Shown: positions 1 to 30,343 of the stretch, piece by piece
Layout: the number at the start of each line of letters is the position of its first letter
How positions within the stretch are numbered: position 1 is the first letter of the stretch
Source of the DNA: a virus
DNA length: 30,343 nucleotides
IMG/VR virus record: IMGVR_UViG_3300033149_003049
Coordinates: 1 to 30,343 of that record
Reading direction: 5' to 3' (one strand)
Program-made: the position numbers and the translations under genes
Notes under the pieces: model-generated
What the model saw: the letters and a program-made list of their open reading frames with translations, nothing else
The model's database searches: none
What the model was told of the DNA's origin: nothing

Positions 1-474
1 ATACTCCCCTACTACATTATCTGGATTTTGTCCTGAATGGTATGCCCCCGGCTGCAAAATTCGTTTCTCTTTAACTTGCTCAGGACTTAAACTAGCATCA
101 GGACAGAGAACATGGCTATTAGAAGCTACTAAAATCCTATCTTCCTTATAAACAGGAAATATCCCTAAACTGCCTGCGGAAATAAGCCAGTTTCCTATAC
201 TAACTCCAATAGTTACAGGACGAGTTCTGGCTGTCTTATCTGCTTTTAAAGCTTTTACTTCACCGATTTCAACAACATCTAACCTTGTCTCATTATAATA
301 CCTTGGAATTAAATCCTTTTTACTCACATAATCTACAGGCAGTTTCTTTTTCACATATACTCTAATACCTCTTTGCTCTGTTTCTTTGCCCTTTTCTATT
401 ACTGGTAAAAGTGTATTGGAATGGCCTATATATCCTCTTTTTTCTTTGAGCTGTTTGTGTAGTGCTTTTATCAT
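1..474 (-). CDS. Trypsin-fold (Nal1-like) serine protease, N-terminal part; runs off the left edge; absent from the ORF track
   Basis: ATG at 474 with SD CAGGAGG 6 nt upstream; open to base 1. Translation MIKALHKQLK...IRVYVKKKLP...DLIP...LDVVEIGEVKAL...RTRPVTIGVSIG...AGSLG...ASNSHVL...ILQPG matches the Nal1-like pattern, with SNSHV as the likely catalytic His. Confidence 0.7.
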   Translation of the reverse strand, partial: MIKALHKQLKEKRGYIGHSNTLLPVIEKGKETEQRGIRVYVKKKLPVDYVSKKDLIPRYYNETRLDVVEIGEVKALKADKTARTRPVTIGVSIGNWLISAGSLGIFPVYKEDRILVASNSHVLCPDASLSPEQVKEKRILQPGAYHSGQNPDNVVGEY

Positions 475-492
475 AACTAACCTCCTGCTTTT

Positions 493-780
493 CTACTCAT
501 CCCCCATATGATAGAGGATAAAATCAAACCACTTCTTTCCATATACATACATCTCCCCCCTATATGCATTCTCTGTTCCCTTCATTGGTTGAAGCAGGTC
601 ATAGAAGGGGTAATATTTATAATCAAGCTTAATCCTCCCCCCTTCTTTCCTGATGACAAAATCACCAAAAGGGACTACCACATTACAAGGGTAATAATTT
701 TTTCCTTTTCCATCTTTGATTTCCTTTGTCAAAACATGCTGTTCACCAATGAAAACAGCATAAAGCCCATCATCAATCAT
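493..780 (-). CDS. Hypothetical protein (95 aa)
   Basis: ORF on the coding strand with a G-rich SD; no recognisable motif. Confidence 0.6.
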   Translation of the reverse strand: MIDDGLYAVFIGEQHVLTKEIKDGKGKNYYPCNVVVPFGDFVIRKEGGRIKLDYKYYPFYDLLQPMKGTENAYRGEMYVYGKKWFDFILYHMGDE

Positions 781-842
781 CCCCCTCCCCCTCTATTTCT
801 AGAAATGGTATCCACCCCATTTTTGAGGTCATTTCTACCTCT

Positions 843-980
843 CTATATTATTGTACTCACTTTACCCCATTTCCTTAATGACCCTCTTTCTTCGCCCAAC
901 AACCATCTACAGGATGCACTCACACCAACTGCTAATTTCCACCATTCTTTATCTTTCACATCCTTATTACCTTTCCTCAT
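843..980 (-). CDS. Possible small protein (45 aa, MRKGNKDVKDKEWWKLAVG...)
   Basis: Read manually; fills most of the 781-996 gap; weak SD. Confidence 0.3.
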   Translation of the reverse strand: MRKGNKDVKDKEWWKLAVGVSASCRWLLGEERGSLRKWGKVSTII

Positions 981-996
981 TTTTTAAGAGATAAAC

Positions 997-1308
997 TTAT
1001 ATCTCTATTCCCTCTTTTCGCCATTGTTTTAAATATTTTTTATACCCAGTACTTTCCTCTGTCACTTCTGGTTTACTTGCATCTGCTATGTCATTTAGTA
1101 TCTGAGCAAGACGGTCAATACTAACTGTAATCCACCCCTTAAGTCTCCCTTGGTCATCAGTAACCTCTTCTAAGAGTATCTCACCAGACAGGTGATAGGG
1201 AATTTCTGTTTGGCGGCCATCTATGCTCTTCTTCCTTGCTTTCCACTTTGCCTTTGTTTTATCAATGACATACTTTGAAAGTTTTTGTTTTAATTCTGTT
1301 TTTGTCAT
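997..1308 (-). CDS. Hypothetical protein (103 aa)
   Basis: SD GGAGGGGGGA upstream; co-oriented; no motif recognised. Confidence 0.6.
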   Translation of the reverse strand: MTKTELKQKLSKYVIDKTKAKWKARKKSIDGRQTEIPYHLSGEILLEEVTDDQGRLKGWITVSIDRLAQILNDIADASKPEVTEESTGYKKYLKQWRKEGIEI

Positions 1309-1324
1309 ACTCCCCCCTCCCCTC

Positions 1325-1783
1325 TTAAATTATGAATCTTCTTAAAACAAGACGATAAGTATCGGTAGATGTATTACGAAGCCTCGTGTTAGAGCCAATT
1401 GCTACGAAAGTAATTGTCTTGTCACTTGGTGCCCCACCTATCCATGATGATATATCATCACAGTAGAACTCAAGATGTACTAATGTCGAGTCAACAACTG
1501 CTGTAAAAATGCCATTAACTGCAATTGAATAACTTGCATCTCCTGCTAAGGAAGTATCCACTACTTCACTAAAAGCCCCTGGTTCTGCCCTAGACGAAAT
1601 AGCTGCATCTAAATAAGATGCTCTAGTAGCTGTATAGTCTGCTGCACTTGGAGGAGTATCAGTAATATCTGCTTGCAAGTGGTCTATCTTAGCTGCTCTA
1701 GTATCATCCAAATTAGTCAGTGTTCTCGTAGTATATCCCCAAATTTTTTTTATTAAGCTCTCCCACATTCCATATAAACTCAT
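1325..1783 (-). CDS. Putative minor virion/tail-tip associated protein (152 aa)
   Basis: SD AAGGAG; internal repeat TRAAKID / TRASYLD..ISSR of the kind seen in fibre-stalk segments; beta-rich C-terminus; lies after the tail-tip genes. Confidence 0.5.
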   Translation of the reverse strand: MSLYGMWESLIKKIWGYTTRTLTNLDDTRAAKIDHLQADITDTPPSAADYTATRASYLDAAISSRAEPGAFSEVVDTSLAGDASYSIAVNGIFTAVVDSTLVHLEFYCDDISSWIGGAPSDKTITFVAIGSNTRLRNTSTDTYRLVLRRFII

Positions 1784-1796
1784 TGCATCTACTCCT

Positions 1797-2123
1797 TTAA
1801 GAAATTAACAAACCGCTTACCACAAAAGAAATCAAATCAGCGACGCTCGCTTGACATCTAAGAGTTTCTGGATTTTTTATACTAATACCAGTGATTTGGT
1901 GTGTTTCATGAGCAAGAATTTCCTTGTCATATACAATCCAATCCTCCCCTGTTGCTGTTCCAGATGCATCCGTATGTGCCAAACGATATGTTCTAGTAGA
2001 AGCATCCTGATTACAAATAATTACATTAACTATAGCTTCCTCCCCGCTTGCTGGTGCGTATAATTCTGCCTCTGCAGTATCTGCTGGTCTTAAAGCTGCC
2101 AACCTTTTATATTCTTTTCCCAT
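1797..2123 (-). CDS. Putative small virion structural protein (108 aa)
   Basis: SD AGGAGGAGGT; beta-sandwich-like pattern (LYAPA..IVNVIICN..YRLA..W..D..I.A..ITGI) typical of small genes near tail fibres. Confidence 0.55.
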   Translation of the reverse strand: MGKEYKRLAALRPADTAEAELYAPASGEEAIVNVIICNQDASTRTYRLAHTDASGTATGEDWIVYDKEILAHETHQITGISIKNPETLRCQASVADLISFVVSGLLIS

Positions 2124-2136
2124 TCTACACCTCCTC

Positions 2137-2622
2137 CTACATCATAGCAAAAAAGAATGCTTGAATTTCAACATCAACAGGCAACGGACTGTTAGTTACC
2201 TGCTGCCCAAATTCCACTTTTGTTAAAGTTCCTGATATTACAGGATCATATATAGTCACTGTGGTATCCGTGCCATCATAGCTTGACTCTTTTACATGGC
2301 TATAAACCATGGCGCCATCAACTGTAAGTCTAACTGCCCTTTTATGTGTATAAATGCTAGTGTCATTAACAGCAAGAACCTTAAATTGAGTGCTACTTAC
2401 TTTACTAATAGACTCATTTTCCTCTTGCCACCAATCTGAGCTAGGTGCGCCACTCTTCAAACTCCCATCATCTGCAATACTGACATTTATCCTAGTAGGT
2501 GGATCAGCAGTTGAACCTTTAAGTGGGTCAAGCCATTCATCCACTTTGTCAATAAAACTATTGAGGGTAGTATGCCAAAGAGCATCACCCTTATTTTGCT
2601 TATACTGCGTAAATTCGCCCAT
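2137..2622 (-). CDS. Putative short tail-fibre/tip adaptor protein (161 aa)
   Basis: Coupled to the upstream gene; segment STQFKV..D.TSIY...RAVR....Y..V..SSYDGT.TTVT resembles fibre N-terminal anchoring domains; position. Confidence 0.5.
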   Translation of the reverse strand: MGEFTQYKQNKGDALWHTTLNSFIDKVDEWLDPLKGSTADPPTRINVSIADDGSLKSGAPSSDWWQEENESISKVSSTQFKVLAVNDTSIYTHKRAVRLTVDGAMVYSHVKESSYDGTDTTVTIYDPVISGTLTKVEFGQQVTNSPLPVDVEIQAFFFAMM

Positions 2623-3485
2623 TATAGACTCTCCCTAAAGTTTAATGTTACTTCTGACCAATCTGCAAAAGTTTCAGTCAATGGTGAAACATCTTTAAGC
2701 CTACCATAGAGGGAAGTAAATATTTTCTTACCTCCACTGCCCTTTGGAAATAACTGCAGAATAATATCCTTCCTAATCCCATAACTCCCAATAAGCTCCA
2801 AGAAGTTCTCCCATCTATCAGTTCTTGTAACAGTAGGAAAATGTAATTCTATGTCATATCTTTTAGTCCGCACATACCGAACTGGCTGTCCCCCTTTGGT
2901 ATAATCTACCTTTGTCCTGTCTACCGGGGTAAACCCCCATTTATAGGTGAAATTATTGGTAGGTTCAAAGTAAGAACCTAACATAATTCGCCCCAATTCT
3001 ATATAACCATCTGCATTATCATCATCTGTAAAATACACTCGCCAGTAGCTTGCTGTTATACTGCCTGCACTAAAATAGTATATACGAACATTATCCGTAA
3101 AAACCTCATCCATTTCACTCTCAAGGGGCACGCCACCATAACCGTGTAAACCATAACCCCCCTCACCATACCCCCAAACAGTTTCCCAACCATCAAATGT
3201 TTCATCCAAAAGTAGATTACTAACATAGTCATCACTATTGGTAGCAGTAACCCTAAATGTGCCCTCATAAGTGAGATTATGGTTAATTAGGGCAATCATA
3301 TTTGCTGTAATCGCTGCATTTATGCTAATATATTCCCCTGTAACTGAGGTACTTCGCCAAGTTTTCTTTCTCCTTTGATCTTGTAAATTTGAAACCTCAT
3401 ATCCAGTAGCTTCACTACTAGCTGTAAGAGTAGCTGCATCAAATGCATCGTTATCATAAAGAAATCGTATGTTTGCTATACTCAT
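2622..3485 (-). CDS. Tail-tip/distal-tail-like protein, paralog B (287 aa)
   Basis: Position after tape measure and hub; discoidin-like N-terminus (TASSE..SNL.DQ.RKK.WRS); clear paralog of 3482..4282. Confidence 0.65.
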   Translation of the reverse strand: MSIANIRFLYDNDAFDAATLTASSEATGYEVSNLQDQRRKKTWRSTSVTGEYISINAAITANMIALINHNLTYEGTFRVTATNSDDYVSNLLLDETFDGWETVWGYGEGGYGLHGYGGVPLESEMDEVFTDNVRIYYFSAGSITASYWRVYFTDDDNADGYIELGRIMLGSYFEPTNNFTYKWGFTPVDRTKVDYTKGGQPVRYVRTKRYDIELHFPTVTRTDRWENFLELIGSYGIRKDIILQLFPKGSGGKKIFTSLYGRLKDVSPLTETFADWSEVTLNFRESL

Positions 3486-4282
3486 AAACTCTCCATAAAT
3501 GTAAAACTAAGTGAACTTCTATCTAAATAATCTTCCTGCACCCTTGAGTTTCTTATAATCGACCCATAAAGAGTAGTATGAAGTTTCTTTTTATTATATG
3601 AATCATCAGGAAAGAGTTGTATTACTATATCTTTCCTTCTTCCATACCTTCTTAGAATATCAACCATAAAAGACCAATTTTCTACACTAGCTAAATTCTC
3701 AATCCTTAGCTGAACTTGATATTGCCTACTTTGTATATATGTGATTGGCTGGCCACCTCGTGTATACTTTACTGTGGAGCGGTCTTGTGGAAGAAACTCC
3801 CAATGATATCGAAAATTAACAGCCGGTTCCCAGTAATATGTTACAAATAGTCTACCTAATTCAAAATAACCATCAGGGTTATCAGGATCATAAAAATAAA
3901 CAGTCCAATACCGTGCTTCCGTGGCAGTAAAATAGTTAACATGCACGATTTCTTTTTTTGTATCATCTTGTTCATCCCATACTGTAAGGTAACCTGTATC
4001 TAATATTAAATCTGATGTATAATCAGCATTATCGGTAGCTGTTACCCTCACTTGGCCATTAGCCGTAAGATTATGATTCACTAAAGCCAGGGCATTCGCT
4101 GAAAGTTTTAATTCACCCATGTCCATCCTAATATATTCACTGTCTAATGAAGTACTCCTCCATACTTTCTTCCTCTTTTGGTCTTTAAGATTTGAAGCAG
4201 GAAAACTAGCATTCTCACTACTGGCAGTGAGAGTACAGCTATCAAAAAGATCATTATCATAAAGAAAACGTATACGTCCCAT
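3482..4282 (-). CDS. Tail-tip/distal-tail-like protein, paralog A (266 aa)
   Basis: Same architecture as 2622..3485; ATGA/1-nt couplings on both sides. Confidence 0.65.
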   Translation of the reverse strand: MGRIRFLYDNDLFDSCTLTASSENASFPASNLKDQKRKKVWRSTSLDSEYIRMDMGELKLSANALALVNHNLTANGQVRVTATDNADYTSDLILDTGYLTVWDEQDDTKKEIVHVNYFTATEARYWTVYFYDPDNPDGYFELGRLFVTYYWEPAVNFRYHWEFLPQDRSTVKYTRGGQPITYIQSRQYQVQLRIENLASVENWSFMVDILRRYGRRKDIVIQLFPDDSYNKKKLHTTLYGSIIRNSRVQEDYLDRSSLSFTFMESL

Positions 4283-4283
4283 C

Positions 4284-5741
4284 TTACCCCCAAAGCCTTA
4301 TGGTTGTTTCACTCTCATCATAGTCCTCTTCAACATCAATTAAAACATAATATCCATCTAAATTATATCTATCCCTGCTATATTTTATGTCATCTGATAA
4401 ATTTTTCCCAAAAACTTGAAGATTTATCTTATCAGTAATAATCATCCTCTTCTGCCCAAACAGCGTAAGATATCTAGATGCAAGAGTATCAGCATCATCA
4501 CTATTCCTTAAAAGTGTATCCACCACCTTCTCTTCAGCTAGTACATATAAATTTTTAATCGTGCTATCCTCACTTGAGGTATATCGATACTTCTTCTTCA
4601 ACCACTCTTTCCTATCTAGGCTGACTGAATCTCCAATCCCCGTAGTCTGCACAGTCCAGTTTTTATCATATCCAATAGACGTCTTCCAAAGAATAAGTGG
4701 GTGAAACTCTGCACTAAACGCGCCATCATGCCCCTCCATATCTGTAATTTCTGTATCACTGCTAGACCCAGGGACGTCTATCCGCCATATTTGAAATTTC
4801 CCATCACGACCAATACCATATGCACCTAAGACAGGTATCACAAGCTCATCTAGGACATTTAAGAGAGTAGTTTTACTATCAATATATATCCCAACCTCCC
4901 AAGGCACATCCGTATTAAATTGAGTTAACATGGTAGAGTCTATCTCCGATGCATCAAAAACAGGCTGGGCATATGTTTTAATCAGATATTCAACAATATC
5001 CCCCACCTTATACAAAAAAGTTCCCCCCGGTGTCGCTCCACTCACATCACACGTGACGAACCCACTAGGAGCAGCAGATAATGTAAACGTGCCGTTGGTT
5101 AGGTCCTTACTAGCAATAGTAACAGGAACACCATCATCATAGGCTGCAGTGACATCAGTTATCTGACCATCATGCACCTGATACGTATATGTTGTGTCGT
5201 CTATCAATACAGGAGTAATGTTCTTACAATATCCAAAACATAAAGGTATAGGACTGCCTACATTGCTTGAAGGCATATTAGTAGAAGCTGAAAAAGTATT
5301 TGGGGGTATTTTAGCCTCAAGCCTCTTCTGCCCATCATATACTGGGATTCTTATCTCAGTATCAGTCACCTCAGGGTCTTTCATCTTTCCCTGAAAGATT
5401 GTACCACTTACTGTCCAGTCACGATTACCTGCTTCTATAGTTATATCTTGTCCATTAAAGGTCCACGTAGTAGACCCATTGATATAATCATCAAAAAACC
5501 CGTCCCCATTTTTCAATACCAACTCCCCCCAGCTTATCATACTCCTACCAAAAAGAATTTCTTGCATACTTCTTGCCATCCTAGGAATGCCTACCACATA
5601 CGGTTCATAATACGTTCCATTGTAAACATCTCCATGTGTGCTGAGGTAGAGAGTCTTAGTCTCTGAAGAGCTTTTTACAGTAAGAGTTACATTATACACA
5701 ATGTCTATATCCAGCTTTTTAATCCATTCATCAAAAGTCAT
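4284..5741 (-). CDS. Tail tip / baseplate-hub-like protein (485 aa)
   Basis: Directly follows the tape measure with a 4-nt overlap; G.PIPLCFG.CKNITPVLID motif typical of siphoviral tip proteins. Confidence 0.65.
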   Translation of the reverse strand: MTFDEWIKKLDIDIVYNVTLTVKSSSETKTLYLSTHGDVYNGTYYEPYVVGIPRMARSMQEILFGRSMISWGELVLKNGDGFFDDYINGSTTWTFNGQDITIEAGNRDWTVSGTIFQGKMKDPEVTDTEIRIPVYDGQKRLEAKIPPNTFSASTNMPSSNVGSPIPLCFGYCKNITPVLIDDTTYTYQVHDGQITDVTAAYDDGVPVTIASKDLTNGTFTLSAAPSGFVTCDVSGATPGGTFLYKVGDIVEYLIKTYAQPVFDASEIDSTMLTQFNTDVPWEVGIYIDSKTTLLNVLDELVIPVLGAYGIGRDGKFQIWRIDVPGSSSDTEITDMEGHDGAFSAEFHPLILWKTSIGYDKNWTVQTTGIGDSVSLDRKEWLKKKYRYTSSEDSTIKNLYVLAEEKVVDTLLRNSDDADTLASRYLTLFGQKRMIITDKINLQVFGKNLSDDIKYSRDRYNLDGYYVLIDVEEDYDESETTIRLWG

Positions 5742-8700
5742 ATCACAAACTCCCTTGCCTGTCTGCTCTTATGAAGCCAACGTTTAATTTCCTTACCATC
5801 TAGTTTGATCGGCGCATCTATTATAACCTCTATTGGCCTCCTATTTAATTGTTTAGCCAGCGCTTTTGCGAGCTTGTCATAATCTATCTCAGCCCTGATA
5901 GCTCCCTTTGATAGAGGGATAACTGCCTCTGGCCCAGCCTCAGCGATGGTAGTTATCAAGGGCCTATTCACCAGACCCCCCTCTTGGAGCCCTTGAGGAA
6001 GATAATGCCATTCACGAGACAACGGCGTTTGATACCAACCATGCTCTGCAGCAGTTGCCTCAATAGCACCCCAGCGATATCCCGCCTGCCTAAGGGACTG
6101 TTCGATTTGGGAAATTGTACGGCCAAGTCCTGAGAGTCGTCCAACCTCAGCCCATATTTCCTGTCTTAGACTGGCAGGTGTCTGAAGCCACCATTCTCTT
6201 TGAGGGACATTAAGAGGTACTCCATCCTCCCTTCTAGGTTCAGGTTTCTCCTCTGGTTTTTCAGGCATTAGCAAGTCTACTATTTGGTCTAATCTGTTAT
6301 TAGTCTCACTTATAGCCTGCAAACTATTATTTATACTCTCCAGTCGAGCAGCTAGAGTATCTTCTGCATTTTGAATGGCCCCTTTGAGCACCCCTGCCTG
6401 CATCTCAATCTCTGAAATTTGCTGATTTGAAAAATTAGTTATTTCACCAAGCACAGACAGTACATCTTGCCAGATGTCAATATATGTCTGACTTGACTTA
6501 AACATCTTATTAGCATAATCAAGATAGGTGGTGTAAAAATCCAAGAAAGCCTGAGCAGCTTCAGGCGATGTTAATGCCCCAGCTTTTAACTTTTCATATT
6601 CAGCCCTTATTTGCGGCCAAGCTTGGGCTGGGGTAAGTGGTGATGGTCCACCAAATCTTAACTGTTTCACTGCCTGTATGGCAGATTCATTAACCCTCTT
6701 CCACTCCCTTCTTATGTTCTCAAGTTCACTCAGTCGTTCTCTATAAGTATCAATAACAAACCTTGTCTCCTTTTCTATCTGCTCTCTCCTCTCCTCAAAA
6801 AGCCGCCTTTGGTCTTCTATTTGTTGCCGTATCTCCTCCTCTGGTTTACTTTCCTCTATCCCAGCCAACATTCTCCGTTTAGCCACACCCAACTGTCTAA
6901 TCACCCAATCAATATCCAACCCTAACTGCTGCACCACCTCTTGATGGGCATATACAAAACGGACTGCTGCATCATACCAATCATTCACATCAGCTACTGC
7001 TTTTTCATAATCACTCCTAGTATCTAGCCACTTACTTATAGGCCCCCAAAATGTTGCTGCTAAAGCTTCATTCACCCTATCAATAGAAAGCCCCAACATG
7101 TCTGCTTGTGCTACCATGTCTCGATACCACAAGTCAAGTTTTCTGAATTCATATGCTGGCTCTGATAATGTATATTTAGCAATAATGTCCTCAACATCTG
7201 AAATAAAATCAACTACTGTCGATAAGTATTTATTAACTGTTTGTCCAAATTCTTCTGCTTTCTTTTTAACCTCTTCTTCTTTTAATCCCTGCACCTCACC
7301 TTTATACTTTTCCAGCATATTCACGAGTTCATTAGCGATTTCATCCTTATACACACTAACCAATCCCTCTCCATATTTATCCATTAAGTCCATGATTGTT
7401 TTGGCATATGTAAAAGCAACACCCAGAGAAGGCAATACTTCTCTACTAAGTCTCTCATACAATTTTTTCATTTGTTCATTCCAGCGATGGCCAATCCCAC
7501 CAACCAGCTCTCCAATTTTAGGTAAGCCAAATTTCTCAAATAAATTCACACCAAGTAATCTATTATATTCTTCTACAATTGGCACTGTCCAAGCATTATA
7601 TGTTTGTGATACTAACTCATTGACAAACTGTTTAGCCAGATTTTCCATGTTCTTTTTACCAGCACCAAAAGTCATCTCAATGCTGGGCAATTCTTCAAAC
7701 CTCATTGTTGAAGGAAGAATGTTTTGGTAAAAATCAATCAAATCATCCACAAAACTGCCAAATGCTTGTGTAATCTCATCCATACCCCCCTTTACATCTC
7801 TTTTTTCAATTACTGTTACTCTAGCAAATCTAGTTTTATACATTGCATAAATTTCAGTGTGCTCATCTAAATACTTTTCAATTTCTCTCATATACCCTTC
7901 AACATAATCTAGACTATCACTTAAACCTTTTAGCGATAATTCGGCTGTTCCACGGATAGTTGGCCATGTGCGACCAAAACCAAACAACGCACCTGGCCAT
8001 CCAAAAAACATATACTTTTCCATCCACGAGGGTTTTTCAAGACCAATCCTAGTTGCTGGTATCCCCACTGCACCAGCTCCAACACCCACCCATTCAACTC
8101 TACCTTTAAAAATTGCTCTTGCAATCTCTGCTGATGCAATGATTGCTGTGGCAATCATAGGATGGCCTGTAAACATAGCCGCTGCTGCCCCAACACCACC
8201 AACAGCTCGCCAAGGTTCACCCCTTACCATCCCAGCAATACCATACACAGCAGTGCCTAGTGTTCCTAATAATCCACGAGCACCACCAGCCATTGAGTGC
8301 ATTGACTTGAGCCAATCAGTAATCATCTCTGCTAAAGCACTTGACAATGACCGTCTAATAGCGGCCCAAACACTATTTGCAAAATCCCTAAAAGAAGCAA
8401 ACCCCTGCATAGCTTGGTCTAGAAAATCAGCAATATTTTGCCTTATCTCATACCAAACTGACAGGTATACTTCCTCAACCTCCCCACCACTCTTCTTAAT
8501 CTCCTCATTAACCTCTCTAACTTTCCCTCCATACCTTTCCCAAGCACTAGTAATCCCCCGCACATAAGTTTCCTGTGAAATCATCCCTGCTTCTAGTAGC
8601 TTGTTTAACTTCTTCACCTCTTCCTGATACCGCTCTAGTGGGGTCCTAGTTGCTTTCCACACTGCCTCAGCCTGTTTTTCCATCTCCCCATAAACGCCCC

Positions 8701-10033
8701 TAATATCCTCAACGACAGCCTCTGCTGCCTTTTCCAGCTCCCCCAACTCCTCTTTCCCTGTCTCTCCTACCCCACTTAAATCTGCCACCAATCCTTTAGT
8801 CTCTTTTCTTATACCACGGATATCTGCTACAATGGAGGATGCTGTTTCTCTTATTCTGGCATCCAACTTAACCTCTTCCATCTTTCCTTCTAAACCTTCC
8901 AACTCTTTTTTAATTTCCTCATAGGCACTCTTCCTCTTCCCTATCTCCTTAACATAATTTTTCAAATCCTCTGTAGCCTCTTTAATCACATCTTTATCTC
9001 TACTAATCAATGCGAAAAACAAAGCCATAGTTTTTACTATGACAGTAAGAGAGTCCTTTAAAATCCTCACACTATCAATAGTAACCCCAATAGCCTTAGC
9101 CGAGGCTTCCATGGCCCCTACAATGGCCTCGCCTACCCTAAGTGCCCACTCATCCAGCTTCCCCTCTTCCTGTAGCTCCTGTATACGGTCATTCAATGCA
9201 GTTAGAAAAGCAGTTACCTCATTATATGTCCCCTGTTTCATGAGGGTATCTTGAAAGAGTTGCCAATAGGAACGCAACTCCTCAATCTGCCCGCCCAAGG
9301 TAGACATCTGCCTCTGCATCATTCCACCAAATTGGTCTCGCATATAACCCATAAAAACATCAATCACATCCTGCATATCCACCACGCCAGCAGCAATCGC
9401 CTCATTTAGCTTCTCTAACTCTGCCCGTCCTATGTTAAATCCACTTTTCAATGCATCCCCAACATTCACCCCTGCATTACTCAACTGCATCAAGTCCTGT
9501 GCCATGACCTTCCCCGTGGCAGCCATCTGGCCAAAAGCATAAGCTAGACGGGGCAATACTTCCTTCCCCATAGCTGCTGCTGTATCACCAAGGGCAGTCA
9601 TAGTCTCAATAGTGGGGTCAAGGCCATATGCCTTTAGAGTCTTGTATGCTTCCATTACCTCATTTATACGGTATGGTGTCTGGGTAGCAAATACCAGCAG
9701 TTCCTGAAACTTCTTATTCCCCGCATCTATCCCTTTCTCCAATACCTGTAGCGTCATCCGATACTGTTCAAATGAATTGGCCACTTCTATTGTCTGCTTG
9801 GCAATATATCCCAAACCTAGACCAAGTAATGCACCCTTCAGGCTAAATACAGTAGAGGTAAGGCGATGCATCCCTGCCCGTACTCCCTCAATCCCCCTTC
9901 TCCACAAGCTGACCTCTCTGGTAGACTTTTTTACCTGCCTATCAAGGTCTGCAATAGTCCCCTCAACAGCTTTGACAACACCGCTCGCTTTATCCTCACC
10001 AAGCAAAACAAACTTAAGTGTCTTCTCAGCCAT
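5738..10033 (-). CDS. Tail tape measure protein (1431 aa)
   Basis: Longest ORF, after the chaperone pair; N-terminal tape-measure domain (FATQTPY...GDTAAA...GQMAATGK), Gly/Ala-rich hydrophobic middle, C-terminal GG.V..P......EAGPEAVIPL motif. Confidence 0.92.
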   Translation of the reverse strand: MAEKTLKFVLLGEDKASGVVKAVEGTIADLDRQVKKSTREVSLWRRGIEGVRAGMHRLTSTVFSLKGALLGLGLGYIAKQTIEVANSFEQYRMTLQVLEKGIDAGNKKFQELLVFATQTPYRINEVMEAYKTLKAYGLDPTIETMTALGDTAAAMGKEVLPRLAYAFGQMAATGKVMAQDLMQLSNAGVNVGDALKSGFNIGRAELEKLNEAIAAGVVDMQDVIDVFMGYMRDQFGGMMQRQMSTLGGQIEELRSYWQLFQDTLMKQGTYNEVTAFLTALNDRIQELQEEGKLDEWALRVGEAIVGAMEASAKAIGVTIDSVRILKDSLTVIVKTMALFFALISRDKDVIKEATEDLKNYVKEIGKRKSAYEEIKKELEGLEGKMEEVKLDARIRETASSIVADIRGIRKETKGLVADLSGVGETGKEELGELEKAAEAVVEDIRGVYGEMEKQAEAVWKATRTPLERYQEEVKKLNKLLEAGMISQETYVRGITSAWERYGGKVREVNEEIKKSGGEVEEVYLSVWYEIRQNIADFLDQAMQGFASFRDFANSVWAAIRRSLSSALAEMITDWLKSMHSMAGGARGLLGTLGTAVYGIAGMVRGEPWRAVGGVGAAAAMFTGHPMIATAIIASAEIARAIFKGRVEWVGVGAGAVGIPATRIGLEKPSWMEKYMFFGWPGALFGFGRTWPTIRGTAELSLKGLSDSLDYVEGYMREIEKYLDEHTEIYAMYKTRFARVTVIEKRDVKGGMDEITQAFGSFVDDLIDFYQNILPSTMRFEELPSIEMTFGAGKKNMENLAKQFVNELVSQTYNAWTVPIVEEYNRLLGVNLFEKFGLPKIGELVGGIGHRWNEQMKKLYERLSREVLPSLGVAFTYAKTIMDLMDKYGEGLVSVYKDEIANELVNMLEKYKGEVQGLKEEEVKKKAEEFGQTVNKYLSTVVDFISDVEDIIAKYTLSEPAYEFRKLDLWYRDMVAQADMLGLSIDRVNEALAATFWGPISKWLDTRSDYEKAVADVNDWYDAAVRFVYAHQEVVQQLGLDIDWVIRQLGVAKRRMLAGIEESKPEEEIRQQIEDQRRLFEERREQIEKETRFVIDTYRERLSELENIRREWKRVNESAIQAVKQLRFGGPSPLTPAQAWPQIRAEYEKLKAGALTSPEAAQAFLDFYTTYLDYANKMFKSSQTYIDIWQDVLSVLGEITNFSNQQISEIEMQAGVLKGAIQNAEDTLAARLESINNSLQAISETNNRLDQIVDLLMPEKPEEKPEPRREDGVPLNVPQREWWLQTPASLRQEIWAEVGRLSGLGRTISQIEQSLRQAGYRWGAIEATAAEHGWYQTPLSREWHYLPQGLQEGGLVNRPLITTIAEAGPEAVIPLSKGAIRAEIDYDKLAKALAKQLNRRPIEVIIDAPIKLDGKEIKRWLHKSRQAREFVI

Positions 10034-10336
10034 CTATCTCTTATCCTCCCCCTCTTCCTCTTTCTCCTGCTTAAGCATTATGCTAGTCAACAAACAGAAC
10101 CGCTCTATAAATTCCAACCTCCCCTCCACCCCAAACTCCTTCATAATAAGCGCCAACCCATCTACATTCAGAGTATACCCACCAAAGCCATTCTGCATTA
10201 CAAGAAGGGGAAAATAGCGGACAAAGACATACCAGACAAACGCATTCTCTTCTGTAGGATCTACCCACCCACACTCTTCACATGTGGGTCTAGGCCAGCC
10301 CATCTCTCGCATCTGTTGACACTTTTCACATGTCAC
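10034..10336 (-). CDS. Tail assembly chaperone, downstream (T-like) part; probably made as a -1 frameshift fusion
   Basis: CxxC...CxxC motif; the frame stays open 63 nt upstream of the GTG, back to the slippery site; stop abuts the tape-measure ATG. Confidence 0.75.
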   Translation of the reverse strand: MTCEKCQQMREMGWPRPTCEECGWVDPTEENAFVWYVFVRYFPLLVMQNGFGGYTLNVDGLALIMKEFGVEGRLEFIERFCLLTSIMLKQEKEEEGEDKR

Positions 10337-10350
10337 TTCTACTCCATCTT

Positions 10351-10854
10351 TTATCCCTTGTTGCCTCCTCCGCTGCCATTCTGCAAACTGGATAAGTTTT
10401 TTTCCTGTTCCTCCCTATACCTACGACGAAAATCCTCAAACTGGCTCATTACCATACGAGAAGCCTCTATCCATGTCACCCCCAGCATGGGGTACCCCCT
10501 CTTCACCAAAGCTAGCTTGTTCTCTCTTGTGCAAGGTAGCTCCTTCTCCTTCTCATCCACCACCCCTTTCCAATCCTTTACGATGTAGTCAATCAAAGCC
10601 TCATTCAGCCCATCATTGTCCACCTGGGTGGTGCGCTGAGTCTCCCTACGACCCTGCACAAAAACTGTCTCTACCTTTTCTGTAGTATACCTCTCTCTCA
10701 ACCCACTATACACTTCATCAGTCAACGGGTTAATCAAAAAGGACACTTTATCCCGCTCATCTTTAGAGAACTCCCCTAGCTCTGACTTATCAAACAGAGG
10801 GTCACTTGCCTTGATCCATACTGGTTCTGGTGTTAATTTAAATTTAATGCCCAT
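10351..10854 (-). CDS. Tail assembly chaperone (G-like, 167 aa)
   Basis: Between tube and tape measure; ..DWKGV.DE...ELPCT.ENK..L motif; contains the slippery heptamer near its end. Confidence 0.8.
   Translation of the reverse strand: MGIKFKLTPEPVWIKASDPLFDKSELGEFSKDERDKVSFLINPLTDEVYSGLRERYTTEKVETVFVQGRRETQRTTQVDNDGLNEALIDYIVKDWKGVVDEKEKELPCTRENKLALVKRGYPMLGVTWIEASRMVMSQFEDFRRRYREEQEKNLSSLQNGSGGGNKG
10396..10402 (-). other. -1 programmed ribosomal frameshift site A AAA AAC
   Basis: Codons GAA AAA AAC give an X XXY YYZ heptamer. The -1 frame reads KLIQFAEWQRRRQQGIKDGVEVTCEKC..., continuous with 10034..10336, giving about 273 aa. Confidence 0.78.
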
Positions 10855-10893
10855 TACTATGCTCCTCCTTTTCTATCTATTTTACACTCCTCT

Positions 10894-11925
10894 CTAACCT
10901 AATATATCCCCAGACCTAGTATTCACTAGCGTAATCATAAACGGCTCAGTGCAAGGCATGCCATTTGGAGTGGCAACACAAGCGTCCAATTGCAAAGTCA
11001 CTGTATGCCCTATCTTCCCGGGGCCTCCTACTGGCGCAGTTGCTGTGACAATCTTAGCTGAAGGGGCTTCTATTTTGAACATGTAACTGTTAGCATCTGT
11101 GAAGGTGATATCCAGCTTCTGTAGAGTGGCACTGTTAATTGCAGTAGTAAAATCATTCATGCTATACTTATCAAAAGTCAACTCCAGTGTAGCAGTGGGA
11201 AAACCACCCCCAGTTGGTTCACTAATATCATTATAACTGGCATCACGGTTCTCTTCCATTGGACGGTCAAAAGTCAACCTAATAGTATGTGGATATATCT
11301 TATCACTATCACTCAGTGCAGCCCCATCCCTGGCATTCATCCTAATCTTAGCATTATCATCAAATACCACGCAGTGATACCTGTCTGGATAGGTTACATT
11401 AGCTATCGTGTCTGTACTGTTTACCTGGCTCTCTGTTTCCCACTTATTGCCAGTGCAATTAAACTCTGCTGTAACAATCTCGCCTACCGTCGCATTAAAA
11501 GAAAAACCAGTAACCTTGAGACTGGGAATTTCCCATACTTTGTCAGTTTTCTTCTTGATTACAAACGTTCCAAACAGCCCATCATTATTTGGTGCAAGCC
11601 TAATTTTATGTTCCCACTTATCACTTCCACTGCTGATGCAGGTAGGGGTAGCTGTAGAACCCATTCCACAAGCAATCAGCTTATCCAACCCCATATACCG
11701 CATGTTTGCGCCTAATGTTCCTGAAGGTGCTGGATAAAAGGTATCAATCCGCTCAGTAATAAAGTTCACCCCCAAGGACTCATCTGCAATAGGCGTCCGC
11801 CCAATATCCCCTAGTGCCTCATTGGTAATCAACACTCCATCTCCACTTCCACACTCCACTGCTGTCCGCCAGCTAGCCGCCTTTTTAAATGCTGCTATAA
11901 TCTCTCTTCCTGTTATTGCTGCCAT
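10894..11925 (-). CDS. Major tail tube protein (343 aa)
   Basis: Position between the terminator-like neck gene and the chaperones; beta-rich; strong SD AGGAGGTGA; preceded by a copy of the conserved motif. Confidence 0.75.
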   Translation of the reverse strand: MAAITGREIIAAFKKAASWRTAVECGSGDGVLITNEALGDIGRTPIADESLGVNFITERIDTFYPAPSGTLGANMRYMGLDKLIACGMGSTATPTCISSGSDKWEHKIRLAPNNDGLFGTFVIKKKTDKVWEIPSLKVTGFSFNATVGEIVTAEFNCTGNKWETESQVNSTDTIANVTYPDRYHCVVFDDNAKIRMNARDGAALSDSDKIYPHTIRLTFDRPMEENRDASYNDISEPTGGGFPTATLELTFDKYSMNDFTTAINSATLQKLDITFTDANSYMFKIEAPSAKIVTATAPVGGPGKIGHTVTLQLDACVATPNGMPCTEPFMITLVNTRSGDILG

Positions 11926-11966
11926 TCTCTTTCACCTCCTATACTCTCATCATTACTTCTACCTAA

Positions 11967-11995
11967 TTAATAAGGAAATTAAGTCTAAAAATTTA
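11967..11995 (-). promoter_or_regulatory. Conserved 29-nt motif, copy 3 (TAAATTTTTAGACTTAATTTCCTTATTAA), upstream of the tail tube gene
   Basis: 19 of 29 positions are invariant across three copies, each at an operon-internal gene junction. Confidence 0.7.
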
Positions 11996-12451
11996 TGTGT
12001 CTTCAATGCAGTCATTTATTATCTGGTATTGAGCCGCCCAAAAAACTACCTGTGGGGTGGAATACAGCTCCCAAGCCCTCACTGGTTTGAGCGGTCTGAT
12101 GGATAGGCCAAAGGTCTTCTCCTTCAACTTCCCCATTACATCCTTCAATATTGTATATGCACCCTTATCTCCACCTCTAGCCTTTGACTGGTCTCGGTAA
12201 CTCTGGCTTATAATCAAGAGGTCAACCACCACAGTCTCCCGTGTACACTCTTGGTCCGCATACTCATACTCTGCTGAAGACACTTTTACCAACACGGCTG
12301 GAAACTGATTTACAAAAAACTTTGTCAGTGCCTCCTCACTAGCCAACTCACCCGCATACCCTTTCAGTGCCTTCAAGTACCCACCTTTTTCTTTTAATAA
12401 AGGTTCCAAAGCATCCAAAACCTTATCCTCATAATCCTTCAAACTATACAC
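11993..12451 (-). CDS. Mu gp37-like (DUF1834-like) tail terminator/neck protein
   Basis: Size, position and PAVLV...GAY.IL..V...L......I.PL.P pattern. Confidence 0.65.
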   Translation of the reverse strand: MYSLKDYEDKVLDALEPLLKEKGGYLKALKGYAGELASEEALTKFFVNQFPAVLVKVSSAEYEYADQECTRETVVVDLLIISQSYRDQSKARGGDKGAYTILKDVMGKLKEKTFGLSIRPLKPVRAWELYSTPQVVFWAAQYQIINDCIEDT

Positions 12452-12455
12452 TCTG

Positions 12456-12947
12456 TTATTCCTCTTTCATCACATGTCTACTAATTATCTTTACTACCAA
12501 ATCCCAATCCCCTTCCCATAACCCCTCAAACGGTAACAACATCCTCTTTGGGACATCACCCCAAGGGATAGGCGTCCCTCGTTTTGTCCTTCCATACTGT
12601 CCTTTTCTAGCTCCAAACTGATGAGTAGGGGCATATCTCACCTCAGTCCCCCACTCTACCCCTCGTTGACTAAAGGTGTAAACAAAACTTTGCTGTAATG
12701 TACCCATATCAGCCAATATCTTTGGTCTACCCTTACCTTTACCTTTCCTCCGCCTTGCAATGGTCACAGGGCTAAGGGGTTTCCAAGGCTGCCTGTATGG
12801 GTCATGTTCCCTCCTCCACCCCCTCTGCCATCTACCAAGCAATGCCTCACCTATCTCTCGCATTGCTGGGGCGAGGTCTCCCAATGCTCTTGCCACTACC
12901 TCAGCCTTTTTCCTTGCCTCTCTAGTATCTACCTCAAACTTTATCAT
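12456..12947 (-). CDS. Mu gpG-like virion morphogenesis (tail completion) protein
   Basis: P.....W.PLSP.T...R.....IL.D.G.L..S......V..GT...YA..HQFG......VP.R..L motif. Confidence 0.85.
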   Translation of the reverse strand: MIKFEVDTREARKKAEVVARALGDLAPAMREIGEALLGRWQRGWRREHDPYRQPWKPLSPVTIARRRKGKGKGRPKILADMGTLQQSFVYTFSQRGVEWGTEVRYAPTHQFGARKGQYGRTKRGTPIPWGDVPKRMLLPFEGLWEGDWDLVVKIISRHVMKEE

Positions 12948-12948
12948 G

Positions 12949-13224
12949 TCATTTCCACCAAATGGCCTTAGTCAGCACAGCAGTAAACCCACCGAAAAAC
13001 CCTGTCACTGCGCTCACCCCCCTATCTCTCCACCTACGTGTCTCCAATTTCCTAAACCGCTCCCCACACGCATGTTTCTGGGTAGACAGGCAGTCATTTA
13101 TGTTCACTATATACTCAAACAAAATATTCAACTTCACATTCACATCTGTAATCTGTCCAAAATCCTCTCTACTAATTGGTCTCATCCCTGGTGGCATTTT
13201 TCTCTCTCCTTTCTTTGTGGCCAT
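12949..13224 (-). CDS. Small protein with one C-terminal hydrophobic segment; possibly holin/XhlA-like
   Basis: Short coiled coil followed by VSAVTGFFGGFTAVLTKAIWWK. Confidence 0.45.
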   Translation of the reverse strand: MATKKGERKMPPGMRPISREDFGQITDVNVKLNILFEYIVNINDCLSTQKHACGERFRKLETRRWRDRGVSAVTGFFGGFTAVLTKAIWWK

Positions 13225-13229
13225 TCCCT

Positions 13230-13322
13230 TTACAGGGCTTCTAGGGATTGGATACCCAAGCCTTGTAGCCCCAAGGCTAAAATACTCTTGAAAGCATTAA
13301 TATCATGGTGCAAATAAATCAT
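13230..13322 (-). CDS. Micro-ORF (30 aa, MIYLHHDINAFKSILALGLQGLGIQSLEAL)
   Basis: ATGA overlap with the stop of the upstream gene; ends 5 nt before the next ATG. Confidence 0.4.
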   Translation of the reverse strand: MIYLHHDINAFKSILALGLQGLGIQSLEAL

Positions 13323-14128
13323 AAATCCCGCTCATCTTCCTCGTCATCAATACGGTCATCATCAATAAACTGCTCCTCATACTCTATCATCGCAAAGGTA
13401 GGGTGGTAGTTTTTAGTGCTAGACCAAACCTCCGTGCCAACTTTCTTCGCTATCACCTCTCCTGCTGTATTCACCAGAGTTAAGCTCCCCACCTCCAAAG
13501 CTGTAATAGTCTTTTCTATCTTCTCTCTCTTTCCCTCAATCCAATCAAGTAAATCAGCCCCTACATGAATAGCATGATCATCTAGTATCTCCACCAATGC
13601 CAATGTCTTACTAAGCTTACCAATCAATGGAGGAAAACTGTTTACACCAGTGGCAAAAGGGACAGAATACATGGAAGACAATCTAGCATTTATCACTGCA
13701 TCAGCATCAGCAATATACTGTCGTAAATCCTCATTAGTTAGCTCTAATTGGTCAAGCTTTTTATACAACCGACGCAAATCATTCGGGTGACTGTATAGGC
13801 CAGCCTCATCTGCAGTGGTCTCTACTACCTCAAACAGCCCCCGGCTGATGTAATCCTTATCCCCAACAGTTACCTTCCATACATAACTATACATGCCAAC
13901 CGTGGAAGGTAGAGTCTGGAGGACGTAGTAATCATAATCACTACTCTGCGATGCTGTAACACTGGACACTAGAGTTCCATTTTTGTCATAGATAGCTAGT
14001 AAAGGTTCTGTGCCTGGGGGAATACTAAAGCTAATGGTAAACTGCTTGGTATCCCCTTTCTCATACTTCTCATACTCTGTCTCTACCTCGCCAGCCATCC
14101 CCAAGTAGTCTTTTATCTCAAATGCCAA
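13319..14128 (-). CDS. Head-tail adaptor (Mu gp36/DUF1320-like) with an extra N-terminal beta-sandwich domain
   Basis: C-terminal Y....DL...........I.DA.A.I.A.L...Y.VP motif; the first ~100 aa are Ig-like (FTISF...YYV...VG.Y.Y.WKVT). Confidence 0.75.
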   Translation of the reverse strand: MAFEIKDYLGMAGEVETEYEKYEKGDTKQFTISFSIPPGTEPLLAIYDKNGTLVSSVTASQSSDYDYYVLQTLPSTVGMYSYVWKVTVGDKDYISRGLFEVVETTADEAGLYSHPNDLRRLYKKLDQLELTNEDLRQYIADADAVINARLSSMYSVPFATGVNSFPPLIGKLSKTLALVEILDDHAIHVGADLLDWIEGKREKIEKTITALEVGSLTLVNTAGEVIAKKVGTEVWSSTKNYHPTFAMIEYEEQFIDDDRIDDEEDERDL

Positions 14129-14140
14129 TGCACCCCCCTC

Positions 14141-16999
14141 CTATACATACTTACCTTCCAAGTCTTTTGTCTGAACCTTAATTCTACTCCTCAAATACTT
14201 TATCAAGTCCTCACTACTTGCAAACCTAGCCATCATAACTGTAGGACTACCATCTATCTGTCTATCTGCCTTCAATGCCCAAGCCACCTCAAACCCCCTA
14301 CCCAGTATAGCCAATGCCTCTGTGTAGTAAGGCAATCCATCCTCCTCCAAATGGTCACCAGAGCCAAGAAAATTCTCTTGAAACATCCTCACTGCCCGCT
14401 CACATAGCTCCACCACCTCTGGGGTCACTTGCCTTCCATTCCCCTCCAATATATACCGAGCCATGTGAACCCAATCTCTCATGATGAGGTACTTCCCCAG
14501 CGTCCGCTCTGGATACTTTTCCCTATCCCTCTTCACGAGGTTGATATTGCGATAGAACTTCCTCCGCCGTCTCTCCTCACTCAAATACCCATCATGAGCC
14601 AATCCCACATCAGCCAAACAAACTACCGGCACCACAGCCTCCTTGCCCGGTAGGCGTGGGTGCTCATGCACCATCCCCCAAAACTTAATCCCCAACCCAT
14701 TTCTAAACACCCTCACCGGCTGGTCAGGTTTAAACGGATGTTCTGGAAAGATGCTGAAATGATGTTGTTTTATCACATAGCCATTATACATATTAGTCCG
14801 CAAATATTTAAATAAATCTCTAGCCTCAATCAGCTCCTCATCCGCATCCATCCAAAGGATGAAATCAGTGGTAGCATGCTTTATGCATTCATTCCTCACC
14901 ACATCAAACCCTACCTCCAACGGGTTAGGTCCCTTGTATACCTTGTCTGTATACTGTTTTGCTATCTCTACCGTGCTATCACTACTACCTGTATCCATCA
15001 CAATAATCTCATCAAACGCACTAGCACTCTTCAATGCCCTATGTAACATTGCCTCAGCATCCTTTACTATCAAACAAGCTGCTATTGTTTGTCTAGGTCG
15101 TTGTATAAAGCACTTCCGTCCCATATCCACTTGTCCTACTTCAACACTGCTCTTCTGTCTATATGTAACAAAATGCCAACCCAACGGCTCACCATCCCTA
15201 GGGCTATTGCCAGCCAAGCCTACATTGACTGTGTATTCAGGTTTCTTACCAAACATATCCCGTAGGTCATGTCTATCAAAATGCCAAAAATGCCCTTTAT
15301 ACTTCAGCTCACCACCAGAAGCTCCCCAAGACCCAAACGGAACACTAATCAATACATGTCCACCTTCCTTTACCCACTTTTCTACTTTTCTCATTACTGT
15401 CCATGGTTGTCTAAAATGCTCTAAAATCTCAAAAGCCACTAAACAATCATATTGTCCAAGGACACTATTCTCATCCCCCACCACAAAATTAACATTGCTG
15501 TATTTGTTCAATCGCTTTGCCAGCTCCACTTTTTCTGACACTACCTCTACACCAGTGAAATGCACAGTGGGGAACTGTTTAGCTAGGTTAAAAACATATT
15601 GGCCTACATCACTCCCAAAATCCACTGCTGTCTTTATGTCTGGATGCTCCTTCAGGTAATCCACCAAAAACTGAAGCCTCACAGGGCTGACCATCCCCTC
15701 TATCTCTTCTATACTTTTCACCCCAGTAGGGCCTTCCTCTAGAAACTGCTCTGTGTAAAACTGTTTTACCCCCTCTGCAGCTCCCTGATATTGTTTGTCA
15801 ATCTCTACCCTTTCTTCCTCACCCATCAAGGCTCTAGCAGCCTCTATGTCTTCATAGTAAATAAAATGTTTTTTCAACCTTTCTTTGTCCTGTGTTTGTT
15901 CAGAAAAGAACTGATGAAACTTCTCCATCCACTGCCCCACTACCTTTCCCCAATCAAACTCCTCTGCTCTCTCCCTCCCCCGCTCTGCAAGTTGTCTCCT
16001 TTTGGATGGGCTTCTAGCCAAATAGAGAAGAGCCTTAATAAACCTGTCCTGGTAATCTGGGGTAGATGCCTGCCCTGATACAAAATATCCACAATCCCCC
16101 AACACCTCACGCAGTGCGCCTACATCATTACAAACAAAAACTGTTCCACTTGCCATTGCTTCCACTGCACTGATACAAAACACCTCTTCAAAATCACTAC
16201 AATAAGCATATATCCCTGCACTTTGGTACTGTTTATAAAGCTCCTGTTTATTCAGATGTCCTAGGTTAGTACAGTTAGGTAGCTCTTCAATCCTACCCCA
16301 AAGATACTCATACAGCCCCCTCATCTCAGGCACAGTGTTATCATACCCAGCTACATAGAGATGAAACCTAGGCTCTATCTTTAGTAACTTCTCCATTACC
16401 CCATCAGGCCCTACCAAATTAACCAGCCCACGCTCTGGTCTGGCACAATAAAGTAACCTGTATGGGTCTCCTTCACCAAATGGGATTTCCTCAACTGATA
16501 CCCCATTATGTATTGGCCAGAATACCTGCTCTGGTAGCCCGTATACCTCCCTTTGTTGCTCTGCATGCCACTGGCTTACTGTGACCACTCTGTCTACATT
16601 CCACATTACTTGGTGTACACTGACCTTGTTTCTCTTTAGGGCCAGATCATGGTTCCACAGTATATTCAACCTGCTGCAAGCCCTCCCAGCGAAAGCCTGA
16701 GGCCACCGTTGGACAATAGTTATGTCATGTGGAAAGCTGGTGATATATTTAGATGCCTGAGTTAGAGGTCTATATATTACTCCATCATAAACCCCAGGGC
16801 CACTAGCAGGGGGGACATCACAGTTACAAAACACTGTCACCCTGTTCCCTAGCTGTGCTAAATGCTTAGCCAAACACAACCCGCATGTTTCACTCCCACC
16901 AAGGCTATGCTTATTCAAACTGTCACCGCTAAATGCCATCCCTGGCACCACCAACACTACATCAAAAGTATAGCTCCTCCTCATATCCTTGCTCCTCAT
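14141..16999 (-). CDS. Tri-domain GT4 glycosyltransferase - class I SAM methyltransferase - GT2 glycosyltransferase (952 aa)
   Basis: GT4: GGSE, EX7E motif EVFCISAVE.MASG. Methyltransferase: DFGSDVG at about aa 460, FEILEH. GT2 from about aa 637: ACLIVKD..., DTGSSDST, WMDADE, GMVHE. Confidence 0.88.
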   Translation of the reverse strand: MRSKDMRRSYTFDVVLVVPGMAFSGDSLNKHSLGGSETCGLCLAKHLAQLGNRVTVFCNCDVPPASGPGVYDGVIYRPLTQASKYITSFPHDITIVQRWPQAFAGRACSRLNILWNHDLALKRNKVSVHQVMWNVDRVVTVSQWHAEQQREVYGLPEQVFWPIHNGVSVEEIPFGEGDPYRLLYCARPERGLVNLVGPDGVMEKLLKIEPRFHLYVAGYDNTVPEMRGLYEYLWGRIEELPNCTNLGHLNKQELYKQYQSAGIYAYCSDFEEVFCISAVEAMASGTVFVCNDVGALREVLGDCGYFVSGQASTPDYQDRFIKALLYLARSPSKRRQLAERGRERAEEFDWGKVVGQWMEKFHQFFSEQTQDKERLKKHFIYYEDIEAARALMGEEERVEIDKQYQGAAEGVKQFYTEQFLEEGPTGVKSIEEIEGMVSPVRLQFLVDYLKEHPDIKTAVDFGSDVGQYVFNLAKQFPTVHFTGVEVVSEKVELAKRLNKYSNVNFVVGDENSVLGQYDCLVAFEILEHFRQPWTVMRKVEKWVKEGGHVLISVPFGSWGASGGELKYKGHFWHFDRHDLRDMFGKKPEYTVNVGLAGNSPRDGEPLGWHFVTYRQKSSVEVGQVDMGRKCFIQRPRQTIAACLIVKDAEAMLHRALKSASAFDEIIVMDTGSSDSTVEIAKQYTDKVYKGPNPLEVGFDVVRNECIKHATTDFILWMDADEELIEARDLFKYLRTNMYNGYVIKQHHFSIFPEHPFKPDQPVRVFRNGLGIKFWGMVHEHPRLPGKEAVVPVVCLADVGLAHDGYLSEERRRRKFYRNINLVKRDREKYPERTLGKYLIMRDWVHMARYILEGNGRQVTPEVVELCERAVRMFQENFLGSGDHLEEDGLPYYTEALAILGRGFEVAWALKADRQIDGSPTVMMARFASSEDLIKYLRSRIKVQTKDLEGKYV

Positions 17000-17058
17000 C
17001 TCTCCTCTATATTATTTATTTGTTTCTTCCTGCACATCAAGCATCCCTCATATTCCAT
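16996..17058 (-). CDS. Micro-ORF (20 aa, MEYEGCLMCRKKQINNIEER)
   Basis: TGATG overlap with the upstream stop and ATGA overlap with the downstream start; spans the gap exactly; has CxxC. Confidence 0.3.
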   Translation of the reverse strand: MEYEGCLMCRKKQINNIEER

Positions 17059-17423
17059 CACTTCCCCCAAGATGCCTTCCCCCTATATTTTTTATTATAA
17101 ATCTCCCATAACCTCTTCATTATCTTCTCATACCTTGCAACCCACACCCTGTCCCAGTCGCTGTCCAAGCCTTCATGCGAGGCTTTCGCCTCAGCTATGA
17201 AAACAAGGTCAGATATAAGTTGCTGTCTCTCCACTTCACCATTATCCAAATAATCAGCAATAGCGTGGAACCGCTCTGCCAGCATGGCATCACGGCTGGT
17301 ATGCTGCATTCCATGCAATCTGGCATCCTCTAATAACCACTGCACCTCTTTAGAGCAATGAAAAGATGCACAGGCATAGGCCATAAAGACGCAAAGGAAT
17401 AACAGCACCGTTCTACGGAACAT
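17058..17423 (-). CDS. Hypothetical exported/membrane-anchored protein (121 aa)
   Basis: Signal-peptide-like N-terminus MFRRTVLLFLCVFMAYAC with a possible lipobox Cys. Confidence 0.55.
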   Translation of the reverse strand: MFRRTVLLFLCVFMAYACASFHCSKEVQWLLEDARLHGMQHTSRDAMLAERFHAIADYLDNGEVERQQLISDLVFIAEAKASHEGLDSDWDRVWVARYEKIMKRLWEIYNKKYRGKASWGK

Positions 17424-18126
17424 AAATCCCTCCTTGTGTCTGCTTCCAAGGCACTTTCGTGTATATCCAGCTATGTGGAAATCCTCTTAACATGCGATAA
17501 ATGGGTGAGCGATGCATATTTTCACGGATTTCATCCTGACTTAACGCATAATTATGAATACAAGGACTAGCAATTATGCCCTGGAAATACATTTCACTCA
17601 GTGTATTGTAGTAAAATCTCCCTATAACTGTTTTGGGAGTTGAATTATAGGCTAAGCCTCGTGTCTTTATATCTTCAAAAACACCATTAACATAAAGCTT
17701 ATTAGTGTCCTCTTTGTGAATTACAACTATATAATACCATTTGCGCATAAGTGGAAACCAAGAGGTCTCAACATAAGTGCAACCATCACTGTCACCAACT
17801 AGTGCGGAAATATTATGGCTAGTGCTGATTGACAAGTTAATCCCATGTTTGTAATCTGACTTATTTGTAATAATTCCATTCCAATCTTCTAATCTGTAAG
17901 CACATGCCCATACTCCGATAGTAATCTCTTGAGGATACAAACCCTTCTTCTGCCCACAATCAATATAATCAGTAGCCCAAGTAAACCTGTATCCCATTAC
18001 TCCAGGTGCAATCATATATGGCCTTGCGCCGCCGTAAGGCGTCCCGTGGTTGCCCTTTCTTGACAGGTCAACCCATTTGCCAGAGCGGACATCCAGTGGG
18101 TGATATGACAAGTCCAGGACTTTCAT
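17413..18126 (-). CDS. LamG/concanavalin A-like domain protein (237 aa)
   Basis: DLS..GNHGT, ITIGVW, WYYIVV......LYVNG, IG......F.G.I....I.N.ALS..EI pattern of LamG-like jellyrolls. Confidence 0.85.
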   Translation of the reverse strand: MKVLDLSYHPLDVRSGKWVDLSRKGNHGTPYGGARPYMIAPGVMGYRFTWATDYIDCGQKKGLYPQEITIGVWACAYRLEDWNGIITNKSDYKHGINLSISTSHNISALVGDSDGCTYVETSWFPLMRKWYYIVVIHKEDTNKLYVNGVFEDIKTRGLAYNSTPKTVIGRFYYNTLSEMYFQGIIASPCIHNYALSQDEIRENMHRSPIYRMLRGFPHSWIYTKVPWKQTQGGIYVP

Positions 18127-18296
18127 TCTGTTACTCCTACTTTCTCGGCAATTTTCTTCTGCCTGATAATTAACTCTTTAAACTTAGCCAAAAATATCTT
18201 GTTATGGTCAACTGGGTCAGGCACTTCTTTAATAATCTCCTCTACATGCACTCCGCCCAGTTTGTTTTTTGTCCGTTTGTATTCTTTAACTTTCAC
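18123..18296 (-). CDS. Small protein (57 aa, GTG start, MKVKEYKRTKNKLGGVHVEEII...); absent from the ORF track
   Basis: SD AGGAGG 5 nt upstream of the GTG; ATGA overlap with the LamG gene. Confidence 0.6.
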   Translation of the reverse strand: MKVKEYKRTKNKLGGVHVEEIIKEVPDPVDHNKIFLAKFKELIIRQKKIAEKVGVTE

Positions 18297-18336
18297 ATTT
18301 ACCTCCTAAAATCCAAGATAACTGTCATAACTGCCT

Positions 18337-18945
18337 CTATCTCAGAAACAATTCTATATAACTATCTGCACTTCCCCTTGAACAATTGAGCCTCATCTTT
18401 GCATTCTCAGTAGTGGCGATGTAACCATAAACTCTAACCCTTAAAGCCAACCTCTCATCTGCTGCAACTGTAAAGCCTGTACTCAAATCCAAAAATGCCT
18501 GTCCTGAGCACGTTTGGTAATCAGCAGAATTGGTAGAAAAGTTAGGCGTGGCATCAGCACTCACTTTACTGGTGAAATTACCTGAACTGTCCATCACACC
18601 AAGATTGAAAGTAGCCTTCGTCCAATAAATATTGCCATCAGTCTCCCCAGTTCTAGCAATGCTCACAGAACAAACTGCACGAACTGCCTGTGCTCCAATC
18701 TGTCTCGGCCGACCCACCAAATCAGCCAACACAAATGTCTTGTCTATCTGCAGAGCCTCACTAGTATCTGTAATTCCAGTCTTTTCCTCATAATCTAAGT
18801 CACTAGTGTCTGAATCCTCTAAATCTGATGGACTAGGGTTTTCCATCAACAAATATGTATGTGTAGAACCCCAAGGGTATGCGTCATTAACCTTCTGCGC
18901 AACAAGAATGGTCGAGCCCAACAAATCCTTTATCCAAACTCTCAT
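18337..18945 (-). CDS. Hypothetical protein (202 aa), possibly virion-associated beta-sandwich
   Basis: SD AGGGGGA; Ser/Thr/Asp-rich, beta-strand pattern; lies in the post-capsid island. Confidence 0.6.
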   Translation of the reverse strand: MRVWIKDLLGSTILVAQKVNDAYPWGSTHTYLLMENPSPSDLEDSDTSDLDYEEKTGITDTSEALQIDKTFVLADLVGRPRQIGAQAVRAVCSVSIARTGETDGNIYWTKATFNLGVMDSSGNFTSKVSADATPNFSTNSADYQTCSGQAFLDLSTGFTVAADERLALRVRVYGYIATTENAKMRLNCSRGSADSYIELFLR

Positions 18946-18962
18946 AGCCGTATCCCCCTACT

Positions 18963-19154
18963 TTATACTCTGCTCCCCCTAGCAATCTCCTCTTCCTGTT
19001 TTTTCAGCCGCCGCCTAGCCAACTGAACCTCCCTCACTACCCGCTTTCCCCCACTCTTTTTTAAATACTCCAACACTCTGTCTAAATTCCTCTCTAACAC
19101 ATCCACTTGACGCTGCAACTTAGCCAAATCAGCCTGTAAATATAAAATCTCCAT
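18963..19154 (-). CDS. Small coiled-coil protein (63 aa)
   Basis: SD GAGGAGGT; heptad pattern. Confidence 0.55.
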   Translation of the reverse strand: MEILYLQADLAKLQRQVDVLERNLDRVLEYLKKSGGKRVVREVQLARRRLKKQEEEIARGSRV

Positions 19155-19177
19155 TCTTCACCTACCTCCTCTCACTT

Positions 19178-19219
19178 AAAAAAATAGGGTAGAGGCCGAG
19201 GAGCAAAACCCCTACCCTA
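19178..19219 (-). terminator. Intrinsic terminator after the major capsid gene
   Basis: Minus-strand RNA UAGGGUAGGGG-13 nt loop-CCUCUACCCUA (11-bp stem, one G-U pair) followed by U7. A second hairpin TGGCAT/ATGCCA lies at 19225..19240. Confidence 0.8.
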
Positions 19220-19285
19220 CAAAATGGCATGCACATGCCAGAAAAGACTCTCATCCAAGCCGCTCCTCTAACTACCACTACCACC

Positions 19286-20266
19286 CTATTGAGAACTCCC
19301 AACATTCACCCTCAATACAGCTAGGTTGCTATCCACGATTTTTTCATCCTGATAGTAACCAACATGGATATCCTGCCTGCCTGCCTTGGGGTCAAAGGGG
19401 AACACCCTAACAACCCAGTTAGGCATATTAGGCACTGTCCATCTAAAGCTGTATCCAAAACTGGGCACATCAATAGCTGGTTTGGGTGGAATGTAGGCAT
19501 AGAGCACGCTGTCATTCCATATTTGGGAAAGAGACATAGTAGCCCCTTTCGCAGCAGTGTTATAGTACGCCCCGCCAATCAAGACCTTATCCACCTCAAG
19601 CAGAGTAGCCACCTGGTCTACCTTGGGGATGCCCCCACCATGTGGATATAGAAGCTCCCGTATCTCTTTACTATCACGGAACTTACGCCATGCTGCCTTT
19701 CCAAATACTATTACATTGGGTTTATATCCACTTATATCCTCCAGCATAGCTATATCACTTTGTGCATCCTCATAGGGGTCAGCATTATCTGTACCCCAAG
19801 CACTAGCCGTGGTAGTATATGTACCCACATTACTGGTGCTGGTCACCATACGAGCTACACGCAACTCATAGTTAATCAACAGTAAATCAGTGATAAAATT
19901 AGCCCGTCTCCGCCTAGACCGTATAGCCACATCAGCATTAGCTGCCTCCTCAGCAGTGATGTAAGTCCCTAGGGCATAATTAACACAGTTATACCCATCA
20001 CTACTTACATCAAAACTGACCATGTTAGGTGGCTGCCCAGGTACACGGTAATCACGAGTCTCCCTAAACTTATCCCCCTGATTGAACACATAGAAATTGT
20101 CACTCTTTTTTGTCACAGGGACAATGGGGAAAATCTGGTCTGCAATAAACCCCTGTGGCCTGTAATCTATTGCTAGATTACTCAGCGCTGCATCTATGTG
20201 TACATCATCAGGGCTCATATCATACATCTTCACCGTATATATTCTTCCCATTTCACTCATCTTCAC
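19286..20266 (-). CDS. Major capsid protein (phage capsid E-like, HK97 fold); probable start is the ATG at 20260
   Basis: DVHID..LSN.AI.Y....FIADQIFP.VPV motif; size; position after scaffold and cement; followed by a terminator. Confidence 0.88.
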   Translation of the reverse strand: MKMSEMGRIYTVKMYDMSPDDVHIDAALSNLAIDYRPQGFIADQIFPIVPVTKKSDNFYVFNQGDKFRETRDYRVPGQPPNMVSFDVSSDGYNCVNYALGTYITAEEAANADVAIRSRRRRANFITDLLLINYELRVARMVTSTSNVGTYTTTASAWGTDNADPYEDAQSDIAMLEDISGYKPNVIVFGKAAWRKFRDSKEIRELLYPHGGGIPKVDQVATLLEVDKVLIGGAYYNTAAKGATMSLSQIWNDSVLYAYIPPKPAIDVPSFGYSFRWTVPNMPNWVVRVFPFDPKAGRQDIHVGYYQDEKIVDSNLAVLRVNVGSSQ

Positions 20267-20274
20267 TTACCTCC

Positions 20275-20691
20275 TTATGGTACGCTAGTAACATTCGCTA
20301 CCGCATTTGCACAATGGATAAAAGCCACTGCTTGTCCACCGCTACTTGCACCTTCAATTACCCATCCAATTGTTCTCTTTCCACTTCCAGTTGTGCTACA
20401 ACTCAATGCCCATCCGCCACTTCCACAATAAATTTTATCACCAGCACTCACTGCACCCCCAACCTTTACTGGCGTCACACCAAGCGGGCAAACCTCAGCC
20501 CATTCACTTGCCTCTGGTTTGTTCTGTAACACCCCAGCGCACACTTGGGTGGGGGCTGCATCCACTACATCAACCTGAGCATCACCAGATATCTCCACTA
20601 AGAAATACTGTTTCCCGCTCAGGTCGTTCTCAGCCTTGGCTGTAAAATTGCAAGGCTGTCCACCTTTATATGGATTTCCACTATATGTCAT
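20275..20691 (-). CDS. Capsid cement/decoration protein (DUF2190-like)
   Basis: A..DL....Y.LV......GVLQNKP.......V..LG...V..G.AV.AGD pattern; directly upstream of the capsid gene. Confidence 0.75.
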   Translation of the reverse strand: MTYSGNPYKGGQPCNFTAKAENDLSGKQYFLVEISGDAQVDVVDAAPTQVCAGVLQNKPEASEWAEVCPLGVTPVKVGGAVSAGDKIYCGSGGWALSCSTTGSGKRTIGWVIEGASSGGQAVAFIHCANAVANVTSVP

Positions 20692-20704
20692 CGCTCTTTA
20701 CCTC

Positions 20705-21343
20705 CTATTCTTTAAACTCTGCATACCGCTTTGCTAGGTCTGGATCAGCTTTCAACACCGCTTCAAATGCCTCTGCATACTTAACTCTATGCTCTGCCAT
20801 ATACGCCTTCACCTTAGCATCCACCTCTTGCCCCACACTAGCAAACTCACCATCACCTTTTACATTACCCAACTGTTCGGTGAAAGAAACCTTGGAGTCT
20901 TGCCTTGTAAGGTAAATTCTAATCATATCAGCAAGACTAGCCTCTTTACTCTCACCCTTCTCATCCTTGACCTGATATTCTTTCTTCTCAGGTGCATAGA
21001 GAAGTAATTGGGTAACCAGTTCCTCATCCCTTGGCAGAACTTTGCCCTGTGCCTTGAGGTCTTTGACAAAGGTCTGGACTTCCATTGTCTTCTGCTTCAA
21101 CTCCAACTCCCTATTCTTTGCCTCTACCTCTTCAGCCTTTTTCCGCAGCTGTTCTGCCTCATCCCTGTACTTTTTCAGCTCACTAATTTCAGCCTCTTTT
21201 GCCTCAAGCTCTTGCTGGAGCTTTTTGGCTTCTTCCTCAGTAGCCTTCCTCTGCGCCTCCTTTAACTGCTCTACCTGTCCAGTGAGCTGTGCAATCTCCT
21301 CATCCTTCCTTTTAATCAACTCAGCAAATTCTTTCTCTGTCAT
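20705..21343 (-). CDS. Putative separately translated scaffold (212 aa) from an internal in-frame start, Met441
   Basis: AAGGAGG lies 8 nt upstream of the in-frame ATG at 21343, exactly where the coiled coil begins. Confidence 0.6.
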   Translation of the reverse strand: MTEKEFAELIKRKDEEIAQLTGQVEQLKEAQRKATEEEAKKLQQELEAKEAEISELKKYRDEAEQLRKKAEEVEAKNRELELKQKTMEVQTFVKDLKAQGKVLPRDEELVTQLLLYAPEKKEYQVKDEKGESKEASLADMIRIYLTRQDSKVSFTEQLGNVKGDGEFASVGQEVDAKVKAYMAEHRVKYAEAFEAVLKADPDLAKRYAEFKE

Positions 21344-22663
21344 CTCTTCATCCTCCTTCAATGAAAATAAATGTTTTGGGATTTCCTCATCTGGAACCCC
21401 CAGTTTTCTATATAAAGCCACCAGCTTTTGCTTGACTTTTTTAGTCTCGCCCGGTGGTAACTCTACCTTCCTACCCCTAAACCCACCTGGGCTAAGTGCT
21501 GCAACAGCCCTACCCAACTGAACTCTGGTTACTTTTTTATCAGGGTCCTCCCAAATCCGTAACTTCCAGGTGCTAGGTTTTTCTGGGTCTGGAACATATA
21601 AATAAGCTTCTTTTGGATACTGTACCCCATCCTCAGTCTTCATCACCTTAGCAAACCCCCTCCATTCCTCCACCGTATACGGTCTGCTTTCACTAAGTGG
21701 TAACGGGGGCGGGTTTAACCACTTTTTTGCCTCCTCCATCGTCCACTTCCTACGGTCAAATAACCAACTCTGTATATACACCCGCTCATCCTGTCCCTCT
21801 TTCAACACTCCCCCTACATACCGCACGCCCTCAGCACCGCTAAAAGTATTCTCCTTCAACGTGGTAACATCAAATGCGCTCTCAGGATGCACTTCTGCCA
21901 CTACATGCTCTAAATTCTCTTTCCACACTATCATATACTCCCTCCTTTCCTCACCAAGCTCATACACATGCAACTCCCCACTCTCATTCTGCTGGGTGAG
22001 GAACTTTGATATATCAGCCAAGGTGGTTACTGCTGGGATGCTTGAACCCAGTATGGCCACTGCACTGAGTACCCTGGGGTATTTCTTTCCCTCATCCCTG
22101 TAATTCCACAACACCTCTGCACTCCTTCTACCATACAACCCATTCTTAATCGCCTGCATAAGTGTTTTAGGGACATTGCTAATTGTAGCCAGTAGTTTCT
22201 TCCCCTTGCGTTTTAGCTCTGTAACAAAGCCAAGTGCCGGCTGCTCTGTAGCATCTTTAGGCTGAGCCTTATGACCTAACTTCACCACCGGTTTCCATTT
22301 CCCTTTTAACTCCTTAAAAGCCCTTACCATCTCGTCTAAGTCTGCCTCAGTATACTTATCACCATTCCACTCCCCTGCAGCAAAAACCTCTACATCCTTT
22401 AACACCCCTTTACTCTCATACTCCACTAGCACTACTTCACCCACATCATTGAACACCACATGGGGTGTCTCATCCACCTCTGCATTCACTTTTCTAGCCA
22501 CTGCATTAGCCTGCCGTATAGCACTAACCTCACACTCTTCCTGTTTCCTACCCTGCTTTAGACATCTATCAAGTGCACCATTGGCCACTCTTACCCAAAC
22601 CTCTTTCTGTTTATCATTTAGTCCTTTTATATGTTTCTCTACATCTTCTTTATTCCATGGCAT
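20705..22663 (-). CDS. Mu gpI-like prohead protease-scaffold fusion with extra domains (652 aa)
   Basis: Protease aa ~88-220 (VEVFAAGEW, KLGH131, S181AE, L.AVA.LG...PAV); C-terminal coiled coil; ChaB-like N-terminus. Confidence 0.82.
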   Translation of the reverse strand: MPWNKEDVEKHIKGLNDKQKEVWVRVANGALDRCLKQGRKQEECEVSAIRQANAVARKVNAEVDETPHVVFNDVGEVVLVEYESKGVLKDVEVFAAGEWNGDKYTEADLDEMVRAFKELKGKWKPVVKLGHKAQPKDATEQPALGFVTELKRKGKKLLATISNVPKTLMQAIKNGLYGRRSAEVLWNYRDEGKKYPRVLSAVAILGSSIPAVTTLADISKFLTQQNESGELHVYELGEERREYMIVWKENLEHVVAEVHPESAFDVTTLKENTFSGAEGVRYVGGVLKEGQDERVYIQSWLFDRRKWTMEEAKKWLNPPPLPLSESRPYTVEEWRGFAKVMKTEDGVQYPKEAYLYVPDPEKPSTWKLRIWEDPDKKVTRVQLGRAVAALSPGGFRGRKVELPPGETKKVKQKLVALYRKLGVPDEEIPKHLFSLKEDEEMTEKEFAELIKRKDEEIAQLTGQVEQLKEAQRKATEEEAKKLQQELEAKEAEISELKKYRDEAEQLRKKAEEVEAKNRELELKQKTMEVQTFVKDLKAQGKVLPRDEELVTQLLLYAPEKKEYQVKDEKGESKEASLADMIRIYLTRQDSKVSFTEQLGNVKGDGEFASVGQEVDAKVKAYMAEHRVKYAEAFEAVLKADPDLAKRYAEFKE

Positions 22664-22685
22664 TCTACTTCTCCCTCTTTATTGT

Positions 22686-22714
22686 TTTATAGGGTGATTT
22701 AGTTACAAAATTTA
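22686..22714 (-). promoter_or_regulatory. Conserved 29-nt motif, copy 2 (TAAATTTTGTAACTAAATCACCCTATAAA), upstream of the protease gene
   Basis: Same blocks and spacing as the copies at 25966..25994 and 11967..11995. Confidence 0.65.
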
Positions 22715-22828
22715 ATCCCCCTTCTTTCCTCCTTTCTTTTTTCCATACGGGGGGGTGGCTATTGAGCTATCATCTATCCCATCTGTTTTTATTTCCTCAT
22801 CTTCATCCTTCCTTCTAACACACCACAT
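22712..22828 (-). CDS. Micro-ORF (38 aa, MWCVRRKDEDEEIKTDGIDDSSIATPPYGKKKGGKKGD)
   Basis: TGATG overlap with the portal-fusion stop; its TAA is the first three bases of motif copy 2, as with the upstream genes at copies 1 and 3. Confidence 0.45.
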   Translation of the reverse strand: MWCVRRKDEDEEIKTDGIDDSSIATPPYGKKKGGKKGD

Positions 22829-25800
22829 CATTCCTTCTTTCCTCCTGGCAAAACACGATAATATCTAAAATTATATCGTTTGGACACCTTTTGCATAATC
22901 TCATGCGTATGGTCTTTCCAGATTGCCCATTCATCCTCTCCCGCTTTCCATCTTGACTCATACTTATCCATTAATGTATCTCTCTCTGCACCCCAACTAT
23001 AAAAAGCCTCCTCAGCCACAGACGTATAATCTATCCCTACTTTCTTCTCCATCACATACTTAGTCCCATCATGCCCATATACCACCATTCTTCGTATCCC
23101 CTGAGATTGGCAAAAAAGATATACATCTTGTGCACTAAAAGAGGCGCTGCCAGGATGGTTATGTATCCCAACTAACTTCCTTTTAGGGTTCTCCATCAAT
23201 GCAATTGTCTCCTCATCAAACTTCACTACACTCTTCCCCCCTACAAGCACCTTCCCCACTTGTCGTCCCTCCTCCATGTCTACCAAATAAGCTACTTCTA
23301 CCCCTTTACTCTTCCCAATCTCCAATGCACTCTCCCCTAACCTATCCACCACCTCTTCCACAACATACTGTGGAGGGGTAGAAGATGGGCCCCCCACTCT
23401 ACCCCCAAACTCTTCTGGTATCAGTGCCAACAGCTCATCCTTCTCCTGCCTAGTAATAGGGGTGAAGGGGTGTGTCATCATGTCATCCCTAGTTACTGGG
23501 ATCAGCAATGAACGGCAATTATGCACTACCACTCCATTAACCACATAACTCTCATCCCCCTCCACACTTAGGTTATATAACCGCTGGTGGTACTTCATCT
23601 GGCTAGTCCCTACAGCTATTACCACTGCTGTCACAAACCCCCCATCCTGCCATACTGTTATCCTATCACCCACCTCTAACCTCTTCACTGGTACCCAACC
23701 AGGGGTAGCCAACACTGGATGGTCTGGGGTAACTGGAGGGAGGGTTATAGTACCTGTTCCTATATCCAGTATCACCTTATATGCCAACCCTTTATAGGTA
23801 GTGGGGGCTTGGCGGTGGTGGACAAAAGTAACAGGCATATACCTGCCCAAATGGGTCAGCACTTTATCACCCAGCTTTATATCTTTAATTGGCTTGTAGC
23901 CTTTATCTGTTAGCACAGGGGTTTTAGGGGAGAGAAAACAATTGTGGTGCAGCGGAGGGATAAAACGCTCCATGTCTGGGTCATTCTTAGGTATCACTTT
24001 CCCATCAGCCTTTCTGCATATCTCAGTCGTCCTGCTGTCCAATATAGCAGAGAACTCCATCGCAGGGACATAATCCCCAGCTTGCTGCATCATGGATACC
24101 CGCCCATGATTATATGCTGCAGTGGTATTTGTCCGTACCAACTTTTCTATACTATACGGAGTGACAGCCCCTGGTACTAGTACCGCCGGGTCACCTACAT
24201 ATGGTTGATAGGCTTGTTGGATTTTCTGTATGGTCTCTTTCAGTGGAATGCCCTTTTTAAGGGACTCCATCAGGATGTTTTGCACCTTAAAACGGAGTTG
24301 TGAATTCAATATTTCCTTTGTTTGTATGCCTTTGCTCTTTAGCCATTCCAGCGCTGCTGTAGGTGCAAAAGGGTTAAGTCTCTTGTAGTGCTTCTTCCCT
24401 ATCTCCCTCTCTACCTCTTTCCTCCCCTCATAAAAAGCCAAACGGAGCATCTCAGTGATAACCTCTTGCAACTTACCACCATACTTCAGCTCTAGCTTTT
24501 GTATCAGGGTAGGGCGCAACTCCCCTTTCCCCATTCTCTTACTCACAAAATCAATCAACCAGTCCCTTTGTTGCTTTATTACCCCTGTTATCTTCTCCAC
24601 GCTGTTCCTATCCAACTGGTCTAGGTATCTTTGTATCCGTTCAAATTGACATTTTTTCTCATATGGGCTGAGGGGGCGGAAATAAGTAGTGTAAGACCTA
24701 AGCTGATATCCCCCCTCTTCCTCCTCTCTTTCAGGCCAGCCAAGATGTTGCCGTAGCTTATTCTCATCTTTAAGAGTAGGTGATATGACTCCTTTTTCCA
24801 CTGCATCAATAAACAACTTAGCCATAGCCTGTCGCTTTTCCTCATCCATTGGTCTGAATTTAAATTTGGGGTATTTGTCCACAGCATAATTAAAACTGAC
24901 TAGCTCCCTTACCAACTGCTCATTCAGCACCTCTTCCAAGTCCCGCCTATGTTTGTCTACAATCTGGAGAAACACATCAAAATGAACCTTCCCCTGACTG
25001 TAACTACCGTAATGTCCTTGTTCACTTACCCCTAACAAATTGGGTATTAACAAACTACGTGCGATAGCCATATCATGGACAGCAATGGCATCCTTGTATG
25101 TAGACGCCCCCCGTCCACTCACCTCTGGAAAGTCCAGCTCTACCCCATCAGGTAATACTATACTAGTTCTAGCCTGTAGGTTGTCTAGAATATTTTTTAG
25201 GGTTGTCCTTTCATTTTTAGTCAAAGCCTTCTTTAGTGTCCCCACGGCAGGCGGCATACTATACCGTTCTAGATAGATGTTATACAGTTTTATTATCACG
25301 TCCTTGCTCCACCACGCTCTGTAGGCTTCTCGTAAATCACTTACACCGTACCAATTATCAAACTCTTTGCGGTAAGTGTAAATAATGAACTTATTTGGGG
25401 GGAGCTTACGTGTGCCGAAGCCCTGCCACACCCCATTCTTTCGTAAATTACCAAACTCATCCACATCAAAATCCACCCCATGGGGTTTCCTAGTCTTTAT
25501 TGCCTTTACCCCTACCTTTCCACCATAGGGCTCAGTGCCTGGGAGCAGGGTATAAACTTTTTCACTCACACTAAATCCATAGTCAAATGCTGTCATAATG
25601 TTCAACAACACATCTTCAAACGTCCCCTTTACTCTCTCTAAGTTATGTTTCACAAACTCTGCTACTTCTATATCAGCCTCATCATCACTAGCTGGCTCTA
25701 CCACCCAGCCTGAACACAACACAGCAAATTTACGTAGGTTCATGCATCCCTTCACTGTGTCATCCCTGCGTATTTTGTCATATATCCTCAACCCACCTTT

Positions 25801-25947
25801 TCTACTTGCCAGCGTATCAGGATTATAGGGGGTAAAAAGAGCAGTAGGGTATAACAGGGTCTCCCTGCTCATCAGCTCTTTATCAAGCTGAGCCTCCCTG
25901 GTAGGGGTGGTCTGGAATATCTTTTTAATATGACCAAAAATAGACAT
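22828..25947 (-). CDS. Portal (Mu gp29/DUF935-like) - MuF (gp30-like) - mini-intein - JAB/MPN-like domain fusion (1039 aa)
   Basis: Portal aa ~30-410 (YG.SDLR.AY..WW.K...LYN.YLERY..P). MuF: RTNTT.AYN.GR, FSAILDSRTT.IC...DG, PPLHHN/CRS. C-terminal E884...H929-N-H931-P...S938-x2-D941. Confidence 0.88.
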   Translation of the reverse strand: MSIFGHIKKIFQTTPTREAQLDKELMSRETLLYPTALFTPYNPDTLASRKGGLRIYDKIRRDDTVKGCMNLRKFAVLCSGWVVEPASDDEADIEVAEFVKHNLERVKGTFEDVLLNIMTAFDYGFSVSEKVYTLLPGTEPYGGKVGVKAIKTRKPHGVDFDVDEFGNLRKNGVWQGFGTRKLPPNKFIIYTYRKEFDNWYGVSDLREAYRAWWSKDVIIKLYNIYLERYSMPPAVGTLKKALTKNERTTLKNILDNLQARTSIVLPDGVELDFPEVSGRGASTYKDAIAVHDMAIARSLLIPNLLGVSEQGHYGSYSQGKVHFDVFLQIVDKHRRDLEEVLNEQLVRELVSFNYAVDKYPKFKFRPMDEEKRQAMAKLFIDAVEKGVISPTLKDENKLRQHLGWPEREEEEGGYQLRSYTTYFRPLSPYEKKCQFERIQRYLDQLDRNSVEKITGVIKQQRDWLIDFVSKRMGKGELRPTLIQKLELKYGGKLQEVITEMLRLAFYEGRKEVEREIGKKHYKRLNPFAPTAALEWLKSKGIQTKEILNSQLRFKVQNILMESLKKGIPLKETIQKIQQAYQPYVGDPAVLVPGAVTPYSIEKLVRTNTTAAYNHGRVSMMQQAGDYVPAMEFSAILDSRTTEICRKADGKVIPKNDPDMERFIPPLHHNCFLSPKTPVLTDKGYKPIKDIKLGDKVLTHLGRYMPVTFVHHRQAPTTYKGLAYKVILDIGTGTITLPPVTPDHPVLATPGWVPVKRLEVGDRITVWQDGGFVTAVVIAVGTSQMKYHQRLYNLSVEGDESYVVNGVVVHNCRSLLIPVTRDDMMTHPFTPITRQEKDELLALIPEEFGGRVGGPSSTPPQYVVEEVVDRLGESALEIGKSKGVEVAYLVDMEEGRQVGKVLVGGKSVVKFDEETIALMENPKRKLVGIHNHPGSASFSAQDVYLFCQSQGIRRMVVYGHDGTKYVMEKKVGIDYTSVAEEAFYSWGAERDTLMDKYESRWKAGEDEWAIWKDHTHEIMQKVSKRYNFRYYRVLPGGKKE
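23518..23940 (-). mobile_element. 141-aa mini-intein (Hint domain, no homing endonuclease) inside the MuF domain
   Basis: Block A C670-FLSPKTPVLT, block B VTPDHPV (TxxH), block F LYNLSVEGDESYVVNG, block G VVHN810 followed by C811. Removal restores PPLHHN-CRSLLIPV. Confidence 0.93.
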
Positions 25948-25965
25948 TTTTTCCTTTCTATCTAG

Positions 25966-25994
25966 TTAATAAGGCAATTTAACTGCAAAATTTA
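25966..25994 (-). promoter_or_regulatory. Conserved 29-nt motif, copy 1 (TAAATTTTGCAGTTAAATTGCCTTATTAA), upstream of the portal gene
   Basis: Aligns with two other copies; similarity to copy 3 continues for 10 nt downstream (YTAGRTAGAA). Confidence 0.7.
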
Positions 25995-26531
25995 GCTCTC
26001 CATCATCAGCTTTTTCAACTCCGCCTTAAACCGCCTAACTACATTGCTCACTGTGGCCTCAGATACCTGCATCATCGCTGCTACCTCTTTTTGTGAGTAC
26101 CCACCAAAAAGAGACAACACAACCATAGCCCGATGCCCTTCAGTAAGGGTGGACAAAAGAGCCTGGTATTGGTCATCTGATACCCAAGAGGGTATAGACG
26201 CTGCCTTCCCCTCTTCCACTCTACTTTCTACCTGAGCAGTAACAGGGTCAGTAGAAAACTCCCTCAATACCCGCTGCATTATCTTGGACAAGTATTGGAC
26301 AACATCCCCTGCTGGCCTATTCACATCCACTTTTCCCACCTTCACCAACTGCCACAAACGCAATGAAGCCTCAGCCTGCATATCCTCCCAGTATTGCTCT
26401 TTGCCTTTATGTTCAGAGCGGAGGAAATACCCCACCATCACCTTTACCAATGGCCAAAGCGCCTCAAACTGCATCTTTTTCAGCTCCTCCTGTACCCGCT
26501 TCATTTGCTCATTCAGGTTATCTACTTCCAT
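25992..26531 (-). CDS. ECF-like RNA polymerase sigma factor (probable start MEVDNL at 26531)
   Basis: Region 2-like EDMQAEASLRLWQ...Y.SKI and region 4 HTH LTEGHR.MVVL..FGGYSQKEVA.MM.VSEATVSNVV.R; SD GGAGGGGGG. Confidence 0.78.
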   Translation of the reverse strand: MEVDNLNEQMKRVQEELKKMQFEALWPLVKVMVGYFLRSEHKGKEQYWEDMQAEASLRLWQLVKVGKVDVNRPAGDVVQYLSKIMQRVLREFSTDPVTAQVESRVEEGKAASIPSWVSDDQYQALLSTLTEGHRAMVVLSLFGGYSQKEVAAMMQVSEATVSNVVRRFKAELKKLMMES

Positions 26532-26718
26532 CCCCCCTCCTAACCTTCCACTCATGTAACACTACCTTGTCTTTTAACCTAACCAGCCGATGGTATTGAT
26601 ATGCAGGGGTGCTCAAGACTATATGTGAGTAATGGGTAGTGAGGAACTTTTTAAACTGGTTACATTGAAACAAACCTCGTATAAGCTCCCTCTCCACTGC
26701 CATCAGCTCATCTTCCAT
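26518..26718 (-). CDS. Hypothetical protein (66 aa, MEDELMAVER...)
   Basis: ATG 11 nt after the GT9 stop; overlaps the sigma start. Confidence 0.5.
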   Translation of the reverse strand: MEDELMAVERELIRGLFQCNQFKKFLTTHYSHIVLSTPAYQYHRLVRLKDKVVLHEWKVRRGDGSR

Positions 26719-26729
26719 ACTTCCTACCC

Positions 26730-27659
26730 TTACTTGTAACATAGCATCCTCCTCACCGCTCTTATTACCCTCTCTACCTTTATCCCTTTCATGCATTCAT
26801 AGTTAGAGCAAGAAAAAAAGAGGTCTTTGCCTTGGCAGGGGGCACAAGGTAAACTGCTATCCAAAACAATGCCTTTTTTAGTGAAATACGGTCGGTTTTT
26901 TGTAATGAGAGTGGGGCCAAACAAGGTAATCAAAGGGATACCCAAAGCATCAGCCACATGCATCAGCCCACTATCATTCATCACTGCAAGATCACACTGG
27001 CTAATTACCTTTGCAGTCTCCGAAATAGTAAGTTTACCAGCATAGTTTACCCCCCTCCCCTTACATGCTTCTACTACTCTCTGCCCTTCCAGCCACTCCT
27101 CTTCACCCCCAACCCAAACCACCCTTGCATCATATTCTTTTACAAGTACCTGTGCGAGCTGGAGGAAATAAGGCCATTTCTTCTTTTGCCAAACAGGCTG
27201 GTTTACAGACCCATTACACAAACAGACATTTATCCCCATCTTAGGCAGGATAGGCCCCTGTGCTAGAGGGATATATGGAGCAGGTATCAACCCCTTATAT
27301 CCCAGCTCATACACGTAACTCATATAATACTCCACCTCATGTTCCCCACTCTCCCACCGTGGGGGTCTCTGGGGTAAAGTAGTCAAGCTAAGCAAGATTT
27401 CATGGACTGCCCCACCACCCCACTGAGTTACAAAAAATAAATCATACCCATCTAAGGAACATGGAAAAAGCCTAATATTATCTATCAAAAACCACTTTTC
27501 ACATACCTCAATCACTGCATCAGAGCGGTTATCTTTCCACTTCTTATCAAACACTACATCAAGAGTAGCATTGGGGTATAAAGCCCAAAGAGCCTTCAAC
27601 GCTGAGGAAAACAAAATCCAATTACCTAGACCATTCTGAAACCCAGTACATATCCTCAC
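26730..27659 (-). CDS. GT9 family (ADP-heptose:LPS heptosyltransferase-like) glycosyltransferase
   Basis: GLGN.IL...ALKAL, KKW.YF..LA..L, NDSGLMH.A.ALG.P...LFGPT motifs. Confidence 0.9.
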   Translation of the reverse strand: MRICTGFQNGLGNWILFSSALKALWALYPNATLDVVFDKKWKDNRSDAVIEVCEKWFLIDNIRLFPCSLDGYDLFFVTQWGGGAVHEILLSLTTLPQRPPRWESGEHEVEYYMSYVYELGYKGLIPAPYIPLAQGPILPKMGINVCLCNGSVNQPVWQKKKWPYFLQLAQVLVKEYDARVVWVGGEEEWLEGQRVVEACKGRGVNYAGKLTISETAKVISQCDLAVMNDSGLMHVADALGIPLITLFGPTLITKNRPYFTKKGIVLDSSLPCAPCQGKDLFFSCSNYECMKGIKVERVIRAVRRMLCYK

Positions 27660-27662
27660 TCT

Positions 27663-28454
27663 CTATCCCTCCCTCCATGTGGAACACTGGGGCTCCTCCC
27701 CCATATGGGTAACCAACCCCGGCACCACCATTACATATTTGCCCTGCCTAACACAGCTATTCTCTGCTCCCCACCCATCCCTATCTCCTATCAAATAGTG
27801 GTCTATGTTACTCCCTCTACCCCTATCGGGCATCCCTCGCTCCGTGCCATCTGGATTTAGGCGAGGGATGGGTAAAAGGCTATCCCAAAACGCCCTTTCT
27901 GCCACCAAACACGTAGCCCGCTCCAGTTTTTTAAACTCCACTGGACGGTCCCGCCATGAAATAGCATCTACAGGGTGGTGTTCTGGACTATCAAACCCAC
28001 CAAAAAACCCTATGGGGTAGTCTCTCCGTAGCTCCTCATATGCATCAATAAGCACCCGTATCCACCCCCGCTTTACCTCTACATCATCTTGTAGGTAAGC
28101 AAAATATTTAGCTGGGGTATAGAACTGCCCAAATACTTTAGACACCCCATACAATACATTCAACCCATAGCACACCCCCTGCCGTCGTTTATTCAAAATA
28201 ACTGCACAAAGCCTACCATCATACAACCGCCGTAAATAATCCCCTGTTCCATCACTACTACAATCATCCGCTATAAACAGACGAAAAGGCACAGTAGTGC
28301 TTCTAAATATGCTATCCAAAGTCCTCCTCAACAAACTACAGCGGTTATACGTAGTAACACCTATATCTACCACCGTCGCGCTCTCTATTCCTCTTACCAT
28401 CACTCTATCCCTCTCAGTCTGTCTCAAAAAGATGCTATTATAGTCTATCTTCAT
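27663..28454 (-). CDS. GT2 family glycosyltransferase
   Basis: V.TYNR..LL.RTL.S, IADDCSSDGT, YLQDDV. Confidence 0.88.
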   Translation of the reverse strand: MKIDYNSIFLRQTERDRVMVRGIESATVVDIGVTTYNRCSLLRRTLDSIFRSTTVPFRLFIADDCSSDGTGDYLRRLYDGRLCAVILNKRRQGVCYGLNVLYGVSKVFGQFYTPAKYFAYLQDDVEVKRGWIRVLIDAYEELRRDYPIGFFGGFDSPEHHPVDAISWRDRPVEFKKLERATCLVAERAFWDSLLPIPRLNPDGTERGMPDRGRGSNIDHYLIGDRDGWGAENSCVRQGKYVMVVPGLVTHMGEEPQCSTWREG

Positions 28455-29086
28455 TCTCCAACCCTCTTATATCCTGTCAATTCAAAAAACGCACTATACA
28501 ACTGCTCAATCTTTTCAATCTGGCCTGCAGTCAAATAGTACCTAAAACCAGCTAGCTTTCTATCATGCACCCAATCCCTCCTCAGCCTACTTTCTAACCC
28601 ATTCACCTGCAAAGCTCTATCTACAACATCCAGAGGGGCATCCACCCCCAAATACCTGAACAACTGCCTAAAGACAATAGATGCATGGGGACCAGTGGCC
28701 CATTCATAAGAGACTAAATGTACAAATGGTTCCCCCCAATACCCCAAAAACCAATTCACATACCGTGACAGACAATTAGGATGGTCAATCAAGATATCAA
28801 TACTTTCCCTTAGTCTCTTTCCTTTTACTACTGGGTCCAAGGGGTGAGAGGGGATATCACGGACATAAAAATAAACAGACACCACCACATCCCGTATATC
28901 CCTGTATATACCAAATACCTGTCTATCCCTACATAAACCTAAACTGCTTGAATAAGGTAAGTGTTGATGGCCATCCACAGCATCATTCAGCACCTGCACT
29001 CCTACTCTCTTAGCAATATACCTAATAACATCATGGAAATACACTGAGGCACTTCTAGGCATCCCCACTGCATACACCCCCTTCAT
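28451..29086 (-). CDS. PAPS-dependent sulfotransferase-like protein (probable start MKGVYAV at 29086)
   Basis: 5'-PSB-like GMPRSAS, 3'-PB-like YRDIRDVVVS, VSYE motif; ATGA overlap with the methyltransferase stop. Confidence 0.78.
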   Translation of the reverse strand: MKGVYAVGMPRSASVYFHDVIRYIAKRVGVQVLNDAVDGHQHLPYSSSLGLCRDRQVFGIYRDIRDVVVSVYFYVRDIPSHPLDPVVKGKRLRESIDILIDHPNCLSRYVNWFLGYWGEPFVHLVSYEWATGPHASIVFRQLFRYLGVDAPLDVVDRALQVNGLESRLRRDWVHDRKLAGFRYYLTAGQIEKIEQLYSAFFELTGYKRVGE

Positions 29087-29709
29087 CCCCTCTTCCCCTC
29101 CTTCCAAAATACCATCAAACTATGTTCCTCCCCTGTTCCATCCACATTCCCCACCACCTCAGCCATTATGCAGTGCAGTGGGGGAAACAGATGTTTATAT
29201 GTATCTATCCCCCTATACCAAATATGCTCTTTATCCTCCAACCAAACACTGGTATTCTCATACAATACTAGATACCCATCTGGGGCTAATACTCTAGTAA
29301 GCTCACCAGCTGCCCGCTTTACGCAGGAGGGGGGGATGTGTTGAAGAGCTGTCCAGCTAAACACACCACCAAACTGAGCATTGGAAAAGGGAAGTTGCAA
29401 GCCACCATACTGGGTAAAAATCCCTTTTGGCGCCCTTTTTTTAGCTTCCTTTACAGCCCACTCCACTATATCCACCCCATACACCTGTTCGCAAAAAGAG
29501 GCCAAAAAAGCAGACCACCTACCCCAGCCACAACCAAAATCTAACACTACTCTATCATGGAATAGAAACCGTAACAGCTCTCCATATTGCTTTTGAAACC
29601 AAGCTGTCTGAGCTGTAAGCTGGGCTGGGGTTAGCTTACAATGGCCTACTGCCTTGCACCCCTGCTCCTTATACCTTTTACACCAATACTTCCTTCCCCC
29701 TTCTTTCAT
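29083..29709 (-). CDS. Class I SAM-dependent methyltransferase
   Basis: VLDFGCGWGR, GVDI, LPF....F, ALQHI, RVL.P.G.LVL.E. Confidence 0.9.
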   Translation of the reverse strand: MKEGGRKYWCKRYKEQGCKAVGHCKLTPAQLTAQTAWFQKQYGELLRFLFHDRVVLDFGCGWGRWSAFLASFCEQVYGVDIVEWAVKEAKKRAPKGIFTQYGGLQLPFSNAQFGGVFSWTALQHIPPSCVKRAAGELTRVLAPDGYLVLYENTSVWLEDKEHIWYRGIDTYKHLFPPLHCIMAEVVGNVDGTGEEHSLMVFWKEGKRG

Positions 29710-29881
29710 ATCTTTCCCTACCCCTCCGCTCTTTTTTTATCACCTGTGCAATACGCAATGTAAGATATTCCACAATCTCTTCCACTACTTTATCCTCTAT
29801 TGTTACACCATGTTTTCTTGCAATCTCTATAATGTTCTGTTTGTGCAAATTAAACAAATCCTCTTTACTCATCCTTGCCAT
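29678..29881 (-). CDS. Small basic protein (67 aa), possible truncated histone fold
   Basis: SD GGAGGGG; by-eye similarity to histone alpha1-L1-alpha2; Arg-rich C-terminus. The confidence refers to the gene; the fold is speculative. Confidence 0.55.
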   Translation of the reverse strand: MARMSKEDLFNLHKQNIIEIARKHGVTIEDKVVEEIVEYLTLRIAQVIKKERRGRERYERRGKEVLV

Positions 29882-29907
29882 TTTTCATTTCCCCTCCACA
29901 AAAAACA

Positions 29908-30342
29908 TTACAAATTTGGTTCAGGATCCTGACAATAAATACAGGGTTCACCAATCTCCTCAAACCGCATTTGGTAAAGTAACCTCAAAAAGCCATGTCT
30001 CCTTTCCCCATTCCATATCTCAGTTATACCCTGCTCCATTATATTGCCAAACTTCACCTGACACTTATAATCCATGCAACATGGATAGAAATCCCCATCA
30101 ACACTCACCATTGCCTCGCTATGGATTACCCTAGAAGGTATCAGTGGGCATATACTAGTCCTCCTCTTTTTCCTCTCATACATAACTGCCCAATAGCCAA
30201 TCCCCTGTATATTCACACTATCTACTCTTCCATGCAAACTCTCCACTACCTTCCATGTAGTATCTTCCACCCCATCATAAACCCAAGGCTTATCCTCCTC
30301 TTTTTTAGGATACATAAAATGCATGTATCTGGGGTAACTTAT
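29908..30342 (-). CDS. SPASM-domain protein, probably the C-terminus of a radical SAM enzyme; open past the right edge
   Basis: C...VSVDGDFYPCC.D.....FGNI....I.EIWNG......PC..C; no stop upstream of the Met called in the track. Confidence 0.82.
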   Translation of the reverse strand: MSYPRYMHFMYPKKEEDKPWVYDGVEDTTWKVVESLHGRVDSVNIQGIGYWAVMYERKKRRTSICPLIPSRVIHSEAMVSVDGDFYPCCMDYKCQVKFGNIMEQGITEIWNGERRHGFLRLLYQMRFEEIGEPCIYCQDPEPNL

Positions 30343-30343
30343 A

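Follow-up and report, generated by a model that had tools for sequence, protein, structure and literature searches.

A 29-nt motif with the pattern TAAATTTT-N5-TWAATYN-CCYTATWAA was found at exactly three sites in the window, the 30,343-nucleotide stretch of virus record IMGVR_UViG_3300033149_003049 that was analysed, and probably represents a late-promoter class of this phage. All three sites lie on the minus strand, which carries the genes, and a key structural gene (portal, protease or tail tube) begins 18-41 nt downstream of each copy, as an earlier note on this DNA had reported (Table 1). Comparison with related sequences supports the view that the motif is a non-random, directional element that is constrained in a position-specific manner and tied to the structural genes downstream. 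Whether the three elements are also late promoters read by the phage's own sigma factor, each heading one morphogenesis unit, is in our judgement evenly balanced.

Table 1. Features of the window associated with the 29-nt motif
Feature	Coordinates	Strand	Details
Predicted phage sigma factor gene, 179 aa	25992..26531	minus	ATG preceded by Shine-Dalgarno sequence AGGAGGGGGG; open frame to 26555
Motif copy 1 (TAAATTTTGCAGTTAAATTGCCTTATTAA)	25966..25994	minus	starts at stop codon of sigma gene; ends 18 nt before portal ATG
Portal-MuF fusion gene with Hint/intein insert	22828..25947	minus	first gene after copy 1; Portal_Mu 4e-69, Phage_Mu_F 4e-12, Hint_2/PT-HINT
38-aa ORF	22712..22828	minus	its TAA is the first triplet of copy 2; no Pfam match
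Motif copy 2 (TAAATTTTGTAACTAAATCACCCTATAAA)	22686..22714	minus	ends 22 nt before protease/scaffold ATG
Head maturation protease/scaffold gene	20705..22663	minus	first gene after copy 2; phrog_976 1.5e-34
Two hairpins and U7 run	19177..19240	minus	after major capsid gene; -31.9 kcal/mol, z = -2.67; also a scan match
Mu gp37-like gene	11993..12451	minus	its TAA is the first triplet of copy 3; PF08873 2.5e-10
Motif copy 3 (TAAATTTTTAGACTTAATTTCCTTATTAA)	11967..11995	minus	ends 41 nt before tail-tube ATG
Tail tube gene	10894..11925	minus	first gene after copy 3; PF18906 5e-9

The three window copies share 19 invariant columns out of 29 and have the same spacing, in agreement with the original description. 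A pattern scan of the whole window detected no fourth site with up to 3 mismatches. When the pattern was relaxed, the three sites had 0 mismatches and the next best match had 5, both in the window and in G001, a complete 82.5-kb relative. The scan of genome and relatives that had been proposed returned three sites only, in the window and in G001. In both, the copies all fall between genes on the coding strand, each followed by a Shine-Dalgarno sequence, and no coding region contains the motif, where the earlier note had allowed that it might be equally common. A shuffle test of the pattern was set aside as circular, because the pattern had been derived from the same three sites, and an independent estimate was used instead. 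By chance, 0.014 sets of three 29-mers that agree in at least 19 columns are expected anywhere in the window, and about 3e-5 within the ~1 kb of intergenic DNA.

G001 has the motif at the three corresponding sites and nowhere else. Differences between the window and G001 orthologs were seen at 1 of 57 paralog-invariant positions versus 7 of 30 variable ones (Fisher p=0.002), and related contigs show drift in the N5 spacer and the 5'UTR around fixed block positions. The copy-1 orthologs in G001, L118 and L119 differ solely at positions 10, 11 and 21, and in the G001 copy-2 ortholog the changes are confined to spacer positions 10-13 and positions 19-20. In blastn, the alignment of the window with G001 ends at 22722, just upstream of copy 2. 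The five copy-3 orthologs in contigs L140-L144 retain the blocks with a diverged 5'UTR, and a comparison of six copy-3 orthologs showed 4 variable columns in the motif, whereas most of the 23 nt that separate it from the Shine-Dalgarno sequence have changed. The blocks at positions 1-8 and 21-25(29) are exactly 12 nt apart in all 14 of the 14 sequences. Position 26, previously listed as an invariant T, is T, A or G among the orthologs, and the proposed -10 box, which had comprised the full CCYTATWAA, was reduced to a YCYTA core.

Some sequence features bordering the motif proved less constant than had been claimed. The leading TAA of each copy does form the stop codon of an upstream ORF in the window, with copy 1 starting at the stop codon of the ECF-like sigma gene as described. 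The TAA of copy 2, however, ends a 38-aa ORF and not the portal fusion, which stops earlier, at a TGA (22828-22830). In contigs L142 and L143, no ORF ends at the TAA. The sequence YTAGRTAGAA follows copies 1 and 3 in the window but is not kept in the copy-3 orthologs, and on this comparison it is no part of the conserved element. The sequence TAGATAGAA is present in the window at 10871-10879, where it had been placed.

L142 and L143 carry an IS605 TnpB gene (PF01385 6e-26, PF07282 4e-23) in divergent orientation, which has taken the place of everything upstream and stops only 1-2 nt short of the motif. Despite this replacement, the tube gene keeps its motif, which occurs there in two haplotypes. 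As the upstream sequence is replaced right up to the motif, the motif goes with the gene downstream and its TAA does not have to end a reading frame, so that the overlap seen in the window is, judging from these two contigs, not obligatory. The retention of copy 3 beside the insertion sequence fits a putative 5' control element of the downstream gene, and read-through from upstream into copy 3 is unlikely in L142 and L143.

The genomes that carry the motif are all about 85-98% identical, and the comparative depth is shallow; part of the conservation can therefore be put down to recent shared ancestry. The sigma gene and the motif occur together in one lineage only and show no independent co-variation. 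Both the motif and a TATAAT-class motif described below were absent from 80 distant loci chosen by capsid similarity (38-65% identity), and no sigma homologue was detectable in five parent records of such loci that were searched whole. The nearest distant locus, G002 (65% capsid identity), ends within the portal gene, and the missing sigma gene there is uninformative. Apart from unrelated single matches, G001 was the only record in IMG/VR that the motif pattern picked up.

The gene directly upstream of copy 1 encodes a protein that matched the sigma-70 family model TIGR02937 (E=2.1e-11; 43.7 bits, cut-off 42.9; residues 31-183, profile positions 8-164/165), as well as Sigma70_r4_2 (7e-9) and phrog_1740 (7e-12). 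In an AF2 model with a mean pLDDT of 78.7, helices at 7-99 and 127-186 flank a disordered stretch at 103-119, giving two helical domains joined by a flexible linker with neither sigma3 nor sigma1.1. The best Foldseek matches were all ECF sigma factors (6dv9_F SigL at 1e-4, SigH, AlgU, sigmaE, CnrH and SigW) over alignments of about 170-190 columns, with TM scores that are low (about 0.3) because the relative orientation of the domains differs. On these profile matches and the predicted fold, the 179-aa protein is a genuine two-domain sigma factor of ECF architecture.

Relatives of this protein are few. Only one remote homologue (P0004) was found below 1e-10 among 1.8 billion representative proteins, ten more contigs carry a near-identical sigma, and tblastn against 50,697 phage records found nothing, with no homologue in cultured phages. 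Profile scans of IMG/VR for sigma relatives, and of 401 genomes from the phylum of the Thermodesulfobacterium MAG G007, gave generic sigma4-level matches only. FliA_WhiG (TIGR02479) was not among the best 25 NCBIfam matches of the window sigma, and P0004 scored 21.4 bits against this family (cut-off 189.6). At 26518-26718, a conserved ORF of about 66 aa runs across the start of the sigma gene. No co-transcribed anti-sigma was identified, and none of the three motif sites in the G001 genome lies upstream of the sigma gene.

The layout of the motif is that expected of a bipartite promoter, with two blocks at a fixed spacing about two helical turns apart, in one orientation and upstream of genes. 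In detail, TAAATTTT, 12 nt and YCYTA correspond to sigma28/ECF-type geometry. The sigma28 consensus is TAAAGTTT-n11-GCCGATAA (PMC2859248). When the motif was written as TAAATTTT-n11-NCC, its -35 block was identical to this consensus at 7 of 8 positions, the spacing was equal and the CC fell in the same place. However, the CGA core of the sigma28 -10 element is absent; solely (N)CC is shared and the remainder reads YTANWAA. ECF promoters follow the pattern AAC-N16/17-CGT, and the geometry of the motif also fits this pattern. A strongly conserved block inside the spacer (T14, A16, A17 and T18) is untypical of either ECF or sigma28 promoters and may mark the site of another factor.

A sigmaA consensus scan found no good match at the three motif sites. 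Compared with TTGACA-17-TATAAT, the -35 position of the motif reads TAAATT (2/6), and TANWAA ends in A in 14 of 14 sequences, without the -7 T. As neither a sigmaA-type -10 nor a sigmaA-type -35 element is present at the motif, although a canonical TTGACT-17-TATAAT promoter exists elsewhere in G001, the motif is a poor sigmaA promoter. The phage lineage also carries a second repeated, promoter-like class of TATAAT type, CATTAAGGAAAT-N11-GAGTATAATAATATAGAGG, with sites in the window (840-880) and in G001 (34159-34196 among others). The sigma factor therefore has two candidate targets, and its real target could be the TATAAT class instead. On inspection, only two copies show TTAA...TTAA symmetry, which spoke against an inverted-repeat operator, and the plus strand offers no usable -10 element for an antisense promoter; both readings were rejected on these grounds.

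The earlier proposal of a sigma factor paired with late promoters is borne out to the extent that a constrained, directional and bipartite element adjoins the gene for an ECF-type sigma; that the two act together is suggested by this arrangement. From it we infer that transcription would initiate at the motif, with TAAATTTT (positions 1-8) as the -35 element and YCYTA (positions 21-25) with the following NWAA as the -10 element, and that the spacer block TWAATY would have a role in this. Start sites are predicted about 5-9 nt beyond the -10 element on the minus strand (near 25957-25961, 22677-22681 and 11958-11962), which would leave short leaders that still include the Shine-Dalgarno sequences. 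Among public sequencing runs, none with RNA was listed as containing the phage. The three units would comprise the portal; the protease, cement and capsid; and the tail tube, chaperone and tape measure. In the window, the protease gene is followed by a cement/decoration gene and then the major capsid gene (phrog_1005, 1e-62), and the tail tube gene by chaperone and tape-measure genes (PHROG matches). The hairpins listed in Table 1 are likely an intrinsic terminator closing the copy-2 transcription unit.

Host core RNA polymerase carrying the phage sigma2-sigma4 factor, encoded directly upstream of copy 1, would read these promoters. No RNA polymerase was matched among the G001 ORFs scanned against Pfam, which included a minority of those on the plus arm, and the polymerase-sized ORF of 860 aa in G001 matched DNA polymerase A; the phage thus probably depends on the host core enzyme. 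The sigma gene would form part of an operon that begins with terS-terL and a glycosyltransferase cluster, and this position implies a feed-forward scheme rather than autoregulation, in which an earlier promoter would make the sigma factor and the sigma factor would then turn on the late promoters. The more specific proposal that this near-orphan, minimal sigma reads a tripartite 29-nt promoter, made up of a sigma28-like -35 block, the spacer block TWAATY and a YCYTA -10, is held tentatively, at slightly below even confidence.

A different arrangement would be a host sigmaA promoter dependent on a phage activator in the style of lambda cII, Mu C/Mor or RinA/ArpU, binding two TAAATT-like half-sites (positions 1-6 and 14-19), a part that might be played by the sigma-like protein itself. 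Late promoters of Mu (Plys, PI, PP and Pmom) use sigma70 with the dimeric activator C protein, and the Mu activator is used at a few late promoters, one of them before the protease gene. The phage studied here resembles Mu in its head genes (Portal_Mu, Mu F and Mu gp36/gp37) and in having a handful of candidate promoters that head modules, one of them in front of the protease gene. RinA-type late activators are also known in phages (PMC3152322). The half-sites form direct repeats 13 bp apart and place the conserved block inside what is otherwise a spacer, but 13 bp is not a helical repeat. In addition, the -10-like hexamer is not of sigma70 type, lacking the -7 T in 14 of 14 sequences and having T, A or G at its third position, and there is no TG extension. 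The neighbouring regulator is sigma-like and is more than a helix-turn-helix protein, as it has a sigma2-like domain and passes the sigma-70 family model, and activation of this kind is considered unlikely. Reading of the motif by a host FliA/sigma28-type sigma, with the phage sigma directed to another target such as the TATAAT class, is somewhat less likely still. The -35 block and spacing agree with TAAAGTTT-n11-GCC, and a FliA/WhiG sigma28 above the family cut-off was found in 5 of 5 candidate-host genomes with the CRISPR repeat that occurs next to phage-directed spacers. Against this, the -10 element has YTA in place of CGA, and the two-block motif was no commoner than a reversed control in the candidate-host genomes. 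The link to a host is also weak: the repeat occurs in Thermodesulfobacterium, Atribacter, a Clostridiales MAG and WOR-3, no spacer matched the phage among 126 in the fetched array stretches of repeat-sharing genomes, and no capsid-gene homologue, as would mark a prophage, was found in five of these genomes. Dependence of late genes on a motility sigma would also be unusual.

The breaks in homology near the motif raise the question of whether it is a DNA element other than a promoter, such as a repressor operator, a loading site for a nucleoid or anti-termination protein, or a recombination boundary for module exchange. The homology between the window and G001 ends right upstream of copy 2, the insertion sequence landed exactly at the edge of copy 3, and a partial inverted copy is located upstream of a TATAAT-class site in G001 (72148-72176). 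However, the motif is not palindromic on inspection, its copies have a single strict orientation and a fixed place just upstream of a Shine-Dalgarno sequence and start codon, and its bipartite spacing is typical of promoters, making such a role improbable, a little more so than reading by a host sigma28. The earlier note's own alternative, a signal in RNA for processing or translation, here placed within a long polycistronic late transcript, is the least probable of these and highly improbable. The motif is AU-rich and unstructured, like RNase E/Y-type sites, and in the window every copy is flanked by a stop codon and the ribosome-binding site of the following gene. Folding at the motif gave nothing stable or conserved (z-scores of +0.85, +0.64 and +1.12 for the three copies), no Rfam family matched at E<=1, and an RNA element explained by structure was ruled out on these results. 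Moreover, the distance to the start codon varies from copy to copy, the intervening sequence is free to change, and the motif is kept in L142 and L143 though a divergent insertion sequence has replaced the upstream source of transcript.

The closest parallels to the preferred reading, late promoters served by the phage's own sigma, are the promoters of phiEco32 gp36 and the phage 7-11 sigma (consensus TAATGTATA), those of 7-11 having been predicted from sequence (PMC4331800). There, too, a small phage sigma redirects the host core to a few phage-specific motifs before structural genes, a pairing that is putative in the present phage. The sigma described here had no detectable sequence relation to theirs in the tblastn search; the phiEco32 type is a single -10-region element whereas the present motif is bipartite with a -35 block, and phiEco32/7-11 promoters also precede the sigma gene, where no copy is found here. 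Promoters of the sigma28/FliA/SigD type share the -35 block, the 11-nt spacing and the CC position but have neither the YTA nor the extra spacer block, and the phage sigma differs from FliA in lacking the sigma3 domain. ECF (group 4) pairs are similar in their sigma2-sigma4 architecture and rigidly spaced bipartite promoters, though typical AAC/CGT motifs, an autoregulatory copy and an identified anti-sigma are missing here. A positive control factor of group 4 type, Xpf, is also known from the phage-like PBSX element (PMC10141391). As in phage T4, an AT-rich, phage-specific late signal precedes structural genes, and copy 2 contains TATAAA. T4 gp55 late promoters (TATAAATA) lack a -35 element and depend on gp33 and the sliding clamp. 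In the present motif, by contrast, the -35-like block is the best-conserved part and TAT is not conserved, as position 26 varies.

A phage sigma cascade is, as a concept, textbook biology, and gene control of this kind is already known in phages. If the pairing proposed here is true, a new and very specific sigma/promoter pair, with three sites per 82.5-kb genome and a large gap to the next-best match, would join the small set of phage sigmas with known targets, and a sigma of ECF architecture lacking sigma3 would be using a sigma28-like -35 block and spacing. The compact pair would then be usable as an orthogonal, possibly thermostable, expression switch, and for the phage itself it would constitute the late switch of an uncultured lineage of ~82 kb genomes from hydrothermal and sediment settings.

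The three copies of the 29-nt motif were found at the positions reported in the earlier note, with 19 of 29 columns invariant as claimed, and end 18, 22 and 41 nt before the start codons of the portal, protease and tail-tube genes, respectively. As the pattern used in a first shuffle test was taken from the three sites themselves and the test was hence circular, an unbiased chance estimate was made, giving an expectation for 29-mer triples with at least 19 invariant columns of ~0.014 in the whole window and ~3e-5 in its intergenic DNA alone. In a relaxed pattern scan of the window and of its relative G001 (IMGVR_UViG_3300021495_000001; 82,535 bp with terminal overlap, rated complete), the three sites had no mismatches and the next-best site had five in both. 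The motif has no palindromic symmetry. The TAA of copy 2 ends a 38-aa ORF (22712-22828) and not the portal gene, the stop of which is TGA at 22828-22830. The downstream extension YTAGRTAGAA, though found in the window, is not kept in copy-3 orthologues.

In G001, which shares 85-91% DNA identity with the window over the shared part, a motif site was found at the location matching each of the three copies, and the rest of its 82.5 kb has none. Further orthologues were found for copy 1 (two, in metagenome contigs L118 and L119) and copy 3 (four, in IMG/VR fragments L140, L142, L143 and L144). The window and G001 differ at 1/57 paralogue-invariant positions versus 7/30 variable ones (Fisher p=0.002), and the positions identical among paralogues are those also kept between orthologues. 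The six copy-3 sequences vary within the motif at positions 10, 12, 23 and 26 only, while most of the 23-nt stretch separating it from the ribosome site, a conserved TATAGGAGG, has changed. As position 26 is T, A or G across these sequences, the constant core on the -10 side is YCYTA followed by NWAA, not a TATWAA hexamer. The element is real and under constraint, with the behaviour of a 5' control element for each of the three morphogenesis units. It was absent from 80 distantly related loci found via the capsid protein (38-65% identity) and is thus specific to this phage lineage; absence of the sigma gene could be checked in only five of these records, the nearest of which ends before the expected location.

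L142 and L143 are two haplotypes of one sample, and their similarity to the window ends 1-2 nt before copy 3. The DNA beyond this point is taken up by an IS605-type TnpB gene in the opposite orientation (PF01385, 6e-26; PF07282, 4e-23), leaving just a 5-codon open frame ahead of the motif TAA. It follows that the motif travels with the downstream gene, that its left edge is T1 and that the stop-codon overlap is space economy without a functional part. Window positions 22723-23386, which hold the small ORF and the C-terminal portion of the portal fusion, gave no blastn alignment to G001, and as the match restarts 8 nt upstream of copy 2, a mosaic boundary is placed at the motif.

The motif region folds more weakly than shuffled sequence (z +0.6 to +1.1) and has no Rfam family match, which rules out a structured RNA element. 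The hexamer at positions 24-29 has a final A in 14/14 sequences and is preceded, 17 nt upstream, by TAAATT, and the motif would make a poor housekeeping promoter. As G001 bears a textbook TTGACT-17-TATAAT promoter, the host enzyme presumably uses the usual consensus; this promoter lies in the divergent region between the arms (26536-26677; L009:6536-6677), faces the replication arm and has an A/T-tract, UP-like stretch upstream. The motif architecture is of the alternative-sigma type. The sigma28 promoter consensus is TAAAGTTT-n11-GCCGATAA (PMC2859248). The motif, TAAATTTT-n11-NCC followed by YTANWAA, resembles it in the -35 block (7/8 identical), the equal spacing and the CC at the matching place, but lacks the CGA core. 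Its spacing is also compatible with the generally known ECF pattern AAC-N16/17-CGT. Transcripts starting 5-9 nt past the motif core would have leaders of ~10-36 nt that retain the Shine-Dalgarno sequences, and the unit begun at copy 2 would be closed by a strong intrinsic-terminator candidate past the major capsid gene, where a tandem hairpin precedes a U7 run (19177-19240, minus strand; z = -2.67).

The gene adjacent to copy 1, described previously as an ECF-like sigma gene, most likely starts at 26531, preceded by AGGAGGGGGG, and that description holds: its 179-aa product passes a curated sigma-70/ECF superfamily model over both domains. The predicted fold consists of two helical bundles with a disordered linker between them, and sigma factors make up all of the best hits in structural comparison, the top-ranked being ECF-type (SigL, SigH, AlgU, sigmaE, CnrH, SigK and SigW). 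When 1.8 billion representatives were searched in full with HMMER, one near-identical protein cluster was found, along with a single remote relative encoded by a 1-kb contig (30% identity, 4e-18), and tblastn found no homologue in cultured phages (50,697 phage records), so that this sigma is nearly an orphan. A ~66-aa ORF (26518-26718, minus strand) shares 14 nt with the start of the sigma gene, and its protein is kept in G001 with synonymous changes; its product could be a sigma partner or anti-sigma.

The window, a complete IMG/VR record of 30,343 bases estimated at ~31% of the phage genome, contains the morphogenesis arm of a phage of siphovirus type whose head genes are Mu-like, every real gene being on the minus strand. 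In G001, terS and terL open the minus arm, ahead of the glycosyltransferase genes, the sigma gene and every structural gene, and replication functions (SNF2 helicase, primase, DnaB-like helicase, DNA polymerase A) are encoded on the plus arm. As a Pfam scan of ten G001 ORFs gave no RNA polymerase match and the sole polymerase-sized plus-arm ORF (860 aa) is DNA polymerase A, the phage probably needs the host core RNA polymerase.

Features of the window and related sequences
Feature	Sequence	Position	Strand	Remark
Motif copy 1	Window	25966-25994	minus	portal
Motif copy 2	Window	22686-22714	minus	protease
Motif copy 3	Window	11967-11995	minus	tail tube
SPASM/methyltransferase/glycosyltransferase cluster	Window		minus	gene order 1
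Small sigma gene	Window		minus	gene order 2
Portal-MuF fusion, Hint/intein insert	Window		minus	gene order 3
Protease/scaffold, cement protein, major capsid protein	Window		minus	gene order 4
Large glycosyltransferase gene	Window		minus	gene order 5
Neck genes, Mu gp36-, G- and gp37-like	Window		minus	gene order 6
Tail tube, chaperone, tape measure, distal tail genes	Window		minus	gene order 7
TATAAT-class	Window	840-880	minus	
TATAAT-class	G001	34159-34196	plus	
TATAAT-class	G001	about 39063-39100	plus	
TATAAT-class	G001	45775-45812	plus	
TATAAT-class	G001	54085-54122	plus	
TATAAT-class	G001	72094-72135	minus	
TnpB gene, IS605-family (OrfB_IS605 + Cas12f1-like TNB domain)	L142	25-1098	minus	divergent to tail-tube gene
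TnpB gene	L143	1-92		
Phage-matching pieces	Window	about 12893-12928, 13873, 22156, 25489-25526		run X2

A second promoter-like class, CATTAAGGAAAT-N11-GAGTATAATAATATAGAGG with a perfect TATAAT, was found in this lineage, with one copy in the window and four to five in G001, where they precede genes of the replication arm and a single post-tail gene. It is probably a middle or early promoter class and, as the TATAAT is perfect, sigmaA would be a likelier reader than the phage sigma. A degenerate version (AATAATATAGAGG) lies at about 17000-17025 of the window, right before the large glycosyltransferase gene. In G001, the right half of the 29-nt motif recurs as a partial copy in inverted orientation (CTTAATTGCCTTATAGC; 72148-72176, plus strand), which is antisense to local genes and lies ~40 nt ahead of a TATAAT-class site.

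Metagenome contigs include short stretches that match the phage, are bordered by CRISPR-repeat-like letters (GTTTCAATTCCTTATAGGTAGGCTCAAAAC and CTTTATATCCCACATGGTTCAGATAATA) and resemble spacers targeting it. The repeat GTTTCAATTCCTTATAGGTAGGCTCAAAAC is present in Thermodesulfobacterium, Atribacter, Clostridiales DTU070 and WOR-3 genomes, and no spacer in the array stretches fetched from such genomes matched the phage.

The 29-nt motif is probably a promoter of some kind. That it is read by the phage's own sigma is given an even chance, a pairing we can only infer because of the second promoter-like class, a conserved block in the motif spacer and the presence of FliA in candidate hosts. The spacer block (T14, A16, A17, T18) forms with positions 1-6 TAAATT-like direct repeats 13 bp apart and might be bound by some other factor. 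A true FliA, which might itself read the motif, is encoded in all genomes (Thermodesulfobacterium, Atribacter and others) with the CRISPR repeat seen beside the phage spacers, but these genomes, which are candidate hosts only, show no enrichment of the two-block motif.

Phage sigma cascades are a known scheme (SPO1, T4, phiEco32/7-11, PBSX Xpf), which the one proposed here follows. While the scheme itself is already known, what is new here is the uncultured lineage, with an unrelated sigma and a new consensus.

Follow-up and report, generated by a model that had tools for sequence, protein, structure and literature searches.

We suggest that a soluble, cytoplasmic enzyme encoded in the head-neck operon of this phage builds a short methylated glycan on one of the phage's own particle proteins, a reading that we hold with moderate confidence. 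The acceptor would most likely be the major capsid protein, at its unstructured C-terminal tail (NVGSSQ here), with other or additional acceptors in the virion possible. Since its gene sits in the head-neck operon, the enzyme is presumably a late product, synthesized alongside the head proteins, and we envisage that it acts in three steps, probably in this order: (i) a metal-dependent GT-A glycosyltransferase of family GT2, aided in acceptor recognition by a helical C-terminal domain, would place the first sugar on a Ser or Thr of a virion protein, or in some lineages perhaps on a Cys; (ii) a GT4 domain (a retaining, ManT/PimA-like GT-B enzyme) would extend the glycan by one or more sugars; and (iii) a SAM-dependent methyltransferase would methylate the product. 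A coat of this kind could benefit the particle by shielding it, stabilizing it, or altering its adsorption.

Architecture of the enzyme

In the window, by which we mean the whole 30,343-nucleotide stretch of DNA analyzed, the original prediction had described a 952-residue fusion of two glycosyltransferases around a SAM methyltransferase. The open reading frame is intact, with no internal stop, and together with Pfam it confirms this tri-domain architecture (Table 1); the CLIVKD, DTGSSD, WMDADE, and G-VHE motifs quoted in the prediction all occur in the translation. Met6 is an equally plausible start, because a 91%-identical relative begins there. AlphaFold2 models the 952-residue protein with a mean pLDDT of 90.3 and a pTM of 0.89, and the protein is predicted to be soluble, since it has no membrane-spanning segment (the highest Kyte-Doolittle mean over 19 residues is 1.55).

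The N-terminal part can be assigned to the retaining GT-B family GT4 from two Pfam domains that score above the curated cut-offs (Glyco_transf_4, the N-domain, residues 34–170, 37.6 bits; Glycos_transf_1, the C-domain, residues 204–344, 51.7 bits) and from its EX7E motif. Its best Foldseek matches are ManT (7qsg) and PimA (2gej), with TM-scores normalized to the target of 0.70–0.79. Conservation was counted over 91 distinct phage homologues, among which G34-G35-x-E37, R187, and E280 are kept in 90–91 (E280 in 90) and K251 in 89–91; the first Glu of EX7E, at position 272, is E in 72 and D in 19, so that an E or D stands there in every homologue.

The central part matches five Pfam methyltransferase families above their cut-offs (Methyltransf_23, 12, 31, 11, and 25, residues 449–584), and its Rossmann-fold domain with a glycine-rich motif I (V-D460-F-G-S-D-V-G466) points to a class I SAM-dependent methyltransferase. 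D460 is present in 91/91 homologues, G462 and G466 in 85–87 (G466 in 87), and E527-H528 in 89–90.

The GT2 part, covered by Pfam Glycos_transf_2 at residues 644–750, is the most conserved of the domains (mean pairwise identity 49%), and its D718-x-D720-E721, which holds the DxD motif for metal and nucleotide sugar, and its H778-E779 are invariant in all 91 homologues; across this set each of the three domains in fact retains its catalytic motifs. When the PDB sequences were searched with phmmer, its nearest solved relative was GmaR (22ao; E 1.5e-21, query residues 636–826 against 8–199 of the chain), and ThuS/SunS entries were also recovered (7msk, 7msp, and 7msn; E 6.5e-12 to 2.1e-11). A tblastn search with the 952-residue protein recovers yolJ of SPbeta, Foldseek aligns the GT2 part with SunS at E ~1e-15 over 280 columns that reach past the catalytic core, and D718-A-D720-E721 and H778-E779 align with the matching residues of GmaR and ThuS. 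Similarity over the whole catalytic domain, with these motifs, argues for membership in the GmaR/SunS-type GT-A subfamily.

The C-terminal domain has helices at residues 808–899 and 929–947 in the AlphaFold2 model, matches no Pfam TPR family, and carries R811, R817, and N818, which are near-invariant among the 91 homologues. We presume that it is an acceptor-recognition module.

Table 1. Features of the window discussed in the text, with positions in window coordinates
Feature	Position	Strand	Basis or remark
GT4-methyltransferase-GT2 tri-domain gene (P0001), 952 aa	14141..16999, stop codon included	-	ORF, Pfam, AlphaFold2
GT4 domain (GT-B, retaining-type), residues ~8-365, EX7E = E272-E280	15905..16978	-	Pfam, Foldseek
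Class I SAM-dependent methyltransferase domain, residues ~446-615	15155..15664	-	Five Methyltransf Pfam families
GT2 domain (GT-A), GmaR/SunS type, residues ~636-805	14585..15094	-	phmmer against PDB, Pfam
C-terminal, mainly helical domain, residues 806-952	14144..14584	-	AlphaFold2 secondary structure
Head-tail adaptor gene, begins 12 nt past the enzyme stop	13319..14128	-	phrog_195; conserved downstream neighbor
Major capsid protein, lambda gpE-like, leading candidate acceptor	19286..20266	-	phrog_1005, PHROG E 1.1e-62
Tail NVGSSQ at the capsid C-terminus (residues 321-326), possible glycosylation site	19289..19306	-	AlphaFold2 coil
Cement/decoration protein (Phage_cement_2), weaker candidate acceptor	20275..20691	-	Pfam PF09956
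Accessory glycan-enzyme cassette: GT9, GT2, 218-aa protein, methyltransferase, SPASM-domain protein	26730..30342	-	Pfam

Linkage to the head genes

The gap between the tri-domain gene and the head-tail adaptor gene is the 12 nt that had been claimed, a Shine-Dalgarno sequence, GGAGGGGGG, overlaps the stop codon of the enzyme, and every neighboring gene is structural and runs in the same direction, again as expected. A scan for promoters and terminators found sites no more numerous than in shuffled sequence; a weak hairpin followed by a T-run lies just after the capsid stop (19240–19225, minus strand) and carries no weight. A search for direct repeats over positions 10000–27000 returned short, weak families only. 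The phage is uncultured, and a megablast search with positions 10000–26000 of the window gave no match among 50,697 phage records.

Relatives of the enzyme are found on at least 546 viral contigs and form at least 895 clusters at 50% identity (E <= 1e-30). In the loci taken from the best 80 of more than 546 viral contigs, the capsid gene is always upstream of the enzyme gene, and the order portal, protease, cement, capsid, zero to four small ORFs, enzyme, adaptor, Neck1 recurs in nearly all. An independent sample of loci, anchored on the capsid and drawn with an alignment of capsids from closer relatives, gives the same picture: the enzyme follows the capsid in 34/34 loci whose sequence continues for 5 kb or more downstream, and the 11 loci that lack it all stop no farther than 3.5 kb from the capsid gene. 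The linkage to a structural operon that had been proposed for this gene is thus tight and universal, and the tri-domain gene belongs to the core of the head module and is not a moron. Judging from pairwise identities at 91 loci, the enzyme co-diverges with the capsid protein (Spearman 0.73). Inteins, which typically occupy the conserved active-site motifs of important proteins, interrupt the gene directly before H778-E779 in P0002 (91% identical) and at about residue 275, within EX7E, in P0082, P0088, and P0122.

Candidate acceptors and alternative targets

The capsid protein is modeled with an HK97-like fold (pLDDT 84), and its NVGSSQ tail as coil past the last strand (block pLDDT 74). The original prediction named the C-termini of the capsid (...VNVGSSQ) and of the cement protein (...ANVTSVP) as candidate acceptors; both sequences are as it gave them, and the two candidates fared differently. 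In the last five residues of the capsids, Ser and Thr together make up 41%, against 13.5% overall, and Cys 3.2%, against 0.45% overall, an enrichment that is partly phylogenetic (14 independent clusters at 55% identity). A V-x-S-S-[TQ] tail is found again in both major clades, and several capsid lineages have a near-terminal Cys, with ...GCVD as one tail of this type and L026 as one of the Cys-tail relatives. By comparison, the capsids of two distant cultured relatives without the enzyme, which are the whole of the enzyme-less comparison, end in ...LYNIA and ...GGIVA. The cement C-terminus was ruled out as a conserved acceptor, its tails varying freely among relatives. A Ser/Thr-rich motif within the capsid, T-S-x-S-N-V-G-S, follows the spine helix and is conserved in all enzyme-linked capsids; since it is partly kept (as NVGT) in one of the enzyme-less cultured relatives, it may be simply structural. 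A complex predicted from residues 615–952 of the enzyme, its GT2 and helical domains, and the full capsid protein scored 0.00 against a mark of 0.32, which counts neither way on binding.

Three lineages with an intact enzyme have no Ser, Thr, or Cys in the last five residues of the capsid. They rule out the capsid tail as the sole acceptor in every lineage, and they are among the observations that would be accommodated if the enzyme glycosylated a host protein instead (flagellin, pilin, an S-layer or other surface protein), blocking superinfection or remodeling the infected cell. We consider this unlikely. GmaR, the closest solved relative of the GT2 part, transfers GlcNAc to flagellin (PMC9638930), and a flagellin gene lies within about 5 kb of the cellular GT2 homologue in one of the five genomes checked. 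The latter figure also indicates that the GT2 subfamily is not exclusively protein-directed, so that of the "SunS/GmaR/flagellin-type" label proposed originally the first two terms are borne out by likeness in sequence and fold, and the third is unsafe for the subfamily as a whole. Functions in host takeover or exclusion usually reside in variable morons; for such a function neither co-divergence with the capsid protein nor a capsid-adaptor position fixed in every relative, across hosts as varied as Desulfobacterota, Gammaproteobacteria, and Armatimonadota (metagenome-assembled genomes), would be expected.

It is likewise improbable that the enzyme acts on a glycan of the host envelope (LPS, O-antigen, or capsule) or synthesizes a methylated oligo- or polysaccharide in free form, readings suggested by analogy with a mycobacterial pathway. 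The mycobacterial methylmannose polysaccharide pathway alternates glycosylation and methylation, steps that the GT4-methyltransferase fusion mirrors, and the mannosyltransferase of that pathway, ManT, is the structure that the GT4 part resembles most, with PimA next; the match is, however, just marginally ahead of many other GT4 enzymes, and conservation is highest in the GmaR/SunS-like GT2 domain, not in the GT4. Further GT9, GT2, and methyltransferase genes do lie upstream, in a cassette beyond the sigma factor and head genes that is present in the 92–96%-identical relative (L003/L165) and absent from more distant ones, and it may be linked to the tri-domain enzyme. Yet the enzyme has no membrane-spanning segment, neither a flippase nor a polymerase nor a membrane partner of the Gtr type is encoded in the window, and serotype-conversion genes are normally variable and situated near lysogeny modules.

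That the enzyme hypermodifies the phage DNA, adding sugars and methyl groups to modified bases so that restriction is evaded, seems very unlikely: glycosyltransferases that hypermodify DNA are found widely and in many forms among phages (Pyle et al. 2024, cited in PMC12619734) and the window covers only ~31% of the genome, but a complete relative of 82.5 kb, which has direct terminal repeats (CheckV completeness 100%) and an enzyme 92% identical to this one, encodes no ThyA-family pyrimidine hydroxymethylase, the tri-domain gene belongs to the head-neck operon rather than to the replication genes, and the GT2 part is of the GmaR/SunS type.

If glycosylation of the phage's own particle is the correct reading, sugar-coated capsids would not be peculiar to actinobacteriophages; a large lineage of uncultured phages, infecting diverse, mostly Gram-negative hosts, those of sediments and vents included, would have them as a fixed trait passed on by vertical descent. 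The trait would bear on the resistance of phage particles to proteases, heat, grazing, and adsorption to particles, on their possible recognition by hosts, and on the engineering of capsid surfaces, and a single soluble polypeptide of 952 residues that serves as primer, extender, and methylase, with a compact model of high confidence, could conveniently be used in protein glyco-engineering. A bolder version strikes us as doubtful: that in a very large lineage of environmental phages (at least 895 clusters at 50% identity) head morphogenesis has from its ancestry required capsid glycosylation by one fused polypeptide, and that in several sub-lineages the acceptor has repeatedly switched from a C-terminal Ser/Thr to a near-terminal Cys. 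Were the Cys acceptors real, these would be the first capsids to carry S-linked glycans, and the enzyme responsible would be related to the glycocin S-glycosyltransferases.

Comparison with known systems

The likeness to GmaR of Listeria monocytogenes extends over the whole catalytic domain, with its D-A-D-E and H-E motifs, and, in the AlphaFold2 model, to a helical domain after it. In GmaR that domain is a TPR domain, whereas the phage counterpart is short (~150 residues) and has no Pfam TPR match; the phage enzyme also lacks the antirepressor domain, has a GT4 and a methyltransferase fused at its N-terminus, and is encoded in a head operon rather than a flagellar regulon. The glycocin S-glycosyltransferases SunS (YolJ of SPbeta) and ThuS belong by sequence and fold to the same GT-A subfamily, at ~20–27% identity. 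They modify a Cys of a peptide, which recalls the near-terminal Cys of several capsid lineages here, and ThuS also modifies Ser. Unlike their systems, the window contains no gene for a glycocin precursor peptide, immunity, or a transporter, and the proposed acceptor is a capsid protein. ManT with its methyltransferase, and PimA-type GT4 enzymes, resemble the phage enzyme as structural matches and, in the former case, as a glycosyltransferase working with a methyltransferase; the identity is just 20–23%, many other GT4 enzymes score nearly as high, and there is no sign here of polymer synthesis or of a mannose donor.

To our knowledge, self-glycosylation of the virion has been demonstrated by experiment among tailed phages only in a few mycobacteriophages; our literature search found no paper describing the tri-domain family. 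The actinobacteriophage systems are those of cluster O (Corndog type) and cluster F1 (Che8 type) (Freeman et al. 2023, Cell Host Microbe 31:1216, as reported in PMC11600133, PMC12363180, PMC11256854, and PMC12619734). A tblastn search of 50,697 phage records with the 952-residue protein matched 18 records at E <= 1e-5, none of them from a Mycobacterium phage, and so gave no sign of homology to Che8 gp108-110 or Corndog gp35-38. The parallel with mycobacteriophages drawn in the original prediction should thus be read as functional analogy at most, and not as homology.

As an analogy it has some reach, since both kinds of system combine soluble, phage-encoded glycosyltransferases with a methyltransferase, and in both the proposed targets are the virion's own subunits of the capsid (and tail tube); the tail tube gene of the window lies at 10894–11925. 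In cluster O phages, capsid and tail tube are modified by the products of separate genes, one for an O-methyltransferase followed by three for glycosyltransferases (PMC11600133), and genes of the Che8 type are found toward the 3′ end of the genome (PMC11256854); here the three activities would reside in one polypeptide of 952 residues, the priming-type domain is a GmaR/SunS-like GT2, and the gene is universally fixed between capsid and adaptor in a large lineage of uncultured phages whose capsids are lambda gpE-like. The mycobacteriophage glycans are carried at the C-termini of the capsid and tail tube subunits (Freeman 2023, as cited in PMC12619734), and it is at their C-termini that the capsid proteins of this lineage are rich in Ser and Thr.

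Gene order and domain architecture

The enzyme gene lies on a 30,343-base viral contig from IMG/VR, about 31% complete by estimate, all of whose genes are on the minus strand. In the order of transcription, the portal-MuF, protease, cement and capsid genes are followed by four small ORFs, the enzyme gene and the head-tail adaptor; 3′ of the adaptor come Mu gp36/gp37-like neck proteins with Neck1, the tail tube, chaperones and the tape measure. The adaptor gene, which starts with TTG, follows the enzyme gene after a gap of 12 nt, and the enzyme stop codon is overlapped by a Shine-Dalgarno sequence. The tri-domain ORF and its operon setting are as originally predicted in every detail: the reading frame, the domains, the adaptor gap and the co-oriented structural neighbors. 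A weak hairpin with a T-run (window 19225-19240, minus strand), 46 nt past the capsid stop codon, could reduce the transcription that reaches the enzyme gene; hairpin/T-run sites are no more numerous in the region than in shuffled sequence.

Features of the window, of the enzyme (residues of the 952-aa protein) and of one related locus
Feature	Location	Strand	Remarks
SPASM-domain protein	runs off window end	-	
SAM methyltransferase (accessory)	29083-29709	-	
218-aa unknown protein	within 26730-30342	-	between accessory GT2 and methyltransferase
GT2 (accessory)	27663-28454	-	
GT9, heptosyltransferase-like	26730-27659	-	
Phage sigma factor	25992-26555	-	directly upstream of portal-MuF gene
Portal-MuF fusion	22828-25947	-	1039 aa; MuF-like head morphogenesis domain and further C-terminal sequence
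Protease	20705-22663	-	
Cement protein	20275-20691	-	
Major capsid protein	19286-20266	-	lambda gpE-like
Concanavalin-A-like/LamG lectin fold protein	17413-18126	-	237 aa; Pfam E 1e-13
Tri-domain enzyme	14141-16999	-	952 codons, open throughout
GT4 glycosyltransferase	residues 34-170, 204-344		Pfam Glyco_transf_4, Glycos_transf_1
Class I SAM methyltransferase	residues 449-584		Pfam
GT2 glycosyltransferase	residues 644-750		Pfam
C-terminal region of enzyme	~150 residues		no Pfam assignment; mainly helical in AlphaFold2 model
Right-handed beta-helix protein	L003:15629-17662		677 aa; 3′ of enzyme gene in 92%-identical relative

All Pfam domain calls on the enzyme exceed the curated thresholds, and 31 homologues gave a compact AlphaFold2 model of high confidence (mean pLDDT 90.3, pTM 0.89). 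The protein contains no hydrophobic stretch of transmembrane quality. By Foldseek, the GT4 domain matches best, by a small margin over other GT4 enzymes, to PimA and to ManT, the mannosyltransferase of mycobacterial methylmannose-polysaccharide synthesis. Assignment of the GT2 domain to the SunS/GmaR type holds in both sequence and structure: its best solved sequence relative is GmaR of Listeria (E 1.5e-21 across the whole GmaR glycosyltransferase domain), followed by the glycocin S-glycosyltransferases ThuS and SunS, and Foldseek recovers the SunS/ThuS kinship from the model. The tblastn matches to the enzyme include SPbeta yolJ, that of sunS by another name. GmaR adds GlcNAc to flagellin, and recognition of the protein substrate has been proposed for its TPR domain (PMC9638930).

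In 91 distinct phage homologues each of the three domains retains its catalytic signatures: G34-G35-x-E37, R187, K251 and E272-x7-E280 in GT4; D460 with G462/G466, and E527-H528, in the methyltransferase; D718-x-D720-E721 and H778-E779 in GT2. Mean pairwise identity is highest in GT2 (49%), followed by GT4 (40%) and the methyltransferase (32%).

Conservation in the head module and proposed function

In a large uncultured phage lineage, the enzyme gene belongs to the core of the head module. About 65 full-length homologues (28-47% identity) were found by word-index search and 895 50%-identity clusters (E <= 1e-30) by exhaustive HMMER search; at least 546 contigs in IMG/VR carry a related gene. 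Prophage-like MAG contigs and the 80 best viral loci share a near-constant gene order: portal, protease, cement, capsid, zero to four small ORFs, enzyme, adaptor, Neck1. A second sample was anchored on the capsid protein to avoid circularity; here the enzyme gene lies downstream of capsid in 34/34 loci whose sequence extends 5 kb or more past the capsid gene, and each of the 11 loci lacking it ends within 3.5 kb of that gene. This synteny survey, proposed with the original prediction, places the gene almost always in the head-neck order. The tri-domain protein occurs in none of 50,697 GenBank phage records (tblastn). The closest cultured capsid relatives are less than 30% identical; in Vibrio phage 1.033.O and Roseobacter phage RDJL Phi 1, the two that were inspected, no enzyme-type gene lies between capsid and neck. 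A full-text literature search found no paper on a GT4-methyltransferase-GT2 family.

Variants of the architecture exist. An Armatimonadota MAG chromosome carries a 636-aa GT4-GT2 fusion lacking the methyltransferase (L092:9812-11722), probably in a prophage, since it adjoins a Phage_tube_2 gene; a similar 852-aa fusion (L095:9977-12535) adjoins an S24-peptidase/HTH repressor and an alanine racemase. In two further loci (L201/L202, 8968-18239), capsid is followed by a separate methyltransferase gene resembling the accessory one of the window, and a further 7 kb along there is just a 464-aa partial match to the enzyme; this arrangement may be a split form of the system. The longer homologues P0093 and P0136 are intein-free and have an extra GT2 or methyltransferase module instead.

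The family is also an intein hot spot. The enzyme of the closest relative (P0002, from L002/L003; 91% identical) is 1347 aa long, about 395 aa of which are an intein that includes a LAGLIDADG-type homing endonuclease; the insertion point falls between G775 and the residue immediately before the invariant H778-E779 of GT2 (about window residues 775/776, window 14672-14674). In homologues P0082, P0088 and P0122 an intein lies at about residue 275, within the EX7E motif of GT4, and one of these inteins includes an HNH endonuclease; both sites are occupied in P0088, neither in the window's own copy. Inteins characteristically sit in conserved catalytic motifs of proteins that the element cannot lose. 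Their placement here, together with the universal synteny, argues that the GT4 and GT2 activities both matter strongly to these phages.

The best explanation is that a late, soluble, tri-functional enzyme would decorate a virion protein with a short methylated glycan, the likeliest site being the C-terminal tail of the capsid protein. Virion glycosylation, the original interpretation, is partly supported, and we lean toward it by a modest degree. A host protein such as flagellin, pilin or an S-layer protein may instead be the target, but it fits poorly with a gene that keeps its place beside capsid and with the co-divergence of enzyme and capsid protein across very different host phyla: their pairwise identities are correlated over 91 loci (Spearman 0.73, Pearson 0.81), the two diverge at similar rates (mean identity 37% and 42%), and module-bearing MAG contigs are binned as Desulfobacterota, Gammaproteobacteria, Armatimonadota-related and others. 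Modification of a host envelope glycan is unlikely: the enzyme is soluble, no membrane partners are encoded nearby, and its place in the head operon is constant, not variable and lysogeny-linked. DNA hypermodification is likewise unlikely, given the placement among head genes and the lack of a ThyA-family hydroxymethylase in an 82.5-kb relative that is 100% complete, has direct terminal repeats and encodes an enzyme 92% identical to that of the window.

Candidate acceptors and accessory genes

As the specific acceptor site, the capsid tail is a tentative choice and, taken by itself, less likely than not. Among 113 distinct enzyme-linked capsids, Ser and Thr make up 41% of the last five residues, compared with 13.5% overall, and Cys 3.2%, compared with 0.45%. 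The Ser/Thr enrichment rests on few independent clusters: at 55% identity the capsids form 14, and the last five residues contain two or more Ser/Thr in seven of them (composition expectation about 14%), a single one in four, Cys in two and none of these in one. A V-x-S-S-[TQ] tail, NVGSSQ in the window, occurs in both major clades of the enzyme tree, and residues 321-326 form a coil after the last strand in the AlphaFold2 capsid model (pLDDT 84). The capsids of two enzyme-less cultured phages end in hydrophobic sequence (...LYNIA and ...GGIVA; n = 2). Against the tail as a universal site, three lineages with an intact enzyme lack Ser, Thr and Cys in the last five capsid residues. Of the two acceptors originally proposed, the capsid C-terminus shows Ser/Thr enrichment; the cement C-terminus is not conserved at all among relatives.

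Near-terminal Cys tails (...GCVD, ...DCA, ...SCA, ...VGC, ...SCSQ) reflect about six changes on the enzyme tree and occur at loci L013, L017, L026, L049, L063, L078, L188 and others. SunS and ThuS glycosylate Cys and, because the GT2 domain is their kin, these tails are suggestive of S-linked modification. An alternative candidate site is an internal capsid motif after the spine helix, T-S-x-S-N-V-G-S, which is conserved and is partly present in one enzyme-less relative. A complex prediction that paired the capsid protein with the GT2/helical domain returned no answer either way and carries no weight here.

The capsid-to-adaptor interval is a hot spot for variable accessory head-associated genes. 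Besides the lectin-fold protein, the window encodes small unknown ORFs of 63, 202 and 121 aa between capsid and enzyme; the lectin-fold and beta-helix proteins may be head fibres or decorations that bind glycans. A second set of glycan-type enzymes (window 26730-30342, minus strand) lies upstream of both the sigma-factor gene and the head genes, common only to the window and a 92-96%-identical relative (L003/L165) and missing from more distant ones. This GT9/GT2/methyltransferase/SPASM set may further modify the glycan predicted for the tri-domain enzyme, or it may have another role.

Comparison with actinobacteriophage virion glycosylation

Actinobacteriophage virion glycosylation is the closest functional analogue. 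In cluster O phages, an O-methyltransferase gene precedes three glycosyltransferase genes, whose products modify capsid and tail tube (PMC11600133). The essential transferases are Che8 gp110 and Corndog gp38 (PMC12363180), and capsid and tail-tube subunits bear the glycans at their C-termini (PMC12619734, citing Freeman et al. 2023). Whereas cluster O phages keep these activities in separate genes, the window enzyme fuses them in one chain, its priming-type domain belongs to the GmaR/SunS subfamily, and its sequence has no similarity to the actinobacteriophage transferases detectable by tblastn in the 50,697 phage records. For these three reasons the enzyme counts as an analogous system, independently assembled.

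Follow-up and report, generated by a model that had tools for sequence, protein, structure and literature searches.

A JAB/MPN-like enzyme domain at the C-terminus of a phage portal-MuF protein and its 39-residue partner peptide

The window analyzed here (the whole stretch of 30,343 nucleotides) originates from a phage of a hydrothermal-vent metagenome; it is a 30-kb fragment, and its record corresponds to about 31% of a genome. The minus strand carries one long open reading frame (ORF) with a very short ORF directly behind it, and the features of this locus are as follows:

25965..25994, minus strand: promoter-like motif (AAATTTTG-N4-TAAAT), immediately 5' of the portal start
22828..25947, minus strand: whole ORF, 1039 aa, open throughout, with portal, linker, MuF, intein and JAB-like domain
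24715..25821, minus strand: Mu-type portal domain, aa 43-411 (Pfam Portal_Mu, E 4.4e-69; phrog_113, E 1.8e-87)
24367..24714, minus strand: portal-MuF linker, aa 412-527, containing an acidic stretch; no Pfam domain match; contigs continuous
23941..24366, minus strand: N-extein part of the MuF domain, aa 528-669, ending in PPLHHN (Phage_Mu_F; PHROG minor head and head morphogenesis families)
23518..23940, minus strand: 141-aa mini-intein, C670 to N810, with Cys811 at +1 (Hint_2, PT-HINT and Intein_splicing matches)
23383..23517, minus strand: end of MuF (C-extein, CRSLLIPV...) and linker to GGRVGGPS, aa 811-855, by comparison of relatives
22831..23382, minus strand: predicted JAB/MPN-like metal-hydrolase domain, aa 856-1039 (AlphaFold2 model, Foldseek, VIA-align, 405 relatives)
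23296-23298, minus strand: general-base E884, from the translation
23125..23163, minus strand: metal-site motif H929-N-H931-P-G-S-A-S-F-S938-A-Q-D941, from the translation, nearly invariant in the family
22712..22831, minus strand: 39-aa partner ORF, whose ATG overlaps the TGA of the large ORF (ATGA), with AGGAGG 9 nt upstream
22684..22714, minus strand: second copy of the promoter-like motif, which begins where the 39-aa ORF stops and lies ahead of the protease gene

The promoter-like motif is thus present in two copies in the window, as compared to 0.12 expected by chance. A repeat search of the window did not recover this junction motif, and scans for sigma-70 promoters and terminators gave results at chance level.

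A preliminary description of this DNA had reported a single ORF carrying portal, MuF and a terminal domain, and this is borne out by the uninterrupted frame and by Pfam. Portal_Mu (PF06074) matches aa 54-391 with 233.8 bits (cut-off 23.9) over profile positions 2-324 of 336, and Phage_Mu_F (PF04233) matches aa 554-670 (E 4.4e-12; 47.2 bits, cut-off 29.6). Logan contigs from 4 runs of 4 studies tile positions 24174-24852 and cross the portal-MuF linker without a joint and with only one in-frame 3-nt insertion; this check used assembled contigs only, and depth and coverage gaps in single runs carry no meaning. The portal-MuF fusion is genuine and no assembly artefact. The earlier view that such a fusion is unusual does not hold, since Portal_Mu and Phage_Mu_F share one chain in about 100 of the best 119 whole-protein relatives and fusions of portal, MuF and effector had already been described (Iyer et al. 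2017, PMC5512222). According to these comparisons, fusion appears to be the norm within this portal clade in metagenomes.

The MuF domain is interrupted by a mini-intein. Hint_2, PT-HINT and Intein_splicing cover aa 670-810 (Hint_2 above its cut-off), and the signature residues are C670, T740-P-D-H743 (TxxH), H809-N810 and C811. The insertion lies inside the conserved MuF H-x-N|C-R motif and forms a clean gap against the intein-less relatives P0002, P0003, P0005, P0007 and P0010; its removal makes this motif (PPLHHN|CRS), the C-terminal PPxHxNCR of MuF, whole again. Splicing is expected to yield a protein of 898 aa. Like other inteins in phage structural and packaging genes, this one combines Cys1, TxxH, His-Asn and a +1 Cys with a place in the most conserved motif of its host protein, but it differs from them as an endonuclease-less mini-intein close to a toxin-type cassette. 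Larger, endonuclease-bearing inteins occupy the same MuF site in P0012, P0028, P0065, P0072 and P0148. Pre-toxin HINT domains are usually located just upstream of toxin-type cassettes, and since the intein lies in this place, 45 residues upstream of the cassette, off-pathway C-terminal cleavage could by analogy free the cargo. We nevertheless rejected a purpose-built pre-toxin HINT release device as the principal reading, since relatives that carry no effector have inteins at this site too (e.g., P0028, with 37 residues after its intein). Intein-mediated release of the cargo, proposed in the preliminary description, accordingly gives way to an ordinary intein at a recurrent MuF site. The intein is a selfish insert and stands outside the effector logic.

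The C-terminal domain was analyzed by sequence and by predicted structure. The canonical JAMM/MPN+ motif reads E-x(n)-H-x-H-x7-S-x2-D. In the window E884, H929, H931, S938 and D941 are confirmed at these positions, and the spacing from H to S is 6 residues instead of 7, one residue short, as had been noticed earlier; HxH-x6-S-xx-D is common to the whole family and is therefore no local deletion. An AlphaFold2 model of the domain (pLDDT 97.1, pTM 0.91) agrees with the JAB/MPN-like fold first suggested from the motif. Foldseek places BubCD (9ea4, E 7.3e-4) and STAMBPL1 (7l97_A, E 8.7e-4) first, and all best rows are JAB/MPN proteins. In VIA-align the JAB/MPN proteins fill rows 1-13, followed by deaminase-fold proteins, and include PfJAMM1 (5ld9_A; Z 7.4, rmsd 3.8, 113 aligned), Cap3 (9ild_A; Z 7.0, rmsd 4.2, 117 aligned), Sst2 (4jxe_A; Z 6.8, rmsd 4.3, 129 aligned), the Bil deubiquitinase (8tyy_B; Z 6.7, rmsd 3.9, 123 aligned) and RadC (2qlc_A; Z 5.8, rmsd 3.9, 107 aligned), where Z values of up to 7.4 are moderate, in a range that may reflect merely a common arrangement, and rows within 1 Z are tied.

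Sequence profiles give fainter signals. Prok-JAB (PF14464) matches the end domain below threshold (E 0.026; 14.8 bits, cut-off 25), the Pfam families JAB (PF01398), RadC (PF04002) and DUF4329 (PF14220) do not match it at E<=10, and there is no NCBIfam match. A profile search of the PDB brought up mainly designed "Cake" repeat proteins, which have G-x-D-G-T-x-Y in common, with AfJAMM only at E 0.5, while a single-sequence search of the PDB returned chance matches. The domain thus resembles the JAMM/MPN+ metalloproteases (AfJAMM, PfJAMM1, Rpn11, AMSH/Sst2, Cap3, BilC/Bub JAB) in its fold, by structure search, and in catalytic residues of equal order and kind (E, HxH, S, D). It differs from them in the HxH-x6-S spacing, an extra N-terminal helix, two long C-terminal helices, a sequence similarity under every curated threshold and the lack of a linked ubiquitin-like protein. 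On the strength of the model, it is probably a JAB/MPN-fold hydrolase of an uncatalogued family, presumably zinc dependent.

This family comprises at least 405 cluster representatives (50% identity) at E<=1e-3, most of which are MuF C-termini, and Phage_Mu_F or Phage_min_cap2 lies upstream in 51 of the 72 longer relatives. Most members are attached to unfused MuF proteins, and members also occur in bacterial genome assemblies. Some sit in true polyvalent chains with RelA/SpoT, ART, InPase or topoisomerase-like domains. Among 140 listed relatives nearly all that bear the motif end about 10 residues or less from the expected end of the domain. A search of viral contigs for close relatives with the single domain found none, and the corresponding metagenome search yielded only one such locus (L061).

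The end domain is, as comparison of relatives shows, an exchangeable cassette appended past the normal end of portal-MuF (GGRVGG). One relative, P0142, is 92% identical over 267 aa (MuF 97.5%, intein 87%, linker 97.8%) and unrelated past GGRVGGPS; its own end domain has weak Atlas leads only (a DraT-type ADP-ribosyltransferase, 0.82). The short relatives P0002 and P0003 terminate at GGRLGNK and GGRIGQ, i.e., at the cassette boundary, and one Logan contig (X3) diverges at 23390, near that boundary. At least two alternative cassettes were found on the same trunk among related contigs of vent and sediment metagenomes. The idea that MuF acts as a carrier of variable C-terminal effectors, also present in the preliminary description, is consistent with the position of the domain at this swap site and with the different cassette of P0142.

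The 39-aa product is the cognate partner of the JAB domain. It belongs to a family of 40-60-residue peptides with a short conserved core, which in the window reads G-I-D-D-S-S-I-A-T-P-P-Y-G, and an invariant Tyr. A partner peptide is encoded immediately 3' of the JAB gene in 44 of 56 viral loci, with one match to the partner hidden Markov model (HMM) at each and none elsewhere among 10,846 six-frame ORFs. In an independent set of 27 genomic loci the peptide was found at 14, in each case on the same strand and ending 131-173 nt past the JAB stop, with none elsewhere among 3,661 ORFs. The HMM match is absent from 11 of the 56 viral and 13 of the 27 genomic loci, so either some loci lack the pairing or their peptides have diverged too far for detection. 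The statistical support for membership of the window peptide itself is moderate: against an HMM of 4 related peptides, from which it was excluded, it scores E 4.9e-4 (19.3 bits) and is the only non-seed match among the 10,846 ORFs (next E 5.2). Outside phage surroundings, the pair is found at L003 and L004, next to Pth and an M16 peptidase. L061, the closest stand-alone JAB relative (57% identical), lies behind an SNF2 helicase gene and lacks a recognizable partner peptide.

Five homologues (P0148, P0172, P0181, P0194 and P0264) carry the peptide motif as an in-frame extension of the JAB domain, 127-138 residues past HxH; the motifs of P0264, P0181 and P0194 are near-identical, and the window peptide would fall at a comparable distance, about +129. 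These fusions would suit a self-contained zymogen or maturation device, a reading we regard as rather improbable, in which the peptide is a pro-segment or substrate and not an immunity protein. Ribosomes slipping by -1 at GGA-AAG-AAG, ahead of the stop, may then tether the peptide in part of the molecules, and the JAB domain would cut the peptide, or the portal-MuF linker, at head maturation or ejection. In the window the peptide is indeed in the -1 frame, which is open from 22864; inspection by eye shows, shortly 5' of the stop, an A-AAG slip site preceded by AGGAGG; and at most viral loci the two genes overlap out of frame, by -4 to -35 nt. However, the AGGAGG 9 nt 5' of the ATG is equally an ordinary ribosome-binding site with start-stop coupling, and the frameshift product is conjectural. 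Furthermore, the many family members on unfused MuF have no portal linker to cut, and with the stand-alone chromosomal pairs there is no head maturation to serve.

Prediction of a complex between the JAB domain and the 39-aa peptide gave a score of 0.86, while the best of 3 controls reached 0.02; 58 of 80 solved complexes attain this mark, as against 2 of 110 mismatched pairs, counts that are only rough because own alignments were used. Contact agreement between runs was at least 89%, and the pLDDT of the partner at least 62. In the model E884, H929, H931, S938 and D941 all touch one short stretch of the peptide (residues 14-30), and the catalytic residues therefore seem to cluster. In the predicted pose the peptide engages strand 51-56 of the model in the manner of a ubiquitin-like tail. 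The prediction supports, rather than shows, binding of the peptide across the catalytic residues, and a peptide lying in the cleft would fit a substrate as well as an inhibitor. Because the predicted site of the partner is the cleft that in other JABs receives ubiquitin-like tails, we lean towards a peptide or isopeptide bond as the substrate.

The same pose bears on whether the domain could instead be a RadC-like enzyme, i.e., a nuclease toxin acting on DNA, RNA or nucleotides, an activity proposed for RadC and Tox-JAB clades, with the peptide as its immunity protein. Nuclease activity has been predicted for divergent JAB toxins (Zhang et al. 2012, PMC3482391; Iyer et al. 2017, PMC5512222), and nucleases make up over half of the known MuF toxins (PMC5576092). 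The start of the metal-site motif, HNHP, resembles RadC, and further weak signals come from NCBIfam RadC (E 0.019, in P0132), 2qlc_A (Z 5.8) and an Atlas RadC cluster (0.81, a lead only). On the other hand, PF04002 has no match to the window at E<=0.001, none of the papers found demonstrates a JAB-fold nuclease, and the prediction of the partner as an extended chain within the cleft speaks for a peptide-binding groove. We consider a RadC-like enzyme unlikely.

The preliminary description had also raised an injected anti-defence deconjugase. Such an enzyme would strip the ubiquitin-like or CD-NTase conjugates made by CBASS type II, Bil or Bub systems of the host, and the peptide would then be a chaperone or assembly factor instead of an inhibitor. 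Delivery alongside the DNA would be well timed early in infection, the catalytic set is intact, Cap3 (Z 7.0), 8tyy_B (Z 6.7) and BubCD (Foldseek E 7.3e-4) are among the best structural matches, and the modeled pose of the peptide on strand 51-56 resembles a ubiquitin-like tail. These matches are no better, however, than those to archaeal or eukaryotic JAMMs or RadC, and genes for ubiquitin-like, E1 or E2 proteins were linked at none of the loci examined. A literature search found no paper on such a phage enzyme. Neither a strictly linked partner covering the active site nor stand-alone two-gene copies in a chromosomal setting would be expected of a harmless enzyme. The linked partner, predicted to occupy the catalytic site, together with the chromosomal non-phage pairs, fits a restrained enzyme better, and the deconjugase, now left with no specific support, is in our estimate a fairly improbable explanation.

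We therefore favor, with moderate confidence, a virion-carried MuF polymorphic effector on the portal subunit with a cognate 39-aa inhibitor. The conserved peptide core (hydrophobic, acidic, then P-x-Y) would cover the catalytic site and silence the enzyme in the cell that makes it and while the head is assembled. The enzyme would travel within the head, on the inward face of the portal, and proteolysis within the linker could free it to act in the next cell entered, as a toxin or host-takeover enzyme. A domain covalently fused to the portal must be cut to exit the head, and no cleavage site that frees it from the portal is known; the 12 copies in each head that had been proposed, and their liberation by the prohead protease, are conjectural. 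A bolder scheme, to which we give little credence, is a latent isopeptidase present in up to 12 copies on the portal, whose substrate-mimicking plug, sometimes slip-tethered, would be lost on ejection, with the injected deconjugase stripping the ubiquitin-like marks of Bil, Bub or CBASS. If true, it would be the first anti-ubiquitination weapon of the zymogen type to be delivered by a virion.

To our knowledge, MuF-linked toxins are common in phages and only two of their cargos, Apk2 and Bxa, have been studied. In both, adjacent small non-enzymatic immunity proteins block the active site (PMC11699363; PMC5576092). MuF polymorphic toxins are borne by temperate phages and prophages (Jamet et al. 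2017, PMC5576092); no integrase is in view on the 30-kb fragment, whose record is about 31% complete. The window shares with these toxins (PMC3482391, PMC5576092, PMC10083569, PMC11699363) a MuF module with an exchangeable C-terminal enzyme, a location next to the portal function in the head module, a small downstream ORF with a product predicted to lie over the active site, and a near-identical relative that bears another cassette. It differs in that MuF is fused to the portal and interrupted by an intein, and in that the partner is only 39 aa. The characterized MuF cargos are a (p)ppApp synthetase and an ADP-ribosyltransferase, whereas the window encodes a JAB-fold enzyme of putative toxicity. 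The portal fusion and the intein are local twists on the MuF-effector theme.

Iyer et al. 2017 (PMC5512222) described effectors (PBECR RNase, 2H phosphoesterase, InPase) joined to MuF and/or portal domains, predicted their packaging and injection, and found RadC-type JABs in polyvalent proteins. The JAB domain of the window, in contrast, passes no RadC or other JAB model, and a cognate micro-peptide was not described there. The Tox-JAB/DUF4329 toxins (2012) likewise carry divergent JABs as C-terminal toxin tips with dedicated immunity genes, but the window domain has no match to Pfam DUF4329 at E<=10, would be delivered by MuF and not Rhs, and is paired with a short linear peptide, not with Imm65 or an NTF2-like protein. 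Literature on MuF with JAB, phage deubiquitinases and Tox-JAB/DUF4329 contained no experimental work on such domains, and the supplementary tables of Jamet et al. (PMC5576092) list no JAB cargo. The JAB cargo with its proposed 39-aa inhibitor is a new pair within a kind of MuF toxin that is itself already known. Informative features of the window are the cargo on a portal subunit, the intein 45 residues upstream and the alternative cassettes on a shared trunk. The JAB-peptide pair is small and testable; it could reveal the targets of the divergent toxin-type JABs predicted in 2012, and could show how a JAMM site is shut off by a short linear peptide.

The 1039-residue protein is encoded in a window in which all genes lie on the minus strand. 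The features that matter here are the following:

25992-26555, minus strand: sigma-factor-like gene (187 aa; phrog_1740, E 7e-12), upstream of the ORF
25965-25994, minus strand: first copy of AAATTTTG-N4-TAAAT, just upstream of the portal start and overlapping the stop of the sigma-factor gene
22828-25947, minus strand: portal-MuF ORF, open over 1039 codons
22712-22831, minus strand: 39-codon ORF
22684-22714, minus strand: second copy of AAATTTTG-N4-TAAAT, beginning at the stop of the 39-codon ORF, before the protease gene
20705-22663, minus strand: head-maturation protease gene (652 aa, unusually long)
14141-16999, minus strand: 952-aa protein with two glycosyltransferase regions, between the head and adaptor genes

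As the preliminary description had it, the large ORF is single and uninterrupted. According to Pfam, it contains Portal_Mu (aa 54-391, E 4.4e-69), Phage_Mu_F (aa 554-670, E 4.4e-12, over the cut-off), and Hint_2, PT-HINT and Intein_splicing (aa 670-810); PHROGs gives a concordant order, with portal followed by minor head and head morphogenesis families. Downstream lie the head-maturation protease, a scaffold-like protein and the major head protein, followed by glycosyltransferase fusions and the adaptor, neck, tail tube, tape measure and distal tail genes. The protease match is limited to aa 78-229 of its protein; because it is followed by another conserved region (phrog_19463, aa 338-482) and by a coiled-coil-like tail rich in Lys and Glu, this gene may be a protease-scaffold fusion. 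The sigma-factor-like gene occupies the position ahead of the portal that is usual for the terminase, a gene that the 30-kb fragment lacks. The window is the entire IMG/VR virus fragment (completeness estimate 31%), and its best DNA matches are from hydrothermal-vent and sediment metagenomes.

In cultured phages, portal and MuF are encoded by separate, neighbouring genes. The fusion in the window is nevertheless real: short contigs from four runs in four studies tile the portal-MuF linker (24174-24852) without a joint and with only one in-frame 3-nt insertion. Nor is it rare, since approximately 100 of the 119 best whole-protein relatives have both Portal_Mu and Phage_Mu_F in a single chain (690-800 residues), and in metagenomes fusion is the norm within this portal clade. 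Effector fusions to MuF and portal domains were already drawn by Iyer et al. (2017; PMC5512222).

Alignment with intein-less relatives shows a clean gap of 141 residues in these relatives. The flanking PPLHHN and CRSLLIPV, once joined, give the family consensus PPxHxNCR, and the intein residues are all present: Cys1, TxxH (740-743), His-Asn, and the +1 Cys. The predicted spliced product should be 898 aa long; any C-terminal cleavage product would have about 229 aa. The MuF H-x-N|C-R position is a recurrent intein site that is independent of any cargo, since larger inteins with endonuclease-like inserts occupy it in the relatives P0012, P0028, P0065, P0072 and P0148, and P0028 has 37 residues C-terminal of its intein and no more. 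In several large inteins at this site the inserts are DUF559/Vsr-like or PvuRts1I-like endonucleases, and P0172 also carries an intein there.

The end domain is an exchangeable cassette. The nearest short relatives, P0002 and P0003 (49% identical), end at GGRLGNK/GGRIGQ, the point at which the window ORF goes on past GGRVGGPS. Over 267 residues, P0142, a fragment from a different sample, matches the window at 92% identity (MuF 97.5%, intein 87%, linker 97.8%), and the similarity is gone beyond GGRVGGPS; one X3 contig splits from the window at 23390, the same codon. On these alignments, the trunk is conserved and the end domain is exchanged at GGRVGGPS, which is the hallmark of polymorphic effectors. 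In P0142, the same portal-MuF-intein trunk bears another C-terminal cassette, at residues 268-537. This cassette has no Pfam or NCBIfam match; its only leads are an Atlas match to DraT-type ADP-ribosyltransferases, which is weak (0.82), and, on inspection by eye, a pattern resembling R...ExE.

The end domain of the window ORF had been described as JAB/MPN-like, with catalytic-type residues at E884, H929, H931, S938 and D941. These residues are in place, and six residues separate the second His from the Ser, as against seven in the canonical motif. An AlphaFold2 model of the domain (48-row alignment) has a pLDDT of 97.1 and a pTM of 0.91. Its best PDB matches by Foldseek are BubCD, STAMBPL1/AMSH, CSN5, Rpn11, PfJAMM1, a bacterial Ubl-deubiquitinase and RadC (best E 7.3e-4), with TM values of approximately 0.3-0.4 because the model has extra helices. 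In a second, Foldseek-independent structure search, the top 13 rows are entirely JAB/MPN and are followed by deaminase-fold proteins, with moderate Z.

Selected matches of the end-domain model in the Foldseek-independent search
PfJAMM1, 5ld9_A: Z 7.4; rmsd 3.8; aligned 113
Cap3, 9ild_A: Z 7.0; rmsd 4.2; aligned 117
Sst2, 4jxe_A: Z 6.8; rmsd 4.3; aligned 129
Bil deubiquitinase, 8tyy_B: Z 6.7; rmsd 3.9; aligned 123
RadC, 2qlc_A: Z 5.8; rmsd 3.9; aligned 107

Given the uniform structural matches, at moderate Z, and the ordered E/HxH/S/D set, the modeled domain is filed as JAB-fold and JAMM-type metal-hydrolase-like. By sequence, it falls outside every curated JAB family: the Prok-JAB match is below threshold (E 0.026) and there is no NCBIfam match; the nearest named Atlas clusters, which are leads only, are Phage_min_cap2, Prok-JAB, RadC and DUF4329. 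An exhaustive HMMER search yields 405 cluster representatives at E<=1e-3 and 75 at E<=1e-10, and the motif H-[NT]-H-P-x-S-S-S-F-S-x-x-D, with its x6 spacing, runs throughout the family. Relatives occur either as stand-alone proteins (145-215 aa) or at the C-terminus of longer chains; among the 140 relatives listed, nearly all motif-bearing chains end about 10 residues or less from the expected end of the domain. Phage_Mu_F is present in 35 of the 72 longer relatives and Phage_min_cap2 in 16; RelA/SpoT, ADP-ribosyltransferase, InPase or topoisomerase-like domains, companions also found in polyvalent proteins, are present in a few.

The JAB domain is followed by a small gene that the preliminary description does not mention. 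The ATG of the 39-codon ORF overlaps the TGA of the large ORF, with AGGAGG nine bases upstream, and an ORF of 43-63 codons likewise lies behind each of the stand-alone relatives P0121, P0132, P0145 and P0153. These products share the core G-I-(I)-D-D-x-x-I-x-x-P-P-Y with the window peptide; one Tyr is invariant in the peptide alignment, and the Pro two residues N-terminal of it is nearly so. Among 56 viral loci that matched a degenerate DNA pattern derived from the JAB motif, a member of the peptide family overlaps or abuts the JAB stop in 44. Across the 10,846 six-frame ORFs of the viral set, the family HMM matched one per locus; it gave no match in a fifth of the viral loci and in half of the genomic ones. 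In an independent set of 27 bacterial genome loci excluded from HMM building (mainly Bacillota, with some Treponema, Proteobacteria and Actinomycetes), 14 have a match, always on the same strand and ending 131-173 nt past the JAB stop, and there is no match elsewhere among their 3,661 ORFs. The genomes in question include Anaerovorax odorimutans DSM 5092 and Butyrivibrio sp. AC2005. An HMM built from the four most similar peptides, the window's own omitted, found the window ORF at E 4.9e-4 as its sole non-seed match (next, E 5.2). In five homologues the peptide motif is fused in frame to the JAB domain, 127-138 residues past HxH; in three of them its form is nearly identical to the window's, namely ILDDSSIAVPPY (P0264), LDDSSIANPPY (P0181) and VLDDSRIATPPY (P0194). 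The JAB-peptide linkage is strict, and fusion is occasional.

In the window, AAATTTTG-N4-TAAAT has two copies and no more, against 0.12 expected by chance, and may act as a late promoter for the sigma factor that the phage encodes; because its copies flank the pair, the large and small ORFs look like one unit. A zymogen or frameshift variant of this pair is possible, as the peptide lies in the -1 frame, which is open from 22864, and GGA-AAG-AAG after AGGAGG resembles a slip site; however, the same bases could equally be part of an ordinary ribosome-binding site. The pair is also found at L003 and L004, in a chromosomal setting without phage genes. L061:1-2377 holds the domain's nearest stand-alone relative (57% identical, motif HSHSNNASFSSQD). 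This relative overlaps an SNF2-family helicase gene at that gene's end, and no partner peptide is recognisable beside it, which hints that the family may have another use, outside virions.

Controlled complex prediction favours binding of the peptide to the JAB domain. The pair scores 0.86, against 0.02 for the best of three controls; 58 of 80 solved complexes attain that score mark, as do 2 of 110 mismatched pairs, counts that are rough because the author's own alignments were used. Contact agreement between runs is at least 89%, and the partner pLDDT is at least 62. Confident contacts on the JAB side involve E884, H929, H931, S938, D941, the strand at model residues 51-56 and the C-terminal helices; those of the peptide involve residues 14-30, exactly its conserved core. 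In the model, I19, D20 and D21 adjoin the metal ligands, and P27, P28 and Y29 lie against the helix at residues 152-156. The peptide would thereby block the active site, like the small immunity proteins of the characterised MuF toxins Apk2 and Bxa (PMC11699363).

Since the modeled peptide lies extended in the cleft, a peptide bond is the better guess for the substrate. The domain may otherwise be a RadC-style nuclease, following the proposal of Zhang et al. (2012; PMC3482391); RadC is among the structural matches, and the RadC sequence model found no match in the window. The suggestion of an anti-CBASS or anti-Bil deconjugase found no specific support, and a dedicated plug, as predicted here, speaks against a harmless enzyme.

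In the literature searched, no description was found of the JAB family as MuF cargo, of its micro-peptide partner (fused forms included), or of JAB cargo combined with a portal fusion and an intein. Of the kinds already known, MuF polymorphic toxins come nearest (Zhang et al., 2012; Jamet et al., 2017, PMC5576092; Apk2; Bxa), and the window ORF displays, at the level of sequence, every defining trait of this class that could be checked. As such a toxin, the enzyme would be carried in the head, on the portal, would be released when the linker is cut, either by the prohead protease encoded next to it or through off-pathway cleavage at the intein, and would work in the next cell.
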